From: Burkholderiales bacterium
GTDB taxonomy: Bacteria > Pseudomonadota > Gammaproteobacteria > Burkholderiales > Eutrophovitaceae
Assembly (NCBI GenBank): GCA_040880425.1
Contig: JBBDIL010000003.1
Span: forward strand, 9,225-73,224
Direction: 5' to 3'
Length of the DNA stretch: 64,000 bases
Within the stretch, counting starts at the first letter, position 1, and each line of letters begins with the position of its first letter. Of the stretch, positions 1 to 64,000 are shown one piece after another. The position numbers and the translations under genes were made by a program. A model generated the notes under the pieces. That model was not told the DNA's origin, made no database searches, and worked only from the letters and a program-made list of their open reading frames with translations.

Positions 1-843
1 AAGATCGCGGTGGACGAAAACTTCGCGCTGCGAGCGGACGATCTCGATGCAGCCATTGCGCAAGACAAACGGGCCGGCGCGACGCCGATCTGCGTGGTCG
101 CCTCGCTCGGCACCACCGGCGTCGGCGCGATGGACCCTTTGCGCGCCATCGGCGAAGTCTGCCGCCGGCATGAGGTCTGGCTGCACGTGGATGCTGCCTG
201 GGCCGGGTCCGCGCTGATCCTGCCGGAGTATCGCGATCTCCTGGACGGTATCGAGCATGTAGACTCGTTCGTTTTCAATCCGCACAAGTGGCTGTTCACC
301 AATTTCGACTGTTCGGCGCATTTCGTGCGCGACCCGGATGCACTGGTGCGCACGCTGGAGATCCTCCCCGCCTACCTGAAGACGCGCGAGAAGGGACACG
401 TCATCGATTACCGCGACTGGTCGGTGCCGCTCGGTAGGCGCTTCCGCGCGCTCAAGCTGTGGTTCGTGATCCGTTCGTATGGCGTCGCCCGGCTGCGCGA
501 GATGGTCGCCGCGCATATCGACATGGCCCGCGAACTGGAAGGCTGGATCGGGGAAGCATCGGATTTCGAACTGGTGGCGCCGCGTTCTCTGGCACTGATC
601 AATTTCCGCTATCGCCCGCGGGACATCGACGACGCGGCAGCGCTCGACCGTCTGAACGAGCGCCTGCTCGAACAACTGAACGACAGCGGCAAGCTGTATC
701 TCACACAGAATCGTGTGCGCGAGCACTTTGTCATCCGCTTCTCCATTGGCCAGACCTACACGCAGCGCAGCCATGTTGAAGCCGCCTGGCGTGCCATCGC
801 GGAAACCGCGCAGTCGCTGTCACGCACAGACCCAAAGGAGTGA
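1..843 (+). CDS. PLP-dependent group II amino-acid decarboxylase (aromatic-L-amino-acid/tyrosine decarboxylase-like), 3' part; gene begins upstream of window
   Basis: Frame open from base 1 (track ORF 10..843); 'FNPHKW' PLP-lysine motif; DDC-like C-terminal domain. Confidence 0.8.
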   Translation, partial: KIAVDENFALRADDLDAAIAQDKRAGATPICVVASLGTTGVGAMDPLRAIGEVCRRHEVWLHVDAAWAGSALILPEYRDLLDGIEHVDSFVFNPHKWLFTNFDCSAHFVRDPDALVRTLEILPAYLKTREKGHVIDYRDWSVPLGRRFRALKLWFVIRSYGVARLREMVAAHIDMARELEGWIGEASDFELVAPRSLALINFRYRPRDIDDAAALDRLNERLLEQLNDSGKLYLTQNRVREHFVIRFSIGQTYTQRSHVEAAWRAIAETAQSLSRTDPKE

Positions 844-845
844 GC

Positions 846-1637
846 ATGATCATCGAACAGATCTGGACTGCAAACGCCTATCGCAACTTCAATTACCTGA
901 TCGCCTGTGCGGAATCCGGCGAGGCGCTGGCGATCGATCCGCTGGACCACGAGAAGTGCCTGGCCGCGGCAAGGAAGCGCGGCTGGGAGATTACGCAGAT
1001 TCTCAACACGCACGAACACGGCGACCACACCGGCGGCAATCGCGCGATGAAAGCCGCCACCGGCGCAAAGCTGCTGGCGCACAAGAACGCCGGCAACCGC
1101 ATCCCCGGCGTCGATCGCGGCCTCGGCGCCGGCGATGTCATCAAGGTCGGCAAATCGGTCGAACTGGAAGTGCTCGACACACCCGGGCACACGATGAGTC
1201 ATGTCTGCCTGCTGTCGCATACCGACACGCCGGCACTTTTCAGTGGCGACACGCTGTTCAATGCGGGAGCGGGCAACTGCCACAATGGCGGACATCCGAA
1301 CGAGCTGTACCAGACCTTTGTCAGCCAGCTTGCAAAGCTGCCGGAGCATACAAAGGTGTATCCGGGCCACGACTACATCGCCAACAACCTCGCCTTCACG
1401 CTGGACCGCGAGCCGGACAATGGCAAGGCAAAACAGATGCTGGAGAACGTGCACAATCAGGACCCGGCGCATGCGCTGGTTACCACGCTGGCGCTGGAAA
1501 AAGAGATCAATACCTTCTTCCGTCTGCACAGCCCGAGCGTGATCGCGCGGCTGCGCGAGGCGTTTCCCGACCTGCCCGACGAACCGGATCCGAAGACGGT
1601 GTTCCTCAGGCTGCGCGAGTTACGCAATAGCTGGTAG
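846..1637 (+). CDS. gloB: hydroxyacylglutathione hydrolase (metallo-beta-lactamase fold, glyoxalase II)
   Basis: 'THEHGDH' metal motif, 'DTPGHT'; AAGGAG 5 nt upstream of ATG 846 (track ORF starts at GTG 840). Confidence 0.85.
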   Translation: MIIEQIWTANAYRNFNYLIACAESGEALAIDPLDHEKCLAAARKRGWEITQILNTHEHGDHTGGNRAMKAATGAKLLAHKNAGNRIPGVDRGLGAGDVIKVGKSVELEVLDTPGHTMSHVCLLSHTDTPALFSGDTLFNAGAGNCHNGGHPNELYQTFVSQLAKLPEHTKVYPGHDYIANNLAFTLDREPDNGKAKQMLENVHNQDPAHALVTTLALEKEINTFFRLHSPSVIARLREAFPDLPDEPDPKTVFLRLRELRNSW

Positions 1638-1674
1638 AACCCGGACGCGCGGCCATTCCAGCAGAGAGGCAGGC

Positions 1675-2706
1675 ATGGACCTGAATCGCGAAATGTTGAA
1701 ACAGGCGGCCGCGGAAGGGTTGCTCAGCGAGCAGCAGGCCGAGCGCTTATGGCAGTTTCTGCACGCGCGCGGCGCCGACACGCCAGGCTTCCGCTTCACC
1801 CATATCCTCTACTACCTGGGCGGCATGATCGCCATCGGCGCCATGAGCCTGTTCATGACCATGGGATGGGAGCGTTTCGGCGGCTGGGGCCTGATGTGTA
1901 TCGCGCTCGCCTACGCGGTCGCCGGACTGGGCCTGACGGAGTACTTTCTGCAACGCCGGCTGCCGATTCCCGCCGGCATCACGGCGACCCTCGTCGTGGT
2001 GCTGACGCCGCTTGCCGCCTATGGACTGCAGGCCGGGCTCGGCTTGTGGGCGGAGGGCCGCATCTATCGCGACTACCACGCGTACATCGACTGGCGCTGG
2101 ATCCTGATGGAGCTGGCGACGCTCGCGGTGGCGGCAGGCATGCTCTGGCGCTATCGGCTGCCGTTCCTGCTGATGCCGGTCGCGGTGACCCTCTGGTACA
2201 TGAGCATGGACCTGACGCCGTTCCTGTTCGGCGCGGAAGCTTTCACCTGGGAACTCCGAGCCTATGTGTCGTTGTGGTTCGGTCTGCTGGTGGTGCTGCT
2301 GGCATTCTGGGTCGACGTTCGCGCGCGGCACGGCCGGGACTTTGCGTTCTGGCTTTACCTGTTCGGGGTGCTGGCGTTCTGGGGCGGCCTGTCCTCCATG
2401 GAATCCGACAGCGAGTTGAGCAAGTTCCTTTACCTCTGCATCAATCTCGCGATGATCGGCATCGGCGCCGTTCTTTCGCGCCGGGTGTTCGCCGTGTTCG
2501 GTGGTCTCGGCGCTGCTGGATACCTGGGATATCTCGCGCACAGCGTGTTCAAGGACAGCCTGATGTTCCCGTTCGTGCTGACCGCCATCGGACTGGGCGT
2601 GGTCTGGCTCGGGATCCTATGGCAGCGACATGAAAGCGCGATCTCGGCGCGGCTTCGCGCCCTGTTGCCGACGCAGTTGAGAGAATTGATGGAGACGCGG
2701 CACTGA
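1675..2706 (+). CDS. polytopic membrane protein of unknown function (DUF2157-like N-terminus)
   Basis: 343-aa ORF, soluble N-terminal helix then about 9 hydrophobic segments; no catalytic motif recognised. Confidence 0.55.
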   Translation: MDLNREMLKQAAAEGLLSEQQAERLWQFLHARGADTPGFRFTHILYYLGGMIAIGAMSLFMTMGWERFGGWGLMCIALAYAVAGLGLTEYFLQRRLPIPAGITATLVVVLTPLAAYGLQAGLGLWAEGRIYRDYHAYIDWRWILMELATLAVAAGMLWRYRLPFLLMPVAVTLWYMSMDLTPFLFGAEAFTWELRAYVSLWFGLLVVLLAFWVDVRARHGRDFAFWLYLFGVLAFWGGLSSMESDSELSKFLYLCINLAMIGIGAVLSRRVFAVFGGLGAAGYLGYLAHSVFKDSLMFPFVLTAIGLGVVWLGILWQRHESAISARLRALLPTQLRELMETRH

Positions 2707-2899
2707 TCATCACTCGCCGCGCATGGCAAAGCTTGTCGGTTGTGGACAGCGGGCCGGGAATTTTTCCCGCGATTTTGTGCTGAATTACATCGAACTTAGC
2801 CGGCATACGTGCTTCTAAGAGGATTCCTGCATCCGGATGCGCGACAATCCGTGCGTTTTCAGGTTGTTTTAAGGTTCAACAAGACTAAGGAGGATGACT

Positions 2900-3991
2900 A
2901 TGAAATTCCTGACCGCGAAACGGCCGCAGATCGCTGGGGTGCTGTTTGGCCTCATCTGTATGGCAGGTGCGCCGCTGCAGGCGGCGGACGGCGGCAAGGG
3001 AATGGCTTACGTCAGCAACCAGAACGGCGATGTCACCGTCATCGATCTGGACACGCTGGAAGTGGTTTCCGAGATAGACGTCGAAGCCGAGGGCCCGCGC
3101 GGCATCGGCCTGACGGCGGACGGCAAGTGGCTGGTCACGGCAAATGCCGATGACGGCAACCTGTCGGTGATCGACCGCAAGAGCGGGAAAGTTCTTCGGC
3201 ACATTGCAATCGGCGAGAACCCGGAGTTCGTGCGCATCCGTGGTTACCACGCGTTTGTGTCGTTCGAACCCGAGGCTCTGGGCGGCCCGCCGCCGACACC
3301 CGGTTCCGAGGAGGCAAAAGCACTCGAGCGCGAGCGCGAAGAGGAGGGCACCGAACCCGCGAAGATCGCGGTGGTCGACCTCAAGCGCGGCAAGGTGATC
3401 CGCGAGATCACCGGCGGCGTGGAAACCGAGGGCATCGAGTTCTCCGCGGACGGCAAGAAAATCATCGTCACCAACGAGGCGGACGAGAATCTCTCGGTGC
3501 ATGAAATCGCCACCGGCAAGCTGGTGAAGACGATCGACACCAGGAAGTACGGCAACCGCCCGCGCGGCATCAAGATGGCACCGGACGGAAAATCCTACGT
3601 GGCTTCGATCGAATACGGAAACAAGCTGGTCGTGCTGGACGAGAATTTCGACGTCACGAGAGTGGTCGACACCGGTGAGGTGCCATATGGCCTCGCATTC
3701 GACCGCAAGGGCGAACGTCTCTATGTAGCACTCGCGTACGGCAAGGCGCTGCAAGTGTTCGACGCCAAGACCTACAAGCCGATCAAGAGTGTTCCCACCG
3801 GCACGCGGTGCTGGCACTTCACGTTTACGCCGGACGACAGCCAGATTCTCGTGGCCTGCGGGCGCTCTCACAACGTGGTCGTAATCGACGTGAAGACGCT
3901 CGAACCGGTCAAGACGATCGAGGACAAGAAGCTGCCGTGGGGTATCGTCGCTTATCCGAAATCGGTTGGTACCCTGGACTGGCCAGAATAA
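2900..3991 (+). CDS. secreted YVTN-family beta-propeller repeat protein
   Basis: Signal peptide (MKFLTAKRPQIAGVLFGLICMAGAPLQA); repeated 'YVxNxxxxxVsVID' units; AAGGAGG 6 nt upstream of ATG 2900. Confidence 0.7.
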   Translation: MKFLTAKRPQIAGVLFGLICMAGAPLQAADGGKGMAYVSNQNGDVTVIDLDTLEVVSEIDVEAEGPRGIGLTADGKWLVTANADDGNLSVIDRKSGKVLRHIAIGENPEFVRIRGYHAFVSFEPEALGGPPPTPGSEEAKALEREREEEGTEPAKIAVVDLKRGKVIREITGGVETEGIEFSADGKKIIVTNEADENLSVHEIATGKLVKTIDTRKYGNRPRGIKMAPDGKSYVASIEYGNKLVVLDENFDVTRVVDTGEVPYGLAFDRKGERLYVALAYGKALQVFDAKTYKPIKSVPTGTRCWHFTFTPDDSQILVACGRSHNVVVIDVKTLEPVKTIEDKKLPWGIVAYPKSVGTLDWPE

Positions 3992-4127
3992 TTCTCTGGT
4001 AGCGATACCCTTGAAGGGCCTCCACACGGAGGCTCTTCGTTTTTCCTGCCACCGGTTCGTGGCTCGACCGCCGGACAAGGAATAGAATTTCCGCGTTCCT
4101 GTACATGGTCACGAGAGGTCACCCAGA

Positions 4128-4505
4128 ATGATGCTGGTTCCGGTAAAACTCGATCGAAGCCCGAACCACGGTATGGGGGTGTTTGCCACCCGGTTCATCC
4201 CCAGCGGTACGGAAGTCTGGCGCTTCATGGCCGGCTTCGACCTCGATCTCGACCCGGCGCTGGTGGAAGCGCAGCCGGCTCATATCCGAAAAGTGCTCAT
4301 GCATTATGGATACATCGATTCGCGGCTGCGGCGTTACATTCTGTGCTGTGACGACGCGCGATTCATGAACCACAGCGACGATCCGAATACCCGCTCGGAT
4401 TCTTCCACCGATTCCTACGGCGTGGATATTGCGGTGCGTGATATCGCCGAAGGGGAAGAGATCACCACGGACTACGGATTGATGGATGGACAACGACCGG
4501 CGTGA
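4128..4505 (+). CDS. SET domain-containing protein (putative protein-lysine methyltransferase)
   Basis: 'GMGVFATRFIPSGTEV', 'FMNHSDDPN', 'IAEGEEITTDY' SET-domain motifs. Confidence 0.75.
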   Translation: MMLVPVKLDRSPNHGMGVFATRFIPSGTEVWRFMAGFDLDLDPALVEAQPAHIRKVLMHYGYIDSRLRRYILCCDDARFMNHSDDPNTRSDSSTDSYGVDIAVRDIAEGEEITTDYGLMDGQRPA

Positions 4506-5172
4506 ACATGTCGCCCCGGCCGCGTGCACGCTGGACCATATCGTGGTCATAGCGCCGACTCTGAGGTCTGGTGTCGAATGGGTGCGGGACGCGCTCGGCG
4601 TCGCGCCGCAGCCTGGCGGCGCGCATCGCGAAATGGGTACGCACAACTGTCTGCTCAGGCTGGGCGAATCCGCTTACCTGGAAGTGATCGCGGTCGATGC
4701 CGACGCCCCTGCGCCGGACCGGCCGCGCTGGTTCGGCCTCGACCGGCTGGCGCTGGACGATGCGCCGCGGCTGGCTGCATGGGTTGCGCGCACGGCGGAT
4801 ATCCGCGCAGCGCATTCTGTATGCGGCGAACCCCTTGGCGGCATCGAGCGCATGAGCCGCGGCGACCTGAGTTGGCTGATCACGATTCCCGAAGACGGCA
4901 GCCTGCCGCAAGCCGGAGCGGCGCCGATGCTGATCGAGTGGGCCACGGGGACTCCGCATCCCGCCACGCGGCTGGACGATTCGCGCCACGAACTGCTGCA
5001 GCTGCAGGTGTTCCACGCGCAGCCCGACCGCATCGCCGCCGTGCTTGACTCGATCGGATTCGAAGGCGCCGTGCGGATGCACCCGTCGCCGCCGGACGCG
5101 CCGCCCTGTCTGCTGGCACGGATCCGCACGCCGAACGGCATACGTGTTCTGGGCAATGCCTTATCCGGCTGA
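4486..5172 (+). CDS. VOC/glyoxalase-like domain protein
   Basis: 'LDHIVVIAPTL...GGAHREMGTHNCLLRLGESAYLEVIAVD' resembles the glyoxalase-like domain family; 20-nt overlap with the SET gene. Confidence 0.55.
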   Translation: MDNDRREHVAPAACTLDHIVVIAPTLRSGVEWVRDALGVAPQPGGAHREMGTHNCLLRLGESAYLEVIAVDADAPAPDRPRWFGLDRLALDDAPRLAAWVARTADIRAAHSVCGEPLGGIERMSRGDLSWLITIPEDGSLPQAGAAPMLIEWATGTPHPATRLDDSRHELLQLQVFHAQPDRIAAVLDSIGFEGAVRMHPSPPDAPPCLLARIRTPNGIRVLGNALSG

Positions 5173-6231
5173 CAGCGCGCCCGGATCCATGATCTCGCCC
5201 GCGCCAGTGGCGTCGTAGCCGGGCAGCGCGGCCACGGCCTGGGCAAAGGCCGGCGAACGCAGCATTTCGCACAATGCCGGTATGGCGAATTCCGCGGTTG
5301 CTTTCGCCTCGCATGCAAGCAGATAGCGCTCGCGACAGACCGGGATGAAGTCCAGCCGGTATTGCGCGGCCGCGGACTGTACGCCGAACGCCGCGTCGGC
5401 CTGTCCCGCAGCCACCAGTGCGGCGACCGCGGCGTGCGTGGTTTCCTCCGTATCGTAGCCGGTGATACCGGCTGCATCGATGTGCTCGGCCGCGAACAGC
5501 AGATCGAGCAGTGCGCGCGTACCCGACCCGCGCTGGCGGTTGGCCATGCGCACGCCCTCGCGTGCCAGGTCCGACACCGCAAGGATGCGCTTCGGATTGC
5601 CGGCGGCAACGATGAGTCCCTGCGTGCGTGTCGCGAAGCCGATCAGGCGGCAGGCGTCGGCCGGCAGCAGGTCGGCGTACTGCCGGGCAAGCCTGGCGCC
5701 GACCGGTCCGAGCGGCACGTGAAATCCGGCCACCGCGCAGTCGCCCCGGCGCAAGGCGGCGAGCGCATCGAAACTGCCGCGAAACTGCACATCCAGGATC
5801 AGGCCGAAGCGGCCGGCAAGCTCGCGCAGCGCTGCCACGGCGAAATCGTGGCTCGCGTGCATGACCAGCAGCACCCCGCCCGTACCGCGTACCGCATTCA
5901 GCGCGGCTGCGAATTCGGACGCCAGGCTGTCCAGTTCGGGGGCCACGCGTGCGCGTGCGCGCTGACCCGCCCACAACAGGTTCCATCCGAGGGTGGTCAG
6001 CCGGGAACCTTTGCCGCGTTCCATCTCGACCAGCGGCGCACCGAGAAATGTCTGCCACCGCTCGATGAGGTTCCAGGCGTGGCGATAGGAAATGCCGGCG
6101 CGCGCGGCGGCCCGCGTCAGTTTCGATTCCTCGTGCAAGGCCTCCAGCAGCCGGATCAGCAGGAAATCGAAGTCGCGCTCCTGGCCGTCGATCGTGAAGC
6201 GCCACACGGGGCGGATGTGTACACCGATCAT
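5161..6231 (-). CDS. ModE-N-type HTH regulator fused to a periplasmic-binding-protein-like domain (probable oxyanion-responsive regulator of tup genes)
   Basis: N-terminal 'LTRAAARAGISYRHAWNLIERWQTFLGAPLVEMERGKGSRLT' ModE-like wHTH; long C-terminal PBP-like domain; adjacent to tupBCA. Confidence 0.7.
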   Translation of the reverse strand: MIGVHIRPVWRFTIDGQERDFDFLLIRLLEALHEESKLTRAAARAGISYRHAWNLIERWQTFLGAPLVEMERGKGSRLTTLGWNLLWAGQRARARVAPELDSLASEFAAALNAVRGTGGVLLVMHASHDFAVAALRELAGRFGLILDVQFRGSFDALAALRRGDCAVAGFHVPLGPVGARLARQYADLLPADACRLIGFATRTQGLIVAAGNPKRILAVSDLAREGVRMANRQRGSGTRALLDLLFAAEHIDAAGITGYDTEETTHAAVAALVAAGQADAAFGVQSAAAQYRLDFIPVCRERYLLACEAKATAEFAIPALCEMLRSPAFAQAVAALPGYDATGAGEIMDPGALSAG

Positions 6232-6395
6232 CCCGCGATTATCGCAACGATCGCCGGTCCGCGGAGGCTGGCACGAAACCGGTCGAAGATCGAAGCAACC
6301 ACCGGGAACAGCAGGAAGAATTTCGCTGCCTGGTTCTGACGGGTGTTCCAGGTGTTTTCAGGGCTTTGTTCCTGCTGGAGAGACGTGCCGGACCG

Positions 6396-7190
6396 TCAGC
6401 GTCGCGCGTTCGGGAAGAACAGCTGCTGTCCGCCGATCTCGTAGGCCGCGACCGCCGCCTGACCTTCCGGCGAGACGATCCAGTCGATGAACTTCTGCCC
6501 CGCTTCCTTCTTCACGTGTGGGTGGCGGTCCGGGTTGACGAGGATCACGCCGTACTGGTTGAACAGTCTTTGGTCGCCTTCGACCAGCACGACCAGCTCG
6601 CCGCGATTGCGGAAGGAAAGCCAGGTGCTGCGGTCGGTGAGCGCGTAGCCGTTCATCGCGCTCGCAGTGTTGAGTGTCGGGCCCATCCCGGAACCGGTCT
6701 CGCGATACCACTCGCCCCATGGGCGCCCGATACCGGCCGCCTTCCAGAACCGCAGTTCGGCGGCATGCGTGCCGCTGTTGTCGGCGCGCGAAACGAACGG
6801 CGCGCGCGCGCCGGCGATCGCCGCCAGCGCTTTTGCCACGTCGCTGCCGCGCGCCCCGGCCGGATCGGATGCCGGGCCGACTACCACGAAGTCGTTAAAC
6901 ATCACCTCGATGCGTTCGACACCGTAACCCTCAGCCACGAACCTGCGCTCGGCGGCTGCGTCGTGCACGAACACCACGTCGGCATCGCCGCGCCTGCCGA
7001 CGTCGAGCGCCTGCCCGGTGCCGAGCGCAACCACGCGCGCCTCGACGCCGGTGGCGCGGGTAAATGCCGGCAGGATCGTCCTGAACAGGCCGGACTGCTC
7101 GGTGGAAGTGGTCGAGGCAATGGTAATGAACTGCTGCGCGCCGGCGGCCTGGGCGAGCAGGAACAGGATGGTAAAAACGACGCGGTTCAT
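6396..7190 (-). CDS. tupA: tungstate/oxyanion ABC transporter substrate-binding protein
   Basis: Signal peptide from internal Met (MNRVVFTILFLLAQAAGA); 'ASTTSTEQSGL' TupA-type anion-binding motif; ATGA overlap with the upstream ATPase gene. Confidence 0.7.
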   Translation of the reverse strand: MNRVVFTILFLLAQAAGAQQFITIASTTSTEQSGLFRTILPAFTRATGVEARVVALGTGQALDVGRRGDADVVFVHDAAAERRFVAEGYGVERIEVMFNDFVVVGPASDPAGARGSDVAKALAAIAGARAPFVSRADNSGTHAAELRFWKAAGIGRPWGEWYRETGSGMGPTLNTASAMNGYALTDRSTWLSFRNRGELVVLVEGDQRLFNQYGVILVNPDRHPHVKKEAGQKFIDWIVSPEGQAAVAAYEIGGQQLFFPNARR

Positions 7191-7900
7191 GGCAGTTCTT
7201 CCTGCAGGTATGCGTGCGCTTCGGCGGAAGCCGGCGCGCCGAAGAATCGGTCGGCGGGCGTGCATTCGGTTACGCGCCCTTCATGCAGGAACACCACCGT
7301 CTCCGCCTGGCGGCGGGCAAATCCCAGATGATGGGTGGTCATCACGATCGCAGTGCCTGCCGCATGAATCTCGTGAACGAGGCGCTCGATCTCGGCGGAT
7401 GCGGCAGGATCGAGGCTGGCGGTGGGCTCGTCGAGAAACAGCACGCGCGGGCGCAGCGCCCACGCGCGGGCGAGCGCAAGCCGCTGCCGTTCGCCGCCGG
7501 ACAGCACGCGCGCCTGGCGCTGCGCGACATGTCCGAGGCCGACGCGTTCGATCGCCTCGCGCGCGCGTTGGCGCCGTTCGGCGCGGCCAACCCGGTTCAC
7601 CGCCAGCGCATAGTCGATGTTGGCGAGCGCGGGGCGGCGCAGCAACACCGCGCGCTGGAACACCATCGCCTGTTGTGCCGGCCGCCGCGTGCTGCCGGCC
7701 CAGGTGATGGTGCCCGCGTCCGGCGCGATCAGCCCGTGCAGCACGCGCAGCAGCACGCTCTTGCCGGCGCCGTTGGCGCCGAGCACCACGGTGCGGGCGA
7801 GCGCGTCGACGCGCAGGTTCACGTCTTTGAGCGCGTGGTGCGTGCCGAGCGTGACGTGCACGCCGCGCACCTCGAGCGGAAAGATCGATGCTTCAACCAT
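7187..7900 (-). CDS. tupC: ABC transporter ATP-binding protein
   Basis: Walker A 'GANGAGKS', signature 'LSGGERQR', Walker B 'LFLDEP'; start set at internal Met to fit the permease stop. Confidence 0.75.
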   Translation of the reverse strand: MVEASIFPLEVRGVHVTLGTHHALKDVNLRVDALARTVVLGANGAGKSVLLRVLHGLIAPDAGTITWAGSTRRPAQQAMVFQRAVLLRRPALANIDYALAVNRVGRAERRQRAREAIERVGLGHVAQRQARVLSGGERQRLALARAWALRPRVLFLDEPTASLDPAASAEIERLVHEIHAAGTAIVMTTHHLGFARRQAETVVFLHEGRVTECTPADRFFGAPASAEAHAYLQEELP

Positions 7901-8555
7901 GGCGGCGCACGCTCCACTCGCGGATCGCGTAGGCAAGCACGTTGAGCCCGAGTACGACGGTGATCAGCACCATGCCCAGCCAAAGTGCGAGCGGCAGATC
8001 GCCCTTGCTCGTCTCCAGCGCAATTGCGGTGGTCATCACGCGGGTGACGCCATCGATGTTGCCGCCCACGATCATCACCGCGCCGACTTCGCTGGTCGCG
8101 CGGCCGAAACCGGCGAGCACGACGGTGAGCAGAGAATAGCGGCAATCGCGCAGCAGAGTCGGAATCGCCCGCGCGCGGGAAACACCGAGTGACGTGAACT
8201 GTTCGCGATACTCGCCCCAGGCGTCGTCGACGACCTGGCGGGCGAGCGCGGAGACGATCGGCAGTACCAGTATGGTCTGCGCGATCACGATCGCGGCCGG
8301 CGTGAACAGGATGCCAAGCGATCCGAGCGGGCCGGCGCGCGAAAGCAGCAGGTAGACCGCGAGGCCGACGACCACCGAAGGCAAGCCGAGCAGTGCGTTC
8401 AGCGCGACGACCGCTGCACGGCGGCCGGGAAATCGTCCGATCGCCACCAGCGCGCCGAGCGGCAGCCCGAGCGCGCACGCCAGCAGCGTCGCCGCGAAAC
8501 TGACCTGCAGCGACAGCGAGACGATGCGCCACAGGTCCGGCGGAAATTCAGGCAT
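7893..8555 (-). CDS. tupB: ABC transporter permease
   Basis: BPD-type permease with 5-6 TM; start set at 'MPEFPPDLWRIV' (the upstream ORF extension is Arg/Pro-rich). Confidence 0.7.
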   Translation of the reverse strand: MPEFPPDLWRIVSLSLQVSFAATLLACALGLPLGALVAIGRFPGRRAAVVALNALLGLPSVVVGLAVYLLLSRAGPLGSLGILFTPAAIVIAQTILVLPIVSALARQVVDDAWGEYREQFTSLGVSRARAIPTLLRDCRYSLLTVVLAGFGRATSEVGAVMIVGGNIDGVTRVMTTAIALETSKGDLPLALWLGMVLITVVLGLNVLAYAIREWSVRRHG

Positions 8556-8794
8556 GCCGCATTCTCGCAAGGACGGTCGCCAGTGCCCATATGAAGTGCA
8601 GTGCCTATGTCTTTGATCCAGGGGCAAAACACGCCTGGGCGACGATGCCGGGAGAATTCCGCGCAGGTCGCGTTGTCTGCCCAGGGCGGTTTTCGGCAAC
8701 CGCGATTCGCCTGGCGCCGCTGCCAGGCTGCTGTGGTACGGTTGGCCCATCCGTCATGACATGACCGCCGGCGCGGCGGGTAAATTGAACAAGA

Positions 8795-9901
8795 ATGAAC
8801 ACGATCGTGCGACATCGTTTGCGCCTCGGTACCACGGCGGTGCTGCTCGCGTTGACGGGCATCGCGGACATCCCGGCATGGGCGCAGCAGCCCGCACCCG
8901 TAGTCGTTGCGACCGTACGCCAGGCACCCCTGGAACGCATGCTGCGCCTGACCGGAACGGTTACCTCGGAACGCCTGGCCGCGCTTTCGCCGCGTGTCAG
9001 CGGCCTGGTGAGCAGGATGCGCGTGGACGCGGGCGACCAGGTGAAAACCGGGGCCGTCCTGCTCGAACTCGACGCCACCATCGCGCAGCTCGCGCTTGCA
9101 CGCGCGAGCGCCGGCCTCGAGGAAGCGCGCGCGCAGCTCGAGGAAGCACAACGCCTTTACGAAGAAGCGGAGCGTTTGGTCGAGCGCGGGTTCCTGCCGG
9201 AAACGCGACTGCATGCCGCCGCAGCTGAACGGCGGGTTGCGGCGGCGACGGTGGAACGGCTGGCGGCCGAACGCAGGCAGCAGGCGGAACTGGTCGCGCG
9301 TCACAGGGTGATCGCGCCCTTCGACGGCGTCGTGGGCAGGCGTTTGGCTGACGCCGGCGAGTGGGTCGAAACCGGCACGCCCGTGCTCGAGCTGGTCGAC
9401 ACGCGGCGCTTGCGTGTCGACGTGCAGGTGCCGCAGGAGCGCTTTCATGACGTTTCGGTTGGCAGCGAGGCACGTGTCGAGCTCGATGCGTTGTCCGGCC
9501 GCGTCCTCGAGGGCAAGGTTCAGGCGCGCGTGCCGGTCAACGACCCGGGTGCGCGCACCTTTCTCGCACGTATCGTGGTCGGGGACGGCGACCGTCTGAT
9601 GACGCCGGGCATGTCGGCGCGGGTGGTGCTGACGCTCAAGAGCGGGGAGCCCGCCCTCAGCGTGCCGCGCGATGCCATCCTGCGGCGCCCCGACGGCAGT
9701 ACCAGTGTTTGGGTTCTGAACGAGGGGGAGACCCTTACGGTGTCCGAACGCCGTGTCGAACTGGTGCCATCGTTGCAGGACGCGATCGAGGTGCGCAGCG
9801 GCGTTTCCGCCGGCGAGAAGATCGTGGTGCGTGGAAACGAGACGCTGCGCGACGGGCAGCGTGTACGCATCGTCGGTTCCGGGCCCGCTGAAGGGAGCTG
9901 A
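8795..9901 (+). CDS. efflux RND transporter periplasmic adaptor (MFP) subunit
   Basis: Signal peptide, coiled-coil hairpin (LELDATIAQLALARASAGLEEARAQLEEAQRL...), barrel-sandwich and beta-barrel regions. Confidence 0.85.
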   Translation: MNTIVRHRLRLGTTAVLLALTGIADIPAWAQQPAPVVVATVRQAPLERMLRLTGTVTSERLAALSPRVSGLVSRMRVDAGDQVKTGAVLLELDATIAQLALARASAGLEEARAQLEEAQRLYEEAERLVERGFLPETRLHAAAAERRVAAATVERLAAERRQQAELVARHRVIAPFDGVVGRRLADAGEWVETGTPVLELVDTRRLRVDVQVPQERFHDVSVGSEARVELDALSGRVLEGKVQARVPVNDPGARTFLARIVVGDGDRLMTPGMSARVVLTLKSGEPALSVPRDAILRRPDGSTSVWVLNEGETLTVSERRVELVPSLQDAIEVRSGVSAGEKIVVRGNETLRDGQRVRIVGSGPAEGS

Positions 9902-9906
9902 CGCCG

Positions 9907-12900
9907 ATGCTGGAAGGCGCGATCAGACACGGCACGCTGCTCGCCATCGGCGTGCTGATCGTTTGCGTGTTCGGGGTGCTGGCCGTGATGCGCGTGCCGG
10001 TGCAGATGATCCCGGACCTCGAAACCCGCGTCATCACGGTGCGCACGTCCTGGCCGGGGGCAACCCCGCAGGACGTGGAAAAGGAGCTCCTGATCGAGCA
10101 GGAGGAATACCTCCGCAGCGTCCCTTCCCTGCAGCGCATGGTTTCCACCGCGACCATGGGCGAAGCGCGCATCGAACTCGAGTTTCCGTTCGGAGTCGAT
10201 GTCAACAATGCGCTGATCCGCGTGAACAATGCGCTCAGCCAGGTTCCAGCTTACCCGGAGAATGTAGACGAGCCGCGCCTGTATACCACGTCGTTCTCCG
10301 ACAACGCTTTCATCTTCCTGCGGGTCATGCCACTGCCGGGCAATCCGCAGGGCGTGAACATGAACATGATGCGGGATTTCATCGACGACAACGTGCGCGC
10401 GCGTTTCGAGCGCGTGCGAGACGTGTCGGAAGTCCGCATCGGCGGCGGCGCCGAACGCCAGGTGCAGATCTTCGTCGATCCGGGCCGGCTGGCCGAGCGC
10501 GGCCTCACCCTCACCGGGCTGCGTACGGCGATCCGCGAGCGCAACCTCGACGTCTCCGGGGGCGATCTGGAAAGTGGCAAGCGGCGCTACCTGCTGCGCA
10601 CGATGGGCCGCTTCGAGAACCTCGCCGACATCCAGAGCATGGTCATCGCGGAACGCGGCGGAACCATCGTGCGGTTGCGCGACGTCGCCAGCGTGCGGCT
10701 GCATCACTTCGAAATCCGCCAGCACGCGTTTACCGATGGCGAACCGATCGTCAGCCTCTCGATCCGGCGCAACCGCGGCTCGAACGTCATCGCCATCAAG
10801 GAAGCCGTCCTGCCGGTGATCGAGCAGCTGAACCGGGAAGTGCTGGAGCCCGCCGGCATGCGCATGGCGCTCACCACCGACGACGTGCGTTACGTGCAGG
10901 CGTCGATCGCCAATGTCTGGACCAATCTCGCGATCGGCGCCTGCCTGGCGACGCTGGTGATGTTCCTGTTCCTGCGTTCGGTATCGGCGACGCTGGTCGG
11001 CATCATCGGCGTGCCGATCTGCGCCATCGCCGCGTTCCTCGGCTTGCTGCTCGCCGGGCGCACCATCAACGTGATCTCACTGGCGGGCGTGGCGTTCGCG
11101 ATCGGCATGACGCTGGACAACAGCATCGTGGTGCTGGAGAGCATCGTGCGCGAGCGTGCCAGAGGGCTCGACCGTTTGCAGGCGGCGATTGCGGGCGTGC
11201 GCAGGGTATGGCCCGCGGTGCTCGCGTCCACCCTGACGACCGTGCTGGTGTTCGCTCCTGTGCTGTTCCTGGTCGAGGAAGCAGGGCAGTTGTACTCGGA
11301 TGTCGCGGTGGCGATTGCGGCGTCGATATTCGTGTCCATGCTGGTCGCGGTGACCGTGGTGCCGGCGGCAAGCGCACGCTTCGCCTTCGGGGGCGCCGCG
11401 AAGACGCAGGATGTGCCCGGCAAGCGCCGCATGGTCCGCGCGCTCGGCGCGCTGTTTGCGACGCGTCCGCGACGCACCGCCTGTCTCGTTGGCACGCTGG
11501 CAGCAATGACTGCGGCGATGGTGCTGCTGACGCCGCCGGCGGAGTACCTGCCCGAGGGCGAGGAAGCGAAATCCTTCTCCATGATGATTCCGCCGACCGG
11601 ATACAACCTGACCGAGATGTCAGCGATCGCCGATCGGCTGCATGAGGAGTTCCTGCCGCACCTGGACAGCGACCCAGGCGATTTCGATAACCGCGATGGC
11701 GCCATTCCGGCGCTCGAATACTTCATCGTCTGGGTGCGGCCGCAATACCTGCGTGTGATCGCGGAAACCAAGGATCCGAAGCACATCAATGCGCTGATGC
11801 GCGCGATCGACGCGCGCTTCGAACAGTATCCGGGCATGCGCTCGTTCTCTACGCGCGGGTCCATCATCTCCAGCAACGACGGCGGCACCCGCAGCGTCAA
11901 CCTCGATATCGCCGGCCCGGAGCTCGCTGCCATCTATGACGTCGCGCTGGCGGCCTACCTGCGCGCGCGGGAAGTATTCGACGACCCGCAGGTGCGGCCC
12001 GATCCGCCAACGCTTACGCTCGGTCAGCCGATGCTCGAACTGCGCCCGCGCTGGGAGCGTGCCGCGGAACTGGGCCTGACGACGCAGGAAGTCGGATACG
12101 CGGTCGCCGGAATGACCAACGGCGCATACGTCGACGAATTCTTCCTCGCCGACGACAAGATCGACATCTACCTGTATACGACTACCATGCCCGCCGGGCA
12201 GCTCGGCGACATCGAAAGTCTGCCGGTGTATACGCCACAGGGCACAGTCCTGCCGGTCGGCGCGATCGTGGACATGGTGGAAACGGTGGACACGGACACC
12301 ATCCGCCGTGTGGACGGTCGCCGCACGGTGACACTGAATATCATCCCGCCGCGCTCGGTGGCTCTGGAGACCGGCGTGGAGATCGTGCAGTCCGACCTGA
12401 TCGAACATCTCAGGGCGAATGGCGCCGTGCCCGCTGAGGTCAGCCTCGACATCTCGGGCGCAAGCGACCGCCTGCAGGCGACGCGTGAAGCGCTGTCCGG
12501 AAATTACGCGGTGGCCATCCTGCTGTGCTATCTGCTGCTGGTCGCGGTGTTCACCAACTGGGGCTACCCGCTGCTGATCATGACCGCGGTTCCGCTCGGC
12601 ATCGCCGGCGGCATCGTCGGTCTTTGGCTGCTGAACGTGGTCGGCGCGTGGCTGCCGGCGATCGGCCTGCAGCCGATCCGGCAGCCGCTGGACATGATCA
12701 CCATGCTCGGCTTCCTCATCCTGGTCGGCACGGTGGTGAACAACCCGATCCTGCTGGTGGATCGCGCCCTGCACAACCTGCGCAAAGCCGGCATGGATGC
12801 CGTGCAAGCGGTGAAGGACGCGGTACAGGTGCGGTTGCGCCCGATCCTGATGTCGAGCATCACCACGATATTCGGGCTGGCGCCGCTGGTGTTCATCCCC

Positions 12901-13059
12901 GGCGCCGGTACCGAACTTTATCGCGGCGTCGGCGTGATCGTATTGTTCGGTCTGATGTTCGCCACTATCGTCACGCTGGTGTTCCTGCCTTCACTGCTGG
13001 TCGAGGTGTTCACGTGGCGTTCGCGCAGGGCGGCGACTGCCGCCGCTGCGCAACCCTGA
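9907..13059 (+). CDS. efflux RND transporter permease (AcrB/HAE family)
   Basis: 1050 aa, two 6-TM bundles with large periplasmic loops, typical AcrB-family layout; 5 nt after the adaptor gene. Confidence 0.9.
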   Translation: MLEGAIRHGTLLAIGVLIVCVFGVLAVMRVPVQMIPDLETRVITVRTSWPGATPQDVEKELLIEQEEYLRSVPSLQRMVSTATMGEARIELEFPFGVDVNNALIRVNNALSQVPAYPENVDEPRLYTTSFSDNAFIFLRVMPLPGNPQGVNMNMMRDFIDDNVRARFERVRDVSEVRIGGGAERQVQIFVDPGRLAERGLTLTGLRTAIRERNLDVSGGDLESGKRRYLLRTMGRFENLADIQSMVIAERGGTIVRLRDVASVRLHHFEIRQHAFTDGEPIVSLSIRRNRGSNVIAIKEAVLPVIEQLNREVLEPAGMRMALTTDDVRYVQASIANVWTNLAIGACLATLVMFLFLRSVSATLVGIIGVPICAIAAFLGLLLAGRTINVISLAGVAFAIGMTLDNSIVVLESIVRERARGLDRLQAAIAGVRRVWPAVLASTLTTVLVFAPVLFLVEEAGQLYSDVAVAIAASIFVSMLVAVTVVPAASARFAFGGAAKTQDVPGKRRMVRALGALFATRPRRTACLVGTLAAMTAAMVLLTPPAEYLPEGEEAKSFSMMIPPTGYNLTEMSAIADRLHEEFLPHLDSDPGDFDNRDGAIPALEYFIVWVRPQYLRVIAETKDPKHINALMRAIDARFEQYPGMRSFSTRGSIISSNDGGTRSVNLDIAGPELAAIYDVALAAYLRAREVFDDPQVRPDPPTLTLGQPMLELRPRWERAAELGLTTQEVGYAVAGMTNGAYVDEFFLADDKIDIYLYTTTMPAGQLGDIESLPVYTPQGTVLPVGAIVDMVETVDTDTIRRVDGRRTVTLNIIPPRSVALETGVEIVQSDLIEHLRANGAVPAEVSLDISGASDRLQATREALSGNYAVAILLCYLLLVAVFTNWGYPLLIMTAVPLGIAGGIVGLWLLNVVGAWLPAIGLQPIRQPLDMITMLGFLILVGTVVNNPILLVDRALHNLRKAGMDAVQAVKDAVQVRLRPILMSSITTIFGLAPLVFIPGAGTELYRGVGVIVLFGLMFATIVTLVFLPSLLVEVFTWRSRRAATAAAAQP

Positions 13060-13072
13060 TCGTCGCGCCGGA

Positions 13073-14125
13073 TCAGGAAGGCAGGATCACGCCCTTGCCG
13101 GACGTCTGCGCGTCGAACAGTTTGTAGGCTTCTTCCGCCTGTTCCAGCTTCCAGCGATGGGTGAACAGCTTGTCGACCGCGACGCCGCGATCGGCGATGA
13201 AGCGCGCGCATTCGCCTTGCCCGACAGTCGAGAAGGTCCATGACCCGATCAGCGTCACCTGACGGCGCAGCAGGTCGTTGCTGACATCCAGTGTGACGCT
13301 GTCGCCTTCGCCGACGAAACAGGCTTTGCCCCAGGTGCGCACGCATTTCACCGCTTGGGTGCGCGCTTGCGGCGAGGATGACGCATCCAGGGAGAGATGC
13401 GCGCCGAGTCCATGCGTCAGATCCTTGATCGCCTGCACGACATTCTCGGTGGATTCGGGATTGATCAGCACATCAGCGCCGAATTCTTTCGCACGCGCCA
13501 GTCGCTCGTCGCTGGTGTCGAGCGCGATCACGCGCGCGCCCATGTCGGCGGCGAGCTGGGTTGCGGACAAACCGACCGGGCCCTGGCCGAAGATTGCGAT
13601 GCTGTGATCGCCCTGCAGCCCGAGCCGGTGCAACGCACCCCAGGCGGTGCCGGTGCCGCAGGAGATCGCCGCGCCGGTTTCGAAGGACAGCTCATCCGGC
13701 AGCGGCACCAGCGTGCGCGCGGGGCATTTCATGTATTTCGCGTGCGCGCCATTGCCGGTGATGCCGTACACCTCGGCCACGCCTTCGACGCACAGCTGCA
13801 TCCAGCCGGTCGAACAATGCGGGCACACGCCGCAGCCACGATAGTGATGCTGCATCACGCGCATGCCGACCTTCGCCTGTTTCTCCGATACTCCGGGGCC
13901 GACCGCCGCCACCACGCCGCAGGGTTCGTGTCCCGCGACGATCGGTCCGCTGACCTTGCCCAGGCCCAGCGACGACGCGCCGCCGGCGGCGCGGTAGAAT
14001 TTCAGGTCGCTGCCGCACATGCCCGAGGCCTTGATCTCCAGCACCACTTCCCCCGGTCCCGGCGTCGGATCCGGAAAATCCAGGATCTCGAGTTTGCGGT
14101 CTCCGCGAAATACGACGCCTTTCAT
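13073..14125 (-). CDS. zinc-dependent alcohol dehydrogenase family oxidoreductase
   Basis: 'GMCGSDLKFY', 'GHEPCG', structural-zinc Cys cluster 'CGVCPHCSTG', Rossmann 'GQGPVGL'. Confidence 0.85.
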   Translation of the reverse strand: MKGVVFRGDRKLEILDFPDPTPGPGEVVLEIKASGMCGSDLKFYRAAGGASSLGLGKVSGPIVAGHEPCGVVAAVGPGVSEKQAKVGMRVMQHHYRGCGVCPHCSTGWMQLCVEGVAEVYGITGNGAHAKYMKCPARTLVPLPDELSFETGAAISCGTGTAWGALHRLGLQGDHSIAIFGQGPVGLSATQLAADMGARVIALDTSDERLARAKEFGADVLINPESTENVVQAIKDLTHGLGAHLSLDASSSPQARTQAVKCVRTWGKACFVGEGDSVTLDVSNDLLRRQVTLIGSWTFSTVGQGECARFIADRGVAVDKLFTHRWKLEQAEEAYKLFDAQTSGKGVILPS

Positions 14126-14376
14126 GCTCTCCTCCGTTATTTTCGATTTTCAGTCCAGACTCTACCGTATCCGGTACCGGAACTGGGCGTTCCGCTCGAA
14201 GCCGGTTGCCTGGCGCCGAATGGTCGATTCGGCGTGGCAGTTGTGATCGAATACACTTTCACGAACCCGATTGCAAATGTGTGGTCCCTCCGATTTTTGC
14301 AGGCGTGACAGGAAATCTGAAACACGCATGTGGTACAGGCTGCCCCGGCCAATCTGATTGAGGAGTTCTGCGCATC

Positions 14377-14868
14377 GTGAAATCTGCATCGCCCATGCTG
14401 GTCATTGTCCTGAGCATAACGCTTTTCGACTTGGCGCACGCCGACGACACCGGCAGCCGGTTGAGCCTCCAGCTCGGCCCGCGCATCTATCACTATGATC
14501 CGGATCCGGAGCACAACAACGATACCTGGCTGACGGGCCTGGAACTGGAGTCCGCCGAACGCTGGCTCGCCGGCGCAGTCTCTTTCAGGAACTCCTTTCA
14601 CCAGCGCAGCAGCTATATCTATTTCGGCAAGCGCTGGTTTCCGGACGTCCTGCCGGAGGACGTCTATGTCAAGCTCACCGGCGGGCTGCTTCTCGGCTAC
14701 AAAGAGCCCTACGAGAACAAGATTCCGCTCAATCACCGCGACGGTATCGGCTTTGGCGTTCTTCCGGCGGTCGGCTACCAGTTCGAACGCGCCAACGTCC
14801 AGCTCGTCCTGCTCGGCACTGCCGGCCTCATGGTGACTCTTGGGGTCGATCTGCTGAAACTCGATTGA
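14377..14868 (+). CDS. small secreted beta-barrel-like protein, paralog 1 (PagP-like size and pattern; function unknown)
   Basis: Signal peptide, alternating aromatic/Gly beta-strand pattern; paralogous to 14954..15451. Confidence 0.6.
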   Translation: MKSASPMLVIVLSITLFDLAHADDTGSRLSLQLGPRIYHYDPDPEHNNDTWLTGLELESAERWLAGAVSFRNSFHQRSSYIYFGKRWFPDVLPEDVYVKLTGGLLLGYKEPYENKIPLNHRDGIGFGVLPAVGYQFERANVQLVLLGTAGLMVTLGVDLLKLD

Positions 14869-14953
14869 GCAACACTGTACCTAGTCGCGCATTTCTCGGA
14901 GGAGATCGCCTCAGGGCCGTCACCAATATCAAGATCGAAGGGACTCAAGGATC

Positions 14954-15451
14954 ATGAATCGGACAGAGCGTGCGATGTGTATCATGCTGACGTTGATTCC
15001 CCTCGCCGTGGCGTATGCCGACGAGCCCAACAATGACGGCCGGCTCATGTTTCAGTTGGGCCCATACGCCCATCATTTTGGGTACGATCCGGAGCACAAC
15101 AATTATCCGTGGATGATGGGCCTCGAATGGGAGTCGCGCGATAACTGGCTCGGAGGCGCGGCGTACTTCAGAAACTCGTTCAACCAGCCAAGTCGATACA
15201 TCTACGTCGGCAAACAATGGTTCCCCGACTTCCTGCCCGGGAACGTCTATCTGAAACTGACTGCCGGCATACTGCTTGGTTACAAGGAACCCTACGAAGA
15301 TACAATTCCATTCAACCATCGCAAAGGCATCGCCCCCGGAGTGCTGCCGGCGATCGGCTACCAGTTCGAACGCGTCAATATTCAGCTCGTTCCATTCGCC
15401 GACGCCGGTCTGCTCCTCACTTTTGGCATCGACCTGCTCAATCTGCGTTGA
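14954..15451 (+). CDS. small secreted beta-barrel-like protein, paralog 2
   Basis: About 60-65% identical to 14377..14868 over the mature region by manual alignment (DPEHNN, FRNSF, LLGYKEPYE, GVLPAxGYQFER). Confidence 0.6.
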   Translation: MNRTERAMCIMLTLIPLAVAYADEPNNDGRLMFQLGPYAHHFGYDPEHNNYPWMMGLEWESRDNWLGGAAYFRNSFNQPSRYIYVGKQWFPDFLPGNVYLKLTAGILLGYKEPYEDTIPFNHRKGIAPGVLPAIGYQFERVNIQLVPFADAGLLLTFGIDLLNLR

Positions 15452-16809
15452 GCAAGGCTGCTGCCCGCTGATCTGGCAAGGGACGGCGCGGCCTGCGCAC
15501 ATAGATTTGATGCGCGTTCTGACGCGCCAGTCGCGATAAACCCGCGGTAAACCCGCAATGCACTCAGCAGGTTCCACCACAGCAGCGAAAACGAGAGCGC
15601 AGCGGCAACGCCTGCAATGCGGGCCAACCCTTCCGGCCAGACTGTAGACGAGAGCAGCAACGCCAGCGCGGCCAGATGAATACGCGACTGAAGTCGTTGC
15701 CGCGACCGCTGCAGGATCCGGTGCAGATGGGGAACGCCTGCGGGTGTGCGTGCCTGTTCCTGCATGTGCAGCCAAAGCAGGAACGGCACGACCTTGTACA
15801 GCATGCCATTGACCACCGAGGTGGCGAAGCCGAATATCATCAGCACCCCGAGCGCGATGTCGTAGAAGCCGGCCCCTGCAATCGCCGGCTGCACCGTCGC
15901 CGCCGCGAAGGCAAGCGCGGCGAGCAGCACGCATAGCATCCCGGTGGTCCAGAGCATGGTTGTCGCATCCGGCTGGCGCCGGCGCCTGCGGTATTGAAGG
16001 TGCAGCGTGTACGCGGCGAATGTTGCCGCAGCGAGCGCAACGAAGAGCAGCGCAGTCGACCGAACAATTGAGGGCAGGGATGTCGAGAGCGCGATGGGGG
16101 TGGCCACAACGAGCGCGGCGAATAACAGCCGTGCCAGCCAGCGCACGCCTTGTTGCGGGTAGGCGGGCGTGGTCTGGAACATCGGTACCACCTGCATAGC
16201 CACTGCCGCCACCAGCAGGCCGATCCAGCCGATCAGGCCCCACTGCAGATGCAGGTCGGTCAGCGCGACAATGCGCAGAGGCCACCCGCGCGCGAGAGCA
16301 ATCGCCAGAATCGCGCCGAGCGTTATGGTTATCGCGAGGCTGAACAATGCGAGCCGTGCAACCGAGACCATCGCGTGACCGGTCCTGCTGCGCCACAACC
16401 CCCAGCCGATCGCGACGATCGCCCAGCCGAACACCGGCACCAGCACGCCTGAGGCGAGCTGCAGTAATACCGGGCTGCCGACCCAGAATCCAGTCGCGAG
16501 ACAGACCGTCCCCGATATGAGCAGCGGGTGAACCAGGCCGGTGGTGAGTCTTTGCGCGCCGACCGCAGCGCCTGCAACGACGGGGAGCACCTGCAGCAGT
16601 GCGCCGATCATCACCATCGCGAGGAAGCCCAACGTCATCAGGTGCGTGATCGCGAGCAACTGCGGTGTCCAGCGCGACTGCAGGGCATCCGGTTCGGCCC
16701 AGACCAGCAGCAATGCCGCGGCGATGCCGAACGCCGGCGCAGTGAGCAGAAAGCGCAGTGGAGCCCACAGCGGCGGCGAGCGATCGAATTCCAGCCGCGG
16801 CGCCGTCAC
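15382..16809 (-). CDS. polytopic membrane protein of unknown function (possibly distantly NnrS-like)
   Basis: 475 aa, about 12 hydrophobic segments with conserved His in TMs (THLMTLGF, DLHLQWGLIGW, LLWLHMQ); last gene of the hemerythrin/DUF2249 operon; 4-nt overlap with DUF2249. Confidence 0.5.
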   Translation of the reverse strand: MTAPRLEFDRSPPLWAPLRFLLTAPAFGIAAALLLVWAEPDALQSRWTPQLLAITHLMTLGFLAMVMIGALLQVLPVVAGAAVGAQRLTTGLVHPLLISGTVCLATGFWVGSPVLLQLASGVLVPVFGWAIVAIGWGLWRSRTGHAMVSVARLALFSLAITITLGAILAIALARGWPLRIVALTDLHLQWGLIGWIGLLVAAVAMQVVPMFQTTPAYPQQGVRWLARLLFAALVVATPIALSTSLPSIVRSTALLFVALAAATFAAYTLHLQYRRRRRQPDATTMLWTTGMLCVLLAALAFAAATVQPAIAGAGFYDIALGVLMIFGFATSVVNGMLYKVVPFLLWLHMQEQARTPAGVPHLHRILQRSRQRLQSRIHLAALALLLSSTVWPEGLARIAGVAAALSFSLLWWNLLSALRVYRGFIATGASERASNLCAQAAPSLARSAGSSLAQRRLSRSMPKVRSRPASANGTS

Positions 16810-17036
16810 GGCTCGTGCCAGATCAGTATCTCGAAGATGCCGGATGGGTGAAACCGGGAATCGTAGCGGTAGCCGTTGCGCTCAAGAATGCGGTACAGCG
16901 GCCGCGGTTCGCGGTCGATAATCATCAGCAGCCGTTCATCCGGACCCAGATCGCCGAGCGCGGACAGCACCCTCTCGAGCGGTTCCGGGGGCTCCAACCC
17001 CCGCACATCCAGCACGACGCGCGCGTCCGGTCCCAT
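16806..17036 (-). CDS. DUF2249 domain protein (TusA-like fold)
   Basis: 76 aa; 'LDVRGLEPPEPLERVLSAL...LLMIIDREPRPLYRILERNGY' typical DUF2249. Confidence 0.75.
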   Translation of the reverse strand: MGPDARVVLDVRGLEPPEPLERVLSALGDLGPDERLLMIIDREPRPLYRILERNGYRYDSRFHPSGIFEILIWHEP

Positions 17037-17042
17037 TGTGTG

Positions 17043-17492
17043 TCAACCCGACGCGCTGAGCCTCGTGGCCTCGGCCACGGTTCCTGCGTCCGCTTGAAGT
17101 ACTTCATCCAGCATCGGATAGAGCACGTTCTCTTCCTTAATGTTGTGCTGCTGCAGGAAGATCACCAGCATTTCTGCCAGATCCAGGAAGCGGTCCCGCT
17201 CGCCGTTGTCGGCCGCACGCACCATTTCCGCCATGAGCGCGCGCATCTGGTGGTGCTCCGCCCGCATCACCCGGGTCGGTCCCGAGTCCACTCCGGTGCT
17301 GCGCTCGAAGGCGGGGAAAAGCAGTTCTTCCTCGACCGACAGGTGCGTGACCATCGCATCCCGGAACGCGACGAAGTGCTGCGCACATTCCAGAATCTCG
17401 CCTTTGCCCGCGGCATTCTCCGCGAGAGAGAACTGCTCGTCGCATTGGCGATGCACGCGGCCCAGCAATTCGCTGATTTTTTCCATTTGCAT
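17043..17492 (-). CDS. hemerythrin domain-containing protein
   Basis: 149 aa from 'MQMEKISELL'; hemerythrin His/Glu pattern (HFVAFRDAMVTHLSVEEELLFP ... MRAEHHQM ... FLQQHNIKEENVLYP); FNR-like box 58 bp upstream. Confidence 0.75.
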   Translation of the reverse strand: MQMEKISELLGRVHRQCDEQFSLAENAAGKGEILECAQHFVAFRDAMVTHLSVEEELLFPAFERSTGVDSGPTRVMRAEHHQMRALMAEMVRAADNGERDRFLDLAEMLVIFLQQHNIKEENVLYPMLDEVLQADAGTVAEATRLSASG

Positions 17493-17543
17493 GACCTTTC
17501 TGCCATTGCAGAGCATCTTGACCGCTGTCTGGCCCTCCTGGCC

Positions 17544-17557
17544 TTGATTCGGGTCAA
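17544..17557. promoter_or_regulatory. FNR/Dnr-type box TTGATTCGGGTCAA upstream of the hemerythrin operon
   Basis: TTGAT-N4-GTCAA, centred about 58 bp upstream of the hemerythrin ATG. Confidence 0.5.
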
Positions 17558-18531
17558 TTTCGTGGAAAGGCATCGCGGCCCGATGTGGCGTATGCCAGCG
17601 CCGCCAGCAGCATGAGCACGGCGATACCGAGCAGATCGTGTGCAAGCACCATGGCAAACGGGAAATCCGGGCGGATGCCGAACGTGGCAACGGCTGCCTG
17701 CGCAAGTGCGACAGCCGATGTAAAGAGCGCCAGTATGCGCAGTGATCGGGCGGTATGCGAAAGCTGCAGTACCACGCCGCCTGCCGCCACCAGCAGCAAG
17801 ACCGGGGAGAGGCGCTGCGCAAGGCCGAGCGCCTGCCGTGCCGCGTCCGCCGCGGCAGGCTCCAACTGTGCCTCCAGCGCGATAAGCGGATTGAACGCCA
17901 CCAAGTCGGGTCCGCGCCACACCGCACCACATTCTGCAAGCGTCGGGCAGGCGAGCACGACATGATGCGCGTACGCCACGACATTCAGCGCGAAGTACGC
18001 TAAGCCGAGCGACAGCGCGACTGCGGCCGAACCTGCGGTTCTGCGATCCGGGTGCTCAGGCTGCCGAGAGCGGGCACGCAGGTACAGCCACCAGAGAAGC
18101 AGCAGCAGGACCGTCCCCGCCGCGACGTTGCCGAGGATCACCGACGGCGACCCGAATGATTTCGCCATCCGGCCGAGGACGGCAAGGAAAATGGTGAGCA
18201 CGATCACTGCAGTTGCAATGGTCAGGTCGCCCCGTCGCCGCGGTTTCTGCACCCAGGCCAGTCCGACCGCGAGAATCGCCACTGCTCCCATTCCCGAAGC
18301 GGCCAGCCGGTGCAGCGGCCGTGCAATACGATGCAACGGCCGCAGTTCCTCCTGTGCCTGCACCCCGTAACATTCGGGCCAGTCTTCGCAACCGAACCCG
18401 CTCGCGACCAGCCGCATGTAGCCGCTGGTGGTCAGCACCAGAAACATGAGCGCAACGCCGCCGAGCGCCGTCCACCGGAGGAGCGCGCGTTCGTTCCCGT
18501 TGTGCGCAACCAGGCGTGCTGCCCCGCTCAC
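17554..18531 (-). CDS. COX15/CtaA-family protein (Cys-pair type haem A synthase-like)
   Basis: 'GFGCEDWPECYG' and second pair 'ACPTLAECG'; His in TMs (PLHRLAASG, LAHDLLG); about 8 TM. Confidence 0.65.
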   Translation of the reverse strand: MSGAARLVAHNGNERALLRWTALGGVALMFLVLTTSGYMRLVASGFGCEDWPECYGVQAQEELRPLHRIARPLHRLAASGMGAVAILAVGLAWVQKPRRRGDLTIATAVIVLTIFLAVLGRMAKSFGSPSVILGNVAAGTVLLLLLWWLYLRARSRQPEHPDRRTAGSAAVALSLGLAYFALNVVAYAHHVVLACPTLAECGAVWRGPDLVAFNPLIALEAQLEPAAADAARQALGLAQRLSPVLLLVAAGGVVLQLSHTARSLRILALFTSAVALAQAAVATFGIRPDFPFAMVLAHDLLGIAVLMLLAALAYATSGRDAFPRN

Positions 18532-18591
18532 CCGCGCCTCATCGCGTCGAGAGACGGGAAAGCCGCGTGCTCCGATTTGCCGGCCACACGA

Positions 18592-19698
18592 TCAGACGAT
18601 CTGCACAGCATGCTCGCCGATCTGACCACGCAGGGCGGGCTCTGTCGCCCGGACCGAAGCGGCTGCCGCGCGCAACTCGTGCATTGCCCAGATGACTGCG
18701 CTCAGCAGCAGCACTGCACCGCCTTGGTGTGCTACAGCCAGCGGAACCGGAACCACCAGCAGCAGCGTCGCGACGCCGAGTGCGATCTGTATTGCAAGCG
18801 CAGCCGCCAATGCATGCACCGCAATGCGTGCGCCGCGCGGCATGCCGACGCGCTGTGCGGTCAGCCAGAATCCCGCCACTAACGCCATCAGCAGCCAGGC
18901 AATCATGCGATGGGTGAATTGCACCGTCGTCATGTTGTTGAAGAAGTTCAGCCACGACGGATCGAGCATTAGCATCCCGGGTGGCAGGAAATGCCCGTTC
19001 ATCAGCGGAAACGTGTTGTAGGCATAGCCGGCGCGGATGCCCGCGACCAGCGCCCCGCTCAGCGCCATGACGAAGATCAGCACGGCGAGGCTACCCGCAT
19101 AACCCGAGAGTCTGAGCAGTGCGCCGCTGCCGGCGGCGCGTGCGGGCCGCAGCAAATCAAGCGCGACCCACAACATCCAGCCATAGATCACAAGTGCGAG
19201 CCCGAAATGCGCAGTCAGACGCAGATGACTGACGCGCGGATTGTCCACCAGACCGCTCTTGACCATGTACCAACCCATCGCACCCTGCAAGGCGCCCAGC
19301 ACGAAGATGCCGCCGAGCTGCCAGCGCAGCGCGCCGCGAATCTCGCCGCGTACGAGAAACCATACGAAGGGAACAAGGAAAGCCAGGCCGATCGCACGCC
19401 CGAGCAGCCGGTGGAAGTATTCCCACCAGAAAATGCCCTTGAACTCCGCCAGCGACATGCCCTTGTTCACCTGAAGATACTCGGGCGTCTGCCGGTACTT
19501 CTCGAAGAGAACATCCCAGTCGTTCTGGCTGAGCGGCGGAATGGTTCCAACGATCGGTTGCCATTCCACGATCGAAAGGCCGGATTGCGTAAGGCGAGTC
19601 GCACCGCCTACCACCACCATCGCGAATACCAGCAGGCAGCAGGCGAACAGCCAAATCATGACATTGCGCTGTGCGGCATCGGCAACATTCTCGCGCAT
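18592..19698 (-). CDS. ctaA: haem A synthase (COX15/CtaA, proteobacterial type)
   Basis: '[44 protein letters not shown]...[17 protein letters not shown]' canonical COX15 N-terminus. Confidence 0.85.
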
Positions 19699-19780
19699 GG
19701 ATCGGTTCTCTCCGAAGTCTGAAGTTCGGATGGAATTCTAGACGTCAGAAATACGCCTTGCGCAGCCAGGCCGGTTTTTC

Positions 19781-19794
19781 TTGATGCGAATCAA
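19781..19794. promoter_or_regulatory. FNR/Dnr-type box TTGATGCGAATCAA in the divergent ctaA / oxidase intergenic region
   Basis: Perfect TTGAT-N4-ATCAA palindrome; about 89 bp from the ctaA start and about 100 bp from the 61-aa ORF start. Confidence 0.65.
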
Positions 19795-19886
19795 TTTCTT
19801 TCACCTGACGCGCGCGTAGCTTCGGCAACGTAGGAAACCGAACCGCAGGCAACCTGCCGCGGCACTTTACGCCGGAGATCGAAACA

Positions 19887-20072
19887 ATGGCAAACGCTGA
19901 CGATACTTCCAATGCCGGTGAGGGAACGGAAAACACAGGTGAAAAGCTGCCTGTGATGCAGCAGTTGCTCGACAACCCGTTTCTCCTGTTGTTCATCGGT
20001 GTGACCATGCCGACGGTCTTTTACATCATCTGGGGTGTGATGGAGATCGTCACCATTCCGATCGCCCAATAG
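19887..20072 (+). CDS. small single-TM protein preceding oxidase subunit II (candidate subunit IIa-like component)
   Basis: 61 aa, acidic N-terminus then one TM (FLLLFIGVTMPTVFYIIWGVMEIV); GGAG upstream; 42 nt before subunit II. Confidence 0.5.
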   Translation: MANADDTSNAGEGTENTGEKLPVMQQLLDNPFLLLFIGVTMPTVFYIIWGVMEIVTIPIAQ

Positions 20073-20114
20073 CGACGGACGCGCAAGCGGAGCGAAATAA
20101 AAGAGAGGCGAACA

Positions 20115-20660
20115 ATGAGTGCAATACTGCCGCCGAGTACCAAGGCCTGGTGGAAGCAGCCGCTGGATCGCGTGGAAGGCACCTGGATAGCGATTGCCTT
20201 CATTTGGTGCCTGATCATGTTTTTCATGATGCCGTACTGGCATGTTTTCGGAAAACAGAATCTTTCCAACGAGGCCTACCGGGTCACGCCGGAGTACTTC
20301 AGCCAGAAGACGCAGGAAATGGTCGATCAGTACACAGTCCGCACCGAGACTGATCTCCAGACACCGGTGGTACGGCCGCCCGCGGGATCCGACGTTTATC
20401 TCATTGCCCGCCTCTGGTCCTGGTGGCCGATCCTTGAACTGGAGAAGGGGCAGAGCTATCGCCTGCATCTTTCTTCCATGGACTATGTCCACTCGTTCTC
20501 CCTGCAGCCGGAGAACATGAACATCCAGGTGTTTCCCGGCTACATGGGCGTCTACACGATCACGCCAACGCGGGCAGGTACCTATTCGATCGTGTGCAAC
20601 GAGTTCTGCGGCATCGGGCACCACACGATGGTGTCGAATCTTTACGTGGTCGAGAGATAA
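20115..20660 (+). CDS. haem-copper oxidase subunit II, single-TM CuA type (B-family-like)
   Basis: One N-terminal TM; CuA motif 'CNEFCGIGHHTM' with upstream His (YVHSFSL). Confidence 0.85.
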   Translation: MSAILPPSTKAWWKQPLDRVEGTWIAIAFIWCLIMFFMMPYWHVFGKQNLSNEAYRVTPEYFSQKTQEMVDQYTVRTETDLQTPVVRPPAGSDVYLIARLWSWWPILELEKGQSYRLHLSSMDYVHSFSLQPENMNIQVFPGYMGVYTITPTRAGTYSIVCNEFCGIGHHTMVSNLYVVER

Positions 20661-20673
20661 GGGAGACCGGGCA

Positions 20674-22386
20674 ATGAACAACGCTGCAAGTTACCGCATC
20701 TGTCCGGATACCGGATTGCAGTTTCACAAGTCCGCGGAACTGCTGATGAAGGCGAACGCCGTCGCAGGGGTGCTTGCGCTGCTTGTCGGTGGCATTCTTG
20801 CGCTGCTGGTAACGCTGACGCGCTGGCCCGCGGTGCGGCTGCTGCCCGCAGACCAGTTCTACCTGGTTCTGACTGCGCACGGCATCGACATGCTGATCTT
20901 CTGGATCATCTTCTTCGAGATGGCGGTCCTGTACTTCTGCTCGTCGACCCTGCTGCGCAGCCGGCTTGCCACCCCGCGCATCGCCTGGGCGGGATTCTCG
21001 CTGATGGTGATCGGCGCGATCGTCACCAACGTCGCGATCTTCCAGGGGGGATCGAGCGTGATGATGACCTCGTATGTACCGATGCCGGCAGCGCCGCATT
21101 TCTATCTCGGGCTGATCCTGTTTGCGGTCGGTGCGCTGATTGGATGCTTCGTGTTCCTCGGCACGCTGGTGGTCGCCCGCGCGGAACGCACGTACGAGGG
21201 CTCGGTACCGCTGGTGACCTTTGGCGCGCTCACCGCCGCGATCATCGCGATATTCACGATTGCGTCCGGCGCGATCATTTTGATCCCGACTTTTCTGTGG
21301 TCGGTTGGTTACATCAACCAGATTGATCCCCTGATGTACAAGACCGTGTGGTGGGCGTTCGGCCACTCTTCGCAGCAGATCAACGTTTCTGCGCACGTGG
21401 CGGTGTGGTACGCGATCGCGGCGATCGTATTCGGCGCCAAGCCCATGTCCGAGAAGGTGAGCCGCGGGGCGTTCCTGCTGTACATCCTTTTCCTGCAGCT
21501 GGCGAGCGCGCACCATCTGCTGGCCGATCCGGGCATCAGTTCCGAATGGAAGATATTCAATACCAGCTACGCCATGTATCTCGCGGTATTGGCGAGCATG
21601 GTGCACGGGCTGACCGTGCCGGGATCGATCGAAGTCGCCCAGCGGGAGAAAGGCCTGAACCGCGGTCTGTTCGAGTGGATCCGTAAAGCACCATGGGGAA
21701 ATCCGGTGTTCTCGGGGATGTTCATTTCACTCATCGGTTTCGGTTTTCTCGGCGGCATCTCCGGCGTGATGATGGGCACAGAGCAGCTCAACATCATCAT
21801 CCACAACACCATCTACGTGCCGGGGCATTTCCACGCGACCGTGGTGGTGGGCACCACGCTCGCCTTCATGGCGTTGACCTACTTTCTTATTCCGACGCTG
21901 TTCCGGCGGGAGATGATCATGCCCGGGCTGGCGAAGTGGCAGCCCTACCTGTTCGGAATCGGGATGTCGCTGTTCTCGCTGTTCATGATGGGCGCGGGCA
22001 CGCTCGGCGTCTCGCGCCGGCACTGGGACATGGCGTTCAGCGGCGCGCAAATGCCGTACGAGTATCCCGGCACCGCCTACCTGATGATGGGGTTGATGGC
22101 GCTGGCGGGTATCGCCGCCACCGTCGGTGGCGTGATCTACCTGCTGGTGACTGTCGGCTCGCTGCTCTGGGGCCGGAGGCTGGACGCGAAGGACACCTAT
22201 ACCGCGAAACTCGTGCCGCATCGACTGCCGCCGGTCGCAGCCGCGATCGAGGGCCATGGCGGCCTCGGCATCAAGGGGTTCGCCGCACCGGGTACGTTCG
22301 TATTCGCGATGGTGTTCCTTGCGGCGTTCGTCCTGTACTACTTCGTGAACTGGAAGTACCTGTCGGAAATCTGGTACATCGGGTGA
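20674..22386 (+). CDS. haem-copper oxidase subunit I, B-family-like but lacking the HPxVY cross-link tyrosine (possible NO reductase of the B-derived NOR clades)
   Basis: Collinear with ba3 subunit I as recalled (DPLMYKTVWWAFGH..., LASAHHLLADPGISSEWK, LFEWIRKAPWGNP, HNTIYVPGHFHATV); the ba3 'GHPIVY' position reads 'GHSSQQ'. Confidence 0.8.
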   Translation: MNNAASYRICPDTGLQFHKSAELLMKANAVAGVLALLVGGILALLVTLTRWPAVRLLPADQFYLVLTAHGIDMLIFWIIFFEMAVLYFCSSTLLRSRLATPRIAWAGFSLMVIGAIVTNVAIFQGGSSVMMTSYVPMPAAPHFYLGLILFAVGALIGCFVFLGTLVVARAERTYEGSVPLVTFGALTAAIIAIFTIASGAIILIPTFLWSVGYINQIDPLMYKTVWWAFGHSSQQINVSAHVAVWYAIAAIVFGAKPMSEKVSRGAFLLYILFLQLASAHHLLADPGISSEWKIFNTSYAMYLAVLASMVHGLTVPGSIEVAQREKGLNRGLFEWIRKAPWGNPVFSGMFISLIGFGFLGGISGVMMGTEQLNIIIHNTIYVPGHFHATVVVGTTLAFMALTYFLIPTLFRREMIMPGLAKWQPYLFGIGMSLFSLFMMGAGTLGVSRRHWDMAFSGAQMPYEYPGTAYLMMGLMALAGIAATVGGVIYLLVTVGSLLWGRRLDAKDTYTAKLVPHRLPPVAAAIEGHGGLGIKGFAAPGTFVFAMVFLAAFVLYYFVNWKYLSEIWYIG

Positions 22387-22390
22387 ACAC

Positions 22391-23320
22391 ATGCGCAGCC
22401 CAAACTGCGTGACTGAGATGCAGCGCCAGGAGGTGCGCGGCCCGCGGACAAAGCTCGCCGAGGATGTGCGCGCCGTCACGGGTCTGTTCAAGATGCGCAT
22501 CGGCGTCGTCATCACCTGGACTGCGCTGGCCGCGGCCGCGACGACGCCGGGACAAGGACTCCCGGCATGGAAGTTCGCCGTACTCGCGTTCTCGGTGTTC
22601 ATCGCCTCGGCTGCCGCGGGCGCACTCAACCAGTATCTCGAGCGCGACATAGACGCGCGGATGTCACGCACCCGCAACCGTCCGTTCGTCACCGGCGCCG
22701 CGGCCCACGACGGGCGCTGGGTCTGGCTGATCATGGCGCTGACGGCCGGCGCGGTGCTGGCGGCCGCGTACTCCATCAACATGCTGACTGCGCTGTACGT
22801 GTTTCTGGGAGCGTTCTTCTACGCCGTGGTGTACACGGCGTGGCTGAAACGGCGCACCTGGATGAACATCGTGATCGGCGGACTGGCCGGCAGCTTCGCC
22901 GTGCTCGCCGGCGCAGCTGCAGTAGCGCCAGGGCTGCCGATGCAGGCGCTGATCCTGGCGATCGTGCTGTTCCTGTGGACGCCGTCGCACTTCTGGAGTC
23001 TGGCAATCGCCTACCGGGAAGATTATCTGGCGGCAAAGGTGCCGATGCTGCCGGTGGTGATCGGCAACGCCCGCACCGCGCGCGTCATCCTCGCGAACAC
23101 GGTGGTCCTTGTGGCGGTGTCCCTGCTGCCGGTGTTCTACGGCAGTGGCTGGATCTACCTTGCCGGCGCCGCGGCCGGCGGCGCCTGGTTCATCCTGCGC
23201 AATATCGACCTGGTACGCCGGCCGGACGACAGGCGCACGGCAATGAGAAGTTTCTTCGCGTCGCTGGTGCAGCTCTCGCTGCTGCTCGCCGCGGCGATGA
23301 TCGACGCGGCCCTGCTTTGA
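22391..23320 (+). CDS. ctaB: protohaem IX farnesyltransferase (haem O synthase)
   Basis: UbiA-family; 'NQYLERDIDARMSRTRNRP' motif, about 8-9 TM; start may be the internal Met at 22418. Confidence 0.85.
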   Translation: MRSPNCVTEMQRQEVRGPRTKLAEDVRAVTGLFKMRIGVVITWTALAAAATTPGQGLPAWKFAVLAFSVFIASAAAGALNQYLERDIDARMSRTRNRPFVTGAAAHDGRWVWLIMALTAGAVLAAAYSINMLTALYVFLGAFFYAVVYTAWLKRRTWMNIVIGGLAGSFAVLAGAAAVAPGLPMQALILAIVLFLWTPSHFWSLAIAYREDYLAAKVPMLPVVIGNARTARVILANTVVLVAVSLLPVFYGSGWIYLAGAAAGGAWFILRNIDLVRRPDDRRTAMRSFFASLVQLSLLLAAAMIDAALL

Positions 23321-23403
23321 AGGTGCACGTTTCGGCCGCGGAAAATGCAGATTGAGGCGGGAGCAGGGTTTTCCCGCTCTCTGCGGTGCGAGTGTGGAAC
23401 GAA

Positions 23404-24219
23404 ATGACTCGAATACGTTTCCGGTGCCTGCGATGGTTCGCTGCGACCGTGGCAGCCGTCTCGTCGCTCGGCCTCATGGCAGCGACCAGCGTGCAGCCGG
23501 ATGAAACGGCCGCGCTCGAGTTCAGCCAGGGCGTCCTCGGCAAGAGGGTGCCCGACTACGCGTTTGCGACGCATGCCGGAGAATCGCGTCGTCTGCGCGA
23601 CTACCGCGGCAAACCGCTGCTGGTGACATTCGTCTATACAGCGTGTTTCCAGGCCTGCCCGGTCGGAGTGAAATTCCTCGACCAGGCCGTGGCCCAGGCG
23701 CACAAGGTGATCGGCGCAGACCGGTTTTCCGTCGCGGTCATCGGCTTCAATCAGCCTTTCGATACGCCTGAGGCAATGCGCGCGTTCGCCGTGCGTCACG
23801 GCCTGGTTGATTCCGGGTGGGATTTCGTGAGCCCCGATGCCGGATCGGTGCAGGCGTTGACGGATGATTTCGGTTTCAGCTGGTACGCGACGCCGAAAGG
23901 GTTCGATCACATCGCGCAGGTTACGCTGCTCGATGCAGAAGGGCGCGTGTATCGGCAGATCTACGGCGAGACCTTCGAGGCGCGTGAGCTGATCGAACCC
24001 ATGAGGCAGCTCATCGCCGGGACGCCCGCCCCTGCGGGAGACTGGCGTGCATTCGTCGACAAGGTGCGCCTGTTGTGCACCGTGTACGATCGCTCCAGCG
24101 GTCGCTACCGGCTCGATTATTCTCTGTTCCTGGGTATCGCGATCGGCCTGGGCATTCTCGGTGCCGTGGTCGCCAGCCTGGTGCACGAGTGGCGGCGCAA
24201 CCGGCGTCCGGCGGTCTGA
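23404..24219 (+). CDS. SCO/SenC-family copper chaperone with C-terminal TM extension
   Basis: Thioredoxin fold with 'YTACFQACP' CxxxC and downstream His (FDHIAQV); extra C-terminal TM (LFLGIAIGLGILGAVVASLV); track ORF starts at GTG 23386. Confidence 0.75.
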   Translation: MTRIRFRCLRWFAATVAAVSSLGLMAATSVQPDETAALEFSQGVLGKRVPDYAFATHAGESRRLRDYRGKPLLVTFVYTACFQACPVGVKFLDQAVAQAHKVIGADRFSVAVIGFNQPFDTPEAMRAFAVRHGLVDSGWDFVSPDAGSVQALTDDFGFSWYATPKGFDHIAQVTLLDAEGRVYRQIYGETFEARELIEPMRQLIAGTPAPAGDWRAFVDKVRLLCTVYDRSSGRYRLDYSLFLGIAIGLGILGAVVASLVHEWRRNRRPAV

Positions 24220-24309
24220 CGCGAATCACGCTGCGCAGAAAATATCCGCGTTGCGCGCGCGGCAATGCTTCGCGACTGAGCTTCACCCCGATTCCGGATC
24301 ATAGGGTGC

Positions 24310-24323
24310 TTGATGCGCATCAA
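24310..24323. promoter_or_regulatory. FNR/Dnr-type box TTGATGCGCATCAA upstream of the cytochrome b fusion / HCO-like module
   Basis: Perfect palindrome; about 134 bp upstream of the proposed GTG 24451. Confidence 0.6.
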
Positions 24324-24450
24324 TGCACCTCCCGCGCCCCATGGAGGAGCATGCTTGGGTGAGCGTGCCGGTTTTCCCCGGTGCGCAGGACATCGGGGCG
24401 AGGATGACGGCGGCAACCATCGGGACCTGGCTTATCGTGCGGAGCGCGCG

Positions 24451-26325
24451 GTGATCGCGCCTCTGCAGCGCGGCGGGCAATGGCTGTTCATGCGCGTCGA
24501 GGGCGGATTCAATCTGTTCTTCGGGCAGGCGCTCAACCCGCTCTACCACCTGGGCGCAATCACCTTCCTGCTTTTCTGGATTGCGCTTGCGAGCGGTATC
24601 TATCTATACGTGTTCTTCGACACCAGCGTAACGGGGGCGTATGACTCGGTGGCGCGCCTGACGCACGGTCAGTGGTATCTGGGCGGCGTCATGCGCAGCC
24701 TGCATCGCTATGCATCCGACGGCATGGTCATCACCATGCTGTTGCACATGGTGCGGTATTTCGTTTTCGATCGTTACCGGAACTTCCGCTGGTTCTCCTG
24801 GGTGACCGGGGTGATTCTGCTTTGGCTGGTATACGCTTCCGGCATCAACGGCTACATGCTGCCGTGGGACCGTCTCGCCCAGTTCGTGGCGACCGCAACT
24901 GCGGAGTGGATCGACTGGTTCCCCATGTTCGCGGGCGCGCTTGCTCGCAACTTCAGCTTCGAGGGATCGGTGAACGACCGGCTCTTCTCTCTGCTGGCAT
25001 TCCTGCACATCGGTATCCCGCTCGGCCTGTTGATCGCAATGTGGGTGCACACCCAGCGCGTGCCCGGCGCCAGGAGCAGTCCGCCGCCGGCGATCGCGGC
25101 GATGACCGGCGTCGCGCTGCTGGTGCTCGCGGCGGTGAAGCCGGCGGTCAGCCAGGGGCGCGCGGATCTCTCCACCGCAGTCGCGGCGGTCGGGCTCGAC
25201 TGGTTCTACCTCCCACTCTATCCGTTGATCTACGCATGGTCGCCGCGCGATGTCTGGGCGCTGGCGCTGGGCGCAACCTTGCTGCTGTTCGCGATCCCCT
25301 GGCTTGGACGCCGGCGGCGCGAGCGGCTGGCGGAGTTCAAGGCGACTTTCCGTCCGGGCAATCTTTCTGCCCCGGTGCGTGCCGGAGAGACGCTGCTGGA
25401 AGCCGGACTGCGCCAGGGCATACCGCTGCCTTACGACTGCCGCAACGGCGGCTGCGGCGTGTGCAAGGCGGATCTGCTGCAGGGCGCCGTGGACTACGGC
25501 GTGTACCAGAAGACGGCGCTATCCGACGAGGAGAAGGAAGATGGCAGTCTGCTGCTGTGTTGCGCTACCCCGCTATCGGATGTGGACATCGAACTGGAGA
25601 CATCGCGCGAGCACACCGCCACGGTGGTGGACATGCAGCAGCTTGCGCCGGATGTCATGCTGCTCAGGCTAAGGCCCAACAGGCCGGTTTCGTACGTGGC
25701 AGGTCAGTACATCAACATCGTGCTGGAGAACGGCGATACCCGCAGCTTTTCCTTTGCGACCGCGCCTGGCGCGGGTGAACTGATCGAACTGCATGTGCGC
25801 CTGATTCCGGGCGGCAGGTTTACCACGCATGTCTTCACGCGCATGTGCGAAGGCGACCGGCTGCGTTTCCGCGGGCCGTTTGGCGCTTTCACGTTGCAGG
25901 AGGACAGTCCGAGACCGATTATCTTTGTGGCGGGCGCTACCGGATTTGCGCCGGTGAAGAGCATGCTCGAGTACGCGTTCGAGCATGGCATCCGCCGCCC
26001 CATGGTGCTGTACTGGGGTGTGCGCTCGCGTAAAGACCTGTACATGGCGGAAATGCCGGAGTGCTGGGCGCGCGAGCACCAGAATTTCAGCTTTGTGCCG
26101 GTGCTGTCCGAACCGCAGCCGGAAGATGAGTGGACCGGAAGGACCGGCATGGTGCACGAAGCAATACTCGAGGACTTCCCTACGTTGCAGGGCTACGAGC
26201 TGTACGCCTGCGGGTCGATGCAGATGGTGGAGTCCGCGCATCCGGAGTTCATCGCGCAGGGGCTGTCCGAGGATGCCTGTTTCTCCGATGCCTTCACCCA
26301 CGCAGCGCAGGGATCACCGGCATGA
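24451..26325 (+). CDS. fusion protein: di-haem cytochrome b (bc1/b6 N-terminal type) + plant-type [2Fe-2S] ferredoxin + FNR-like FAD/NAD(P)H reductase
   Basis: His pairs 14 residues apart in two helices (SLHRYASDGMVITMLLH; FLHIGIPLGLLIAMWVH), 'NGYMLPWD'; 'CRNGGCGVCK...LLCC'; 'RSFSFA', 'GPFG', 'GATGFAPVKSM'. Start moved to GTG 24451 (GGAG upstream; N-terminus aligns with the paralog; an FNR box sits at the track start 24310). Confidence 0.8.
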   Translation: MIAPLQRGGQWLFMRVEGGFNLFFGQALNPLYHLGAITFLLFWIALASGIYLYVFFDTSVTGAYDSVARLTHGQWYLGGVMRSLHRYASDGMVITMLLHMVRYFVFDRYRNFRWFSWVTGVILLWLVYASGINGYMLPWDRLAQFVATATAEWIDWFPMFAGALARNFSFEGSVNDRLFSLLAFLHIGIPLGLLIAMWVHTQRVPGARSSPPPAIAAMTGVALLVLAAVKPAVSQGRADLSTAVAAVGLDWFYLPLYPLIYAWSPRDVWALALGATLLLFAIPWLGRRRRERLAEFKATFRPGNLSAPVRAGETLLEAGLRQGIPLPYDCRNGGCGVCKADLLQGAVDYGVYQKTALSDEEKEDGSLLLCCATPLSDVDIELETSREHTATVVDMQQLAPDVMLLRLRPNRPVSYVAGQYINIVLENGDTRSFSFATAPGAGELIELHVRLIPGGRFTTHVFTRMCEGDRLRFRGPFGAFTLQEDSPRPIIFVAGATGFAPVKSMLEYAFEHGIRRPMVLYWGVRSRKDLYMAEMPECWAREHQNFSFVPVLSEPQPEDEWTGRTGMVHEAILEDFPTLQGYELYACGSMQMVESAHPEFIAQGLSEDACFSDAFTHAAQGSPA

Positions 26326-26873
26326 ACACGCGAGCCGCATCCAGCGTGACCGTGCGCTACATTGGCCAGGCGCTGCTGTATGGACTGTTTGTCACGGCCA
26401 TCGGCTATTTTTCGACTTCGCCGGAGTACACGCATCTTCGGCCGCGAGAGGCGCTGATGAAGGTCTCCTTCACGCATGCCGCACAGCGGGTCGGAGATTG
26501 CCGCATGCGCACCGATGAGGAACTCGCTCGCATGCCGCCGAACATGCGCATCCGTGAAGACTGCCCGCGCGAGCGCGCGCCGGTGACGATCGAGGTCGCT
26601 CTGGACGGACAGATGCACTTCCGCGAAGTGCTTAACCCGACCGGTTTGGCGCGCGACGGCGCGGCCTCCATGTACCGTCGCATCGTCGTCCCTGCCGGCG
26701 AGCACCATGTTGCGGCACGCCTGTCCGACCGGCGCGATGGCGCGTTCAATCATGCGAAAGAGCAGACCATTCTGCTTGCTCCGGCCGATATCCTGGTGAT
26801 TGAGTTCCATGCAACCGCCGGCGGTTTCGATTTCCTTTATCCGCTCAGGGAGGCGCAGCTTGATCGAGATTAA
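26322..26873 (+). CDS. hypothetical membrane-anchored protein (one N-terminal TM plus about 140-aa soluble domain)
   Basis: ATG 26322 overlaps the upstream stop (ATGA); TM 'IGQALLYGLFVTAIGYF'; no recognisable cofactor motif. Confidence 0.55.
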   Translation: MNTRAASSVTVRYIGQALLYGLFVTAIGYFSTSPEYTHLRPREALMKVSFTHAAQRVGDCRMRTDEELARMPPNMRIREDCPRERAPVTIEVALDGQMHFREVLNPTGLARDGAASMYRRIVVPAGEHHVAARLSDRRDGAFNHAKEQTILLAPADILVIEFHATAGGFDFLYPLREAQLDRD

Positions 26874-26930
26874 GTTTCCAGCTGTGTACCCCCTGTAGGA
26901 TGGTTTCAATGTCGGGTGGTGAACTCAATC

Positions 26931-28451
26931 ATGCTCTCGGGCATCCGGGTCTCTTTGCTGCACGGCTGGCGCGCGCTCGAGACGACGTTCGATCGAGCGT
27001 TTGGCGCACGCGACAATCCGCTGCGCCACCTGGGCGCTCTGGGTTTCTACTTCTTCTGGGTAGCGGCGGCGAGCGGGATCTACCTGTATGTGTTTTTCGA
27101 TACCAGCGTCGCCGGTGCGTACCGCAGTGTGGAGGCGCTGAGGCACCAGCCGTGGCTGATCGGCAGCGTCGCGCGCAGCCTGCATCGCTATGCTTCCGAC
27201 GGCTTCGTGGCGGTGATGTTTCTCCATCTCGTGAAGGAAACGCTGGCCGCCCACTACCGCGGATTCCGTCTGTTCTCGTGGCTTACCGGTGTGCCGCTGA
27301 TCTGGCTGGTATACGTGTCCGGAATCGGTGGCTACTGGCTGGTATGGGACCGCGTTGCGCAGTTTTCCGCTGCCGCGACGATGGAATGGCTCGACTGGCT
27401 GCCGCTTTTCGGCGAACCGCTTGCGAGAAATTTTCTGCATGCCGGCAGCGTGAGCGACCGCTTTTTCTCGTTGCTTGTGTTCGTGCACATTGGCGTGCCG
27501 CTGCTGCTGCTGCTCGGCATGTGGGTGCATATCCAGCGCGTGAGCCTGGCCGACACCGCGCCGCCGCGCCGGTTGGGCTGGGGCGTGGCTGTCGCGCTGC
27601 TCGCGCTTTCACTGCTGAAACCGGCGCTCAGCGCGCCGCCCGCCCATCTCGATACCGAACCGGCGCGCGTCGCGCTCGACTGGTTCTATCTGTTCGTGCA
27701 TCCGCTGGCCTACCGGACATCCGCCGGGTTCGCCTGGGCGCTGGTGTTCGGTGCGACCCTGTTGCTCGCCGCCGCGCCGTTGTTGTCACGCGCGCGGCCC
27801 GAACCAGTGGCGAAAGTCGATCCGGAAAACTGCAACGGCTGCGGCCGCTGCGTGGCCGATTGTCCGTACGCCGCGGTACAGCTGGTGCCGCATTCGTTGA
27901 AAGGGAAGTACCGTATGCAGGCGCAGGTCGACCCGGACCTGTGCGCAGCCTGCGGCATCTGCGCCGGCGCCTGTCCGTCCTCGACACCGTTTCGCCGGAT
28001 GGAGACGCTGGTGAGCGGTATCGACATGCCTTTGCTGCCGATCGGCGTGTTACGGGGACGGCTCGATTCTGCGCTTTCCCGGCTCGTCAGCAGACCGCGC
28101 GTGGTGATTTTCGGCTGCGAATGCGCGGCGGACGTAAACACGCTTGCGGCGCCGGGCGTTGCAAGTTTCAGCCTGCCGTGTATCGGCAACCTGCCGCCTT
28201 CGTTTGTCGAGTACGCGCTGCGCAACGGCGCGGACCGCGTGCTGGTGACTGGCTGCCGCGAGGGCGACTGCGCGTACCGGTTCGGCAATCGGTGGATCGA
28301 GCAGCGATTCTCAGGGGAGCGCGAACCTCATTTGCGCCGGCATGTGGCGCGCGAGCGCGTGCGCATCGCCTGGGCGAACGCCGGCGACGAGGAACGGCTG
28401 CGTGCTCAACTGACGGAATTCTGCGAGCCCCGGGCGCGGCGTTTGTCGTGA
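26931..28451 (+). CDS. fusion protein: di-haem cytochrome b + 2x[4Fe-4S] ferredoxin + MvhD/FlpD-like domain
   Basis: Paralogous cyt b domain (SLHRYASDGFVAVMFLH; FVHIGVPLLLLLGMWVH; GGYWLVWD); 'CNGCGRCVADCP' and 'CAACGICAGACP'; 'VVIFGCECAAD...LPCIGNLPPSFVEYALRNGADRVLVTGCREGDCAYRFGNRW' FlpD/MvhD pattern; alternative GTG start 26916. Confidence 0.8.
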   Translation: MLSGIRVSLLHGWRALETTFDRAFGARDNPLRHLGALGFYFFWVAAASGIYLYVFFDTSVAGAYRSVEALRHQPWLIGSVARSLHRYASDGFVAVMFLHLVKETLAAHYRGFRLFSWLTGVPLIWLVYVSGIGGYWLVWDRVAQFSAAATMEWLDWLPLFGEPLARNFLHAGSVSDRFFSLLVFVHIGVPLLLLLGMWVHIQRVSLADTAPPRRLGWGVAVALLALSLLKPALSAPPAHLDTEPARVALDWFYLFVHPLAYRTSAGFAWALVFGATLLLAAAPLLSRARPEPVAKVDPENCNGCGRCVADCPYAAVQLVPHSLKGKYRMQAQVDPDLCAACGICAGACPSSTPFRRMETLVSGIDMPLLPIGVLRGRLDSALSRLVSRPRVVIFGCECAADVNTLAAPGVASFSLPCIGNLPPSFVEYALRNGADRVLVTGCREGDCAYRFGNRWIEQRFSGEREPHLRRHVARERVRIAWANAGDEERLRAQLTEFCEPRARRLS

Positions 28452-28467
28452 GAGGGGGAGTCAATCC

Positions 28468-29904
28468 ATGAGATCAGGCGGTCAGGTTAACGGCACCGCA
28501 GGAACTTTCGGCCACCGTCTCGTGCTGCCGGCCCTGCCGCAGGTGCTCTATACGCTTGATGTGCCGCGGGATGCGCGCGCACGGCTGGCGCTGAACTGGA
28601 TCGTTCTCGGTCTGGTAGCGTTGATCGGAGCAGGCGTGTTTTCGGCCCTGCTGGTGGCATCGCGCACCCCCTTCGTGCAGAGCGTGTTTCCGCTGGTGGA
28701 CTTCTTCCGGGTTGCGCTGGTGGTGCATGTGGACCTTTCCGTGCTGGTCTGGTTTCTGGCGTTTGCCGGCGCGCTTTGGAGTCTGAACAGTACCCGGCGC
28801 TGGATGCCGCTGGGCTGGACTGCGCTTGCCGCCTGCGCCCTTGCCACACTGATGATGGTGATCGCACCGTTTGTCGGTCAGCCGGTGCCCATCATGAGCA
28901 ACTACATCCCGGTGCTCGACAGCCCGCTGTTTCGATGGTCACTGGTGGTGTTCGCCGCAGGGGTGGCGGCGGTTCTGCTGCGCGGCATGGGCGCGGTCCC
29001 CAAGGTGGGTGCGCAACTGGACGGAGCCGGCGTGCTGCGTTTCGGGCTGAACGCCGCGGCGATTTCAGCGGCGGTTGCGCTGGGCGCGTTCATCTGGTCC
29101 TGGCTCGCAGTGCCGCCGGCGCTCGACGGCAAGGCCTACTACGAATTGCTGTTCTGGGGCGGCGGCCACGTGCTGCAGTTCACCTGGACGCTGCTCATGT
29201 TCGCCGCATGGCTGTGGCTCGCCGGCGAAGGCGGTTGCCCGATTCCGCTCACGCCCCGCGTGACACTGCTGCTGTTCGCCATCACGCTCGCAATCGTGTT
29301 TCTGACTCCGGTGATCTATCTTGCGCACGACGTTACTTCAGTCGAGCATCACAAGCTGTTCACCTGGCAGATGCGCTTCGGCGGCGGGCTGACAATCCTG
29401 CCGATGGCGCTCGCGGTGGTGATTGCGCTGGCGCGCGCCGCGCCGGCCCGTGCCGAGGAGAAACCGCTGCGTGCGGCGCTGATCATGTCGCTCGCTCTGT
29501 TCGCCTTTGGAGGCCTGATCGGTGTGGGCATCGACGGCTCGAATGTGAAAGTCCCGGCGCATTATCACGGCAGCATCGTCGGCGTAACACTCGCGTTCAT
29601 GGGCGTGGTCTATCTCCTGCTGCCGCGCCTGGGGTTTGCGTCCCCGCCTTCGCGCGCTGCCGCACTGCAATGCTGGCTCTACGGTGCGGGGCAGATGCTG
29701 CATATCACCGGGCTGGTGTGGTCCGGCGGCTACGGCGTGCAGCGCAAGGTCGCAGGAGCGGAGCAAGGCCTGGATGCGATCGAGAAGATTGCGGGCATGG
29801 CACTGATGGGTTTCGGCGGCCTCGTCGCCGTGATCGGAGGACTGATGTTCCTGGTGATCGTGCTGCGCGTGCTGGCGCGCGGACGTACGGGTGCGCCACG
29901 GTAG
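28468..29904 (+). CDS. orphan haem-copper-oxidase subunit I-like protein (12-TM core, no cognate subunit II)
   Basis: All six canonical HCO His present: H87 (VVHVD), H234 (GGGHVLQF), H294/H295 (VEHHK), H365/H367 (VPAHYHGSIVGVTLAF, compare VPGHFHATVVVGTTLAF in the 570-aa subunit I); Phe, not Tyr, at His234+4; GGGGGAG SD. Confidence 0.7.
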   Translation: MRSGGQVNGTAGTFGHRLVLPALPQVLYTLDVPRDARARLALNWIVLGLVALIGAGVFSALLVASRTPFVQSVFPLVDFFRVALVVHVDLSVLVWFLAFAGALWSLNSTRRWMPLGWTALAACALATLMMVIAPFVGQPVPIMSNYIPVLDSPLFRWSLVVFAAGVAAVLLRGMGAVPKVGAQLDGAGVLRFGLNAAAISAAVALGAFIWSWLAVPPALDGKAYYELLFWGGGHVLQFTWTLLMFAAWLWLAGEGGCPIPLTPRVTLLLFAITLAIVFLTPVIYLAHDVTSVEHHKLFTWQMRFGGGLTILPMALAVVIALARAAPARAEEKPLRAALIMSLALFAFGGLIGVGIDGSNVKVPAHYHGSIVGVTLAFMGVVYLLLPRLGFASPPSRAAALQCWLYGAGQMLHITGLVWSGGYGVQRKVAGAEQGLDAIEKIAGMALMGFGGLVAVIGGLMFLVIVLRVLARGRTGAPR

Positions 29905-29928
29905 CGGGCGCGGGTGCGGTGGCGTGAC

Positions 29929-30369
29929 ATGACGACGAACCCGGATCTCCCTCTGGTGTATTCCTGCTCTGGATACTCGAGCGCGGCGCAGATGGCGAAC
30001 TACCTCGCGCTCCGGCTGGATCGTATCGGTGCGGCGGAAATGTCGTGCATCGCGGGCGTGGGCGGCGCCGTGCCGCATCTGGTCCGGATCGCACGATCCG
30101 GACGACCGATCGTGGCGATCGACGGTTGCCAGCTGGTGTGCACGGCGAGCTGCCTCGGTCGGCAAGGCCTGCAGCCGGTACTGCACCGCGTCCTGTCCGA
30201 CCACGGTGTGCGCAAGCGCTATCACACCGAATTCGACGAGCGGGAAGCGCAGCGCCTGCTGTCGGAACTGCTGCCGGCGGTCGAACACGCGCGCCGCGGC
30301 GCACGGGAATTGCCGGCGCTCCCCGGCGGCGCGGGCGCAGACGGCGGCGCACCGGGCGGGCATCGGTGA
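29929..30369 (+). CDS. DGC-domain putative metal-binding protein
   Basis: 'VYSCSGYSSAAQ...', 'AIDGCQLVC' DGC motif; GTGA overlap with ubiU. Confidence 0.6.
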   Translation: MTTNPDLPLVYSCSGYSSAAQMANYLALRLDRIGAAEMSCIAGVGGAVPHLVRIARSGRPIVAIDGCQLVCTASCLGRQGLQPVLHRVLSDHGVRKRYHTEFDEREAQRLLSELLPAVEHARRGARELPALPGGAGADGGAPGGHR

Positions 30370-31379
30370 GCGGGCGCGCGCCCATCGAACTGGTCTGCCC
30401 CGCCGGCAGCCTGGCCGCGCTCAAGGCCGCGGTCGACGCCGGTGCCGACTGCGTGTATCTCGGTTTTCGCGACGACACGAACGCGCGCAACTTCAAGGGT
30501 CTGAACCTGGACGCGGCGGATCTTGCGGACGGATTGCGCTACGCGCACGCGCGCGGCCGGCGCGTGTTCGTGGCGATCAACACCTATGCGCAGGCGGGCG
30601 CCTTCGAGCGCTGGTGCCAGGCAGTCGACCGGGCGGCGCAGCTCGGTGCCGATGCGGTGATTCTGGCCGACCCTGCGCTGCTGCAGTACGCCGCTTCGGC
30701 ACAACCGGATCTGCGCCGGCACCTGTCGGTGCAGGGTTCGGCCACCACGTACGAGGCGATCAACTTCTACCGCAGACAGTTCGGCGTGTGCCGCGCTGTG
30801 CTGCCACGTGTGCTGGCGCTGCCGCAGATCGAGAAGCTGATGCAGCATGCCGAAACGGAGATCGAGGTGTTCGGCTTCGGCAGCCTGTGCGTGATGGTGG
30901 AAGGCCGCTGCGCGCTGTCGTCCTACGTCACCGGGCAGTCGCCGAATACGGCAGGCGCGTGTTCCCCGGCTGGCGCGGTACGCTGGCAGCAGACGCCGCG
31001 GGGCCTGGAATCGCGGCTCTCGGATGTGCTGATCAACTGCTATGCCGACGGCGAAAAGGCCGCGTATCCGACGCTGTGCAAGGGGCGCTATCGCGTCGAC
31101 GACGACGTCTACTACGCGATCGAGGAGCCGGCCAGCCTGAACACGCTCGCGCTGCTGCCGGAATTGCTGCGCATCGGCGTCTCGGCGATCAAGATCGAAG
31201 GCCGCCAGCGCAGCGTGGCCTATGTGGCGGAAGTCACGCGTACCTGGCGCGCGGCGATCGACGTTTGTGCCGCCGATCCCGCACGTTTCGCGCCGCGCGG
31301 CGCCTGGATGTCGCAGCTCGACCGGCTGGCCGAGGGCCAGCAGCACACGCTCGGTGCGTACCACCGGCCATGGCGGTGA
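30366..31379 (+). CDS. ubiU: U32-family protein UbiU (O2-independent ubiquinone hydroxylation)
   Basis: 'IELVCPAGSLAALKAAVDAGADCVYLGFRDDTNARNF' peptidase-U32 N-terminus, Cys cluster (CVMVEGRCALSS...C); followed by ubiV and an SCP2 gene; start set at GTG 30366. Confidence 0.75.
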   Translation: MSGRAPIELVCPAGSLAALKAAVDAGADCVYLGFRDDTNARNFKGLNLDAADLADGLRYAHARGRRVFVAINTYAQAGAFERWCQAVDRAAQLGADAVILADPALLQYAASAQPDLRRHLSVQGSATTYEAINFYRRQFGVCRAVLPRVLALPQIEKLMQHAETEIEVFGFGSLCVMVEGRCALSSYVTGQSPNTAGACSPAGAVRWQQTPRGLESRLSDVLINCYADGEKAAYPTLCKGRYRVDDDVYYAIEEPASLNTLALLPELLRIGVSAIKIEGRQRSVAYVAEVTRTWRAAIDVCAADPARFAPRGAWMSQLDRLAEGQQHTLGAYHRPWR

Positions 31380-31383
31380 CGCG

Positions 31384-32286
31384 GTGAAACTCGCGCTCGG
31401 ACCGCTGCTGTACTACTGGCCCCGCGACGCGGTGTTCGCTTTCTACGAGCGTGTCTCCCGGGCGCCGGTGGACATCGTCTATCTCGGTGAAGTCGTCTGC
31501 TCGCGTCGGCGCGAGCTGCGCATGCAGGACTTGATGGAGATTGCGGACGGACTGGCGCGTGCCGGCAAACAGGTGGTGCTTTCCACGCTGGCCCTGCCCG
31601 AGACCGACGCCGACCTGCGCCAGGTAAAGAAGGTGTGCGACAACAGCCGCCACGTGGTCGAGGCGAACGACATGGCGGCGGTCCACATGCTTTCACGCGC
31701 CGGGACCGCATTCGTCTCGGGACCGCACGTCAACGTCTACAACGGGCCCACCCTCAGGCTGCTGAGCGGACTCGGAGCCGAGCGCTGGGTCATGCCGCTG
31801 GAGCTGGCGTCGGACGCGCTCGCGGCGATCCTGCGCGACCGGCCGGAAGGCATGGAAACCGAGGTGTTCGTGCTCGGACGCATGCCGCTTGCGTTCTCGG
31901 CGCGATGCTTCACCGCACGCCATTACGATCGCGCCAAGGACGACTGCGGTTTCATGTGCCGGGATCACCCGGACGGTCTCGCTTTGCAGACACGCGAGCG
32001 TTCGCCCTTCCTCGTATTGAACGGCATCCAGACCCAGTCGTGGCGCGTGTACAACCTCGCGCGCGAACTACCGGCGCTCGCCGCAGCCGGTGTGGACGTG
32101 GTGCGCATCAGCCCGCAGTCAGTCGATACCATCGAGTTGCTGGAATGCGTGCGTGCGATGCTCGACCGGAATCCGGTGCCGGAGGGGCAGCTCGCGCATC
32201 TGGACGCATTGCTGCCGGCGGAAAGCTGTAACGGTTACTGGCACGGGCTGCCCGGCATGACGCGTGCGCCGGCAGAACCGGCATGA
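31384..32286 (+). CDS. ubiV: U32-family protein UbiV
   Basis: 'KLALGPLLYYWPRDAVFAFYERV...VDIVYLGEVVCSRRRE' YhbV-like; partner of ubiU; start set at GTG 31384. Confidence 0.75.
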   Translation: MKLALGPLLYYWPRDAVFAFYERVSRAPVDIVYLGEVVCSRRRELRMQDLMEIADGLARAGKQVVLSTLALPETDADLRQVKKVCDNSRHVVEANDMAAVHMLSRAGTAFVSGPHVNVYNGPTLRLLSGLGAERWVMPLELASDALAAILRDRPEGMETEVFVLGRMPLAFSARCFTARHYDRAKDDCGFMCRDHPDGLALQTRERSPFLVLNGIQTQSWRVYNLARELPALAAAGVDVVRISPQSVDTIELLECVRAMLDRNPVPEGQLAHLDALLPAESCNGYWHGLPGMTRAPAEPA

Positions 32287-32777
32287 GTTTCTTCCCGCTG
32301 CCGTTTCCATCGTCTCTCGTCGACGCACGGGCGATGATCTCTTCGCTTGCCGGCCTGCCGGGTTCGCTGGCGCTCGTGACTGCATTGAACGTCGCCTTCG
32401 AGAGATTTCCGGAGGGACTCGATTCTCTGGAGGGTAAGCGCGTGTGCATGCATACGACCGATCTGGGATTGCGCGCCTATCTCACACTCCGCGGCCAGGC
32501 GTTCGTGGTCTGCCACCCGGTATCGGATCCGGATGTCCTGATCCGGGCAAGTGCGGCGGACTTTTTTCGACTCGCGAGCCGAAAAGCGGACGCCGACACG
32601 CTGTTCTTCGCGCGTCGCCTGCTGATCGAAGGCGACACCGAGGCAGGACTCCTGCTGAAGAATGCGCTGGATGCGCTTGACCTGGCCCGGCTGCTGCACA
32701 ATCCGCCTGCTCTGCATCGGCTTCTGGCGGTGCTCCGCGCAAGCTTCCGCGGTCCGGCTGTCAAACCCTGGAGCTAA
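32283..32777 (+). CDS. ubiT: SCP2 domain protein UbiT (ubiquinone biosynthesis accessory factor)
   Basis: SCP2 sterol-carrier pattern ('IRASAADFFRLASRKADADTLFFARRLLIEGDTEAGLLLKNALD'); ATGA overlap with ubiV. Confidence 0.7.
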   Translation: MSFFPLPFPSSLVDARAMISSLAGLPGSLALVTALNVAFERFPEGLDSLEGKRVCMHTTDLGLRAYLTLRGQAFVVCHPVSDPDVLIRASAADFFRLASRKADADTLFFARRLLIEGDTEAGLLLKNALDALDLARLLHNPPALHRLLAVLRASFRGPAVKPWS

Positions 32778-32947
32778 GAGGTTCCGATCAGAGAAAAGGT
32801 CAGCAGCGCGGCGCCGAGAATGATCGCAAAGAAGACGATGTCACGATGCTTCAAACGCGCGCCGCGTTTGCGTTCGATCCGGTCGAGCAGCCAGTCGGAA
32901 AAGAAATACAGACCGATGCCGATCAGAGTGAAGTAGACGAGCTCCAT
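32774..32947 (-). CDS. possible small two-TM membrane protein (57 aa; below the ORF-track cutoff)
   Basis: Manual translation: MELVYFTLIGIGLYFFSDWLLDRIERKRGARLKHRDIVFFAIILGAALLTFSLIGTS*; two hydrophobic helices around a basic loop. Confidence 0.35.
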   Translation of the reverse strand: MELVYFTLIGIGLYFFSDWLLDRIERKRGARLKHRDIVFFAIILGAALLTFSLIGTS

Positions 32948-32983
32948 CGATTAGTCCGTAATTGCGCGCCTGCGGGAGAGGTC

Positions 32984-33056
32984 CATCCCCGGGGCGGGGG
33001 AAGTCCGAAGGGGTGTGTCGCCCCGGGGATGAAAGGCGGGAGGAGACATTCCCGCC
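32984..33056 (-). terminator. GC-rich hairpins downstream of the 166-aa gene (possible terminator)
   Basis: 11-bp inverted repeat CATCCCCGGGG/CCCCGGGGATG (32984..32994 / 33021..33031) and stem GGCGGGA/TCCCGCC (33035..33056) with a short TTTC tail on the minus strand. Confidence 0.3.
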
Positions 33057-33068
33057 CGTCCTCATTGA

Positions 33069-33569
33069 TCAATCTTTCGGGAGTTTGAAGCCGGGGTGAT
33101 CGAAGTAGGCTGCGTAGTTGTGTAGTGCGTGTACTACCGTAACTGCGCCATCCCTTTGCCCCGGGCCCGACTGCTCTCCTTTCATGGCCCTTGTTCCCTG
33201 CATGATATCGGCGAGCACGAGGTGCAGCATGCCATCCGCGTCCGCCGGTAGCTTGCAGTTCTTGAATATATAGGCGATGTCCTCGTCGATTGTCTTTCCC
33301 AGAGCAGCGTAGTCGGCCCCACCCAACCTGTCGTCATGGATTGCCGGAAGCTTGGCATTGACTGCATTGCGAATGCGAGTCATGGCCAATCTCAATGGAG
33401 CATCGGTTTGCCACTTCTTGCCATCGTCCAGAACAAGCCTGCCATGGTCGGCATCGTGCCGATGTTCGTCCGCGGCGTGTCCCGTAGCGAACTGCGTCCA
33501 TATAAATGAAACCAGGACCAGCATCAACATCAGGCCGAGGAACCGGTAAAGCGTGTACATGGGATTCAT
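33069..33569 (-). CDS. hypothetical exported/anchored protein with His-rich segment
   Basis: N-terminal TM/signal anchor, 'HAADEHRHDADHG'; sits at the downstream (3') end of the MacAB-like exporter genes on the same strand. Confidence 0.5.
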   Translation of the reverse strand: MNPMYTLYRFLGLMLMLVLVSFIWTQFATGHAADEHRHDADHGRLVLDDGKKWQTDAPLRLAMTRIRNAVNAKLPAIHDDRLGGADYAALGKTIDEDIAYIFKNCKLPADADGMLHLVLADIMQGTRAMKGEQSGPGQRDGAVTVVHALHNYAAYFDHPGFKLPKD

Positions 33570-33730
33570 GGAATGTTCCTAATTTGCGGAAAACAAACTC
33601 CACAGCAGCTAAGCGGTTGATGACAAGTTTTTTCCAAAATATCCTCAACGGCTGCGGGAGACCTTGATATGTGTTAAGAAACTGGAGCCATGACACGAAT
33701 TGGTTTACGCCTGATGAAGGGAGTGCTGAT

Positions 33731-34462
33731 TCATCCGAAGCCGCGTCCTTCGCCGGCCTCCTCGAAAGTCTTGCCGTCGCGGATGTGATACAGGCGCTTG
33801 AAAGTCGGGATGATCTTCTCGTCGTGGGTGACGACAATGATCGCTGTGCGATATTGGCTCGCAAGCTGATTGAGGATACGGATGACCGTTAGGGCTCGCT
33901 CGCTATCGAGCGGTGCCGTCGGCTCATCGGCGAGGATCACGGGCGGCCTGTTGGCGAGCGCGCGGGCAATGGCGACGCGCTGTTGTTCGCCGCCCGACAA
34001 CTCGACGATCCGGGCGGCAGCGCGATGCGCCACGTCGAGTGCGCCCAGTATCTCCAGCGCGCGTCGCCGCGCATCGCCGTTTGCCATCCCCGCCAGCATC
34101 GGCAGCAATGCCACGTTATCGGTCGCGTTGAGAAACGGGATCAGATAGGGGGCCTGGAAGATGAAACCGATGCGATCGCGTCTAAGCGCGCGCAGGTCGC
34201 TGATCTTCCATCCGTTGTCGTAAATGGCTTCCCCGTCGAGGATCATTCTTCCGGCGCTCGGTTCGATCACTGCACCGAGGCACTTGAGCAAGGTGGTTTT
34301 TCCGGAACCGCTCGGCCCGATCAGCCCGACGACCTCACCCGCCAGGATTTCCATGTTTACGTCGTTGAGAGCGTTCACGGCGGTATCGCCGGAACCGTAG
34401 CGCTTCGACAGGTTCTCGATGCGGATCGCGGGACGTGAAGTGGGAAACACCATGGGCCTCAA
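33731..34462 (-). CDS. ABC transporter ATP-binding protein (MacB/LolD family)
   Basis: Walker A 'GPSGSGKTT', 'LSGGEQQRVAIARAL', 'ILADEPT'. Confidence 0.85.
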   Translation of the reverse strand: MRPMVFPTSRPAIRIENLSKRYGSGDTAVNALNDVNMEILAGEVVGLIGPSGSGKTTLLKCLGAVIEPSAGRMILDGEAIYDNGWKISDLRALRRDRIGFIFQAPYLIPFLNATDNVALLPMLAGMANGDARRRALEILGALDVAHRAAARIVELSGGEQQRVAIARALANRPPVILADEPTAPLDSERALTVIRILNQLASQYRTAIIVVTHDEKIIPTFKRLYHIRDGKTFEEAGEGRGFG

Positions 34463-35652
34463 CCGCCTATTGCAGTGGCAGGGTCGACGCGCAGTGCCGC
34501 GCGGATCGCGAGCAGACTTGCTGCCGCGCAGATCACCATTACCGCTACCAGGCCGCGCACTGTGTCTTCAGGTACAAGCAGCACGTACTTCGGAAAAACA
34601 GGTGCCCATAGCGTTGCCGCGGTTTTCCCAATCATGAAGCCGAGCACCCCGAGGCCTAGTGCCTCCTGGAGAATCATCCCCGCAATGGTGCGGTTCTTCG
34701 TGCCGATCAGTTTCAGCACGGCGATCTCCTTTATCTTGTTCAGCGTCATCGTATAAATGATGAAAGACACGATCGCCGCGCTGACCACCGCGAGGATCAC
34801 CAGAAACAACCCGATCTGGCGTGCCGAAGTGGCGATCAGTTTTGCCACCAGAATCTCCTCCATCTGCACCCGTGTGTACGCCTGCAGGCGTTTCCAACGC
34901 ATGATTTCCACGCCGACTGCATCGGCTTTCCACCCCGGGGCAACGCGCACCAGCACAGCATTGACGTTGCTGCTTTTCACCTGGCTTTCCTGGATTGCTT
35001 CGAGCAGTCCCGGAACGCCGGGGCGATTGAGCTCCGGATTTGCCTCGGTACGGGCCCGCTCGTTGTGGATTGAGTCGCTGTCCTTGAGAAACTGCGCTTC
35101 CTGCGCGTCCCTGAGGGGAATAAACAGCATCGGATCGCCGGCAGAGGACACCATACGGCGTGTGAGTCCCACCACCGTGTACTCGTGGCGACGGATGCGC
35201 ACGCGCTCACCAATTCGGAAGCCGGTAGTGACGTCGGCGATCGCCTCGTAATGCGCGCGCGTAATGCGTCTGCCGGCAACGAGATAGGACGGTTCGCCGG
35301 GTCGGTCGCGCTCGAAGCCGACCACCATTGCGCGCACGTCCTCGGCGCCGCGCTGCACCTGCATGGTCAGATAGGTGACGTTGCCGGCTGCGGCGACGCC
35401 CGGCAGGCCGAGCAGGCTGCGGTACACGTCGTCGCGGATAGTGGACGGTTCGGCATATGGCCCAAGTGTCCCTTGCTGAACCACCCAGATATCTGCGCCA
35501 CTGTTGTGCAGCAGCACTTTTGCGTCGTCCACCATGCCGCGATATACGCCCGCCATGGTGAGTGTGGTACCGATCAGCAGTCCGAGTCCGATGGCCGTGA
35601 GAACGTATCTGCCCCAGGCATGAAGAATGTCCCGGCTCGCGAGGTTGATCAT
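34459..35652 (-). CDS. ABC transporter permease (FtsX/MacB type)
   Basis: TM1, large periplasmic domain, 3 C-terminal TM; ATGA-type overlaps with neighbours. Confidence 0.8.
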   Translation of the reverse strand: MINLASRDILHAWGRYVLTAIGLGLLIGTTLTMAGVYRGMVDDAKVLLHNSGADIWVVQQGTLGPYAEPSTIRDDVYRSLLGLPGVAAAGNVTYLTMQVQRGAEDVRAMVVGFERDRPGEPSYLVAGRRITRAHYEAIADVTTGFRIGERVRIRRHEYTVVGLTRRMVSSAGDPMLFIPLRDAQEAQFLKDSDSIHNERARTEANPELNRPGVPGLLEAIQESQVKSSNVNAVLVRVAPGWKADAVGVEIMRWKRLQAYTRVQMEEILVAKLIATSARQIGLFLVILAVVSAAIVSFIIYTMTLNKIKEIAVLKLIGTKNRTIAGMILQEALGLGVLGFMIGKTAATLWAPVFPKYVLLVPEDTVRGLVAVMVICAAASLLAIRAALRVDPATAIGG

Positions 35653-36851
35653 CGCGCGGCCCGCGTTCCGGGCAGGCCTGGGACTGAAAGCAGCTTGTCG
35701 ACCTTCACTTTCTGCCCCGCGGACAGTTCCAGCGGACTGTAGAGCACGACTTCATCGTTCGCTGCGAGCCCGCTTAGTACCTGGGTGCGCCCGTCCAGTG
35801 TCCGCACTCCTGTGCTAATCGGAACGAAGTGCGTCCGTCCGTCACGGATCTGCCACACGCCGTGCTGTCCGTCTGCCCGGGCGAGTGCGGCGCTCGGAAT
35901 CCAGACCGCATCCTGCACCGCCGGCAGCCGGACGGTTACTTCCGCCAGGTCGCCGAGGGGCACTCCTGCCGGTCGACCGTCGAATGCGATGTTTACCATG
36001 CGTTCTTCCGTTACCGGATCGCCCGCCTCTTCTATTCGCGCCACGTGTCCTTGCAGCGTCGCCGATGGCCGCGAACGCAATGCGATCTCTGCCGCGTGGC
36101 CGACCGCTATGCCCTCGGCACGGCCCTGATCGATGCGCGCTCGAACCCAGTAGCTTTCGGGTTGCACCATGCGCAGCACGGCCTGACCCGGCACCACGGT
36201 GCTGCCGGGTTCGACGTCGCGGGCGATAACCAGGCTATCAGCGGGACTCTTGAGCAGGAGATCGCCGCGTAGTCGAGACAACCCTTTGTGCTCAGCTGTT
36301 ACACGCGACAGATCGCGTTGCGCTGCCGCCAACTGAGCGCGTGCACTCGCGACGGCCGAAATGGCTGCGGCAGCATCGTGCTGTCTCGCATCGACCGCCT
36401 CGGCGCTTACGAAGCCGACAAGGCCGAGTTCAGCGTATCGTTTGGCGCTGGCTTCTGCCATTTGCCTGCGGCTCTGCGCCTCGTGCAGGCTGGCTGCCGC
36501 CGCGTCAACATTATGCGCGGCGCGCTGCCGCGCAAACTCCGCAGCAGCCAGACGCATGTCGAAATCTACCGCATCCATCTCGGCGACGACCTGACCGGCG
36601 CGGACCCGGTCGCCCTGGTCAACAAAGATGTGCTTTACGCGCCCGGGCTGCGTCGGGCCAACAGCGTAGGCATAGCGTGCCTCCACAACCCCGATACCGA
36701 AAATCTCGGGCTGCAAAGTCCCCTGTGCGGCACTTGCCGTCCCTACGCGCACGGTCGCCATCGGTCCCTGCGTGACAACGACCCAAAGAAAGCCTGCCAT
36801 TACCGCGGCCAGCACGCCGAACAGCGATAGTTTTTGCGCGCGGGCGTTCAT
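35649..36851 (-). CDS. efflux periplasmic adaptor (HlyD/MFP family)
   Basis: Signal anchor, coiled coil, barrel-sandwich motifs. Confidence 0.8.
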   Translation of the reverse strand: MNARAQKLSLFGVLAAVMAGFLWVVVTQGPMATVRVGTASAAQGTLQPEIFGIGVVEARYAYAVGPTQPGRVKHIFVDQGDRVRAGQVVAEMDAVDFDMRLAAAEFARQRAAHNVDAAAASLHEAQSRRQMAEASAKRYAELGLVGFVSAEAVDARQHDAAAAISAVASARAQLAAAQRDLSRVTAEHKGLSRLRGDLLLKSPADSLVIARDVEPGSTVVPGQAVLRMVQPESYWVRARIDQGRAEGIAVGHAAEIALRSRPSATLQGHVARIEEAGDPVTEERMVNIAFDGRPAGVPLGDLAEVTVRLPAVQDAVWIPSAALARADGQHGVWQIRDGRTHFVPISTGVRTLDGRTQVLSGLAANDEVVLYSPLELSAGQKVKVDKLLSVPGLPGTRAAR

Positions 36852-37495
36852 GACCGCTTCCGCTGTGAGCGGTTCCGGTGCGAAGCCTTGCGGTCCCGGA
36901 TGCCCTCGAGAAAGATCGGAAAGACGCGTCGGGCCTGCTGCACCATGTTGCCAGCGGCGTGTCCACCGCCGTAGATCGATGTCTGCATGACCAAACCCTG
37001 CACTGTCCCGATGAACAGCGTGGCTGCGTCCTGCGCGTCCACGTCGGAACGCACCAGGCCCATTCTCTTGCTGTCTTCGAATAACTCTACGAGCCGTGCG
37101 CGATAGGTGCTCATCATTTCACGTACCAGCGGTGTTAGCTTCGAGCCGCGAGCCTGCTGCAGTTGCCGAAACAGCAATCTCGGGATTGCCGGGTGCTCCG
37201 CTACGAAGCCCACGTGGGCGTAGAACATGCGCTCCAGCATCTCCAGGGGATGTGAGCCGCCGGCGGCGGCGGCGTCCGTCACGGACAGCAGTCGGCTACC
37301 CGCCCAGCTGAGTACCGCAATCCAGATCGATTCTTTGGTCGGGAAGTGTCGGAAAATCGCGCCCTGCGTGACTCCCACCGCCTGCGCCATGTCCAGCGTG
37401 GTGATGTTTTCCACATCCTGTTCGCCGACGAGGTTGACCGCCGCGCGAACGATCTGCTGCTGACGCTCATCTGCTTTGAGTCGTTCTCTGGACAC
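36848..37495 (-). CDS. TetR/AcrR family transcriptional regulator
   Basis: N-terminal HTH 'ITTLDMAQAVGVTQGAIFRHFPTKESI'; first gene of the exporter operon. Confidence 0.85.
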   Translation of the reverse strand: MSRERLKADERQQQIVRAAVNLVGEQDVENITTLDMAQAVGVTQGAIFRHFPTKESIWIAVLSWAGSRLLSVTDAAAAGGSHPLEMLERMFYAHVGFVAEHPAIPRLLFRQLQQARGSKLTPLVREMMSTYRARLVELFEDSKRMGLVRSDVDAQDAATLFIGTVQGLVMQTSIYGGGHAAGNMVQQARRVFPIFLEGIRDRKASHRNRSQRKRS

Positions 37496-37553
37496 GACGA
37501 ACCTCCAAGTAAGTGATTGGGCACTATCTTAGAGTTGTGCGGCCAAGTGTTTC

Positions 37554-37567
37554 TTAATCTGCATCAA
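37554..37567. promoter_or_regulatory. FNR-like box TTAATCTGCATCAA upstream of nrdD
   Basis: One mismatch to TTGAT-N4-ATCAA; about 110 bp upstream of the nrdD start. Confidence 0.45.
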
Positions 37568-37671
37568 GAAAAACGGACTACGCACCGCATCCTGCCGGCT
37601 CGTGCATTGCTGCCTACCAGGTGTTGGCCTAGTGTTCGCTGGGAACACAAGATCTTGGGAGGAAAGACACG

Positions 37672-39714
37672 GTGCTTGCGGCGAGTGAGGTGGCGAAGAA
37701 CACACAGCATCCGGCCCTGCCGAAGCAGGTCCTCAAGCGCGACGGGACCGTGGTGGCGTTCGATGCGGACAAGATCACGAATGCGATCGCCCGCGCCGGC
37801 GGTGCCACCGGCGAATTCGGAGCCGAGGAAGCGGAGCGACTGTCGGCCCTTGTGACCAAGGTTCTCGCCTATCGCAAGCAAGCCGAAGCATTGCACATCG
37901 AGCGCATCCAGGACCTCGTCGAGCAGACGCTGGTCGCTGCCGACCATTTCAGGACCGCTCGCGCGTACATCGTCTACCGGGAACAGCATCGCAAGCTGCG
38001 CACCGACCGCCGAACGCTGGTCGACGTGGCGGCCTCGATTGACGAGTACTTGCAGCGCCAGGACTGGCGCATCAATGCCAACGCCAACCAGGGCTATTCG
38101 CTGGGCGGACTGATCCTGAACGTCTCCGGCAAGGTGATCGCCAATTACTGGCTCAGTCACGTCTACCCGCCCGAAGTCGGCGAGGCGCATCGCGCGGGTG
38201 ATATCCACATACACGATCTCGACATGCTCGCCGGCTACTGCGCCGGCTGGTCGCTGCGCACGCTGCTGGCCGAAGGCCTGAACGGCGTGCCGGGCAAAGT
38301 GGAGGCGGCGCCGCCGAAGCACATGTCGAGCGCGGTCGGGCAGATCGTCAACTTTCTCGGCACGCTGCAGAACGAGTGGGCCGGCGCGCAGGCGTTCAGT
38401 TCCTTCGATACCTACATGGCCCCATATGTGCGCAAGGATCGCATGAGCTATGCAGAGGTCAGGCAGTGCATCCAGGAGCTGATCTACAACCTGAACGTGC
38501 CGTCACGCTGGGGCACGCAGACGCCGTTCACCAATCTGACCTTCGACTGGACCTGCCCCGAGGACCTGAAACTGCAGGTGCCGGTGATCGCCGGGTGCGA
38601 AATGCCGTTTGCCTACGGCGAGCTGCAGGCCGAGATGGACATGATCAACCGTGCGTACATCGAAGTAATGACCACGGGCGACGCCAAAGGGCGGGTTTTT
38701 ACCTTTCCGATTCCGACCTACAACGTGACGCGCGATTTCCCCTGGGAGCATCCGAATACCGAGCTGCTGTTCGCCATGACCGCGAAGTACGGGTTGCCGT
38801 ATTTCCAGAATTTCATCAACTCGGACCTGCAGCCGAACATGATCCGCTCCATGTGCTGCCGGCTGCAGCTGGATCTGCGCGAGCTGCTGAAGCGGGGCAA
38901 TGGCCTGTTCGGCTCCGCCGAGCAGACGGGATCGCTCGGCGTGGTAACCGTAAACTGCGCCAGGCTGGGCTATCTGCATAAGGACGACGAGGCCGCTCTA
39001 TTCGTGCGGGCGGAGGCTCTTGCCGGACTGGCGAAAACCAGCCTGGAAATCAAGCGCAAGGTGATCCAGCGCCACATGGACGAAGGGCTGTTTCCATACA
39101 CGAAGCGTTACCTGGGGACGCTGCGCAACCACTTCTCGACGGTGGGGGTAAACGGCATCAACGAGATGATCCGCAACTTCAGCGACGATGCGTACGACAT
39201 TACGGATCCGCGCGGCCACGCGATGGCATGCCGGCTGCTCGACCGGCTGCGCGCACGCCTGCTGCGGTTCCAGGACGAAACCGGGCACATGTACAACCTC
39301 GAGGCGACCCCGGCGGAAGGCACCACCTACCGCTTTGCAAAGGAAGACCGCAAGCGCTGGCCGGACATCCTCCAGGCCGGCACGCCCGACATGCCCTACT
39401 ACACCAATTCCTCTCAGCTCCCGGTCGGTTTCACCGACGATCCGTTCGAGGCGCTCGAGCGTCAGGACGAGCTGCAATGCAAGTACACGGGCGGCACCGT
39501 GCTCCACCTGTACATGAGCGAACACATCAGTTCGCCAAGAGCTTGCATGACCCTCGTGCGTCGCGCGCTCGAACGTTTCCGTCTCCCATACATCACGGTG
39601 ACACCGACGTTTTCCATCTGCCCGAAACATGGCTATCTCTCCGGAGAGTACGAGTTCTGTCCGAAGTGCGACGAGATCCTCCTCGCACGGAAACGTCATG
39701 CAGTGGCAGCGTAA
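37672..39714 (+). CDS. nrdD: anaerobic ribonucleoside-triphosphate reductase, large fragment (ATP-cone, barrel, Zn site) ending before the glycyl-radical motif
   Basis: ATP-cone 'VLKRDGTVVAFDADKITNAIARA'; class III core; Zn site 'CPKHGYLSGEYEFCPKCD'; stops 11 codons later with no RVxGY motif; GGGAGG SD before GTG 37672. Confidence 0.85.
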   Translation: MLAASEVAKNTQHPALPKQVLKRDGTVVAFDADKITNAIARAGGATGEFGAEEAERLSALVTKVLAYRKQAEALHIERIQDLVEQTLVAADHFRTARAYIVYREQHRKLRTDRRTLVDVAASIDEYLQRQDWRINANANQGYSLGGLILNVSGKVIANYWLSHVYPPEVGEAHRAGDIHIHDLDMLAGYCAGWSLRTLLAEGLNGVPGKVEAAPPKHMSSAVGQIVNFLGTLQNEWAGAQAFSSFDTYMAPYVRKDRMSYAEVRQCIQELIYNLNVPSRWGTQTPFTNLTFDWTCPEDLKLQVPVIAGCEMPFAYGELQAEMDMINRAYIEVMTTGDAKGRVFTFPIPTYNVTRDFPWEHPNTELLFAMTAKYGLPYFQNFINSDLQPNMIRSMCCRLQLDLRELLKRGNGLFGSAEQTGSLGVVTVNCARLGYLHKDDEAALFVRAEALAGLAKTSLEIKRKVIQRHMDEGLFPYTKRYLGTLRNHFSTVGVNGINEMIRNFSDDAYDITDPRGHAMACRLLDRLRARLLRFQDETGHMYNLEATPAEGTTYRFAKEDRKRWPDILQAGTPDMPYYTNSSQLPVGFTDDPFEALERQDELQCKYTGGTVLHLYMSEHISSPRACMTLVRRALERFRLPYITVTPTFSICPKHGYLSGEYEFCPKCDEILLARKRHAVAA

Positions 39715-39726
39715 AGAAAGATGTAA

Positions 39727-39878
39727 CCGCAGAGACACCGAGGCGCGGAGATAAAGAGAACAGAAAGCGATTGGCAAGCCATGCGAGTGCTTTGGGCATT
39801 GATGACCAAGACAACCGTTTCCTGCTGCCTCGGTCTTCGTGCCGGATACGCCTCCCGTGCTTGACTGTACCTCTGCGG
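39727..39878. repeat. intergenic inverted-repeat element, copy 1 (between the nrdD large fragment and the B12-rSAM gene)
   Basis: CCGCAGAG (39727)/CTCTGCGG (39871) and CCGAGGC (39738)/GCCTCGG (39827); shares 'TCTTCGTGCC' and a 'GAC(C)AAG' core with copy 3. Confidence 0.5.
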
Positions 39879-39897
39879 TAAATGAAGGATTTTTTTT

Positions 39898-41760
39898 ATG
39901 AAACTGTTGTTGATCAACCCGAAATACCCGGAAAGCTTCTGGAGCTTCAAGTGGGCTGTGAAGGAGGTTCTGCCGCGCAAGCGTGCGGTGAATCCGCCGC
40001 TCGGCCTTGCGACGCTGGCGGCACTGAGCCCGACGGGCTGGGATGTCACCATCGTCGACGAGAACGTGGAATCGATCCTGCTTGCGCCGGATGCCGATCT
40101 GGTGGGTGTGTGCGGCATGGGAGTGCAATTCCCGAGGCAGACGGAGCTGCTCGCCTTCTATAGAGAGGCGGGCTATCCGACCGTCGCAGGAGGCAGCTTT
40201 GCCTCGCTCTGCCCGGAACGCTACGTGCCGCTGGCCGACAGTGTGGTTGCGGGAGAAGCCGAGTACATCTGGAAGCGGTTCTGTGCTGACTTCGAGACCG
40301 GCCGGGCGCAGCCGCTCTACCGCGAAACCGGAACGGTTTCGCTGTCCGATTCCCCGGTGCCGCGTTTCGACCTGCTCAAAATCGGGAAATACACGACGGC
40401 GACCTTGCAGTTCTCACGCGGATGCCCGTACATGTGCGAGTTCTGCGACATCATTGTCATGTTCGGCCGCAAGCCGCGGCACAAGAGTGTCGAGCAGGTC
40501 GGTCGCGAGCTTGACGCATTGCGCGCGACCGGTGCGCGCAATGCATTCTTCGTCGATGACAATCTGATCGGCCATCGCGCGGCGGCAAAAGAGCTGCTGC
40601 GCTACCTGGCGGAGTACCAGCGGCAACACGGTTACCCGTTCAATTTCGGTACGGAAGTGTCGCTCAACCTTGCGCAGGACAAGGAACTGCTTGAGCTGTT
40701 CCGGGCGGCGGGGTTCTCCTGGGTATTCGTGGGCATCGAATCTTCCGACCCGGAGGCGCTGAAGCAGACGCGCAAGACGCAGAATACGCACGAAGACGTA
40801 CTGACTTCGGTGCGCCGCATCTATGCACACGATATCGACGTGCTGGGCGGTTTCATCGTCGGCTTCGATTCGGACACCGAGGCAACCTTCGGACACCAGG
40901 AACGCTTTATCCTGGATTCCGGCGTGCAGGCGGCGATGGTCGGTCTGCTGACCGCGCTGCCGAAGACGCCCTTGTACCAGCGGCTCGAAAAGGAAGGCAG
41001 GTTGCGTCCGGACGTCGCCGGAACGGACAACACCAAGCCGGCGACCAACGTCGAACCAAAGCACATGTCCTACGAGGCGATGGTGGCAGGCTACGAGACC
41101 ATGTACCGGCGGCTCACCAGACCCGCGGCGATAGCGGAACGCATCCGCAACAAATTGCGCTACATGCGAGCGCCGGTCTACCAGGGCGAGTATTCGACCG
41201 TGGATCGTATCGGCATCATCTGGCGGCTGCTGACGAAGGGGATCCTGCCCGGCGGCCTGCCGCGCATATGGCATTTCCTGTTTTCTTTGCCGCTGTTCGC
41301 GCCGCGCAAGCTGCCGGTGGCGATCGTGGACTGGATTGCGGGTCTGTCCATGCGCGATTACGTGCAGCGGCATTTCCCGATTGCACCGAGCGATGCCGGC
41401 AGGGCTCAGCAACTGTTCGAGGCATTGCTGCAGGGTGCCCGCCGTCACGGTGCAGCTGTCAGAGTGTCGTTGTCGTTGCGTACGGTGGCGCCTTCAGTGT
41501 CGATCAGCCTGCGCGGTGGTCTGCCGGGTGCGTTCTTCCGGCGTGCGGCGCGTAAACTGGATCGCCTGCTTTCCAGAACGCAGGCCAGCGTCACGCTGCG
41601 TATCGATGCATTGCGTGAGTCCGAACTGCCCCACCTTCATCGCCTGCTCGAACGTCTCGCCCGGCATGGCGACCGCATTTCCGTGATCGTCAGCAAGCGC
41701 CTGCGGGGTGTGGTGAAAATCGATTCGTCGGTATTCCGGCTCGTGCTCGCGCGAGAGTAA
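39898..41760 (+). CDS. B12-binding-domain radical SAM protein (DUF4070-type C-terminus)
   Basis: N-terminal B12-binding-like domain (LLLINPKYPE...), 'SRGCPYMCEFCDI' CxxxCxxC; lies between the two nrdD pieces. Confidence 0.8.
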   Translation: MKLLLINPKYPESFWSFKWAVKEVLPRKRAVNPPLGLATLAALSPTGWDVTIVDENVESILLAPDADLVGVCGMGVQFPRQTELLAFYREAGYPTVAGGSFASLCPERYVPLADSVVAGEAEYIWKRFCADFETGRAQPLYRETGTVSLSDSPVPRFDLLKIGKYTTATLQFSRGCPYMCEFCDIIVMFGRKPRHKSVEQVGRELDALRATGARNAFFVDDNLIGHRAAAKELLRYLAEYQRQHGYPFNFGTEVSLNLAQDKELLELFRAAGFSWVFVGIESSDPEALKQTRKTQNTHEDVLTSVRRIYAHDIDVLGGFIVGFDSDTEATFGHQERFILDSGVQAAMVGLLTALPKTPLYQRLEKEGRLRPDVAGTDNTKPATNVEPKHMSYEAMVAGYETMYRRLTRPAAIAERIRNKLRYMRAPVYQGEYSTVDRIGIIWRLLTKGILPGGLPRIWHFLFSLPLFAPRKLPVAIVDWIAGLSMRDYVQRHFPIAPSDAGRAQQLFEALLQGARRHGAAVRVSLSLRTVAPSVSISLRGGLPGAFFRRAARKLDRLLSRTQASVTLRIDALRESELPHLHRLLERLARHGDRISVIVSKRLRGVVKIDSSVFRLVLARE

Positions 41761-41778
41761 AGCAGGAAGCAGAGGCGC

Positions 41779-41914
41779 AAAACACGAAGGCACGAAGAAA
41801 GACAAACCCGGAAGAGAAGCCCAAAGCAATGGCCGCAAACACAGAGTCCGACAAGACTTCTACGCCCTTGGGTCTCCGGGGTCATGTCGGTGTTCCTGGT
41901 GTTTCGCTTCCGGG
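41779..41914. repeat. intergenic inverted-repeat element, copy 2 (between the B12-rSAM gene and the NrdD glycyl-radical ORF)
   Basis: 19 nt 'AAACACGAAGGCACGAAGA' identical to the copy 3 left arm; 'CAGAGTCCGACAAG' and 'GTGTTTCGCT' also shared with copy 3. Confidence 0.6.
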
Positions 41915-41941
41915 AGGCGCGTTTTTTTGTTGAAGGAGGAG

Positions 41942-42127
41942 ATGATGACAGTACGGACTCAAACAACCCAAACGCAAATCAGGCTGCGCGACGAGGAGAG
42001 GCAGCGATGCGAGGTCTGGACGCGGGTGATGGGGTATCACCGGCCGGTGGCATCGTTCAACATCGGCAAACAGGGCGAGCACCGCGAGCGAAGGTTCTTC
42101 GATGAGTCATGCGCGAGCCTGTCCTGA
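41942..42127 (+). CDS. stand-alone glycyl-radical C-terminal piece of NrdD (61 aa from ATG 41942)
   Basis: 'CEVWTRVMGYHRPVASFNIGKQGEHRERRFF' is the class III RNR glycyl-radical motif; GAAGGAGGAG immediately upstream of ATGATG 41942; different frame from the large fragment. Confidence 0.7.
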   Translation: MMTVRTQTTQTQIRLRDEERQRCEVWTRVMGYHRPVASFNIGKQGEHRERRFFDESCASLS

Positions 42128-42860
42128 AACGGCAAGCCGTATGCGCGCGTGCCGGTCATCCGTCGACGTTTTTCGCGTCGGCGGGTTCGTGCCGTTCTCC
42201 ACGGTCGACTTTCCCGGCAAACTCGCCGCGGTTGTGTTCTGTCAGGGCTGCCCGTGGCGCTGTTCCTATTGCCACAATACGCACCTTCAGTCCCGGCGGG
42301 CACAGACGCCCTACGCCTGGCGCGATCTGCTTGCGCAACTGTCGGCCCGCCGTGGAATGCTCGATGCAGTGGTGTTCAGTGGCGGCGAACCCACTGCACA
42401 GGTTTCGCTGCCGCGTGCCGCCGCGCACGTGCACGGCGCCGGCTTCCGCGTCGGTCTGCATACCGCGGGCGTCTATCCGGATCGTCTGCAGCAGACGCTA
42501 CCTTTGCTGGACTGGGTAGGCATCGACATCAAGACGGTTCCGATGGAGTACGCCTCGCTCACCGGGGCAGGCAACGCCGCCGGCCGCGCGTGGGAGAGCC
42601 TGCGGTTGATCCTCTCCAGCGGGGTCGACTACGAAGTGCGCACCACCGTGCACCCCGATCTGGTCACGGCACGCCACCTTCGCAGGCTCGCGCTCGGGCT
42701 TGCACATTTCGGCGTCCGCCGTTATGCGTTGCAGGCCTTCCGGCCGCAGGGCTGCGACGATGGCCAGCTGGCGCGCTCGGTGGCGCCGGACTATCTGACC
42801 CCGCGCCTCGGCAGGGAGATTGGCTCGCTGTTCGAGCATTTCGAAATACGAGGTGGCTGA
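42102..42860 (+). CDS. nrdG: anaerobic ribonucleotide reductase activating protein (radical SAM)
   Basis: 'VGGFVPFSTVDFPGKLAAVVFCQGCPWRCSYCHN'; alternative start ATG 42141. Confidence 0.85.
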   Translation: MSHARACPETASRMRACRSSVDVFRVGGFVPFSTVDFPGKLAAVVFCQGCPWRCSYCHNTHLQSRRAQTPYAWRDLLAQLSARRGMLDAVVFSGGEPTAQVSLPRAAAHVHGAGFRVGLHTAGVYPDRLQQTLPLLDWVGIDIKTVPMEYASLTGAGNAAGRAWESLRLILSSGVDYEVRTTVHPDLVTARHLRRLALGLAHFGVRRYALQAFRPQGCDDGQLARSVAPDYLTPRLGREIGSLFEHFEIRGG

Positions 42861-43173
42861 CCGAGTGATCGTTGCGTGTCCTTGATCCGGATTAAGCAAT
42901 CGACCGCCGGGCCGAGCCAAGACATAAAACAATGAAAATCACCAGGCCGTTTTCGGTAGCCCGCGTAGCGCAAGTTACGCAAAGGCGCCTGATCCCATGG
43001 AACGTTGCCGCAACATAATTCGCACAGGTAGCAGACCGCGGCGGCGAAGTCCTCCAATCGTCTTCACAGCTTCAACGTCGCGTTCCCGCTGCCCCGGCGA
43101 TGTCGGGAACGGATGGCGCCCGCCGCTGCCGGTGACCTTTGCCATCGTTCACATTGCTGCAAGGAGAAACTCG

Positions 43174-43251
43174 ATGAGACAGTGGACAGATCCGGCATAC
43201 AGCGACATTCGCCTTGGCTTCGAAGTCACCGCGTACGTCTACGTTCGCTGA
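43174..43251 (+). CDS. pqqA: PQQ precursor peptide PqqA (25 aa)
   Basis: MRQWTDPAYSDIRLGFEVTAYVYVR: W..P, E-x3-Y (EVTAY) signature; AAGGAGA 6 nt upstream. Confidence 0.85.
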   Translation: MRQWTDPAYSDIRLGFEVTAYVYVR

Positions 43252-43321
43252 GGTTGAGCGGGGGCTTGTGCCAGAGCGTACGGCGCAAGCGCCCCGTGCT
43301 CGCCATACCGAGACTCAGCCC

Positions 43322-43615
43322 ATGAGCGTCCAAAATCATTTCGAGACGGATGATCTTCCAACTCTTAATCCGTTGTTCATGTTCCGCTGGGAAGAAACCC
43401 AGCACGCGTATGTGCTGCTGTACCCGGAGGGCGTGGTCAAGCTCAACGATACGGCGGGGGAGATCCTGAAACGGTGTACCGGAAAGCTGACGGTGGCGGA
43501 ACTGACTGCCGAACTTGGGCGGCTGTTCGACGCAGACCCACAGCAGCTCGAAGGCAGCGTCCTGAAATTTCTGGAGGTGTCGCATGCCAAAGGATGGATC
43601 CGTCGTCAGGCTTGA
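43322..43615 (+). CDS. pqqD: PQQ biosynthesis peptide chaperone PqqD
   Basis: 'FMFRWEETQHAYVLLYPEGVVKLNDTAGEILKRC...TVAELTAEL' PqqD pattern; start at the internal Met of track ORF 43214..43615. Confidence 0.8.
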   Translation: MSVQNHFETDDLPTLNPLFMFRWEETQHAYVLLYPEGVVKLNDTAGEILKRCTGKLTVAELTAELGRLFDADPQQLEGSVLKFLEVSHAKGWIRRQA

Positions 43616-44726
43616 CGGCGAAGGCAAGCCGCTGTGGCTTGTTCTGGAGCTGACTTACCGCTGCCCGCTTGCCTGCCCGTGGTGCAGCAATCCGGTCGAC
43701 TACGCGCGCTACGAGAACGAGCTTTCCACCGAGGAGTGGAAGCGCGTGCTGCGAGAAGGGCGCGAACTCGGCGCACTGCAGCTCGGATTCACCGGTGGGG
43801 AGCCGATGCTGCGGAAGGATCTGGAGGAGCTGGTCGGCGAGGCGCACCGGCTTGGCTACTACACCAACCTGATCACCTCGGGTATCGGCTTGAACGAGCC
43901 GCGGCTGATTGCTCTCAAGAACGCGGGACTCAACCAGATCCAGCTGTCCATCCAGTCGAGCCGCAGGGACATGACCGACGCACTGGTCGGAACCCGTGCG
44001 TTCGATCACAAGCTGAAGGTCGCGCGGCTGATCAAAGCATACGGCTTTCCGATGGTGCTGAACGTTCCCGTGTTCCGGCAGAACGTCGAGCTCGCGGCGG
44101 AAATACTGGATATGGCAGAGGACATCGGCACGGACTATCTCGAATTCGCCAACATCCAGTACTACAACTGGGCCATGGTCAACCGCGACGAACTGTTGCC
44201 CTCGCTGCAGCAGTTGCAGAGTGCCGAAGCGGTGGTGCAGAAGGCGCGCAAGCGGCTCGAGGGCAGGATGACGATTTACTTCGTGATCCCGGACTATTAC
44301 GAACAGCGGCCCAAGGCCTGTATGAACGGATGGGGTTCGATTCATCTGACCATCGCGCCCGATGGTGCTGCCCTTCCGTGCCAGGAGGCGCGGGTCATCG
44401 AGGAACTCGCCTTTCCTACGGTTCGCGAGAAAAGCCTTGCCTGGCTATGGAACGAATCCCCAGCCTTTCGCAAATTCCGCGGCAACGACTGGATGAAGGA
44501 GCCGTGCCGCAGTTGCAGCGAGAACGAGAAAGATTACGGCGGCTGCCGCTGTCAGGCGCTGCTACTGACCGGTGATGCTGCCAATACCGACCCTGCATGC
44601 GCGAAATCGCCGCATCATCATGTGATCGTCGAGGCGGTGGCGCGCGCCAATGACCCTGCTCGCGCGCAGCAGCCGCTGGTGATGCGCCGCGTCGGAACAA
44701 GCGAAGTCGATATCGCGCTCGGATGA
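43584..44726 (+). CDS. pqqE: PQQ biosynthesis radical SAM/SPASM enzyme PqqE
   Basis: 'PLWLVLELTYRCPLACPWCSNP' and C-terminal SPASM Cys (CRSCSENEKDYGGCRCQA). Confidence 0.85.
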   Translation: MPKDGSVVRLDGEGKPLWLVLELTYRCPLACPWCSNPVDYARYENELSTEEWKRVLREGRELGALQLGFTGGEPMLRKDLEELVGEAHRLGYYTNLITSGIGLNEPRLIALKNAGLNQIQLSIQSSRRDMTDALVGTRAFDHKLKVARLIKAYGFPMVLNVPVFRQNVELAAEILDMAEDIGTDYLEFANIQYYNWAMVNRDELLPSLQQLQSAEAVVQKARKRLEGRMTIYFVIPDYYEQRPKACMNGWGSIHLTIAPDGAALPCQEARVIEELAFPTVREKSLAWLWNESPAFRKFRGNDWMKEPCRSCSENEKDYGGCRCQALLLTGDAANTDPACAKSPHHHVIVEAVARANDPARAQQPLVMRRVGTSEVDIALG

Positions 44727-44857
44727 AGAACCCGTTCGACTCAGCCTTCGGCACCATCGTGCTCGGCGTCGGCCTTACTGTCGGGCTCTGGTTGCTCGCA
44801 CGCTGGTGCGTCGCCGGATTCTGATGCCTGTGATCGACGCGTGAAGGAACTGAGCCA

Positions 44858-45016
44858 CGGAGGACACGGAAAAGAAACGAGAAAGGCGATGAGATCTGGA
44901 ACCACTTGCGCCGGGCTGGCACTCCGAATAGGCAGGGCTGTTCGAGTGCACAAGACGCTGCAATGCCCGCGCCGGAATATCCGGTGTCGAATCTTCGACT
45001 CTCGCCGTGTCCTCCG
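44858..45016. repeat. intergenic inverted-repeat element, copy 4 (after pqqE)
   Basis: 12-bp termini CGGAGGACACGG (44858..44869) / CCGTGTCCTCCG (45005..45016); left arm resembles copy 5 (GAGGACACGG). Confidence 0.5.
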
Positions 45017-45028
45017 GGGTGAGATTAT

Positions 45029-45538
45029 TTGATGGAAACGCAAACGCTCGATCTTCTGCTGCGCTGGCTGCATTTCTTCGCCGGGATCGTGTGGATCGGC
45101 CACAACTACTCCACGCTGATCCAGCGCCCGGGCTACTTGCCGCTGACCGCGGCCGAGCTGGTGAACGAGGGCAGCCCGCGCTTCATGGGCCTGCTCGCCC
45201 GCGAGCACGGCATCTTCCGCTGGGCCGCGGTGGTGGCTTGGACGACGGGCATGTTGATGCTGTGGCAGCGCGGCTGGCTGGTTGACGCGATTACTCTCTC
45301 GGGGTACGCGGCGGTCATTGGTCTGGGCACGTGGATCGGCACTTTCATGATGCTCAACGTATGGTTCGTGCTCTGGCCGCACCAGAAGAAGGTGCTCGGT
45401 TTTGTGGCGGCGCCGGTTGATGAGCGCCTGCGCGCGTCGCGTGTGACCTTTCTGTCTGCGCGGGTCAACACGATGCTGTCGATCCCGCTGCTGTTCTTCA
45501 TGGCCTCTGCGCAGCACGGCGCTTTCCTGTATGGCTGA
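45029..45538 (+). CDS. four-TM membrane protein (urate-hydroxylase PuuD N-terminal-like?)
   Basis: 'LRWLHFFAGIVWIGHNY', 'NVWFVLWPHQKK' resemble that family from memory; function unknown. Confidence 0.45.
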   Translation: MMETQTLDLLLRWLHFFAGIVWIGHNYSTLIQRPGYLPLTAAELVNEGSPRFMGLLAREHGIFRWAAVVAWTTGMLMLWQRGWLVDAITLSGYAAVIGLGTWIGTFMMLNVWFVLWPHQKKVLGFVAAPVDERLRASRVTFLSARVNTMLSIPLLFFMASAQHGAFLYG

Positions 45539-46631
45539 CGGCGCAGTCCTGGAAACGCGGCGCGGCGGCTGCGTTCGGTCAGTCGGCGGTACCGTGAGTT
45601 TCTCAGCGTCGGGCGGACATCTGCCGAACGAGGTGCTCGCACAGGCGATACGCGAGCTTTCGGAGTGGCGCGGTACCGGACAGGGTGTCCTGGAGCTGCC
45701 GTTTACCGGGCCTGCATTCAAAGATCTGCAAGCCGGAGCAATGAGCTCTCTCCGCGCGCTGTTACGCTTGCCCGAGGGTTATCGCGTACTGTTCATGCAG
45801 GGCGGGGCTTCTACACAGTTTTCACTGGTGCCGATGAACCTGCTTCGCGGGAAAGAGACGGCTTCTTATACCGACACCGGCTATTGGTCGAAGCGCGCGA
45901 TTGCGGAGGCGCTGCGCTATTGCAGAATCGAGCTTCTGCCACCGCATGGCCTACCGGCTACGCCGGGCACCGCGTACCTGCATGTGACTTCGAACGAAAC
46001 CGCTGACGGCTGGCAGTATCGTGAGTTTCCGGATACCGGTGGCCTGCCGCTGGTTGCAGACATGACTTCGGATTTTCTGACGCGGCCGATAGATGTCTCG
46101 CGTTTCGGCCTGATCTATGCCAGCGCGCAGAAAAACATCGGCGTGGCCGGGTTGACCGTGGTTATCGTCCGCGAAGACCTCCTGGGCGGCGCGCATATGC
46201 TCACGCCATCTGCCTTCGACTACCGGATGCAGGCGCAAAGCGACTCGCTTTACAACACACCGCCCGTGTTCGCAGTGCATGTCGCCGGACTGGTGTTCGC
46301 ATGGCTGTTGGCCCAGGGTGGGCTGGAGTCGATGCAGGCTGCAGCCAGACGCAAGAGTTTATGCCTGTACGATGTGATCGACCGATCGGACGGATTTTAT
46401 CGATGCCAGGTTGCGCCGGAAGCCAGATCCTGCGTGAGTGTCTGCTTCAGGCTCGCCGGCACTGCGTTGACTCGCGCTTTTCTGGGCGAGGCGGAATCGG
46501 AGGGTTTCCTGCATCTCGCCGGTCATTCGCGAGTTGGGGGCATTCGCGCGAGCCTGTACAACGCGGTGAGTGAAGAGGCTGCGACGGCACTCGCGGAATT
46601 CATGCAGGATTTCGCAAACAGGCGCGGTTGA
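45531..46631 (+). CDS. phosphoserine aminotransferase-like class V aminotransferase
   Basis: 'FSASGGHLPNEVL', 'VLFMQGGASTQF', 'YASAQKNIGVAGLTVVIV' (PLP Lys); likely start GTG 45594. Confidence 0.75.
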   Translation: MADGAVLETRRGGCVRSVGGTVSFSASGGHLPNEVLAQAIRELSEWRGTGQGVLELPFTGPAFKDLQAGAMSSLRALLRLPEGYRVLFMQGGASTQFSLVPMNLLRGKETASYTDTGYWSKRAIAEALRYCRIELLPPHGLPATPGTAYLHVTSNETADGWQYREFPDTGGLPLVADMTSDFLTRPIDVSRFGLIYASAQKNIGVAGLTVVIVREDLLGGAHMLTPSAFDYRMQAQSDSLYNTPPVFAVHVAGLVFAWLLAQGGLESMQAAARRKSLCLYDVIDRSDGFYRCQVAPEARSCVSVCFRLAGTALTRAFLGEAESEGFLHLAGHSRVGGIRASLYNAVSEEAATALAEFMQDFANRRG

Positions 46632-47536
46632 GGCATTCCGTGATCCGCCGGGGGTGGATGCCGCACGCTGCGCAACGCGCGGCGCTTCTGCGGCTTAAGT
46701 TTGGCGCGGCGCCCGGGCGTACGCGCCTTCCGGAGGGCGGCTCGTTCACAACGATGGGACTCGTATTTCCGTCGCGCGTGGGAATGGCCGCCGGTCTGGA
46801 CCGCTACGGCAGCATGGCTCATCTTGCACACCGGATCGGGCTCGGATTTGTGGAGACGGGCACCGTCACGCCGCGCGCCGAACCGGAACACAATCGCGGC
46901 ATTGACGAACTGTTGCGAAACCTGGAGCGCCACGGCTGGGCGGATTCCAGCGCGCGCGCCGACCGTGCCAGGCTTGGCATCAGCATTGCGCGCAACTCCT
47001 CGACGCCGCACACCGATGCCTGGTGCGATTTTGCCGAATGCATGGAACGCGCCTGGCACCTCGCCGACTACTTTGCGCTGAATCTCGGCTCCCTTATGCC
47101 CGTGATGCTGAAAGACCGTGAACTGCTGCGCGGATTTCTGGAACGCATCGCGAACTGCCGGCGCGCACTGCAATTTGAGCGATATCGGTGCGTGCCGATG
47201 GTGGTGAAGTTGCAGCTCCGCGAAGGCGCATGGGGTGACACCGTGCGTGCTGCCGAGAGCGTCGTCGCGGCGGGCCTGGAAGGCTTTCTCGCGGTCACCT
47301 GCGACAATCGCACGACCGGATCAGCGTCTGCCGGCGCCTTGAAGGACCTGGCAGATATTGTCGACGGCCGATGCGTAATCCTGTCCGTCGGCGGCATCCG
47401 CACGCCGGCGGTCGCCATCGAACGACTGCAAGCCGGTGCGGCCCTGGTTCAGATACATCGCGCGCTGATCTGGCCAGGCCCACGTGTTGCACGGACGATC
47501 TCAGCGGCGCTTGCCGTCGCTGCAAAGCGTTTTTAG
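46628..47536 (+). CDS. dihydroorotate dehydrogenase-family flavoprotein (divergent, short)
   Basis: 'MGLVFPSRVGMAAGLDRYGS', 'GFVETGTVTPRAEP', C-terminal 'SVGGIRTPAVAIERLQAGAALVQIHRALIWPGP'. Confidence 0.6.
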   Translation: MRHSVIRRGWMPHAAQRAALLRLKFGAAPGRTRLPEGGSFTTMGLVFPSRVGMAAGLDRYGSMAHLAHRIGLGFVETGTVTPRAEPEHNRGIDELLRNLERHGWADSSARADRARLGISIARNSSTPHTDAWCDFAECMERAWHLADYFALNLGSLMPVMLKDRELLRGFLERIANCRRALQFERYRCVPMVVKLQLREGAWGDTVRAAESVVAAGLEGFLAVTCDNRTTGSASAGALKDLADIVDGRCVILSVGGIRTPAVAIERLQAGAALVQIHRALIWPGPRVARTISAALAVAAKRF

Positions 47537-48045
47537 CGCAATTCCTTCAGGTAGAGGATGATTTTGCGTCGCACCTCGGGATCACGTTGTCGGTAGAACA
47601 TCGTGATTCCCGGTACCCAGCGCTGTGTATCGGTGATGAAGACGTTCAGCGTGGACTCATTCCATTCCATTCCTTCGAACGCGGCCCGAAACTCCTTGGA
47701 GTAGGCATAACCCTCGACCGTTCCTGCAATGCGTCCGTATACACCGCGCAGGTGGGGGCCGTATGGCGGCGACACCGCGATGCGCTCGCCTTCGATCGTG
47801 TGCGCATGAACCAGCACGTCGGTCGCGGTATTATTGTCACCGTGATCGAGTGCAGCCCATACAGGCTGTGCCAATGGATGCATGTCGAGGTTGCGCGCCG
47901 CAGTAGTCTCAGGGCTGCCGTGGCACATCACGCATTCCTTCTCATAGAGTTTTGCGCCCTCCTCGAAGTCGCTGGCCAACGCGCTCGCGGCACTCGTGAA
48001 AATCAGTGCCGCCATCAAGCCCGCCGTTGCGATCCTGCCGTTCAT
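47533..48045 (-). CDS. class I c-type cytochrome (c2-like with insertion)
   Basis: Signal peptide from internal Met (MNGRIATAGLMAALIFTSAASALA), 'CVMCH', distal 'GITMFY', C-terminal 'ILYLKEL'; GGAGGG SD. Confidence 0.75.
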   Translation of the reverse strand: MNGRIATAGLMAALIFTSAASALASDFEEGAKLYEKECVMCHGSPETTAARNLDMHPLAQPVWAALDHGDNNTATDVLVHAHTIEGERIAVSPPYGPHLRGVYGRIAGTVEGYAYSKEFRAAFEGMEWNESTLNVFITDTQRWVPGITMFYRQRDPEVRRKIILYLKELR

Positions 48046-48126
48046 ATTGCTACCCTCCGCATGATGCAGTGCATCAAGAATGAATACACCCAATTGCCAA
48101 CCTAGTCCCCGGCGCCGCAATGGGCC

Positions 48127-48140
48127 TTGACCCACATCAA
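48127..48140. promoter_or_regulatory. FNR/Dnr-like box TTGACCCACATCAA upstream of the c2-like cytochrome gene
   Basis: One mismatch; centred about 88 bp upstream of ATG 48045. Confidence 0.45.
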
Positions 48141-48271
48141 GCCGGTTTGCCGCATCCTTCGAGCCAGGCATCAAACCGGGAGTGGATTGCGTCTGATTCT
48201 GTCAGATGGGTCGGATCGCAGGCAAGCGCCGATACGCAATGGCGACACAAAGGTGCGTCCAGCGTTGTTGG

Positions 48272-49846
48272 TCAGTGACTCGTGCCGCGGGAACGGGTGA
48301 TCTTGTTGTACACGTTGTATTTGCCCGATGGTTTGTTCATCGGCAGGCGTTTGACTTCCTCCAGCGTATTCGCATCGTAAATCACCAGCGCGCCTTCCAG
48401 GTCCCAGACGCTTGCGAGCGCGTAGCGTCCGTCGCGGGTGAATTCGATATGCGCCGCGGTCTTTCCAGGCGACGGTGTCAGGTTTCGCACGACCTCCAGG
48501 GCGAGCTTGTCGATGACCTGCAGCGTATCCCGCGTCGGGCCGTTCATGCCATCTACCCATGCATAGCGGCTCTCCTCGTGACTGCGCAGGAAGAAGCCCG
48601 GTCCCGCGGTCTCGATCTGTTTTACGGTCTCCCAGGTTTGCATGTCGATTACGGTGACCAAGCCATGCGCGAGGTTCGGCGTGGCCATCACTCGTCGGCC
48701 GTTGAGTTCCCAGTTGATGCCTGAGCCGAGGTGCGGCAGTCCGGTAAGTGCAACATCCGCGATCTTTCGGCGAACGTCGAGATTGACCACCTGGCCTTTC
48801 CCGCCGCCTCGCTCCGCGCCGACTACATAAGCGTAGCTTGGGTCAAAGAAGAAGTCGTCCAGAATCGCATCGAGCGGAATCCGTCGGATGGGAAAAGGGC
48901 CTCGCGCGGCAACGCCCTCCTTCAGCCGGTAGTCGTGTACCAGACCTTCGTAGACCGGCTCCGCGCCGACGCGGTAGGGAATCTCCCAGATTTCCGGCAC
49001 GTCCTTCAGTGCCGCGACGAAGCTGCCGCGCGGCGCGGCATCGTAAACCGCGGACACACGCGAGGAAGTGCCGGAGAGGTCGGCAACCGGAATGATCTTC
49101 ACCGGTGCGAGGTCGACCGCATCGAGCACTACCAGCGTGTGCGGCAGGTAATTGGCCACCATCGCGTAGCGCCCGTCGGAAGACAATGCCAGGTTTCGGG
49201 TGTTGATCCCGGCGCGAACCTCCGCCACGGTCTTGAGGTTCCAGATGTCGAATTTGGAGATCCAGCCGTCGCGCGAAGCGAAATAGACGTAGCGTCCATC
49301 GGGCGAGAACTTCGGGCCGCCGTGGAGCGCATAGTGTGTGCGAATACGCGCGAGCGGCTCGAAGCGGTCGCCGTCGAGAATGGTTGCATGATGGTCTCCG
49401 GTTTCCACCACGACAAACAGGTTGAGCGGATCGGCGTCGAACGCCGGCTGGTCTGGCAGGCTCCCGGACGCGTGATGCACGCGGCGGGAATCGGCGATTT
49501 GCGGCAGATCCCACTGCGGCACCCGTTCCAACGGGCGATATATATAGTCCACGAGTGCCTGCGTATCCTGCGCGGAAAGCTGGTTGGAGAAGCCGGGCAT
49601 CTGCGTCGCGATCCGCCCGTCCGCAATAATGCGTGCGGCCTCGCCCGGTTTTACACGCGAAAGATTCTCCGGCAGCAGAGCTGGGCCCATCCCGCCAAGC
49701 CGGTCAGCCCCGTGACACGACGCGCAGTGCTGGCGGTACAGCTCGTCGGGCTCGGCCGCCAGGGTAGTCTGCGCAACGGCCAGGAGGATTAAACACGGTA
49801 GAAACGAAACACGAAGGCACGAAGACACGAAGAAAAGAAGAATCAC
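48272..49846 (-). CDS. nirN: cytochrome cd1-like dihydro-haem d1 dehydrogenase NirN
   Basis: 'CASCHG' c-domain plus cd1 beta-propeller (homologous to NirS/NirF here); start set at GTG 49846 (or 49828), giving a signal peptide ...FLPCLILLAVAQTTLA/AEP; the long 838-aa track ORF is not credible. Confidence 0.8.
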   Translation of the reverse strand: MILLFFVSSCLRVSFLPCLILLAVAQTTLAAEPDELYRQHCASCHGADRLGGMGPALLPENLSRVKPGEAARIIADGRIATQMPGFSNQLSAQDTQALVDYIYRPLERVPQWDLPQIADSRRVHHASGSLPDQPAFDADPLNLFVVVETGDHHATILDGDRFEPLARIRTHYALHGGPKFSPDGRYVYFASRDGWISKFDIWNLKTVAEVRAGINTRNLALSSDGRYAMVANYLPHTLVVLDAVDLAPVKIIPVADLSGTSSRVSAVYDAAPRGSFVAALKDVPEIWEIPYRVGAEPVYEGLVHDYRLKEGVAARGPFPIRRIPLDAILDDFFFDPSYAYVVGAERGGGKGQVVNLDVRRKIADVALTGLPHLGSGINWELNGRRVMATPNLAHGLVTVIDMQTWETVKQIETAGPGFFLRSHEESRYAWVDGMNGPTRDTLQVIDKLALEVVRNLTPSPGKTAAHIEFTRDGRYALASVWDLEGALVIYDANTLEEVKRLPMNKPSGKYNVYNKITRSRGTSH

Positions 49847-49990
49847 CGGGAATCGCGCATGGCGTACGTGAGTACGTGGCCAATTCGCGGCGTTGACCGG
49901 AACAGCCGTTGCGAATACGGGGAAAAGTGCGTCGTCCCAAAGAAACAGTCCGACAAGTATTCCTTCGTGTCTTCGTGCCTTCGTGTTTCG
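49801..49990. repeat. intergenic inverted-repeat element, copy 3 (between nirJ and nirN)
   Basis: Perfect 28-bp inverted repeat CGAAACACGAAGGCACGAAGACACGAAG (49805..49832) / reverse complement (49963..49990) around 130 bp. Confidence 0.75.
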
Positions 49991-50049
49991 CTCTTTCATG
50001 CGGTTCTCGCATTTCACGTTTTCTCGGGTCTTCGTGTACCGCATCTGCG

Positions 50050-51261
50050 TCATTCCGGTAATACCGTCGCGGTGCGCTGCCGGCGGGAGTAGGGCGTTAC
50101 GCTCAGGCGTTCGCGTGAGCTCTCGACGCCGATCTCTTCGTCTTCCAGATAGCAGCCGGGGTCCTCCTCCCAGGGGTCGCCGGTAAGCTGCCATGCGCGG
50201 GTGCGCGTGTTTCCGCCGCAAACGTCGAGAAAACCGCACTCGCGGCAGCGGCCTTTCACCGGTCGCGGCCGCCGCCTGAGTCCCGCCATGAGCGAGTCGG
50301 TCGCATCGGACCAGATTTCTGAAAAGCGACGTTCGCGCACATTGCCGAGCGTGTATTCCCACCACATCGTGTCCGGGTGCACGTTGCCGAGATTGTCGAT
50401 ATTGGCGATACCGACGCCGGTGGCGTTGCCACCCCATTGGCGCAGCCGCGCGCGCAGCGCGGGTTCGGCTTGGGGATGGTGGCGTTTGACCCACAGCAGC
50501 AGCCAGGCCGCGTCGGCGTCGTTGTTGCCGGTGACGAACTCGGTCGGCAGACCTCGCTCGAGGTGATCCCACGCCGCCCGGATGAGCAGGTCGATCGCCC
50601 ATCGCGCGGAGAGATGCATGGCATCGCGCGCACGGTTGACGTTGCCGCGGCCCGCGTAATTCAGGTGTGACAGGTAGAACTTGTCCACGCGTTCCCGCTC
50701 TACCAGCGCCAGCAGCTGCGGCAGGTGCGGTGCGTTGTCGCCTGTCAGCGTAAAGCGCACGCCCGCCTTGATGCCGGCATCCCGGCACAACCGTAAGCCT
50801 TCGAGCGCGCCGTCGAAGGCGCCCGCCTTGCGGCGAAAGCGGTCGTGCGTATCGCCGATGCCATCCAGGCTGATTCCCACATAATCGAAGCCGATTGCCC
50901 TGATCGCGTTCAGGTTATGCTGGTCGATCAGAGTGCCGTTGGTGGACAGCCCGACGTAAAAACCCAGGCTCTTTGCGCGCCCGGCGATCGTGAAAATGTC
51001 CGGGTGCAGCAATGGTTCCCCGCCGGACAGAATCAGCACCTGTACGCCGAAACGCCTGAGGTCATCCATCACGCCGAAGATTTCCGGCGTTGTCAGCTCG
51101 CCCGCAAAGTCGTGGTCCGTCGAGATCGAATAACAATGCTGGCACGCCAGGTTGCAGCGCCGGATCAAGTTCCAGATCACCACCGGCCCGGAAGGCGCGC
51201 GTTGCGACGAGGGCGCTGGCTGCCCGCGGATTCCCTTCAGATACTGTGTCAATCGGAACAT
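50050..51261 (-). CDS. nirJ: haem d1 biosynthesis radical SAM protein NirJ
   Basis: 'VIWNLIRRCNLACQHCYS' CxxxCxxC; C-terminal auxiliary Cys cluster (CRECGFLDVCGG). Confidence 0.9.
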   Translation of the reverse strand: MFRLTQYLKGIRGQPAPSSQRAPSGPVVIWNLIRRCNLACQHCYSISTDHDFAGELTTPEIFGVMDDLRRFGVQVLILSGGEPLLHPDIFTIAGRAKSLGFYVGLSTNGTLIDQHNLNAIRAIGFDYVGISLDGIGDTHDRFRRKAGAFDGALEGLRLCRDAGIKAGVRFTLTGDNAPHLPQLLALVERERVDKFYLSHLNYAGRGNVNRARDAMHLSARWAIDLLIRAAWDHLERGLPTEFVTGNNDADAAWLLLWVKRHHPQAEPALRARLRQWGGNATGVGIANIDNLGNVHPDTMWWEYTLGNVRERRFSEIWSDATDSLMAGLRRRPRPVKGRCRECGFLDVCGGNTRTRAWQLTGDPWEEDPGCYLEDEEIGVESSRERLSVTPYSRRQRTATVLPE

Positions 51262-51431
51262 CGATCGCTCCTAAGTTTGTGTTCGCGTGAACTGACCGGG
51301 AAAAGAACGGCTGCCCACCAAGCGCACCGAAGCCAGCAGGAAATCATCCGGACCGGCATTGTCGTCTTTACGAGCATTGCGCTCCGTGGCTGCCTTCGCG
51401 TCGAGCCTTTCCTTCCGGTGCTCAGCCACGG

Positions 51432-51926
51432 CTATGTCAGCCTCAGTCCGGTCTTTTTCAGAATCCGGCTGCTGTAGAGCACTTCGTGACTGCGAAGTGC
51501 AGATCCGAGAAGCTGCGCGATTTGGTGCACCTTGCTCTCGACCTCGCCGCGATCGTGTCCGTGCACCATCGCGAACAGGTTATAGGGCCACAGCGGCGGA
51601 TGCCGGCTGCGCAGGTAGCAGTGGCTTGCAAGACCGCCATTGGCTACCCGCATGGCAAGACTGTCCACCGCCGCATCGTCAACGTCCCATACCGACATCC
51701 CGTTTGCGACGTATCCGATCGCGTAGTGATTCGGCACCGCCGCGATGCGCCGGATCACACCGATGTCCAGCATGCGCTGCATGCGCCGCATTACGTTTTC
51801 CGGCGTCGTGTCCACCCATGCCGCGATGTCATGGTACGGGCGAGGTGTAAGCGGAAGTCCCGCCTGCGTGGCTCTGACAATGGCCGTATCCAGCGCGTCG
51901 AGTACCGGTTCGGTCGCCATGTTCAT
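51432..51926 (-). CDS. nirH: sirohaem decarboxylase subunit NirH (Lrp/AsnC-like)
   Basis: AsnC-type fold, 'LPLTPRPYHDIA'; start ambiguous (51953/51926/51920). Confidence 0.75.
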   Translation of the reverse strand: MNMATEPVLDALDTAIVRATQAGLPLTPRPYHDIAAWVDTTPENVMRRMQRMLDIGVIRRIAAVPNHYAIGYVANGMSVWDVDDAAVDSLAMRVANGGLASHCYLRSRHPPLWPYNLFAMVHGHDRGEVESKVHQIAQLLGSALRSHEVLYSSRILKKTGLRLT

Positions 51927-51930
51927 GTGG

Positions 51931-52383
51931 TCAGACCGGGAGATCGAGCGCAACGAAATACTCGCGCAGTTTGTGGAACTCGAACACGGGATACCCGCAA
52001 CTCCGCTCTATGTCGAACAACGTGCGCGCGATATCCGGCCGCCCTGCAGCGGCGATCACAAACCACATGTTCAGCGCATGTTCGCGTCGGTAATTGTGCG
52101 CGACCTCCGGGAAAGCATTGACGATTCCGGTGACCCGTTCGTAATCATGCTCGGGTACCTGGATCGCGGCCAGCGTGTAGGCGCCTCCCAGGCGTTCCGC
52201 CTGATACAGCGGGCCAAACCGCGTGAGCGTGCCCTCGGCAAGCAGACGCCTCAAACGTTCAATCAGCGATTCCTCTGAAAGCCCGAGTTCTGCGGCCAGC
52301 TGCAGATACGGCCGGTCGCAGACCGGAAAGCCTTGCTGCAGACGGTTCAGGATCCGGCGATAGTCTTCATCTAGCTTCTGCAT
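51931..52383 (-). CDS. nirG: sirohaem decarboxylase subunit NirG
   Basis: 'LDEDYRRILNRLQQGFPVCDRPY'; start at the internal Met of track ORF. Confidence 0.75.
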   Translation of the reverse strand: MQKLDEDYRRILNRLQQGFPVCDRPYLQLAAELGLSEESLIERLRRLLAEGTLTRFGPLYQAERLGGAYTLAAIQVPEHDYERVTGIVNAFPEVAHNYRREHALNMWFVIAAAGRPDIARTLFDIERSCGYPVFEFHKLREYFVALDLPV

Positions 52384-53344
52384 ATCGCGCACCCTGTTGT
52401 TTGAAGCGCCGCAGGCCGAACAGAATCTGTTGGGAGTAATGCGCCAGCCCGCAGCTCTGGCCAAGCGAGTCGATCGTGGCCTTGACCAGGTTACGGTTAC
52501 CGCCGTGGATCATGCAGTACAGATTGAAGGGCCACGCCTCGGGATCGCGTGCGCGCCGGTAGCACAGATTGACCAACCCGGTGCCGGCTGCCGCCATGCC
52601 ATGCATGTCAACTGTTTCGTCCGGCACGTCCCACACGACCATCGCATTTTCGGTGAAGCCCAGTTCCCTGTGGCGCACGATCACGCCGATGCGCCGCAGT
52701 GCGCCGAGTGAAAGCCAGTTTTCCAGCGTGTCGATCACCTCGCTCTCGTTCATGCCGCACAGCTCACCGAGCAACGCATACGGCCGGGCCGCCAGCGGCA
52801 GCCCCTCGCCCAGCGCTGCGAGCAGCGCCCGCTCGGGTGCCGTCAGGCAGAGCGGACGGGCAGGCGGCCGCGCACACGTTACCGCGCGCGGCGAACGCCG
52901 GCGTGCGAGATCGAAGCCGAGATCGATGTGATACTCGGCGAGCAGCGGCAGCCGCATGACCGGCAGTGCGCAACTGGTTTCGATGCGCGCGATCGTCTGG
53001 ATGAGCGCATTCCCGTCCGACGCAGCGATCACGAACCAAAGGTTGACCACGTGATCGCGCTGGTAGTTATGGTTGACTTCCGGAATGGCGCTGACCTGCC
53101 GTGCGACCGAGTCCAGTCGCGATGCCGGCACCTGCATTGCTGCGAGCGTGCTTGCACCAAAGGCGCCGGGGCGATAGGTTGCGCCGACGCGACTGACCTT
53201 GCCGTCGAAGCGCAATCGCGCAAGCGCGGCCAGAACGCCGCCCACATCGTGGCCTAGTTGCATCGCGATCTGGTCATAAGGCTCGGACACCAGCGGAAAG
53301 CCGCGCTGGAAATCGTTCAGCAGCCGGTCTTCCAGCGCGTTCAT
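52367..53344 (-). CDS. nirDL: sirohaem decarboxylase NirD-NirL fusion
   Basis: Two tandem AsnC-like modules (LLNDFQRGFPLVSEPY...; LLAALGEGLPLAARPY...) in one 325-aa ORF. Confidence 0.8.
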   Translation of the reverse strand: MNALEDRLLNDFQRGFPLVSEPYDQIAMQLGHDVGGVLAALARLRFDGKVSRVGATYRPGAFGASTLAAMQVPASRLDSVARQVSAIPEVNHNYQRDHVVNLWFVIAASDGNALIQTIARIETSCALPVMRLPLLAEYHIDLGFDLARRRSPRAVTCARPPARPLCLTAPERALLAALGEGLPLAARPYALLGELCGMNESEVIDTLENWLSLGALRRIGVIVRHRELGFTENAMVVWDVPDETVDMHGMAAAGTGLVNLCYRRARDPEAWPFNLYCMIHGGNRNLVKATIDSLGQSCGLAHYSQQILFGLRRFKQQGARYAEAR

Positions 53345-54523
53345 TCAGAATCCAATCCGGAAAGCGCGCGCAGTGAAGAAAATGCCGCTCGGCTTGTCTG
53401 CCGGAACCACGGCGATACGCTGAAGGCTCGCCGTGTCGTACACCACGACCCGGTCGTCGTCGCGTGCCGAGATCCAGACAGACTCGCCGCGTGGCGTGAA
53501 CTCCATGTGCAGTACCGCACGTCCGGGCTCCAGCGTGTCGGTCACCTCGAGCCGCTCGGTATCGATTACCTGCACGCGCCCGTTGTCGGGGAAGGCAAAG
53601 CTCGTCCATACTTGCCTGCCGTCGGGCCGCGCCATTACGAACACCGGTTGCCCCGCAACCGGGATGCGCCCCACTTCCTGCCAGGTCCCGGTGTCGATGA
53701 CCAGCACTTCGTGACGGCCGACGGCGGGCAGGAATGCACGGCTGCCCGCGACGGCCCAGCCGCGAAGATGCGGCATTTTGTAGACGGGCAGACGCTCTTC
53801 ACCTCGACCGTAGCCGTCGAGCACGCGGCTGACGCCTTGTTCCGGATACCAAAGATCGAGCAGTGCAACGCCGTCCTCGCCGAACAGACCCGCGAGGTAG
53901 TACCGCCCGCCCGGAGTGATCAGGGCGTCGTAAGGCTGGCGGCCGATGTTGCGAAACTTCGTGAGCTTCGGCACGCGCGGTTCGGACAAGTCGGCGATCC
54001 AGATCTCGCCGGCATCGAACAGGCTGAATACGAAACGATTGCCCGGCGCGTCTGCCAGTCCGACAACCTTCGAGCGAGCGCCGTCGCCACCGTACTCCGC
54101 CGGAATATCCGCAAGCAGCTCGAGCGAGTCCGCTGAGAAAACTCTCACGCCGCCGGGTTCGTAATTCTGCGCGACGACGAAGCGGCCATCCTGGGATATT
54201 GCACCGCCGATGCTGTTGCCCGCCTGTATGACGCGTGCTTCGATCCTTGCCAGCAGCAGGTCGACCTTGGTGAGGCCGCCATCACGCCCGAACACGAACG
54301 CGTAACGACCGTCGCGCGAGTACACCGCCGATGCATGTGACAGATCGCCCAGTCCCTCGACTCGCGCGAGGCTCGCGCGTGCGCTCGTGTCGATGATCTG
54401 CAGGGACCCCGCGGCGCGCTCGACAACGATTCCGAGATCGCCGGTTCCGCGCAATGGCGTCTGTGCACCGACTGCCCCGGCGAGCAGCAGGGCCGCAGCG
54501 GCGATTGCCCCGCTAGTCCTCAT
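53345..54523 (-). CDS. nirF: haem d1 biosynthesis protein NirF (cd1-like propeller, no haem c motif)
   Basis: Signal peptide; propeller homologous to the NirS C-domain; no CxxCH. Confidence 0.85.
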   Translation of the reverse strand: MRTSGAIAAAALLLAGAVGAQTPLRGTGDLGIVVERAAGSLQIIDTSARASLARVEGLGDLSHASAVYSRDGRYAFVFGRDGGLTKVDLLLARIEARVIQAGNSIGGAISQDGRFVVAQNYEPGGVRVFSADSLELLADIPAEYGGDGARSKVVGLADAPGNRFVFSLFDAGEIWIADLSEPRVPKLTKFRNIGRQPYDALITPGGRYYLAGLFGEDGVALLDLWYPEQGVSRVLDGYGRGEERLPVYKMPHLRGWAVAGSRAFLPAVGRHEVLVIDTGTWQEVGRIPVAGQPVFVMARPDGRQVWTSFAFPDNGRVQVIDTERLEVTDTLEPGRAVLHMEFTPRGESVWISARDDDRVVVYDTASLQRIAVVPADKPSGIFFTARAFRIGF

Positions 54524-54890
54524 CTGCCAGGCCTTTCAACAGAACTTCCACCAGCCAGGCCGCTTCGCTTTCGTTCAAAAACGCGCTCCATCCGGGCATC
54601 GCGCTGCCGGGCCGGCCATGGAGGATCACGTGCCGAAGATTCTCTGCAGACCTGCTGCGCAGATCGGCGGCAAGCAACGGCGGCCCCAGACCGCCTGCGA
54701 GGCTCAGACCGTGACAGGAGCCGCAGTCATGACGCAACAGATGGAGCAGCTCCATGCCTCGCGCAGGTTCTGGTGCTGCAATTTCCGTGGCGCGAGCGTC
54801 CGCCAATACAAGAATTGCGATTGCTGCCAGGGCGGCTGTCAGTTTCTCCGTACGCAGTCGCATGTGTTTCGCTGGTTTGATGGTCGTCAC
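54513..54890 (-). CDS. nirC: cytochrome c55X NirC
   Basis: 'CGSCHG', 'GRPGSAMPGW'; start uncertain (GTG 54890 or ATG 54863). Confidence 0.75.
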   Translation of the reverse strand: MTTIKPAKHMRLRTEKLTAALAAIAILVLADARATEIAAPEPARGMELLHLLRHDCGSCHGLSLAGGLGPPLLAADLRSRSAENLRHVILHGRPGSAMPGWSAFLNESEAAWLVEVLLKGLADED

Positions 54891-54934
54891 ATCGAGTGTG
54901 CAGAATGATTCTGCTTTGTTTGTGAGCCAACCTG

Positions 54935-54948
54935 TTGACGAAGGTCAA
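54935..54948. promoter_or_regulatory. FNR/Dnr-like box TTGACGAAGGTCAA upstream of nirC
   Basis: Palindromic TTGAC-N4-GTCAA just downstream of the nirM terminator. Confidence 0.5.
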
Positions 54949-54965
54949 GCCGCGCTTTCGTGCAG

Positions 54966-54995
54966 ACAAAAAAGCGGGGGACGCGAAGTCCCCCA
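54966..54995 (-). terminator. rho-independent terminator after nirM
   Basis: Minus strand reads GGGGGAC-TTCGC-GTCCCCC followed by GCTTTTTTG. Confidence 0.7.
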
Positions 54996-55083
54996 ATAAT
55001 GGTGGAGTGAACGATATGGAGAACGTCCTCTTCTATATACCTCTCCTTTCTCTCCCGTACAGGGAGCATTGCGAATGCAGTAC

Positions 55084-55413
55084 CTACCGGGCCAGGACCC
55101 AGCTCACCAGGATGGTGAGTTCTGCATCGCTTATTCGTCCCTTGTGCGGCGGCATCGGGATCGCACCCCAGACGCCGCTCCCGCCATCTCGCACTTTCTT
55201 TTCCAGGTTCGCCTGTGCACCGGCGTCGCCGTTGTACTTGGCGGCGATTTCCTGGTACGCCGGTCCGACCAATTTCTTGTCGAGCGCATGACAGGCCGAG
55301 CAGCCTTTGTCCTTGTTAAGTTTCTCCGCGTCGGCCGCATGCGCAATGACAGCATTGAAGAACACGGCGGCGGCTAACGCTGCGATCAGGATGGCCAAAA
55401 TGTCGGATTTCAT
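55084..55413 (-). CDS. nirM: cytochrome c551/c552 (NirM)
   Basis: 'CSACHALDKKLVGPAYQEIAAKY...GVWGAIPMPP' class ID cytochrome c. Confidence 0.85.
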   Translation of the reverse strand: MKSDILAILIAALAAAVFFNAVIAHAADAEKLNKDKGCSACHALDKKLVGPAYQEIAAKYNGDAGAQANLEKKVRDGGSGVWGAIPMPPHKGRISDAELTILVSWVLAR

Positions 55414-55425
55414 CGCGCGTGCTCC

Positions 55426-57247
<1,822 letters not shown>

Positions 57248-57297
57248 TTTTTCGGGAATGGCCCTTCGGTTAGAGTGGCCTTCGAGGAGAAGAACAA

Positions 57298-58722
57298 ATG
57301 GATTACTTCCCGGCGTTTTTCGATATCAGGAGCAGGCCTTGCCTGGTCGTAGGCGGAGGCGAGGTCGCGAGCCGCAAGGCCGCTCTGCTGCAAAAGGCGG
57401 GTGCACGCGTGACCATGGTCTCACCGGAACTAAGCCCGTCGTCCACGCGCATGGTTCAAAGCGGCGACGTGGTGCACATACCGGCACGTTTCACGGCCGA
57501 ACACCTGCGCGGTGTGGTTCTGGTGATTGCCGCTACCAACGATGCTGCGGTAAACGAAGCGGTCTTCAGGGCCGCGAGCGAGTTGCATCTGCCGGTGAAC
57601 GTAGTGGATGCGCCGCACTTGTGTTCATTCATCGTGCCGTCGATCGTCGACCGCTCGCCTGTCGTCATCGCGATAGGCAGCAGTGGCAAGGCGCCGGTGC
57701 TGGCGCGGCAGTTGCGCACGCGCCTTGAGGGTCTGATCCCGCAGTCAGTGGGACGCCTGGCGGTGCTTGCCGGTGCTTTTCGCGAGCATGCGAAGAAACG
57801 CTTCCCGCAGGTCGAGCAAAGGCGCAGATTCTGGGAAGGCATTCTCGATGGGCCGATCGCGGAAATGGTGTACTCGGGCCAGGAGGCGGCAGCGCGCCAC
57901 GCGCTACTGGACGTGCTGAACCGCGGCGGCACCGGTTCGCGGAGCCCCGGCGAGGTTTATCTAATTGGCGCCGGGCCCGGCAATCCAGACCTGCTGACTT
58001 TCCGCGCATTGCGGCTCATGCAGAAGGCGGATGTCGTGGTGTATGACCATCTGGTTGGCGAAGGTATCCTCGAACTCGTCCGGCGCGACGCGCAGCTCGT
58101 CTATGCGGGCAAAGAGAGCAACAATCACGCGCTGCCGCAGCCGGACATCAATGCTTTACTGGTGCGCATGGCGAAGGAAGGCAAATGCGTGGTGCGGCTG
58201 AAAGGCGGAGACCCGTTTATCTTTGGTCGCGGCGGCGAGGAGATGGAAGCGCTGGTGGAACACGACATACGATTTGAAGTAGTGCCCGGGGTCACGGCTG
58301 CATGCGGGGTGTCCTGTTACGCGGGCATCCCGCTTACGCACCGCGACTACGCGCAGTCCGTGGTTTTCGTTACCGGGCATCTCAGGGACGGCAGCGTGAA
58401 TCTCGATTTTGCGGCGCTCGCGCGCCCGGCGCAGACCGTGGTGATCTACATGGGGGTCGGCGGCCTGGCGCAGATCTGCGAACAATTGATCGTGCATGGC
58501 CAGCGGGCGGACATGCCCGCCGCGGTGGTCGAGCGCGGCGCAACCGACCGGCAGCGTGTCGTGACCGCCACGCTCGCGACACTACCCGCGCGCGCAGCAC
58601 AGGCCTGCGTGAAACCTCCGGCACTGGTGATCGTAGGGGAGGTTGTCGCACTGCATGACCGGCTTGCCTGGTACGGCAACGCGTCAGCCGATGCCGGACG
58701 GGAGGTGGCATCCGCAGTCTGA
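57298..58722 (+). CDS. cysG: sirohaem synthase (precorrin-2 dehydrogenase/ferrochelatase + uroporphyrinogen-III C-methyltransferase)
   Basis: N-terminal 'VVGGGEVASRKA' Rossmann; C-terminal 'VYLIGAGPGNPDLLT', 'VVRLKGGDPFIFGRGGEE'. Confidence 0.9.
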   Translation: MDYFPAFFDIRSRPCLVVGGGEVASRKAALLQKAGARVTMVSPELSPSSTRMVQSGDVVHIPARFTAEHLRGVVLVIAATNDAAVNEAVFRAASELHLPVNVVDAPHLCSFIVPSIVDRSPVVIAIGSSGKAPVLARQLRTRLEGLIPQSVGRLAVLAGAFREHAKKRFPQVEQRRRFWEGILDGPIAEMVYSGQEAAARHALLDVLNRGGTGSRSPGEVYLIGAGPGNPDLLTFRALRLMQKADVVVYDHLVGEGILELVRRDAQLVYAGKESNNHALPQPDINALLVRMAKEGKCVVRLKGGDPFIFGRGGEEMEALVEHDIRFEVVPGVTAACGVSCYAGIPLTHRDYAQSVVFVTGHLRDGSVNLDFAALARPAQTVVIYMGVGGLAQICEQLIVHGQRADMPAAVVERGATDRQRVVTATLATLPARAAQACVKPPALVIVGEVVALHDRLAWYGNASADAGREVASAV

Positions 58723-58826
58723 TCTGCTCGTGACGCTGCGGCGACCTGTTTCCCGCGCCGGAATAAAGCCCCATAATCCGCGTCTGGCGAAGCCAATGCT
58801 CCTGAAGAAGGGGCGCGAGCAGACGC

Positions 58827-59519
58827 GTGCCGACCGTTCCAATAAAAACCCAGGCCTTTCTCAGCAACCTGCCGCTGTTCCGCGAGCTCGCGCCCGAGGA
58901 GATCGAGTTGATCGCGGCCGGTACCCGCGAAGTTCGGATCAGACGCGGCGATATGCTGTTTCAGAAGGGCGACCCGTGCCGCGGCTTTCATATCGTGGTC
59001 TATGGGCAGATCAAACTGCTGTTCATAACGCCCCAGGGTGATGAGAAGGTCATCGAGATCATGGGCCCCGGCCAGAGCTTCGGCGAGGCGGTGATGTTCA
59101 TGGAAAAGCCCTATGTGGTGTCGTCGCAGGCGCTCGCGGACTCGCTTTTGCTGCACGTATCCAGGGATGTCGTGTTCGAGGGGATCGATCGTGACGCCAA
59201 GTTCGCGCGCCGGATGATCGCGGGGCTGAGCCGGCGCCTGCATCATCTGGTCAGCGACGTGGAGGCATACTCTCTGCGCTCCGCCACGCAGCGCGTGATT
59301 GGGTATCTGCTGCGCCCGGAGCACGATCACGACGACGAGGGCAAGGGCACTGTGGTTACGCTGCCGGCGACAAAGTCGGTTATCGCGTCCCGCCTCAACA
59401 TTACGCCGGAGCACTTTTCACGCATCCTCCACGAATTGGGCGAAAAGCATCTGATCGAGGTAGACGGCCGCAATGTCCGGATTCTCGATACCGATCGGTT
59501 ACGTGTTTTCGAGGGCTGA
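58827..59519 (+). CDS. Crp/Fnr-family regulator, Dnr/NnrR type (no N-terminal Cys cluster)
   Basis: cNMP-like domain; HTH 'IASRLNITPEHFSRILHEL' with the E--SR recognition motif that reads TTGAT half-sites. Confidence 0.8.
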   Translation: MPTVPIKTQAFLSNLPLFRELAPEEIELIAAGTREVRIRRGDMLFQKGDPCRGFHIVVYGQIKLLFITPQGDEKVIEIMGPGQSFGEAVMFMEKPYVVSSQALADSLLLHVSRDVVFEGIDRDAKFARRMIAGLSRRLHHLVSDVEAYSLRSATQRVIGYLLRPEHDHDDEGKGTVVTLPATKSVIASRLNITPEHFSRILHELGEKHLIEVDGRNVRILDTDRLRVFEG

Positions 59520-59537
59520 AGCCCGTATCTGCAAGGC

Positions 59538-59551
59538 TTGATCTGTATCAG
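59538..59551. promoter_or_regulatory. FNR/Dnr-like box TTGATCTGTATCAG upstream of the NMO-family gene
   Basis: One mismatch; centred about 69 bp upstream of ATG 59614. Confidence 0.4.
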
Positions 59552-59613
59552 GGACGCCTTCCCTGGTAGCGCGTACCGTGTGCGGCCTGCGATTCAAAGA
59601 GGAACAGGGCGAA

Positions 59614-60774
59614 ATGTCGATGCCCGAATTGCCGTGCTGGGGGCTGAGAGGACGCCAGCTCAAACCCGTGGTCCAGGGCGGAATGGGAATCGGCGTGTCG
59701 GCTCATCGGCTTGCAGGCAGCGTTGCGAAGGCGGGTGCGATGGGGACGGTCGCAAGCATAGACCTGCGGCACCACCATCCGGATCTGATGGAACGATGCA
59801 AGGGTACGCGCGACAGGGCCGCGATCGACCGCGTGAATCTGGAGGCGCTCGATCGTGAAGTCCGCTTGGCGCTGGCGTTGTCCGAAGGGCGGGGCGCGAT
59901 CGCTGTAAACGTCATGAAGGCAGTCAGCGCGCATGCGGATTATGTTCGCCAAGCTTGCGAGAGCGGCGCGCACGCGATCGTAATGGGTGCCGGCTTGCCT
60001 TTCGATCTCCCGGACTTGGCCGCCGAACATCCCCACGTCGCATTGGTGCCCATCCTGTCCGATGCGCGGGGCATTCAGATCGTTATCAGGAAATGGATGC
60101 GCAAGAATCGTTTGCCCGACGGCATCGTAATCGAGCATCCGCGATACGCGGCGGGCCATATCGGCGCGACGCGAAGCGAGGAGATCGACGATCCGCGTTT
60201 TGATTTCGCTCGCGTGATGGAAGAAGCGCAGAACATTTTCCGGAATCTCGGCATAGAGCGCGAAGCAATTCCGCTGATTGCGGCGGGCGGCGTGCATACT
60301 CACGAGCAGGTGCGTGCACTACTGGCAATGGGTGCTTCCGCGGTGCAGATTGGCACGGCGTTCGCCGTGACGGAGGAAGGTGATGCACACCCGAATTTCA
60401 AGAGGGTGCTGGCAGAGGCTCGGCCCGAGGATATCGTCACCTTTATCAGCGTCGCCGGACTACAGGCCCGCGGGGTGTTGACCCCGTGGCTCGTAAACTA
60501 TCTGCGGCGTGAGTCGCGGCTGCAGGCCAATGCCAAGGCTGATCTACGCCGGTGCGTACCCGGATTCCAGTGCCTGACAGCGTGCGGTTTGCGTGACGGA
60601 ATCGCGCGCTTCGGACAATTCTGCATTGAGATGCGGTTGGCCGATGCGCTAAAGGGCGATATTGGCAAAGGCCTGTTCTTTCGCGGATCGGAGAGACTGC
60701 CTTTTGGTACTGCGATCCGCCCGGTGCGCGAATTGATCGACTACTTACTGCACGGGCGCATGCCCGCCCTTTGA
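59614..60774 (+). CDS. nitronate monooxygenase (2-nitropropane dioxygenase-like) family flavoprotein
   Basis: 'VVQGGMGIGVS', 'AGGV'; start at ATG 59614. Confidence 0.7.
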   Translation: MSMPELPCWGLRGRQLKPVVQGGMGIGVSAHRLAGSVAKAGAMGTVASIDLRHHHPDLMERCKGTRDRAAIDRVNLEALDREVRLALALSEGRGAIAVNVMKAVSAHADYVRQACESGAHAIVMGAGLPFDLPDLAAEHPHVALVPILSDARGIQIVIRKWMRKNRLPDGIVIEHPRYAAGHIGATRSEEIDDPRFDFARVMEEAQNIFRNLGIEREAIPLIAAGGVHTHEQVRALLAMGASAVQIGTAFAVTEEGDAHPNFKRVLAEARPEDIVTFISVAGLQARGVLTPWLVNYLRRESRLQANAKADLRRCVPGFQCLTACGLRDGIARFGQFCIEMRLADALKGDIGKGLFFRGSERLPFGTAIRPVRELIDYLLHGRMPAL

Positions 60775-61005
60775 CCGCGGGCCATCGTCCAGCAAGTATC
60801 TTTCGGAATCCTCCGTAAGTTCAGCGGCACCTTCATCCTCGACAGGCGGGTGCCTTTCTGCTGCGTTCGCACTCAAGACAGGCGGCAAAGTCACGCAAAG
60901 TGGTAATCTTCTCGCAGGTTCCTGTGCCGTCTGCCGCGGGCGTTCATCACGTCGAGTATTGCTGGATTCCTTCCGCAGATGGTTTCGTATCCAGTGGAGG
61001 AGTAA

Positions 61006-61431
61006 ATGACAAAACGAGCATTCATCAATCCCGAACGCGTGAGACGCATCGGCGCGTTCTCACATGCCGTGGCTTCGACAGGGGGCGTCACCGTGCATGT
61101 AAGCGGGCAAGTGGCGGTGGACGCGGACGGCAAGGTCATTGCGCCGGGCGACATGAAAGCGCAGGCCACGGCCGTGTTCGACAACCTCGGCCACATCCTC
61201 AAGGAGGCCGGCGGAAGCTACGATGACGTAGTCAAGCTGACGCACTACGTGGTCGACCTGAAACCGGAGCACAGGCCGGTCATCACCGAGATCCGCAACC
61301 GCCACGTCAATCAGACCAACCCCCCGGCCAGCACCATGATCGGCGTGCCGGCATTGGTCATGGACGGACTGGTGATCGAGGTCGAGGTGATCGCGGTAAT
61401 CGACGAATCCCGCGCGAAGCATTTGTTTTGA
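61006..61431 (+). CDS. RidA/YjgF family protein
   Basis: 'GAFSHAVASTGGVTVHVSGQVAVD...', C-terminal 'IEVEVIAV'. Confidence 0.8.
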   Translation: MTKRAFINPERVRRIGAFSHAVASTGGVTVHVSGQVAVDADGKVIAPGDMKAQATAVFDNLGHILKEAGGSYDDVVKLTHYVVDLKPEHRPVITEIRNRHVNQTNPPASTMIGVPALVMDGLVIEVEVIAVIDESRAKHLF

Positions 61432-61457
61432 CGACGCATCGAGTGAACCACTGAGGA

Positions 61458-61594
61458 CACGGCGGAAAACCGGAAAACGAAGCAGCCAGCAGGACACCGG
61501 GGGCACCAGGAAAAGCGAGACGAACCTTCGAGGAAGTTCTTCTCGACCTTAGCGCTCCTTTGCGTACCGATTCTATTTCCGGTTTTCCTCCGTG
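61458..61594. repeat. intergenic inverted-repeat element, copy 5 (after the RidA gene)
   Basis: 19-bp termini CACGGCGGAAAACCGGAAA (61458..61476) / TTTCCGGTTTTCCTCCGTG (61576..61594), 18/19 complementary. Confidence 0.6.
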
Positions 61595-61628
61595 GTAGAA
61601 ATGCATTTTCAGGAGACAGGGAAAGGCT

Positions 61629-62399
61629 ATGAGCAGATTTGCAAACAAGGTGGTGGTGATTACCGGCGGCGGCAGCGGCATCGGGCTGGCAGCGGTGAAG
61701 CGGTTCGCGCAGGAAGGCGCGAAGCTGATGCTGGCCGGGCGCAACGAGCAGGCGCTGAAGGATGCGGTGAGCGGGGCGGGCGCAAAGAACGCCGCGTACA
61801 GGGTGACGGACGTGACGCGGCCGGAGGACAACGAAAGGCTGATCGCGGCGGCCGAGGAGAAATTCGGCGGCATCGATGCGTTTGTCGCCAACGCCGGCAC
61901 CGAGGGTGCGGCAGCGCCGATCGTCGACTATCCGCTCGATGTCTTTGACCAGGTGATGGCGGTGAACGTGCGCGGCGTGTTTCTGGGGCTGAAGTACGCG
62001 ATCCCGGCACTGAAGAAGCGCGTCGGCGGCAGCATCGTGATCGTGTCTTCGATCGGCGGCATCAAGGCGCGCGGCCAGGGGAATTCCGCCTATATCGCCA
62101 GCAAGCACGCTGAGATCGGCCTGATGCGTACCGCGTCCGTGGAGTGCGCGCCGTTCGGTATCCGTGTCAACTGCGTATTGCCTGGGCCGACCGATACCCG
62201 CATGATCCGCAACATCGAAAAGGACCGTTCGCCCGGCGCACCGGAGAAGGCGCGCGAGGCGATTCTCGCGGGACTTCCGCTCAAGCGCTACGGCACGGCG
62301 GAGGAAATCGCGAACCTGATATCGTTTCTGGCGTCCGACGAAGCGAGCATCTGCACCGGCGGCGTATATCTTGCCGACGGCGGGTTGTCGGCGATCTGA
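61629..62399 (+). CDS. SDR family oxidoreductase
   Basis: 'TGGGSGIG', 'NAG', 'YIASKHA' catalytic YxxxK. Confidence 0.85.
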   Translation: MSRFANKVVVITGGGSGIGLAAVKRFAQEGAKLMLAGRNEQALKDAVSGAGAKNAAYRVTDVTRPEDNERLIAAAEEKFGGIDAFVANAGTEGAAAPIVDYPLDVFDQVMAVNVRGVFLGLKYAIPALKKRVGGSIVIVSSIGGIKARGQGNSAYIASKHAEIGLMRTASVECAPFGIRVNCVLPGPTDTRMIRNIEKDRSPGAPEKAREAILAGLPLKRYGTAEEIANLISFLASDEASICTGGVYLADGGLSAI

Positions 62400-62479
62400 G
62401 CGGTGCGGCCAACGCACAGCGGAGCTGGGGAACGCTGCAGGGACTGATCGGGCACGGACTGCTTCAAGGGAGGCGTTCG

Positions 62480-63541
62480 GTGACATCGTTGCGGGTGGAA
62501 GAATATCGACATGCAGCCACGCGTGCCGGCCTCGTGTATGTTTCGGACGGCCTCGCCGGTATCCGCCGAAAGCGGGCGGGCAAAGGTTGGGCGTACTATG
62601 CGCCGGACGGGGCGCGCATCGCGGACGCGAGGGAACGCAAACGGATCGCCTCGCTGGTGATCCCGCCCGCATGGACCGATGTCTGGATCTGCCCGGACCC
62701 CAAGGGCCATATCCAGGCCACCGCGCGCGACGCTCGCGGGCGCAAGCAGTACCGTTACCATCCGATGTATCGGGCTGCGCGCGATACCTCCAAGTTCGGC
62801 CGCATCCTGGAGTTCAGCGAGGTGCTGCCGCAGATTCGCGAACAGGTGGAACGCGACCTGCGCGCGCGCGACCTCACGCGGCGCCAGATTCTCGCCACCG
62901 TGGTGCGCCTGCTCGCGAGAGGATTCGAGCAGCATGCGGATCGACCGGATGCCCGCGAGAATCGTTCCTACGGGCTGACGACGCTGCACGGACGGCACGT
63001 TGCCATCAAGGGAGCGGAACTGCGATTCAGTTTTCGGGGGAAGAGCGGGGTGCAGCACACGGTTGCGGTGAACGATCGCCGTCTCGCGCGCATCGTCCGG
63101 CAATGCGTCGACCTGCCCGGACGCGAACTGTTCAAATTCCTCGATGCTTCCGGCGCGCGGCAGACAGTTTCGTCGGACGACGTAAATGCGTATCTGCGGC
63201 AGATCACCGGGCGCGATATCACCGCCAAGGATTTCCGCACCTGGGGCGGAACCATGATGGCGGCGCAGCAGCTGCGGGACATCGGCCCTGCGGCAAGCCG
63301 GCGCGAAGCCGAACGCAACGTCGTGCGCGTGATCGATACCGTCGCCGAACGCCTTGGCAACACGCGCGCGGTCTGCCGCAAGTATTACGTTCACCCCGGA
63401 CTTCTCGACGCCTATCTCGATGGCCGTGTCGCGCCGGTGCCGGCCGACAAGCCCCCCGCGCGCGCGGCCCAGCCGACCCCTGCGCTGCGGCGAGAGGAAG
63501 TAGCGGTGCTGCAGCTGCTGCAGGAAGTGCTCGCACCTTGA
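62480..63541 (+). CDS. DNA topoisomerase IB (poxvirus-like bacterial type)
   Basis: 'LVYVSDGLAGIRRKRAGKGWAYY', 'IPPAWTDVWICPDPKGHIQATARDARGRKQYRYHP', 'CRKYYVHP' (active-site Tyr region); AGGGAGG SD before GTG 62480. Confidence 0.8.
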   Translation: MTSLRVEEYRHAATRAGLVYVSDGLAGIRRKRAGKGWAYYAPDGARIADARERKRIASLVIPPAWTDVWICPDPKGHIQATARDARGRKQYRYHPMYRAARDTSKFGRILEFSEVLPQIREQVERDLRARDLTRRQILATVVRLLARGFEQHADRPDARENRSYGLTTLHGRHVAIKGAELRFSFRGKSGVQHTVAVNDRRLARIVRQCVDLPGRELFKFLDASGARQTVSSDDVNAYLRQITGRDITAKDFRTWGGTMMAAQQLRDIGPAASRREAERNVVRVIDTVAERLGNTRAVCRKYYVHPGLLDAYLDGRVAPVPADKPPARAAQPTPALRREEVAVLQLLQEVLAP

Positions 63542-63551
63542 TGGGCATGTC

Positions 63552-64000
63552 GTGAGAACGGAGCATCAAGCCGAAGCGTTTCCGACCGAGCTGCACCAGG
63601 AACGTTTGCGCACAGTACTGCAGGCGCTGCTCAGGAGCGGTGCGCAAAGCGTGCTCGACCTCGGTTGCGGTTCGGGTGCGCTCTTGCGACTGCTGATGAG
63701 CGAACCCCAGTTCACGCGGATCACCGGCGTGGATACTTCGATCGAAGCGCTGTCGGTTGCAGAGCAGGAGTTGTGTGGCGGCCCTTGTCCGGAAGGCGAA
63801 CGCGTGTCCCTGCTGCACGCCTCGTATGCAGACAGCGATCGGCGCCTGGAAGGTTACGATGCGGCGGCGATGGTGGAGACGATCGAGCATGTCGATCCGA
63901 GCCGGCTGTCGACCGTTGAACAGGCCGTATTTGCGCGGTATCGCCCGAAAACGGTGGTGATGACTACGCCGAACATCGAATACAACGTGTTGTTCGGCAT
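63552..64000 (+). CDS. class I SAM-dependent methyltransferase (Hen1-like methyltransferase domain), 5' part; runs off the window
   Basis: Manual translation from GTG 63552: '...[16 protein letters not shown]...ITGVDTS...YDAAAMVETIEHVDPSRL...VVMTTPNIEYNVLFG'; absent from the track because there is no stop in the window. Confidence 0.6.
   Translation, partial: MRTEHQAEAFPTELHQERLRTVLQALLRSGAQSVLDLGCGSGALLRLLMSEPQFTRITGVDTSIEALSVAEQELCGGPCPEGERVSLLHASYADSDRRLEGYDAAAMVETIEHVDPSRLSTVEQAVFARYRPKTVVMTTPNIEYNVLFG

What the first reader, a model, noticed from the sequence alone, without database searches (positions are those of the whole stretch)
24451..26325. Membrane cytochrome b fused to a ferredoxin-NAD(P)H reductase cassette
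A single 624-aa ORF joins a bc1/b6-type di-haem cytochrome b domain (plus extra TMs) to a CRNGGCGVCK-type [2Fe-2S] ferredoxin. That is followed by an RSFSFA/GPFG/GATGFAP FNR-like module. This is the architecture of soluble oxygenase-reductase or AscD-type components, here tethered to a transmembrane haem wire. It implies direct NAD(P)H-to-membrane-haem electron transfer that bypasses the quinone pool, or a reverse quinol:NAD(P)+ link.
Basis: partly seen in the sequence, partly recalled or inferred. Interest (0 to 1): 0.7.

Follow-up and report, generated by a model that had tools for sequence, protein, structure and literature searches.

The report
Cytochrome b fused to NAD(P)H reductase
This is a real, conserved membrane protein that joins a two-haem cytochrome b to a cytoplasmic NAD(P)H-flavin-iron-sulfur reductase. 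The family was already noticed in the wastewater bacterium Accumulibacter, lies here in an oxygen-regulated respiratory gene island, and appears never to have been tested biochemically.

Summary
One 624-aa ORF (GTG 24451 to 26325) encodes a bc1/b6-type cytochrome b, a plant-type [2Fe-2S] ferredoxin domain, and FAD- and NAD-binding FNR domains. All four haem histidines are invariant. There are six transmembrane helices, and the reductase cassette is predicted to be cytoplasmic.

It is not an assembly artefact. Hundreds of same-architecture proteins exist in independent assemblies of Betaproteobacteria, including Accumulibacter, Dechloromonas/Azonexus, Denitratisoma and Ca. Nitricoxidivorans.

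It is not new as an object. It most likely matches the "unusual cytochrome b/b6" proposed for Accumulibacter in 2006. It also fits the "large proteins with cyt b domains, function unknown" subfamily of cytochrome b phylogenies.

Three points came out of the context here:
- **Constant partners.** It always travels with a paralogous cytochrome b fused to 2x[4Fe-4S]+MvhD/FlpD, and with a small periplasmic beta-sandwich protein (orfX).
- **Usual neighbourhood.** It normally sits inside a cluster for a tyrosine-less CuA haem-copper enzyme (a putative NO reductase).
- **Regulation.** Here it has its own perfect FNR-type box and is packed with ubiUVT.

Best reading (0.45): an anoxia-induced module that passes NAD(P)H electrons through FAD, [2Fe-2S] and two haems b to the periplasmic side. 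Direction and acceptor are untested.

The parts
24310..24323 (.). Perfect FNR/ANR/DNR-type palindrome TTGATGCGCATCAA, 128 nt upstream of the GTG start of the fusion gene
   Evidence: 2 perfect sites in 64 kb against 0.02 expected. Perfect boxes sit in the same position in the related loci L001, L002 and L006.
24451..26325 (+). CytbFNR: 624-aa fusion protein (cytochrome b, then [2Fe-2S] ferredoxin, then FAD, then NAD(P)H domains)
   Evidence: AF2 model: mean pLDDT 81.5, pTM 0.66.
24451..25320 (+). Cytochrome b module, residues 1-290, helices A-F. Haem ligands H85 (24703), H99 (24745), H186 (25006), H200 (25048). Qo-like motif L-D250-W251-F-Y (25198-25203).
25336..25593 (+). Plant-type [2Fe-2S] ferredoxin domain (C330, C335, C338, C370)
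25609..26256 (+). FNR-like FAD-binding barrel (residues 387-477) and NAD(P)H-binding domain (residues 490-602)
   Evidence: Best structural relatives are GcoB, BenC, T4moF, Fre and NqrF.
26322..26873 (+). orfX: 183-aa protein with an N-in membrane anchor and a periplasmic beta-sandwich carrying an invariant Cys pair. Its start overlaps the CytbFNR stop (ATGA).
   Evidence: It is fused to the C-terminus of the FeS/FlpD cytochrome b in proteins of about 690 aa.
26916..28451 (+). CytbFeSFlpD: paralogous cytochrome b (58% identical, ungapped) fused to 2x[4Fe-4S] and an MvhD/FlpD domain
28468..29904 (+). HCO2: divergent 12-TM haem-copper-superfamily subunit I. Both haem ligand sets are kept; the CuB site is degenerate across the family.
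29914..32777 (+). DGC-domain protein, UbiU, UbiV and an SCP2 protein (UbiT-like), on the same strand with gaps of 16 nt or less
   Evidence: (UbiU 542 bits, UbiV 389 bits, both above cut-off).
19781..19794 (.). Second perfect FNR-type box, TTGATGCGAATCAA, upstream of the haem-copper operon
19887..24219 (+). Small 61-aa TM subunit, CoxII (full CuA motif), CoxI (six canonical His, no active-site Tyr), CtaB and SenC/Sco
17554..19698 (-). Two CtaA (haem A synthase) paralogues, divergent from the operon
   Evidence: The same arrangement is seen in L083.

Best explanation
CytbFNR is a membrane-integral NAD(P)H dehydrogenase module, probably induced under anoxia.

**Proposed electron path.**
- NAD(P)H is oxidised in the cytoplasm on the FNR-like FAD domain.
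- Electrons pass one at a time to the fused [2Fe-2S] ferredoxin domain.
- They then go to the cytoplasm-side haem (ligands H99/H200), then to the periplasm-side haem (ligands H85/H186).
- They leave at the periplasmic face. The acceptor there is either a quinone bound in the conserved Qo-like pocket or a partner protein.

**Proposed assembly.** The protein does not act alone. It works with its paralogue CytbFeSFlpD and with orfX, possibly as a cytochrome b heterodimer. In most genomes this trio is an accessory electron branch of a tyrosine-less CuA haem-copper enzyme (a putative NO reductase) and of a second divergent haem-copper protein.

**Shown:** domain order, ligands, topology, synteny and the FNR-type boxes.

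**Inferred:** cofactor occupancy, direction of electron flow, the acceptor and complex formation.
For: **(1) The anatomy fits a wire from cytoplasmic NAD(P)H to the periplasmic face.**
- The four haem His are invariant and match b6 ligands.
- There are six TM helices with a positive cluster after helix F, so the reductase cassette is cytoplasmic.
- All Fer2, FAD and NAD motifs are invariant.

**(2) The closest relatives of the cassette are NAD(P)H-oxidising injectors.**
- Sequence and fold relatives are GcoB, BenC, T4moF, CarAd, MmoC, Fre and NqrF.
- All of these oxidise NAD(P)H and inject single electrons into a metal centre (established knowledge).

**(3) A second NADPH-oxidising module is fused to the same cytochrome b clade.**
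- P0144 carries flavodoxin + FAD_binding_1 + NAD_binding_1, the cytochrome-P450-reductase/CysJ type.
- This points to selection for NAD(P)H input into this cytochrome b.

**(4) Electron movement from inside to outside is favoured by the membrane potential** (inference).

**(5) Regulation and packing point to anoxic use.**
- There are two perfect FNR-type boxes against 0.02 expected. One lies directly upstream of this gene and is conserved in close relatives.
- The gene is packed with the O2-independent ubiquinone genes ubiU, ubiV and ubiT.

**(6) Synteny ties it to its partners.**
- Every one of the 51 CytbFNR loci with enough flank also has CytbFeSFlpD and orfX.
- 38 of the 51 have the CoxI gene of the haem-copper cluster.
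- orfX overlaps the CytbFNR stop codon (ATGA).

**(7) The cluster is used under anoxic NO respiration.** In Ca. Nitricoxidivorans the cluster's CoxB and CoxA are transcribed and detected as protein in an anoxic NO-respiring culture (PMC10390337).
Against: - No experiment exists for any member of the family.
- FNR-type flavoproteins are reversible in principle.
- The conserved Qo-like pocket, with no recognisable Qi residues and no Rieske gene in the cluster, is what a quinol-oxidising cytochrome b would also show.
- Quinone reduction on the periplasmic side by NAD(P)H would dissipate proton-motive force. That looks wasteful for a respiratory enzyme.
- Accumulibacter keeps only the trio CytbFeSFlpD-orfX-CytbFNR, with no haem-copper gene nearby. 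A haem-copper enzyme therefore cannot be the obligatory acceptor.
- No periplasmic redox centre was found. orfX has no known redox fold.
Confidence: 0.45

Rival explanations
1. Quinol-based electron bifurcation that makes NAD(P)H. Quinol is oxidised in the Qo-like pocket. One electron goes to a high-potential periplasmic acceptor, for example the CuA domain of the neighbouring haem-copper enzyme in place of a Rieske cluster. The other goes through the periplasm-side haem, the cytoplasm-side haem, [2Fe-2S] and FAD to NAD(P)+. This is an energetically repaired form of the 2006 Accumulibacter proposal.
For: - The Qo signature is conserved: LPWD, and invariant D250-W251 in the PEWY position.
- No Qi-type His/Asp follows H200 (sequence).
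- There is no Rieske or cytochrome c gene in any of the 83 clusters.
- CoxII has an intact CuA site but no donor is encoded nearby.
- Ca. Nitricoxidivorans is reported to lack bc1, b6f and ACIII, yet it has this cluster and expresses its oxidase genes (PMC10390337).
- The literature proposes quinol reoxidation by an 'unusual cytochrome b/b6' in Accumulibacter (PMC9041414).
- Anammox Rieske/cyt b complexes with NAD(P) oxidoreductase subunits are a precedent for the idea (PMC5600118).
Against: - All characterised relatives of the cassette, and the CPR-like sister fusion, run from NAD(P)H outwards.
- The Accumulibacter locus has no high-potential partner nearby.
- Electrons would move against the membrane potential and against about 0.4 V of redox gap. 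The mechanism therefore needs strict coupling, for which no structural element was found.
- orfX shows no redox fold.
Confidence: 0.2
2. A plain cytoplasm-side NAD(P)H:quinone oxidoreductase. Electrons go from FAD to [2Fe-2S] to the cytoplasm-side haem, then to a quinone bound on the cytoplasmic face. This would resemble FNR/ferredoxin feeding the n-side of b6f. The outer haem and the Qo-like pocket would be evolutionary leftovers or would serve only dimer cross-talk.
For: - NqrF-like cassette.
- FNR is known to bind b6f (cited in PMC5600118).
- ubiUVT lies in the same operon.
Against: - bc1 Qi residues are absent. TQRVP follows H200, and there is no CxGG haem-cn motif.
- The outer-haem ligands and the Qo-like motif are invariant. 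That argues they are used.
Confidence: 0.1
3. Artificial fusion created by a frameshift or misassembly of a cytochrome b gene and a separate reductase gene.
For: None found.
Against: - The ORF is continuous and has coding-type GC3 (0.79) throughout.
- An identical protein comes from an independent assembly, and all 240 listed hits of two searches share the full architecture.
- The junction is confidently modelled as helix F followed by the Fer2 domain.
Confidence: 0.01

Closest known systems
The 'novel/unusual cytochrome b/b6' of Candidatus Accumulibacter phosphatis (Garcia Martin et al. 2006; cited in PMC9041414, PMC2289847, PMC6593511)
   Same: Ca. Accumulibacter aalborgensis has a 637-aa member with the identical five-domain architecture (P0441). 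It is 69% identical to the Rhodocyclaceae member L042, which in turn is 57% identical to the window protein. From my own memory of the 2006 paper, the protein was described as cytochrome b/b6 fused to ferredoxin, flavin and NAD(P) binding domains and was proposed to act as a quinol:NAD(P)+ reductase.
   Different: The papers I could read do not give the domain composition. I could not confirm whether 'the' cytochrome meant this protein or its neighbour CytbFeSFlpD (L081 has both). The Accumulibacter locus lacks the haem-copper genes that flank the window gene. The proposed pmf-driven quinol-to-NAD(P)+ direction is not compatible with a periplasm-side quinol site unless bifurcation is added (inference).
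[quoted passage not shown] 2017, PMC5600118)
   Same: - Same fold, and the same four His at 14-residue spacing.
- LPW(D/G)Q cd-loop motif, and a PEWY-like ef-loop motif.
- Best PDB sequence matches are cytochromes b6, at E 2e-19.
   Different: - No Rieske, cytochrome c1/f or subunit IV gene is present.
- The protein is truncated after helix F.
- There is no CxGG (haem cn) motif and there are no Qi residues.
- The motif reads LDWFY instead of PEWY.
- The C-terminus continues into a soluble reductase.
- Whether subfamily H contains exactly this family was not checked.
Fer2-FAD-NAD reductases of oxygenase systems and NqrF (GcoB 5OGX, BenC 1KRH, T4moF 4WQM, CarAd 7C3A, MmoC, Fre 1QFJ, NqrF)
   Same: Same domain order and motifs. 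Sequence E-values run from 3e-51 to 4e-26, and Foldseek E-values from 1e-26 to 1e-18.
   Different: All NCBIfam equivalog scores are below cut-off. The acceptor is a fused membrane cytochrome b rather than a separate oxygenase or the Nqr membrane subunits.
NADPH oxidase / ferric reductase family (NOX, SpNOX) and the Fre-MsrQ pair
   Same: Same logic: cytoplasmic NAD(P)H, then flavin, then two stacked haems b, then the outside (own knowledge). SpNOX appears only as a weak whole-chain Foldseek match (rank 48).
   Different: The transmembrane fold is unrelated, and no PF01794 ferric-reductase domain was hit. NOX has no iron-sulfur relay. This is convergence, not membership.
Membrane di-haem cytochromes b joined to cytoplasmic FeS modules in anaerobes (QmoC, HdrE/D, DsrMK, NarI/H), and the anammox Rieske/cyt b complexes with NAD(P) oxidoreductase subunits
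   Same: A cytochrome b links the quinone pool to a cytoplasmic redox module. The neighbour CytbFeSFlpD matches the HdrA2 C-terminal FeS+MvhD part. Anammox complexes are cited in PMC5600118.
   Different: Those use NarI-type or separate subunits, whereas here a bc-type cytochrome b is fused directly. None has been shown to carry an FNR cassette.

Membership tests
bc1/b6f-type cytochrome b (PF00033/PF13631) | Four-helix bundle with two His pairs ligating two haems b | tested here: met
   Pfam E 3e-20 and 4e-15, both above gathering scores. H85/H99/H186/H200 are invariant and align to the b6 ligands.
bc1/b6f-type cytochrome b (PF00033/PF13631) | Qo-site PEWY motif in the ef loop and LPWGQ-type cd loop | tested here: inconclusive
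   LPWD 137-140 is invariant. The ef loop reads L-D-W-F-Y-L-P-x-Y with D250 and W251 invariant. This is a variant motif, and its function was not tested.
bc1/b6f-type cytochrome bc complex | Partner Rieske iron-sulfur protein and cytochrome c1/f encoded with it | tested here: not met
   No Rieske or cytochrome c gene was found among the neighbours in the window or in the related loci. Partners encoded elsewhere in the genome cannot be excluded.
b6f-type cytochrome b6 | CxGG motif binding haem cn | tested here: not met
   The aligned position is YHLGA rather than YCLGG.
Fer2-FAD-NAD class reductases (BenC/MmoC/GcoB/NqrF type) | Cx4Cx2C...C cluster motif, RxYS-type FAD motif, GxTGxAP NAD motif and a C-terminal CG motif | tested here: met
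   C330, C335, C338, C370, R431, S434, G495-P501 and C587-G588 are invariant. Pfam Fer2, FAD_binding_6 and NAD_binding_1 are all above cut-off.
Named equivalogs Fre, BenC, MmoC, AntC, NqrF (NCBIfam) | Whole-protein score above the curated cut-off | tested here: not met
   Scores against cut-offs: Fre 192.5 vs 230, BenC 185.9 vs 430, MmoC 183.2 vs 500, AntC 170.4 vs 402, NqrF 117.5 vs 295.
CytbFNR family (Accumulibacter-type cytochrome b-ferredoxin-FNR fusion) | Single polypeptide carrying Cytochrome_B + Fer2 + FAD_binding_6 + NAD_binding_1, full-length alignable | tested here: met
   55-77% identity over 96-100% of the length to the full-length members aligned. Only one 50%-identity cluster in 1.84 billion representatives matches end to end.
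CytbFNR family (Accumulibacter-type cytochrome b-ferredoxin-FNR fusion) | Encoded next to CytbFeSFlpD and orfX | tested here: met
   This holds in the window and in every related locus with enough flank.
NADPH oxidase / ferric reductase (NOX/FRE) | Six-TM ferric-reductase domain (PF01794) with two His pairs on helices 3 and 5 | tested here: not met
   No such Pfam hit. The TM domain is a bc-type cytochrome b.
Any of the above | Bound haem b, FAD and [2Fe-2S]; NAD(P)H-dependent haem reduction | not testable with these tools
   This needs expression and spectroscopy.

The most novel reading that the evidence does not exclude
CytbFNR, CytbFeSFlpD and orfX form a Rieske-less, cytochrome-c1-less heterodimeric cytochrome b complex.
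- It oxidises ubiquinol in conserved Qo-type pockets.
- It sends one electron to a high-potential periplasmic acceptor. The candidates are the CuA domain of the adjacent tyrosine-less haem-copper NO reductase, or c-type cytochromes.
- It sends the other electron inward to NAD(P)+ and to the FeS/MvhD module.

This would be a new kind of complex III that makes NAD(P)H during denitrification. It would also be the 'missing' quinol oxidase of organisms such as Ca. Nitricoxidivorans perseverans, which is reported to lack bc1, b6f and ACIII.
Probability: 0.12. Interest if true: 0.85.

Novelty: new member of a known kind. Interest (0 to 1): 0.5.

Why it matters
The family is widespread in Betaproteobacteria that dominate wastewater treatment and denitrification: Accumulibacter, Dechloromonas/Azonexus, Rhodoferax, Ideonella and Ca. 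Nitricoxidivorans. It has been invoked since 2006 to explain anaerobic redox balancing in phosphorus-removing sludge, but I found no biochemical test of it.

The context found here changes the question. The protein is one third of a conserved trio. That trio is usually embedded in an FNR-type-regulated cluster for a putative NO reductase and for O2-independent ubiquinone synthesis.

If the module feeds NAD(P)H electrons to the periplasmic side, it is a bacterial bc-fold counterpart of NADPH oxidases. If it runs as a bifurcating quinol oxidase, it would be a new type of complex III, with consequences for N2O budgets and for energy-yield models of denitrifiers.

Either outcome is directly testable in cultured carriers.

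Tried and rejected
**(1) HCO2 as the dedicated partner of CytbFNR.**
- In most Burkholderiales the two genes are 12-60 nt apart, which suggested a pair.
- Rejected as obligatory: Ca. Nitricoxidivorans and Accumulibacter have CytbFNR with no adjacent HCO2.

**(2) The cluster as the norSY-senC-orf1 (sNOR) cluster of ammonia oxidisers, with orf1 being the cytochrome b fusion.**
- Rejected: orf1/CbaD is described as a six-TM protein encoded by a 570-nt gene (PMC3475470).
- The window CoxI has Gln, not the reported Asn, four residues after the CuB histidine.
- I could not assign CoxI to the eNOR or sNOR family. The papers held give no residue signatures.

**(3) orfX as a Rieske or cupredoxin substitute.**
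- C58 and C79 are invariant, and H50 is near-invariant; M73 is invariant in the 51-sequence alignment A2 and present in 72 of 80 locus-derived orthologues.
- Not supported: the confident AF2 model (pLDDT 92.9) has no PDB match better than E 1e-3 and none to a redox fold.

**(4) NADH versus NADPH specificity.** The residues after the GV(R) strand are variable across the family, so no call could be made.

**(5) Fer2-to-haem distance.** Model coordinates were not exposed, so it was not measured.

**(6) Literature searches for the original Accumulibacter description.**
- Several searches were unproductive.
- He and McMahon 2011 and the 2006 paper are not held.

**(7) Sigma-70 promoter and terminator scans** around 24150-24500 and 32700-33200 gave nothing useful.
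Full report
**Observation**

The + strand carries an uninterrupted ORF from 24310 to 26325.

Pfam finds four domains in order:
- a bc1/b6-type cytochrome b (PF00033, E 3e-20; PF13631, E 4e-15);
- a plant-type 2Fe-2S ferredoxin domain (E 8e-16);
- an FNR-like FAD-binding barrel (E 2.5e-11);
- an NAD-binding domain (E 5e-22).

- A GGAG lies 6 nt upstream.
- The N-termini of 56 homologues align with it position for position.
- The 'TTG ATG' that opens the longer ORF at 24310 is a perfect FNR-type palindrome, not coding sequence.

The product is 624 aa.

**Is it real?**

- The frame has coding-type composition throughout (GC3 0.79).
- An identical protein exists in an independent assembly, and all 120 listed hits of the first search carry the same five Pfam domains at 59-87% identity and 85-100% coverage.
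- A second search, seeded from a Rhodocyclaceae member, found 2931 proteins at E <= 1e-50. All 120 listed share the architecture. They include proteins named from Dechloromonas, Azonexus, Zoogloeaceae, Denitratisoma sp. DHT3, Ca. Nitricoxidivorans perseverans and Ca. Accumulibacter aalborgensis.
- In a library of 1.84 billion 50%-identity representatives, only one cluster matches end to end. Pairwise identity within the family never falls below 55%.

The fusion is therefore genuine. It arose once and is young. It is largely confined to Betaproteobacteria, with stray members such as a Rudaea MAG.

**Anatomy**

*Haems.* H85, H99, H186 and H200 are invariant. They align with the histidines of spinach cytochrome b6 that, by my own knowledge of b6 numbering, are ligands H86/H100/H187/H202. 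Both pairs are spaced 14 residues apart, as in bc1.

*What is absent.* The b6 Cys that binds haem cn is His here. The bc1 Qi residues are absent after H200 (sequence).

*P-side pocket.* The periplasmic side keeps the cd-loop motif LPWD (137-140, invariant). It also keeps an ef-loop motif L-D250-W251-F-Y-L-P-x-Y, which lines up with PEWYxLPFY of bc1. D250 and W251 are invariant.

*Topology.*
- Hydropathy, the positive-inside rule and the AF2 model (mean pLDDT 81.5, pTM 0.66) give six helices, A to F.
- The N-terminus is cytoplasmic, and an RRRRER cluster follows helix F.
- The Fer2, FAD and NAD domains are therefore cytoplasmic.

*Reductase cassette.*
- Its ligand and nucleotide motifs are invariant.
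- Its nearest solved relatives are GcoB, BenC, T4moF, CarAd, Fre and NqrF.
- It falls below every NCBIfam equivalog cut-off. It resembles those enzymes but is not one of them.

**Context**

The gene is part of a long same-strand array with gaps of 65 nt or less, apart from one 231-nt gap. In order:
1. a perfect FNR-type box (19781-19794);
2. a 61-aa single-TM ORF;
3. CoxII, with a full CuA motif;
4. CoxI, with all six canonical His but Gln instead of the cross-linked Tyr;
5. CtaB;
6. SenC;
7. the 231-nt gap, which holds the second perfect box (24310-24323);
8. CytbFNR;
9. orfX, whose start overlaps the CytbFNR stop (ATGA);
10. CytbFeSFlpD;
11. HCO2;
12. a DGC-domain protein;
13. UbiU, UbiV and an SCP2 (UbiT-like) protein.

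Two perfect boxes are found where 0.02 are expected. Two CtaA genes and a hemerythrin protein lie divergently upstream. An nrdD gene with a one-mismatch box lies downstream. The region looks like an oxygen-regulated respiratory island.

**Comparative genomics**

I compared 80 species-level genome loci and 3 further loci.

| Arrangement | Where found |
|---|---|
| CoxII-CoxI-(CtaB)-SenC-CytbFeSFlpD-orfX (the most widespread core) | Alpha-, Beta- and Gammaproteobacteria |
| Core followed by HCO2-CytbFNR | Most Burkholderiales |
| CytbFNR-orfX-CytbFeSFlpD-HCO2 | The window and its closest relatives |
| Core followed directly by CytbFNR, with no adjacent HCO2 | Ca. Nitricoxidivorans |
| Only CytbFeSFlpD-orfX-CytbFNR, away from any haem-copper gene | Ca. 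Accumulibacter aalborgensis |

- Every CytbFNR locus with enough flank has CytbFeSFlpD and orfX.
- The two cytochrome b modules in the window are 58% identical without a gap.
- In some genomes orfX is fused to the C-terminus of CytbFeSFlpD.
- The same cytochrome b clade is also found fused to a flavodoxin-FAD-NAD cassette of the cytochrome-P450-reductase type (P0144).
- UbiU and UbiV recur within 10 kb of the cluster in at least nine loci from two classes.
- FNR-type boxes recur upstream of coxII (14 of 50 loci). They also recur upstream of CytbFNR in the window-type arrangement.

**Partners**

*orfX.*
- It has no Pfam family, and all homologues are 'hypothetical'.
- Its AF2 model is very confident (pLDDT 92.9): an N-in membrane helix followed by a beta-sandwich.
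- It has no PDB match better than E 1e-3 and none to a cupredoxin or Rieske fold.
- It carries an invariant Cys pair, consistent with a periplasmic disulfide.

*HCO2.* It keeps the ligands of both haems (H87, H365, H367) and one CuB ligand (H234). The helix-VII HH pair is H/Y plus R/A in most orthologues. Its chemistry is unknown.

**Literature**

- Accumulibacter is repeatedly said to possess an 'unusual' or 'novel' cytochrome b/b6. This protein is proposed to let succinate dehydrogenase run forward anaerobically by reoxidising quinol (PMC9041414, PMC2289847, PMC6593511, all citing Garcia Martin et al. 2006).
- From memory, that paper described a cytochrome b/b6 fused to ferredoxin, flavin and NAD(P) binding domains, also present in Dechloromonas and Rubrivivax. 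This matches the taxonomic spread found here. I could not read the paper itself.
[quoted passage not shown] They also note cytochromes b associated with NAD(P)-binding FeS oxidoreductases in anammox bacteria (PMC5600118).
- Tyrosine-less CuA haem-copper enzymes are proposed or shown to be NO reductases. eNOR occurs in many Accumulibacter strains, and its operons often contain CtaA (PMC11214002).
- Ca. Nitricoxidivorans is reported to lack bc1, b6f and ACIII.
- Its CoxB and CoxA, which I map to this cluster by gene length and order (OHM77_13135/13130), are transcribed. They are also detected as protein in an anoxic NO-respiring culture.

**Mechanism**

*What is shown:* a cytoplasmic NAD(P)H/FAD/[2Fe-2S] cassette is covalently tied to a two-haem transmembrane wire, and that wire keeps a periplasm-side quinone-pocket signature.

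*What is inferred:* direction and acceptor.

I favour NAD(P)H as the donor (confidence 0.45), for four reasons:
- Every characterised relative of the cassette injects NAD(P)H electrons into a metal centre.
- A second NADPH-oxidising cassette, the diflavin type, has been fused to the same cytochrome b clade.
- Outward electron movement is helped by the membrane potential (inference).
- The gene carries an FNR-type box, which suggests an anoxic promoter.

The acceptor is either quinone in the Qo-like pocket or a partner in the trio or the haem-copper assembly.

The main rival (0.2) is a Qo-type bifurcation that reduces NAD(P)+.
- A simple pmf-driven quinol:NAD(P)+ reductase is not tenable. Electrons would travel from the positive to the negative side, which costs energy rather than supplying it.
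- Coupling to a very high-potential acceptor, such as an NO reductase, could pay for it.
- The conserved Qo motif, the missing Qi and Rieske elements, and the Nitricoxidivorans case keep this reading alive.

A cytoplasm-side NAD(P)H:quinone reductase (0.1) fits poorly with the invariant outer haem and pocket. An assembly artefact is excluded for practical purposes.

**Verdict**

- The object is a new member of a known but biochemically untested family.
- Its interest lies in the unresolved mechanism and in the partnership defined here: the trio with CytbFeSFlpD and orfX, embedded in an FNR-type-regulated cluster that also encodes a putative NO reductase and ubiUVT.
- That partnership gives clear experiments.
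- Interest 0.5.

Noticed in passing
28468-29904 (+): HCO2 is a 478-aa, 12-TM haem-copper-superfamily protein with only a weak COX1 hit (E 9e-11). Across 63 orthologues both haem ligand sets and one CuB His are invariant, but the helix-VII HH pair is mostly H/Y + R/A. Q237 is invariant. It has no cupredoxin subunit of its own and its chemistry is unknown.
   Followed up: partly
26322-26873 (+): orfX belongs to a family with no Pfam model. It is a membrane-anchored periplasmic beta-sandwich (AF2 pLDDT 92.9) with no PDB fold match below E 1e-3 and an invariant Cys pair. Its start overlaps the CytbFNR stop (ATGA), and in some genomes it is fused to the C-terminus of CytbFeSFlpD.
   Followed up: yes
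26916-28451 (+): A second cytochrome b fusion: the same cytochrome b module (58% identical) joined to two [4Fe-4S] motifs and an MvhD/FlpD domain. It is more widespread than CytbFNR. Together with orfX it is the constant companion of the CoxII-CoxI-CtaB-SenC cluster in Alpha-, Beta- and Gammaproteobacteria.
   Followed up: partly
protein P0144 (from; not in the window): The same cytochrome b clade is fused to flavodoxin + FAD_binding_1 + NAD_binding_1 (cytochrome-P450-reductase/CysJ type, 827 aa). This is a separate fusion of an NADPH-oxidising module.
   Followed up: partly
29914-32777 (+): DGC-domain protein, UbiU, UbiV and an SCP2 (UbiT-like) protein follow HCO2 with gaps of 16 nt or less. 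UbiU and UbiV lie within 10 kb of the cluster in at least nine other loci from two proteobacterial classes. This suggests a functional tie between O2-independent ubiquinone synthesis and these cytochromes b.
   Followed up: partly
19781-19794, 24310-24323, 26860-26873, 37554-37567, 57234-57247: There are two perfect and several one-mismatch TTGAT-N4-ATCAA boxes in intergenic positions: upstream of the haem-copper operon, CytbFNR, CytbFeSFlpD, nrdD and another gene pair. With up to 2 mismatches there are 26 matches against 11.7 expected; with none, 2 against 0.02.
   Followed up: partly
20674-22386 (+) and 20115-20660 (+): CoxI has all six canonical metal-ligand His but Gln (Q235) where oxygen reductases have the cross-linked Tyr. 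CoxII has a complete CuA motif. CtaB lies in the operon and two CtaA genes are divergent upstream. This looks like an eNOR/sNOR-type putative NO reductase, but the family could not be assigned.
   Followed up: partly
L083 (Ca. Nitricoxidivorans perseverans CP107246.1, 2573671-2595584): This NO-respiring organism, reported to lack bc1, b6f and ACIII, carries CoxII-CoxI-CtaB-SenC-CytbFeSFlpD-orfX-CytbFNR next to a Crp/Fnr regulator, two CtaA genes and the norCB cluster. The published tables list the cluster's CoxB and CoxA as expressed but do not mention the cytochrome b fusions.
   Followed up: partly
37672-41760 (+): An anaerobic ribonucleotide reductase NrdD and a B12-binding radical-SAM protein with DUF4070 lie downstream. 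This reinforces the anaerobic character of the region.
   Followed up: no
14945-16809 (-) and 14377-14868 (+): ORFs with coding-like composition but no Pfam hit lie upstream of the hemerythrin and CtaA genes.
   Followed up: no

What the first reader, a model, noticed from the sequence alone, without database searches (positions are those of the whole stretch)
26931..28451. Paralogous cytochrome b fused to 2x[4Fe-4S] and an MvhD/FlpD-like domain
This is a second copy of the same cyt b domain, with motif-level identity to the first (DTSV.GAY, SLHRYASDG, GY.L.WD). It carries two CxxCxxCxxxCP clusters and a domain with the FlpD/MvhD Cys pattern (FGCEC...LPCIG...GCREGDCAY..GN). MvhD-type domains are known as electron connectors between hydrogenase/formate dehydrogenase and heterodisulfide reductase. 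Fusion to a membrane cytochrome b in a denitrifier is unexpected. It suggests a second, different cytoplasmic electron input or output to the same membrane module.
Basis: partly seen in the sequence, partly recalled or inferred. Interest (0 to 1): 0.7.

Follow-up and report, generated by a model that had tools for sequence, protein, structure and literature searches.

The report
Cytochrome b–FeS–MvhD protein beside eNOR
The gene is real: a membrane cytochrome b fused to cytoplasmic iron-sulfur domains, from a widespread but untested family that sits beside an unusual nitric oxide reductase, so it probably carries electrons across the membrane between the cell's NAD(P)H and quinone pools and that enzyme.

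Summary
Window 26931-28451 (+) encodes a 506-aa protein (MEX0957768.1, named 'hydrogenase iron-sulfur subunit'). It has a six-helix, two-haem cytochrome b of the bc1/b6f family, then 2x[4Fe-4S], then an MvhD/FlpD domain with four invariant Cys. The Fe-S half is cytoplasmic.

The fusion is not an artefact. Thousands of database proteins share the architecture, in Burkholderiales, Rhodocyclales, Gallionellaceae and more distant lineages. No hydrogenase or Hdr genes lie nearby.

The gene always sits beside an eNOR-type NO reductase operon (subunits II and I, CtaB, Sco1). It usually also has:
- the cyt b/Fer2/FNR paralogue;
- a 183-aa periplasmic anchor protein, which some lineages fuse to this protein;
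- a divergent haem-copper-oxidase homologue that lacks two CuB histidines.

A distant lineage replaces the FNR arm with a separate NuoF-like NADH flavoprotein between two MvhD-armed cyt b genes. FNR/Dnr-type boxes precede the genes.

Best reading: a Rieske-less cyt b acts as a transmembrane haem wire between a Qo-type pocket or haem-copper partner and an NAD(P)H-linked cytoplasmic Fe-S chain. The direction of electron flow is unresolved.

A 2026 preprint already notes the gene pair in Ferrigenium. No member has been characterised.

The parts
26931..28451 (+). Target gene: cytochrome b + 2x[4Fe-4S] + MvhD/FlpD fusion. 506 aa from the ATG at 26931, or 511 aa from an alternative GTG at 26916. Identical to MEX0957768.1.
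   Evidence: ORF list. Pfam and NCBIfam matches. Exact-sequence look-up. Independent gene call on an identical contig.
27018..27785 (+). Membrane domain: six TM helices A-F of a bc1/b6f-type cytochrome b. Invariant haem ligands are H90 (27183), H104 (27225), H191 (27486) and H205 (27528).
   Evidence: Alignment A1 invariants. AF2 model. Foldseek matches bc1 cyt b over about 290 columns. Loop charges follow the positive-inside rule.
27675..27689 (+). 'LDWFY' in the loop between helices E and F, equivalent to the PEWY motif of the Qo site. D255 and W256 are invariant.
   Evidence: The motif xDW[FYIL] is present in every target-type and FNR-type paralogue examined, including distant lineages. The general motif P[E/D]W[F/Y] is described in PMC5600118.
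27807..27989 (+). Cytoplasmic 2x[4Fe-4S] ferredoxin domain. The ligands C306/309/312/316 and C343/346/349/353 are all invariant.
   Evidence: Resembles the C-terminal ferredoxin domain of HdrA.
28098..28427 (+). MvhD/FlpD-type domain with four invariant Cys (C401, C422, C447, C452). A [2Fe-2S] cluster is presumed.
   Evidence: Pfam FlpD E 2.5e-17. Alignments to MvhD chains of known structure. Invariants.
26860..26873 (+). FNR/Dnr-type box with one mismatch (TTGATCGAGATTAA), centred about 64 bp upstream of the ATG at 26931.
   Evidence: 9 boxes in the window against 0.89 expected. Boxes lie upstream of target homologues in 7 of 38 related loci.
26322..26873 (+). 183-aa protein with an N-terminal TM helix and a soluble domain carrying invariant C60 and C81. 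It matches no known family. It is a partner of the target, because some lineages fuse it to the target's C-terminus, which places its soluble domain in the periplasm.
   Evidence: Synteny. No Pfam match. Fusion proteins P0259 and P0333 match it at E 3e-34 and 2e-19. Conserved residues.
24451..26325 (+). Paralogue: cytochrome b + [2Fe-2S] Fer2 + FAD + NAD(P)-binding domain (624 aa by the gene call). This is the kind of protein called the 'novel quinol reductase' in Accumulibacter.
   Evidence: PMC4930944.
24310..24323 (+). Perfect FNR/Dnr-type box (TTGATGCGCATCAA), about 135 bp upstream of the paralogue's start codon.
28468..29904 (+). 478-aa divergent member of the haem-copper oxidase superfamily. 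Both haem ligand sets and one CuB His are kept (H87, H234, H365, H367), and H412 is also invariant. The helix-7 His-His pair is missing.
   Evidence: Pfam COX1 E 9e-11. hhalign probability 99.6% against the eNOR subunit I family. Invariants. AF2 pLDDT 85, with ba3 oxidase as the best fold match.
20115..22386 (+). eNOR-type NO reductase. Subunit II (20115-20660) has a CuA motif. Subunit I (20674-22386) has GHSSQQ, where Gln replaces the cross-linked Tyr.
   Evidence: The diagnostic Gln is described in PMC8756737. The family is described in PMC11214002.
22391..24219 (+). Haem O synthase (CtaB/UbiA family, 22391-23320) and the Sco1/SenC copper chaperone (23386-24219).
18592..19698 (-). Haem A synthase CtaA, transcribed divergently from the eNOR operon. 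A perfect FNR box lies in the shared intergenic region at 19781-19794.
29992..32777 (+). Downstream genes: a DGC-domain protein (29992-30369), two U32-peptidase genes (UbiU/UbiV-like) and an SCP2 gene (UbiT-like). Together these resemble the O2-independent ubiquinone hydroxylation set.
   Evidence: Pfam DGC. Gene call. Homologous genes carry Peptidase_U32 and SCP2 annotations in L038.

Best explanation
The protein is not a hydrogenase subunit. It is the Fe-S/MvhD-armed subunit of a Rieske-less membrane module built on a bc1/b6f-type cytochrome b, and that module is genetically tied to the eNOR-type nitric oxide reductase.

Shown:
- Six TM helices and four invariant His, enough for two b haems stacked across the membrane.
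- A conserved Qo-type motif (xDW[F/Y]) on the periplasmic side.
- No Rieske gene in the cluster and no CxGG haem-cn motif.
- Immediately after helix F, on the cytoplasmic side, a 2x[4Fe-4S] ferredoxin domain and an MvhD-type domain with four invariant Cys.
- Constant linkage to the eNOR II/I-CtaB-Sco1 genes.
- A TM-anchored periplasmic protein that some lineages fuse to it.
- FNR/Dnr-type boxes in front of the genes.

Inferred:
- The haem pair is a transmembrane wire. It connects the periplasmic-side pocket (quinone) and/or the adjacent haem-copper proteins (eNOR, the 478-aa homologue) to the cytoplasmic Fe-S chain.
- The terminal MvhD [2Fe-2S] domain is the docking point for an NAD(P)H-binding flavoprotein. 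Here that is the Fer2-FAD-NAD arm of the paralogous cyt b, with which it probably forms a heterodimeric cyt b core like the cyt b dimer of bc complexes. In a distant lineage the partner is a separate NuoF-like protein.
- The net effect is to couple the NAD(P)(H) pool to the quinone pool and to NO reduction under anoxic, NO-generating conditions.

Direction: I favour electron input, but only slightly. The path would be NAD(P)H -> flavin -> [2Fe-2S] -> [4Fe-4S]x2 -> cytoplasmic-side haem -> periplasmic-side haem -> acceptor. Conditional on the conduit reading, I put this at about 0.4, against about 0.3 for the reverse, bifurcating direction.
For: - Domain content and invariant ligands.
- Topology, with the Fe-S half cytoplasmic.
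- The fusion is widespread.
- Linkage to eNOR/CtaB/Sco1 holds in about 40 loci and in three divergent lineages.
- Natural fusions of this protein to the 183-aa protein.
- Two independent routes to the same composition. In Betaproteobacteria the FNR-armed cyt b is a clade nested within the MvhD-armed ones. In locus L042 (GC 40%) an independent duplication gave two MvhD-armed cyt b genes flanking a NuoF-like NADH flavoprotein. Both arrangements include the 478-aa homologue.
- The FNR arm is most similar to NAD(P)H-oxidising reductases (Fre, BenC, MmoC).
- FNR boxes are enriched in the window, 9 against 0.89 expected. They precede ctaA/eNOR, the paralogue, the target, nrdD and nirS. A CRP/FNR regulator is encoded in the window.
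- The Ferrigenium orthologues are reported in the proteome of culture KS under denitrifying Fe(II) oxidation.
Against: - No biochemical data exist for any family member.
- The cofactors are inferred from ligand conservation only.
- The heterodimer and the MvhD-flavoprotein docking rest on gene content, not on a structure. I could not obtain model coordinates or run a multimer prediction.
- In 'minimal' loci (L043, L045, L017) the MvhD-armed cyt b occurs with eNOR but with no NAD(P)H module or 478-aa homologue nearby. The cytoplasmic partner there is unknown.
- If the periplasmic-side pocket reduces ubiquinone with NAD(P)H electrons, the reaction dissipates membrane potential (my own energetic reasoning). 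That is an odd design. If electrons instead bypass quinone, the invariant Qo-type motif is unexplained.
- FNR boxes are found upstream of homologues in only a minority of related loci.
Confidence: 0.45

Rival explanations
1. Reverse, bifurcating operation. Quinol is oxidised at the Qo-type pocket. One electron goes to a very high-potential sink (eNOR or the 478-aa haem-copper homologue, ultimately NO). The other is driven through the two b haems and the Fe-S/MvhD chain into the cytoplasm to reduce NAD(P)+ or a ferredoxin. This would be a Q-cycle-like quinol:NAD(P)+ oxidoreductase paid for by NO reduction.
For: - It explains why a bc-type cyt b with an invariant Qo motif is kept.
- It explains the loss of Qi features and the constant pairing with a haem-copper enzyme.
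- The TM-anchored periplasmic partner is placed like a Rieske protein.
- The system occurs in lithoautotrophs that need reverse electron flow, such as Gallionella, Ferrigenium and Thiogranum.
- The same direction was proposed for the paralogue in Accumulibacter (PMC4930944) and for the pair in Ferrigenium.
- Rieske/cyt b complexes with NAD(P)-binding oxidoreductase subunits exist in anammox bacteria (PMC5600118).
Against: - With ubiquinone, reducing NAD(P)+ against the membrane potential needs a first acceptor operating above roughly +600 mV (my own estimate). CuA and Rieske-type centres sit near +250 to +300 mV.
- The 183-aa protein has no recognisable redox-cofactor motif. Only two Cys and one His are conserved.
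- The FNR arm belongs to a class known to oxidise NAD(P)H.
- No such bifurcation onto a haem-copper enzyme has been demonstrated.
Confidence: 0.25
2. A cofactor-maturation role. The cyt b fusions supply electrons to haem A synthase (CtaA), or otherwise enable haem A/As synthesis and insertion for eNOR when O2 is scarce.
For: - CtaA and CtaB genes flank or follow the cluster in most loci. In L043 the target+small fusion is followed, after one small gene on the opposite strand, by ctaA.
- eNOR uses a modified haem A in both sites, and CtaA is O2-dependent (PMC11214002).
- The puzzle of haem A synthesis under anoxia is raised explicitly in the Ferrigenium preprint.
- O2-independent ubiquinone genes (UbiU/V/T-like) sit in the same cluster.
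- From general knowledge: yeast Cox15 needs a [2Fe-2S] ferredoxin and a ferredoxin reductase, which are the same domain types as the paralogue's arm.
Against: - A transmembrane two-haem wire with a conserved Qo-type pocket is not needed to feed CtaA.
- Many organisms make haem A without these genes.
- The window itself has a DGC-domain gene, not ctaA, after the 478-aa gene.
- There is no direct evidence.
Confidence: 0.1
3. A stand-alone quinone-pool oxidoreductase (cytoplasmic donor or acceptor <-> quinone) that is merely co-located with eNOR as part of an anaerobic gene island and has no functional tie to NO reduction.
For: - The neighbourhood is a patchwork of anaerobic functions (UbiU/V/T-like genes, nrdD, nirS) under FNR-type boxes.
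- The Accumulibacter literature treats the paralogue as a redox-balancing quinol reductase.
Against: - Linkage to eNOR II/I-CtaB-Sco1 persists across lineages with 35-65% identity and GC content from 40 to 67%, while other neighbours change.
- The genes are separated by short gaps or overlap within the eNOR gene string.
Confidence: 0.1
4. The database annotation is right: an iron-sulfur (MvhD-like) subunit of a hydrogenase or heterodisulfide-reductase system.
For: - The NCBI name is 'hydrogenase iron-sulfur subunit'.
- There are FlpD and HdrA2-like matches.
Against: - No hydrogenase, formate dehydrogenase or Hdr genes appear among the window ORFs scanned or in about 45 related loci.
- The HdrA2 score is 89.6 bits against a cut-off of 1100, and the VhuD score is 32 against 215.
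- The match covers only the Fd+MvhD tail.
Confidence: 0.03

Closest known systems
Cytochrome b of bc1 / b6f complexes (PF00033; e.g. PDB 2yiu_A, 6rqf_I)
   Same: - The fold matches helices A-F (Foldseek, about 290 aligned columns).
- There are four His ligands on helices B and D for two haems.
- The end of helix C carries the GY.L.W motif.
- A PEWY-type motif (xDW[F/Y]) sits in the ef loop.
- The N-terminus is on the cytoplasmic side.
   Different: - There is no Rieske or cytochrome c1/f partner in the cluster.
- Helices G and H are absent.
- There is no CxGG haem-cn motif. The region where Qi would lie is followed by a fused Fe-S domain.
- Sequence identity is only about 19-25%.
- The closest named cyt b by sequence is ExtP/ExtQ of a selenite/tellurite-reduction operon (NCBIfam).
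MvhD subunit of the Mvh-Hdr complex, and the Fd-MvhD tail of HdrA2 (PDB 5odc_D, 9sw2_D; NF040770)
   Same: - The order 2x[4Fe-4S] ferredoxin domain then MvhD domain is that of the HdrA2 C-terminus (residues 571-766 of 777).
- Three of the four invariant Cys align with Cys of MvhD chains of known structure (MCSG, GGC, GDCHY..GN).
   Different: - There is no HdrA flavin or thioredoxin-reductase domain, and no hydrogenase or HdrBC.
- The tail is fused to a membrane cytochrome.
- It occurs in denitrifying proteobacteria rather than methanogens or sulfate reducers.
- The N-terminal CxxC of MvhD is reduced to one invariant Cys.
QmoABC and FlxABCD-HdrABC of sulfate reducers (general knowledge; Qmo paper PMC3333476 was listed but not read)
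   Same: A membrane cyt b and Fe-S proteins with an MvhD-like domain link the quinone pool or NADH to cytoplasmic redox partners. Flx combines an FNR-like NADH module with Fe-S and MvhD-like subunits, the same domain set as the two paralogues here taken together.
   Different: - The Qmo cyt b is of the NarI/HdrE type, not the bc type.
- Those systems contain HdrA-like flavoproteins and serve sulfate or heterodisulfide reduction.
- Here everything is fused to bc-type cyt b and linked to a haem-copper NO reductase.
The 'novel cytochrome b/b6 quinol reductase' of Ca. Accumulibacter (Garcia-Martin 2006, cited in PMC4930944), and the Ferrigenium straubiae genes IMG 2878407319 / 2878407323 (bioRxiv 10.64898/2026.01.22.701106)
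   Same: - By domain description, the upstream paralogue here (24451-26325) is the same kind of protein as the Accumulibacter one and as 2878407319.
- By gene order, the target corresponds to 2878407323 ('cytochrome b and [Fe-S] cluster domain') in the same eNOR operon arrangement seen in the Gallionella loci L020-L024.
   Different: - Those reports give only hypotheses: quinol -> NAD(P)+, or a supercomplex coupling NO reduction to NAD+ reduction.
- They do not identify the MvhD domain, the fused periplasmic partner, the CuB-less haem-copper homologue or the NuoF variant.
- Orthology to the Accumulibacter protein was not checked by sequence here.
Two-haem membrane anchors of redox loops and transmembrane electron shuttles (NarI/NarH, two-haem succinate:quinone reductases, NOX/Fre-MsrQ; general knowledge)
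   Same: Two stacked b haems carry electrons across the membrane between a periplasmic-side site and cytoplasmic Fe-S or flavin domains.
   Different: The folds are unrelated. None uses a bc-type cyt b with a Qo-type pocket or an MvhD domain.
[quoted passage not shown]
   Same: A bc-type cyt b is combined with cytoplasmic NAD(P)/Fe-S modules. Subfamily H is described as multidomain cyt b proteins of unknown function.
   Different: The anammox complexes keep a Rieske protein and use separate subunits. Whether the present family is subfamily H could not be checked, because no accession list was read.

Membership tests
Cytochrome b of bc1/b6f-type complexes | Four-helix bundle with two His on helix B and two on helix D that ligate two b haems | tested here: met
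   H90, H104, H191 and H205 are invariant in 38 sequences. Pfam Cytochrome_B E 1.4e-14. Cyt b6 E 5e-14. Fold match to bc1 cyt b.
Cytochrome b of bc1/b6f-type complexes | Qo-site P[E/D]W[F/Y] motif in the ef loop or subunit IV | tested here: met
   The variant xDW[F/Y/I/L] is present, with D255 and W256 invariant. The Pro is not conserved.
Cytochrome b of bc1/b6f-type complexes | Operates with a Rieske iron-sulfur protein and a c-type cytochrome | tested here: not met
   No Rieske or c1/f gene lies in the cluster in the window or in about 40 related loci. A Rieske/cyt b pair lies next to the cluster only in L042, as a separate complex.
Cytochrome b of bc1/b6f-type complexes | Quinone-reducing Qi site (helices A, D, E and the linker), or haem cn bound by CxGG | tested here: inconclusive
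   The CxGG position reads HLGA, so there is no Cys. Helices G and H are absent, and the Fe-S domain starts about 15 residues after helix F. No test of quinone binding is possible with these tools.
MvhD / FlpD (PF02662) | Profile match above the curated threshold | tested here: met
   63.5 bits against a cut-off of 22.3, E 2.5e-17. All listed homologues carry PF02662.
MvhD / FlpD (PF02662) | Conserved Cys set for one [2Fe-2S] cluster | tested here: met
   C401, C422, C447 and C452 are invariant. Three of them align with Cys of MvhD chains of known structure. That they actually bind a cluster is an inference.
MvhD / FlpD (PF02662) | Works with HdrA and a [NiFe] hydrogenase or formate dehydrogenase | tested here: not met
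   No such genes appear among the window ORFs scanned or in the related loci.
HdrA2 (NF040770) / VhuD (NF045873) | Whole-protein score above the NCBIfam cut-off | tested here: not met
   89.6 bits against 1100 for HdrA2, and 32.2 against 215 for VhuD. Only the Fd+MvhD tail matches.
2x[4Fe-4S] bacterial-type ferredoxin domain | Two CxxCxxCxxxCP motifs | tested here: met
   C306-C316 and C343-C353 are all invariant. Multiple Fer4 profiles match.
   Window subunit I has GHSSQQ. The related loci L042 and L043 have GH[AS]SQQ. Synteny tables.
Cytochrome b 'subfamily H' (Dibrova et al.) | Placement in that clade of the published cyt b tree | not tested
   Only the sentence describing subfamily H was read. 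No accession list or tree was available.

The most novel reading that the evidence does not exclude
The target, its FNR-armed paralogue, the 183-aa periplasmic anchor protein and the CuB-less 478-aa haem-copper homologue form a previously uncharacterised respiratory complex that docks on eNOR.

It would be a Rieske-less derivative of the bc complex in which Qo-type quinol oxidation is bifurcated. One electron goes to a haem-copper NO-reducing sink. The other goes through a low-potential haem/Fe-S/flavin chain that reduces NAD(P)+ in the cytoplasm. Reverse electron transport would then be paid for directly by NO reduction rather than by proton-motive force.

A second unexcluded variant is that the same set lets haem A be made for eNOR without external O2.
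Probability: 0.2. Interest if true: 0.85.

Novelty: new variant of a known kind. Interest (0 to 1): 0.6.

Why it matters
The family is abundant in organisms that matter for wastewater phosphorus removal (Accumulibacter relatives), for iron- and sulfur-driven denitrification (Gallionellaceae, Thiogranum) and in soil and groundwater Burkholderiales. It is tied to eNOR, a recently recognised and common NO reductase that controls N2O formation.

If the module links NAD(P)H and quinone to NO reduction, it would change three things:
- how electron budgets and energy yield of denitrification are modelled in these organisms;
- how the long-standing 'novel cytochrome b/b6' of Accumulibacter is explained;
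- what is known about MvhD domains and bc-type cytochrome b, since this would be the first MvhD-type connector working outside Hdr and hydrogenase chemistry, and the first bc-type cyt b working without a Rieske protein.

Tried and rejected
- The GTDB genome scan did not contain the source genome; the best match was 65% identical. The source was identified instead by exact protein look-up as a Burkholderiales MAG.
- Literature searches for the Accumulibacter 'cytochrome b/b6' fusion found only one secondary mention. The original 2006 paper is not in the library, so its content is cited from memory and from PMC4930944.
- A paper hit for 'fusion protein' with Accumulibacter (PMC8239418) was irrelevant.
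- No supplements were held for the eNOR paper.
- The 183-aa protein matches no Pfam family even at E <= 10. It is not a degenerate cupredoxin subunit II: hhalign against the COX2 family gives probability 0.1%. It lacks Rieske cluster motifs, by inspection.
- The 478-aa protein has no significant PDB sequence match, so profile and fold comparisons were used instead.
- AF2 coordinates are not exposed to scripts. Haem-to-cluster and Cys-to-Cys distances could not be measured, and no multimer prediction was possible. The membrane part of the target model has only moderate confidence (pLDDT 55-80).
- FNR boxes were tested in relatives. They are enriched upstream of the target (7 of 38) and the paralogue (6 of 27), but absent in most loci. 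Regulation is therefore supported for this window, not proven for the family.
- The 'assembly artefact' and 'periplasmic Fe-S domain' readings were considered and rejected.
- The 'hydrogenase subunit' reading was rejected on gene context and sub-threshold scores.


Full report
**1. What is there**

The finding's coordinates (26931-28451, +) coincide with an independent gene call for the identical protein on another contig (506 aa). The protein is MEX0957768.1 from a Burkholderiales MAG and is named 'hydrogenase iron-sulfur subunit'. An upstream GTG at 26916 would give 511 aa. Residue numbers below use that frame.

Pfam finds three domain types:
- Cytochrome_B, residues 39-206, E 1.4e-14.
- Two 4Fe-4S motifs, residues 298-356, E about 1e-11.
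- FlpD/MvhD, residues 412-504, E 2.5e-17, 63.5 bits against a cut-off of 22.3.

The best NCBIfam matches are sub-threshold. One is the C-terminal Fd+MvhD tail of HdrA2 (residues 571-766 of 777). The other is the b-type cytochrome ExtP. PDB sequence search returns cytochrome b6 (5e-14), MvhD chains 9sw2_D and 5odc_D, and the C-terminal ferredoxin domain of HdrA.

**2. Anatomy and conservation**

I aligned 38 homologues with 54-79% identity to the window protein. The invariant residues are:
- H90 and H104 on helix B, and H191 and H205 on helix D. These are the four ligands for two b haems.
- All eight Cys of the two CxxCxxCxxxCP motifs.
- Four Cys in the MvhD domain: C401, C422, C447 and C452. 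The second Cys of 'FGCEC' (C403) is not conserved.
- D255-W256 within 'LDWFY'. This lies in the loop between helices E and F, where bc complexes carry the Qo-site motif P[E/D]W[F/Y] (PMC5600118). The motif xDW[FYIL] is present in every paralogue I examined, including distant lineages.

An AlphaFold2 model (mean pLDDT 74; the Fe-S half 85-95) shows six TM helices plus a short helix in the E-F loop. Foldseek aligns the membrane half to full-length bc1 cytochrome b over about 290 columns. The protein therefore has helices A-F and lacks G and H.

Across the family, the loops predicted to be cytoplasmic by homology are net positive (+1.8 to +2.5). The periplasmic loops are net negative (-1.5 to -3.0). 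The Fe-S/MvhD half starts about 15 residues after helix F and is cytoplasmic. The CxGG haem-cn position reads HLGA.

**3. The fusion is real and common**

The protein search returned 6662 proteins at E <= 1e-3 among the 8000 candidates scored; that count can include matches to a single domain. The best 120 all carry PF00033 + Fer4 + PF02662 and are 495-558 aa long. Thirty-four loci were recovered from GTDB genomes: Burkholderiales, Casimicrobiaceae, Rhodoferax, Ramlibacter, Rhodocyclales, Gallionella and one alphaproteobacterial MAG.

**4. Gene context**

In about 40 loci the gene lies in a conserved string:
- a COX2-like gene of 181 aa;
- a COX1-like gene of about 570 aa;
- CtaB/UbiA;
- Sco1;
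- the cyt b + Fer2 + FAD + NAD paralogue;
- a gene of about 170-183 aa with no family assignment;
- the target;
- sometimes a second copy of the small gene;
- a divergent COX1-like gene of about 478 aa;
- often CtaA.

The order permutes between loci, but the set persists.

The 570-aa protein is a homologue of ba3 oxidase (E 6e-48). It has GHSSQQ where ba3 has GHPIVY. Gln therefore replaces the cross-linked Tyr, which is the diagnostic of eNOR (PMC8756737). eNOR is a proven NO reductase that uses a modified haem A, and its operons often hold ctaA (PMC11214002). No hydrogenase, formate dehydrogenase or Hdr gene occurs in any of these neighbourhoods. The NCBI name is misleading.

The window also holds:
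- ctaA (18592-19698, minus strand);
- nirS with haem d1 biosynthesis genes;
- nrdD;
- UbiU/V/T-like genes;
- a CRP/FNR-family regulator.

**5. Partners**

(a) The 183-aa protein (26322-26873) has an N-terminal TM helix and a soluble domain with invariant C60 and C81 and a nearly invariant H128. It matches no Pfam family.

I searched 1.84 billion cluster representatives with the Fd+MvhD half of the target. This revealed a class of 650-720-aa proteins. They are cyt b + Fer4 + FlpD plus a C-terminal extension homologous to the 183-aa protein. BLASTP gives E 3e-34 for P0259 and 2e-19 for P0333.

This natural fusion indicates a physical partnership. The TM helix follows a cytoplasmic domain, so the soluble domain must be periplasmic. 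A TM anchor plus a periplasmic head is the topology of a Rieske protein. However, the protein has no Rieske motifs, and hhalign against the CuA subunit family gives probability 0.1%.

(b) The 478-aa protein is a true but highly divergent member of the haem-copper superfamily:
- hhalign probability is 99.6% against the eNOR subunit I family.
- The AF2 model has pLDDT 85, and ba3 oxidase is the best fold match.
- There is no significant PDB sequence match.
- It keeps the ligands of both haems and one CuB His (H87, H234, H365, H367). H412 is also invariant.
- The helix-7 His-His pair aligns to P-V-I-Y and is not conserved.

(c) The membrane domains of the target and its paralogue are 55% identical. 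The FNR-armed cyt b sequences form a clade nested within the MvhD-armed ones. The paralogue therefore arose by duplication, with the cytoplasmic arm swapped.

**6. A natural experiment in a distant lineage**

Locus L042 (GC 40%; proteins 34-54% identical to those of the window) reads as follows:
- a multicopper protein;
- COX2;
- eNOR subunit I (GHASQQ);
- cyt b + Fd + MvhD + small domain (704 aa);
- a NuoF-like flavoprotein (Complex1_51K, SLBB, NADH_4Fe-4S; 431 aa);
- a second cyt b + Fd + MvhD + small domain (706 aa);
- rhodanese;
- a homologue of the 478-aa protein;
- CtaB;
- Sco1.

The two cyt b copies are 47% identical to each other and come from an independent duplication. The same composition has therefore arisen twice: two cyt b paralogues, one NAD(P)H-binding flavoprotein, the periplasmic domain and the CuB-less haem-copper homologue, all beside eNOR. 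Only the way the flavoprotein is attached differs.

This is the strongest clue that the MvhD domain docks on an NAD(P)H flavoprotein. It also suggests that the two cyt b proteins form a heterodimeric core, as cyt b dimerises in bc complexes.

'Minimal' loci also exist (L043, L045, L017). They contain eNOR II/I-CtaB-Sco1 plus a single MvhD-armed cyt b, with the small protein fused or adjacent. No flavoprotein or 478-aa homologue is nearby. The constant association is therefore with eNOR.

**7. Regulation**

TTGAT-N4-ATCAA boxes with at most one mismatch occur 9 times in the window, against 0.89 expected. None of 100 shuffles reached 9. Their positions are:
- Perfect boxes at 19781 (the ctaA/eNOR divergent region) and at 24310 (about 135 bp upstream of the paralogue's called start).
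- One-mismatch boxes at 26860 (about 64 bp upstream of the target ATG), at 37554 (upstream of nrdD) and at 57234 (upstream of nirS).

In related loci, boxes lie within 250 bp upstream of the target in 7 of 38 cases and of the paralogue in 6 of 27. About 0.03 would be expected per such interval. This fits expression under anoxic or NO-generating conditions.

The Ferrigenium preprint reports that eNOR and both cyt b fusions were in the proteome of culture KS under denitrifying Fe(II) oxidation.

**8. Mechanism**

Shown: the domain set, ligand conservation, topology, gene linkage and natural fusions.

Inferred: cofactor occupancy, the heterodimer, the docking of MvhD on a flavoprotein, and the direction of electron flow.

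The architecture is a transmembrane two-haem wire. It has a Qo-type pocket on the periplasmic side. On the cytoplasmic side, a chain of [4Fe-4S]x2 and an MvhD [2Fe-2S] takes the place of Qi.

The following is my own energetic reasoning, not a tool result:
- A simple NAD(P)H -> ubiquinone reaction at a periplasmic-side site would dissipate membrane potential.
- A simple ubiquinol -> NAD(P)+ reaction would be uphill both in redox terms and against the membrane potential.
- So there are two options. Electrons may flow outward to the haem-copper partners. This would be NAD(P)H-fed NO reduction, analogous in logic to NOX/Fre-MsrQ or flavohaemoglobin. Or the Qo-type site may bifurcate, with NO reduction as the high-potential branch and the haem/Fe-S/flavin chain as the low-potential branch.
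- Bifurcation needs a first acceptor above roughly +600 mV.

The outward direction is slightly favoured because the FNR arm belongs to the NAD(P)H-oxidising class of Fre, BenC and MmoC and because the model needs no unprecedented chemistry.

The bifurcating direction explains more of the anatomy: the invariant Qo motif, the Rieske-like placement of the periplasmic partner, and the occurrence in lithoautotrophs. It is also the direction proposed in the literature.

A role in haem A synthesis or insertion for eNOR remains possible, given the recurrent ctaA/ctaB adjacency and the unsolved question of haem A synthesis under anoxia.

**9. Comparison with what is known**

The protein works like a membrane anchor with an Fe-S wire, as in NarI/NarH, QmoC/QmoB and two-haem succinate:quinone reductases. 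But it is built from a bc-type cyt b and an HdrA2-type Fd-MvhD tail.

It fails membership of the functional bc1/b6f complex because it has no Rieske or c-type partner. It fails membership of Mvh/Hdr because there is no HdrA or hydrogenase and the scores are far below threshold.

Three reports touch on it:
[quoted passage not shown] I could not verify that this family is subfamily H.
- The paralogue type has been discussed since 2006 as Accumulibacter's 'novel quinol reductase'.
- A 2026 preprint describes the gene pair in the Ferrigenium eNOR operon and proposes a supercomplex coupling NO reduction to NAD+ reduction.

None of these identifies the MvhD domain, the fused periplasmic partner, the missing CuB histidines of the 478-aa protein or the NuoF variant.

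**10. Verdict**

The finding is a real, well-conserved and currently misannotated protein. It is a new variant of known kinds of membrane redox module. It has been noticed before but never characterised. Its main value lies in the conserved eNOR-linked gene set it belongs to.

Interest is 0.6. The most novel reading not excluded is a Rieske-less, bc-derived complex that couples quinol oxidation and NO reduction to NAD(P)+ reduction. I give that a probability of about 0.2, and it would be of high interest if true.

Noticed in passing
window 28468-29904 (+): The 478-aa haem-copper-oxidase homologue keeps both haem ligand sets and one CuB His, but it lacks the helix-7 His-His pair. That pair is otherwise nearly universal in the superfamily. 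H412 and Y284 are invariant or nearly so. [quoted passage not shown] It may be an undescribed haem-copper family.
   Followed up: partly
window 26322-26873 (+); proteins P0259, P0264, P0333: A 183-aa TM-anchored protein with no family assignment is fused to the C-terminus of the cyt b-Fd-MvhD protein in some lineages (650-720-aa proteins). This places its Cys/Cys/His-bearing domain in the periplasm, topologically like a Rieske protein.
   Followed up: yes
locus L042, 4617-10121: A distant lineage (GC 40%) has two cyt b-Fd-MvhD-small fusions flanking a NuoF-like NADH flavoprotein. They sit between eNOR and a homologue of the 478-aa protein. A Rieske/cyt b complex with a GltD/HdrA-like Fe-S flavoprotein lies immediately downstream.
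   Followed up: partly
window 19781, 24310, 26860, 37554, 42882, 48127, 57234, 59538, 17544: FNR/Dnr-type boxes (TTGAT-N4-ATCAA) are about ten-fold enriched in the window. They sit in front of ctaA/eNOR, both cyt b fusions, nrdD and nirS. A CRP/FNR-family regulator is encoded at 58827-59519.
   Followed up: partly
window 24310-24450: The mechanical ORF for the FNR-armed paralogue starts at a TTG inside a perfect FNR box. The real start is most likely the one at 24451, as called on an identical contig. NCBI's 656-aa model is probably too long.
   Followed up: partly
window 29992-32777 (+): A DGC-domain protein is followed by UbiU/UbiV-like (U32 peptidase) and UbiT-like (SCP2) genes directly downstream of the cluster. 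In other genomes the same three Ubi-like genes sit inside the cluster, between Sco1 and the FNR-armed cyt b (L038).
   Followed up: partly
window 15382-16809 (-) and 17043-17984 (-): A 475-aa membrane protein has only a faint NnrS-like match (E 0.24). A 313-aa protein with a hemerythrin domain lies upstream of ctaA. A hemerythrin gene also follows the target homologue in L045.
   Followed up: no
window 19887-20072 (+): A 61-aa ORF encoding a small membrane protein precedes eNOR subunit II. Small genes of about 53-61 aa are called in the same position in L035, L038 and L042.
   Followed up: no
window 50050-58722: A nirS cluster is present: nirS, a second cd1-like gene (nirF/nirN type), NirD/L/G/H-like siroheme decarboxylase genes, a radical-SAM gene (nirJ-like) and cysG.
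   Followed up: no

Follow-up and report, generated by a model that had tools for sequence, protein, structure and literature searches.

Can a haem-copper oxidase (HCO) subunit I without an adjoining electron-entry subunit be a self-sufficient enzyme? The question is raised by one gene in the 64,000-nucleotide stretch of Burkholderiales contig JBBDIL010000003.1 analyzed here (the window), in whose product an earlier note had recognized a short, minimal HCO subunit I that had a complete set of His ligands but neither the cross-linked Tyr nor a subunit II. To our knowledge, characterized haem-copper enzymes are all defined by six His. In the O2-reducing A, B, and C families, a His-Tyr cross-link is formed at His+4 of helix VI or, in the C family, on helix VII, while in NorB of cNOR and qNOR the fourth FeB ligand is a Glu at His+4, with a Glu cluster close by. 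The O2-reducing HCOs and the CuA-type NO reductases (NORs) also have a dedicated electron-entry subunit, either a CuA cupredoxin or a cytochrome c.

28468..29904, plus strand: HCO subunit-I paralogue, 478 aa, 12 helices

The gene starts with ATG downstream of a GGGGGAG Shine-Dalgarno sequence, and its product contains His at positions 16, 87, 234, 287, 294, 295, 365, 367, and 412. The length had been given correctly, but family members span ~440 to 490 aa, so 478 aa is ordinary rather than unusually short. Pfam PF00115 (COX1) matched the protein weakly, yet above the cut-off (41.6 versus 34.8 bits). A single-sequence phmmer search of PDB sequences found no HCO, only a spurious ribosomal protein, so a family profile was required for this comparison; the profile matched ba3 subunit I with an E value of 6e-20. 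The AF2 model (pLDDT 80.6, pTM 0.85) matched subunit I of ba3, cbb3, cNOR, and aa3 in the PDB with a Foldseek probability of 1.00, the closest solved structure being Thermus ba3 (E 2.6e-9, TMq 0.69) and NorB ranking lower. An NCBIfam search found no model at E ≤ 0.01, NOR models included. We conclude that the protein is a genuine, degenerate HCO subunit-I homologue and a member of no characterized HCO family. PGAP names it a cbb3-type CcoN; it has no TIGR00780 match and no ccoO or ccoP nearby, and the name is generic and misleading.

In the family profile, H87, H234, H365, and H367 align with H72, H233, H384, and H386 of ba3, as expected from their earlier assignment as canonical ligands, and R426/K427 align with R449/R450. 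H87 and H367 are the predicted low-spin haem ligands, H365 is the predicted high-spin haem ligand, and R426/K427 are the predicted propionate anchors. All are strongly conserved in an alignment of 123 family sequences, the basis of all family conservation figures given here: H87 in 122/123, H365 in 123/123, H367 in 121/123, R426 in 120/123, and K427 in 121/123. The helix-X motif, VPAHYHGSIVGVTLAF, is the counterpart of VPGHFHATVVVGTTLAF in the neighboring 570-aa protein, a likeness that had been noticed before. The neighbor is subunit I of eNOR, a haem-copper-type NO reductase characterized from Rhodothermus marinus (Murali et al. 2024, PMC11214002).

The metal site is different, and the claim of a complete six-His set did not survive. 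The helix-VII pair of ba3 (H282/H283) aligns with I283/Y284 in the family profile, as does that of eNOR I (H280/H281) by hhalign (probability 99.9%, E 1e−35), and HH is found at 283/284 in 1/123 family sequences. H294 and H295, which the earlier note took for CuB ligands, lie ~10 residues C-terminal of I283/Y284 and opposite Trp/Lys of eNOR I, in a stretch (291 to 305) that is modeled with low confidence (pLDDT <50). They belong to a clade-specific loop, are not homologous to the ligands, and lack conservation across the family: 41/123 family sequences have His at position 294 and 10/123 at position 295, while 29/123 have no His anywhere in 276 to 304. In the close Burkholderiales clade, E293 is invariant and H294 is >90% conserved; H295 varies even among sequences that are ≥59% identical. 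A Glu ligand common to E293 and eNOR I cannot be claimed, because the aligned eNOR I Glu is kept in only 21/57 orthologues.

The single CuB-type ligand left is H234 in the distal motif FWGGGHxLQ, so that one of the three canonical helix-VI/VII metal ligands and four of the six His overall are present. This motif is the best conserved of the family (W230, G233, and H234 in 123/123, Q237 in 122/123). Strong conservation extends to N145, Y146, E226, T299, and M302, and together with the distal motif these residues form a pattern that fits an active site better than a passive scaffold. The absence of the cross-link Tyr was read correctly from GHVLQF: F238, at His234+4, stands opposite ba3 Y237, and position 238 is Phe in 95/123 and Tyr in 11/123 family sequences. 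No alternative Tyr of the C-family type is present on helix VII, where V277/F278 occupy the positions 6 to 7 residues before the pair. Likewise, the family has no NorB-type Glu at His+4 (Phe at His+4, Leu/Gln at His+8), in agreement with the earlier note, which saw no cNOR-type Glu cluster next to H234. With two of the three CuB/FeB His gone and no Tyr cofactor, canonical binuclear O2 or NO reduction would not be possible.

Loss of two catalytic ligands and an identity of ~24 to 26% to the adjacent eNOR I might be expected of a decaying, functionless duplicate of that subunit, but this is extremely improbable and is effectively refuted by the conservation data. The family comprises intact, full-length ORFs, with 5,632 matches among 90% clusters, 1,113 representatives at E ≤ 1e−10, and at least 1,100 clusters at 50% identity; it is present in the genomes of at least 592 species. 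Its motifs are invariant, its synteny is conserved, and an apparent counterpart has been reported at the protein level in Ferrigenium (see below). It is a large, discrete, and old branch of the haem-copper superfamily without earlier characterization, and our literature search found no experiment on any of its members.

The gene stands last in a conserved operon whose earlier genes include both subunits of a complete eNOR. The features of this region are as follows.

17554..18531, minus strand: second, divergent CtaA-like protein (51.5 bits)
18592..19698, minus strand: haem A synthase (COX15/CtaA; 368 bits), divergent from the eNOR operon
19781..19794, no strand assigned: perfect FNR/Dnr-type box TTGATGCGAATCAA in the divergent ctaA/eNOR promoter region
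19887..20072, plus strand: small single-TM protein, 61 aa, first gene of the operon (55/86 loci)
20115..20660, plus strand: eNOR subunit II with CuA ligands H126, C161, C165, H169, and M172 (invariant in 56/56)
20674..22386, plus strand: eNOR subunit I, 570 aa, with six canonical His and Gln235 at the cross-link Tyr position (GHSSQQ)
22391..23320, plus strand: haem O synthase (CyoE/CtaB; TIGR01473, 264 bits)
23386..24219, plus strand: SCO1/SenC copper chaperone (51/55 loci)
24310..24323, no strand assigned: perfect FNR/Dnr-type box TTGATGCGCATCAA between the SCO1 and cytochrome b-flavin genes
24310..26325, plus strand: di-haem cytochrome b fused to [2Fe-2S] ferredoxin, FAD-binding, and NAD(P)H-binding domains (54/55 loci)
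26322..26873, plus strand: beta-sandwich protein, ~170 to 183 aa, with an N-terminal TM helix and no Pfam family (55/55 loci)
26916..28451, plus strand: di-haem cytochrome b (N-terminal bc1/b6-type domain) fused to two [4Fe-4S] and an FlpD/MvhD-like domain by Pfam (55/55 loci with adequate flanks)

Gln at the cross-link Tyr position is diagnostic of eNOR (PMC8756737) and thereby rules out the sNOR of ammonia oxidizers (norSY-senC-orf1) as the identity of the neighboring oxidase. This Gln and the six His of eNOR I are invariant in 57/57 orthologues. At 22/50 related loci, the 250 bp upstream of the small-protein gene contain an FNR/Dnr-type box, versus a background of 2.3%. The second box contains the annotated TTG start of the cytochrome b-flavin gene, whose true start codon is probably downstream. 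Both cytochrome b fusions keep, in sequence, the bL and bH haem ligands as two His pairs; that they travel with the paralogue gene in the close clade is left unexplained by a chaperone role for it. The start of the beta-sandwich gene overlaps the stop codon of the preceding gene (ATGA). Its product (model pLDDT 92.6) has invariant C60, C81, and PPNMR and nearly invariant H52 and H128, and it was rejected as a cryptic subunit II, with no cupredoxin match in the PDB by Foldseek and an eNOR II hhalign probability of 0.3%.

The true upstream neighbor of the paralogue gene is the cytochrome b/[4Fe-4S]/FlpD gene, and a DGC-domain gene lies downstream; no CuA or cytochrome c gene adjoins it, as the earlier note had stated. 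Two ORFs in this part of the window, of 523 aa (26900..28471) and 452 aa (30029..31387), are wrong-frame artefacts of G+C-rich DNA without Pfam matches, the real frames being the FlpD-containing gene and UbiU (30045..31379). UbiU/V/T and the DGC-domain gene are found at only 3 to 4 of 86 loci and therefore fall outside the conserved unit.

Linkage was assessed at the 55 close-clade loci whose flanks extended to 3 kb or more. Within 10 kb of the paralogue gene, SCO1 was found at 51/55, eNOR I at 49/55, CyoE at 45/55, and CtaA at 35/55. In distant clades (33 to 40% identity), CtaA is immediately beside the homologue, mostly divergently transcribed, at L087, L096, L098, L118, L121, L149, L157, and L158 and in one Rickettsiales MAG. 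CyoE adjoins it at L117, L118, and L158, and SCO1 at L122, L131, L146, L153, L160, and L171. At L118, the homologue lies within an aa3-type cluster (cox11-cox3-surf1-ctaB, homologue, ctaA-sco1) that has no eNOR or cytochrome b genes. Some related loci have nirS, nosR, nnrS, and hemerythrin genes nearby; the clades tied to aa3 clusters or to ctaA alone contain neither cytochrome b fusions nor denitrification genes. Three of the 14 non-eNOR contexts with adequate flanks have no biogenesis gene within 3 kb, an observation that speaks against a maturation role. Gene fusions also occur: one member (P0219) is fused to haem O synthase, and two sequences of 761 aa (P0121 and P0393) are fused to cytochrome b. 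Both types are rare.

The paralogue can be set against several known systems. It shares with eNOR I a B-family-like branch of the HCOs (24% identity over 437 columns by hhalign), the haem ligands, the helix-X HxH, the propionate-anchoring basic pair, Gln at His+3, and the operon. It differs in having I283/Y284 in place of H280/H281 and Phe in place of the diagnostic Gln, in being ~90 residues shorter, and in lacking a cupredoxin partner of its own. Among solved structures, subunit I of the Thermus thermophilus ba3 O2 reductase (B family; PDB 3S8F, 1XME) is the best match by both structure and profile, but H282/H283 and the Y237 cross-link have no counterpart in the paralogue, which also lacks a CuA subunit, and the family-conserved E226 stands in place of ba3 R225. 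The putative NO reductase family gNOR, which has Asp in place of one active-site His and keeps a cupredoxin-fold subunit II, was reported as the first six-His exception (PMC11214002). Compared by its published description, gNOR likewise departs from the otherwise universal six-His set; in the paralogue, however, two His are replaced by Ile and Tyr and there is no subunit II, whereas the gNOR carboxylate can still bind metal.

A protein of Ferrigenium straubiae (IMG 2878407321) has been called an "eNOR scaffold protein of unknown function" common in eNOR operons; it was detected in the proteome and is annotated as a hypothetical protein with KO K02274, cytochrome c oxidase subunit I (bioRxiv 10.64898/2026.01.22.701106). 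The gene order given there is eNOR II, eNOR I, haem o synthase, Sco1, cytochrome b-FeS-FAD-NADH, hypothetical protein, and scaffold gene, with a cytochrome b/FeS/F420-hydrogenase-delta protein nearby. By gene order and annotation, it is the apparent counterpart of the paralogue, with matching operon position and KO assignment.

We tentatively favor the view that the paralogue is a degenerate B-family/eNOR-type subunit I that has become an accessory component of haem-A-type enzymes, with two haem pockets and without the non-haem metal, and that it serves the maturation or haem handling of the co-encoded eNOR. The retained ligands of two haems, the loss of two of three metal His, and the linkage to eNOR or maturation genes together make an accessory role probable in preference to a minimal oxidase. 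The contrast between the two subunits encoded here points the same way: all six His are kept in 57/57 sequences of eNOR I, while the pair is found in 1/123 of the paralogue family. The protein would be expressed as the last gene of the FNR/Dnr-box-controlled eNOR operon. Its predicted haem pockets would hold a bis-His low-spin haem (H87/H367) and a high-spin haem (H365) anchored by R426/K427; of the non-haem metal site, only H234 would be left. We infer from the genomic linkage to ctaA, ctaB, and sco1 and from the fusions that the role is maturation and not catalysis. Most likely, the protein would handle haem O or haem A, or it would serve as an assembly scaffold, with haem A synthase, haem O synthase, and SCO1 as putative partners in eNOR maturation. 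Insertion of haem a into aa3 and ba3 oxidases is assisted by Surf1/Shy1 and CbaX, which are small and have one or two TM helices. The paralogue would resemble them in delivering or holding haem A beside ctaA/ctaB/sco1, but it has no homology to them and is a full 12-helix subunit-I paralogue. Since surf1 is co-encoded with the homologue at L118, it is no simple Surf1 replacement.

A possible but less probable account is that the family is a two-haem branch without a non-haem metal that performs its own chemistry, on NO, O2, or peroxide at the high-spin haem, in a new distal pocket formed by H234, Q237, E226, and Y284 at the former CuB His site. Such a haem-only redox enzyme might be a partner of haem A synthase or, in this clade, might terminate a new electron-transfer chain, from cytoplasmic NAD(P)H or ferredoxin via flavin/FeS and two b haems across the membrane to the low-spin haem of the paralogue. 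It might also bridge cytochrome b and eNOR; a supercomplex of the cytochrome b modules with eNOR has been speculated in the Ferrigenium preprint (bioRxiv 10.64898/2026.01.22.701106). The cytochrome b fusions with their bL and bH His pairs, which accompany the gene at 54 to 55 of 55 close-clade loci, are consistent with this account, as are the existence of the cytochrome b-paralogue fusion, the extreme conservation of the distal motif and polar intramembrane residues, the FNR/Dnr boxes, and the denitrification genes near related loci. However, that fusion is limited to two sequences, and the clades linked to aa3 clusters or to ctaA alone require a family-wide function that is independent of the cytochrome b fusions. 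With no second metal and no Tyr, catalysis would be without precedent inside the superfamily.

The self-sufficient oxidase or NO reductase of the earlier note, complete except for the Tyr cofactor and subunit II, appears very improbable. H294/H295 are present, the conservation of E293 and H294 in the close clade is real, and the loop might fold back to H234 where the model is unreliable; these points are outweighed by the two independent profile alignments and by the variability of both His. The homology to HCO subunit I stands, but an operon that already encodes a CuA subunit II and a six-His subunit I argues that the paralogue is not a stand-alone enzyme.

The family is far larger than the gNOR exception, and it has lost two of six His while both haem sites remain under strong selection. 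The name "cbb3-type cytochrome c oxidase subunit I" is thus carried by thousands of entries that are not oxidases, and these misnamed members inflate the counts of terminal oxidases and NORs in surveys of denitrifiers and metagenomes. In eNOR operons, which are important for N2O production, the paralogue, the two cytochrome b-flavin/FeS fusions, and the beta-sandwich protein are conserved extras that could govern eNOR electron supply or its maturation at low oxygen, a possible issue because haem A synthesis requires O2. Our literature search found no account of a protein family that resembles subunit I and is encoded next to haem A synthase, and the consistent pairing seen here is a testable lead to the long-missing bacterial partner of this enzyme. 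C-terminal TPR fusions occur in five family clusters, one of them directly 3' of the haem-handling genes ResB-CcsA.

The open reading frame at 28468..29904 (+) encodes a 478-aa protein with an ATG start and a good Shine-Dalgarno sequence 5' of it, and its translation contains the motifs GHVLQF and VPAHYHGSIVGVTLAF, as an earlier note on this DNA had described. Its histidines are at positions 16, 87, 234, 287, 294, 295, 365, 367, and 412. The match to Pfam COX1 was weak but over the cut-off (41.6 versus 34.8 bits, residues 40-446), no NCBIfam model matched, and a search of PDB sequences with the target as a single sequence found no oxidase. The AlphaFold2 model, for which 24 homologues were used (pLDDT 80.6, pTM 0.85), has twelve long helices, and its top structural match was Thermus ba3 subunit I (E = 2.6e-9, TMq 0.69), followed by cbb3 CcoN, cNOR NorB, and aa3 enzymes. 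These matches make the assignment of a haem-copper oxidase (HCO) subunit-I fold sound. When a profile of 123 family sequences (identity down to about 32%) was searched against PDB sequences, B-family subunit I was the sole match (ba3, E = 6e-20). The target is an HCO subunit-I paralogue that is nearest to eNOR, the HCO-type NO reductase, and the B family.

A Burkholderiales MAG protein with a sequence 100% identical to the target carries the PGAP name "cbb3-type cytochrome c oxidase subunit I." The target's family is large and discrete. It has 5,632 matches among 90% clusters; among 1.84 billion 50% clusters, 1,449 representatives matched at E ≤ 1e-3 and 1,113 at E ≤ 1e-10, numbers much too small for the canonical oxidases to be among them. 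It occurs in at least 592 species-level genomes, the best 80 of which are all Beta- or Gammaproteobacteria. The CcoN equivalog model did not match member protein P0001 or many homologues, and neither ccoO nor ccoP was found with them. The "cbb3-type" label is applied systematically and in error, and it inflates counts of oxidases.

The family profile alignment paired the target with ba3 subunit I at the cofactor positions as follows.

Target residues and their ba3 counterparts
H87 = H72, low-spin haem ligand in ba3
H234 = H233, CuB ligand in ba3
F238 = Y237, cross-link Tyr in ba3
I283 / Y284 = H282 / H283, helix-VII CuB His pair in ba3
H365 / H367 = H384 / H386, high-spin / low-spin haem ligands in ba3
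R426 / K427 = R449 / R450, haem propionate anchors in ba3

The earlier note had read H87, H234, H294/H295, and H365/H367 as a complete HCO ligand set. H87, H234, and H365/H367 do map to ba3 ligands, but H294/H295 are out of register with the helix-VII His pair. A second, independent test, profile-profile alignment of the family with 57 eNOR subunit I sequences from the same operons (probability 99.9%, E = 1e-35, 437 columns), likewise paired eNOR I H280/H281 with I283/Y284 and eNOR I W292/K293 with H294/H295. Conservation agrees: H87, H234, H365, and H367 are kept in 121 to 123 of the 123 sequences, while position 294 is His in 41, Phe in 31, and Tyr in 24, and position 295 is His in 10 and Arg in 45. 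H295 varies (H/Y/S/R/I/V/M) even among proteins at least 59% identical, 29/123 members have no His at all in 276-304, and His-His occurs at 283/284 in 1/123. H294/H295 lie within residues 291-305, and nowhere else inside the model does pLDDT drop below 50. As an internal control, eNOR I, encoded a few kb 5', keeps its six His, diagnostic Gln, and Arg pair in 57/57 sequences. The target's "complete" set is therefore a coincidence in one sequence, and the family has four of the six canonical HCO histidines. The specific claim was wrong; the actual protein is arguably more unusual than the one proposed.

In the correct reading frames, the target is the last gene of one plus-strand unit, with two genes divergent from it.

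Genes of the eNOR operon and the two divergent genes in the window
17554-18531, minus strand, CtaA-like protein
18592-19698, minus strand, haem A synthase (CtaA)
19887-20072, plus strand, small 61-aa TM protein
20115-20660, plus strand, eNOR II, with CuA site
20674-22386, plus strand, eNOR I, with GHSSQQ (Gln at the Tyr position)
22391-23320, plus strand, haem O synthase
23386-24219, plus strand, SCO1
24310-26325, plus strand, cyt b + [2Fe-2S] + FAD + NAD(P)H fusion
26322-26873, plus strand, conserved 183-aa protein of unknown function
26916-28451, plus strand, cyt b + 2x[4Fe-4S] + FlpD fusion
28468-29904, plus strand, target

Replacement of the cross-link Tyr by Gln is the published eNOR diagnostic (PMC8756737). 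The Rhodothermus marinus eNOR is an NO reductase by experiment and uses haem As, and ctaA is often found in eNOR operons (PMC11214002). Perfect FNR/Dnr-type boxes (TTGAT-N4-ATCAA) lie at 19781-19794 and 24310-24323; with one mismatch allowed, the window has 9 boxes versus 0.89 expected, an about ten-fold enrichment, the others including 26860-26873 and 37554-37567. A box lies within 250 bp 5' of the first operon gene in 22/50 related loci versus a 2.3% background. The box at 24310 overlaps the annotated TTG of the cyt b-flavin gene, so the real start is probably further downstream.

For 55 close-clade loci flanked on each side by 3 kb or more, neighbours were scored within 10 kb. The 26322-26873 protein and cyt b/FeS/FlpD were present at 55/55 loci, cyt b-flavin at 54/55, SCO1 at 51/55, eNOR I at 49/55, CyoE (haem O synthase) at 45/55, and CtaA at 35/55. 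In this clade the target is part of a conserved low-oxygen/NO-regulon eNOR operon. As the earlier note had observed for the adjacent genes, the target lacks a CuA or cytochrome c partner.

Many distant members (33-40% identity) directly adjoin CtaA, mostly divergently (loci L087, L096, L098, L118, L121, L149, L157, and L158 and a Rickettsiales MAG, the last with the order ctaA <- / -> target -> glutaredoxin). Haem O synthase adjoins a member in L117, L118, and L158, and SCO1 in L122, L131, L146, L153, L160, and L171. In L118 the gene lies within a classical aa3-type cluster (cox11, cox3, surf1, ctaB, target, ctaA, sco1, DsbD_2) that contains no eNOR and no cytochrome b fusion. Of the 14 non-eNOR contexts whose flanks reach 1.5 kb or more, 9 have ctaA or ctaB within 3 kb, and 3 have no tested gene within 3 kb. 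Across clades, the family shows linkage to ctaA, ctaB, and sco1. Fusions comprise one to haem O synthase (P0219, a singleton), C-terminal TPR fusions in five separate 50% clusters, and two sequences with a di-haem cytochrome b N-terminal to the family domain (P0121 and P0393). One TPR-bearing member lies directly 3' of ResB and CcsA (L169, 2371-6239).

Strong purifying selection acts on both haem pockets of the family; its non-haem metal site has been dismantled. A minimal HCO with a complete His ligand set is essentially excluded, and a pseudogene-like relic even more firmly so. We tentatively favor a haem-binding protein that may handle haem O/A or provide a scaffold on which haem-A-type enzymes assemble, because only the cofactor-biogenesis linkage persists through eNOR-type, aa3-type, and stand-alone settings alike; the TPR and haem-O-synthase fusions argue for this too. 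The main rival, a redox-active haem-only module wired to the di-haem cytochrome b fusions, appears rather unlikely. It draws support from the invariant distal motif FWGGGHxLQ, the invariant polar intramembrane residues N145, Y146, E226, T299, and M302, and the strict association of the target with the cytochrome b fusions within this clade. The remaining probability belongs to roles beyond these readings.

The operon listed for Ferrigenium straubiae in a 2026 preprint is the same as that found here: eNOR II, eNOR I, haem o synthase, Sco1, a cyt b-FeS-FAD-NADH protein, a hypothetical protein, an "eNOR scaffold protein," and a cyt b/FeS/F420-hydrogenase-delta protein (bioRxiv 10.64898/2026.01.22.701106). 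The scaffold protein (IMG 2878407321, "hypothetical protein," KO K02274, cytochrome c oxidase subunit I), a putative orthologue of the target by gene order and annotation, is described there as of unknown function, common in eNOR operons, and detected in the proteome. The passages searched in the Murali et al. 2024 main text (PMC11214002) do not mention the paralogue, and literature searches otherwise found no description of the family. Its fold and superfamily are already known, and the gene's existence is remarked on in that one preprint; for the loss of two canonical ligands, the family size, and the haem A synthase link, no earlier description was found.

The two cytochrome b fusions are paralogous di-haem proteins, 47% identical across the membrane part, in which two His-x13-His pairs are kept; their cytoplasmic modules differ ([2Fe-2S], FAD, and NAD(P)H in one, 2x[4Fe-4S] and FlpD/MvhD in the other). 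This architecture, which is like that of transmembrane electron conduits of the NOX or ferric-reductase type, is uncharacterised save for the same preprint's speculation on a quinol:NAD+ supercomplex (bioRxiv 10.64898/2026.01.22.701106). The 26322-26873 protein (about 170-183 aa across loci) is modelled as one TM helix plus a beta-sandwich (pLDDT 92.6) and has no Pfam family. C60, C81 (CPRER), and PPNMR are invariant and H52 and H128 near-invariant; the conserved Cys/His could form a metal site or disulfide. It was rejected as a subunit II, with no cupredoxin match in PDB and no profile similarity to eNOR II (probability 0.3%). It is in all eNOR-type loci and absent from non-eNOR contexts, aa3-type included.

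The tandem CtaA paralogues at 17554-19698 (-) comprise one canonical (368 bits) and one highly divergent (51.5 bits) copy, a pair also found in L005. In L152/L155 (7259-9365), a full-length family member directly follows a small TM protein and a truncated eNOR II-like ORF (118 aa, 29% identity); nirS and ctaA lie upstream, and a Crp/Fnr regulator lies downstream. The arrangement resembles an eNOR operon from which eNOR I and the cytochrome b genes were lost and in which the family protein was retained. ResB-CcsA is System II cytochrome c maturation, with haem export, so L169 unexpectedly ties a subunit-I-like protein to haem trafficking.

Downstream of the target, 29914-32777 encodes a DGC-domain protein, then UbiU, UbiV, and UbiT, which serve O2-independent ubiquinone biosynthesis. 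These genes were rejected as operon members, as they accompany the eNOR operon in only 3-4/86 loci. UbiU/UbiV/UbiT and nrdD (37672-39714), which has an FNR/Dnr-type box upstream, identify the organism as facultatively anaerobic. A MacB-type ABC exporter (ATPase, FtsX permease, HlyD adaptor) with a TetR regulator at 33731-37495 (-) is unrelated to the target. ORFs 26900-28471 (523 aa) and 30029-31387 (452 aa) were discarded as wrong-frame, overlapping real genes and having no Pfam matches; long wrong-frame ORFs are typical of 63% G+C DNA and easily mistaken for genes.
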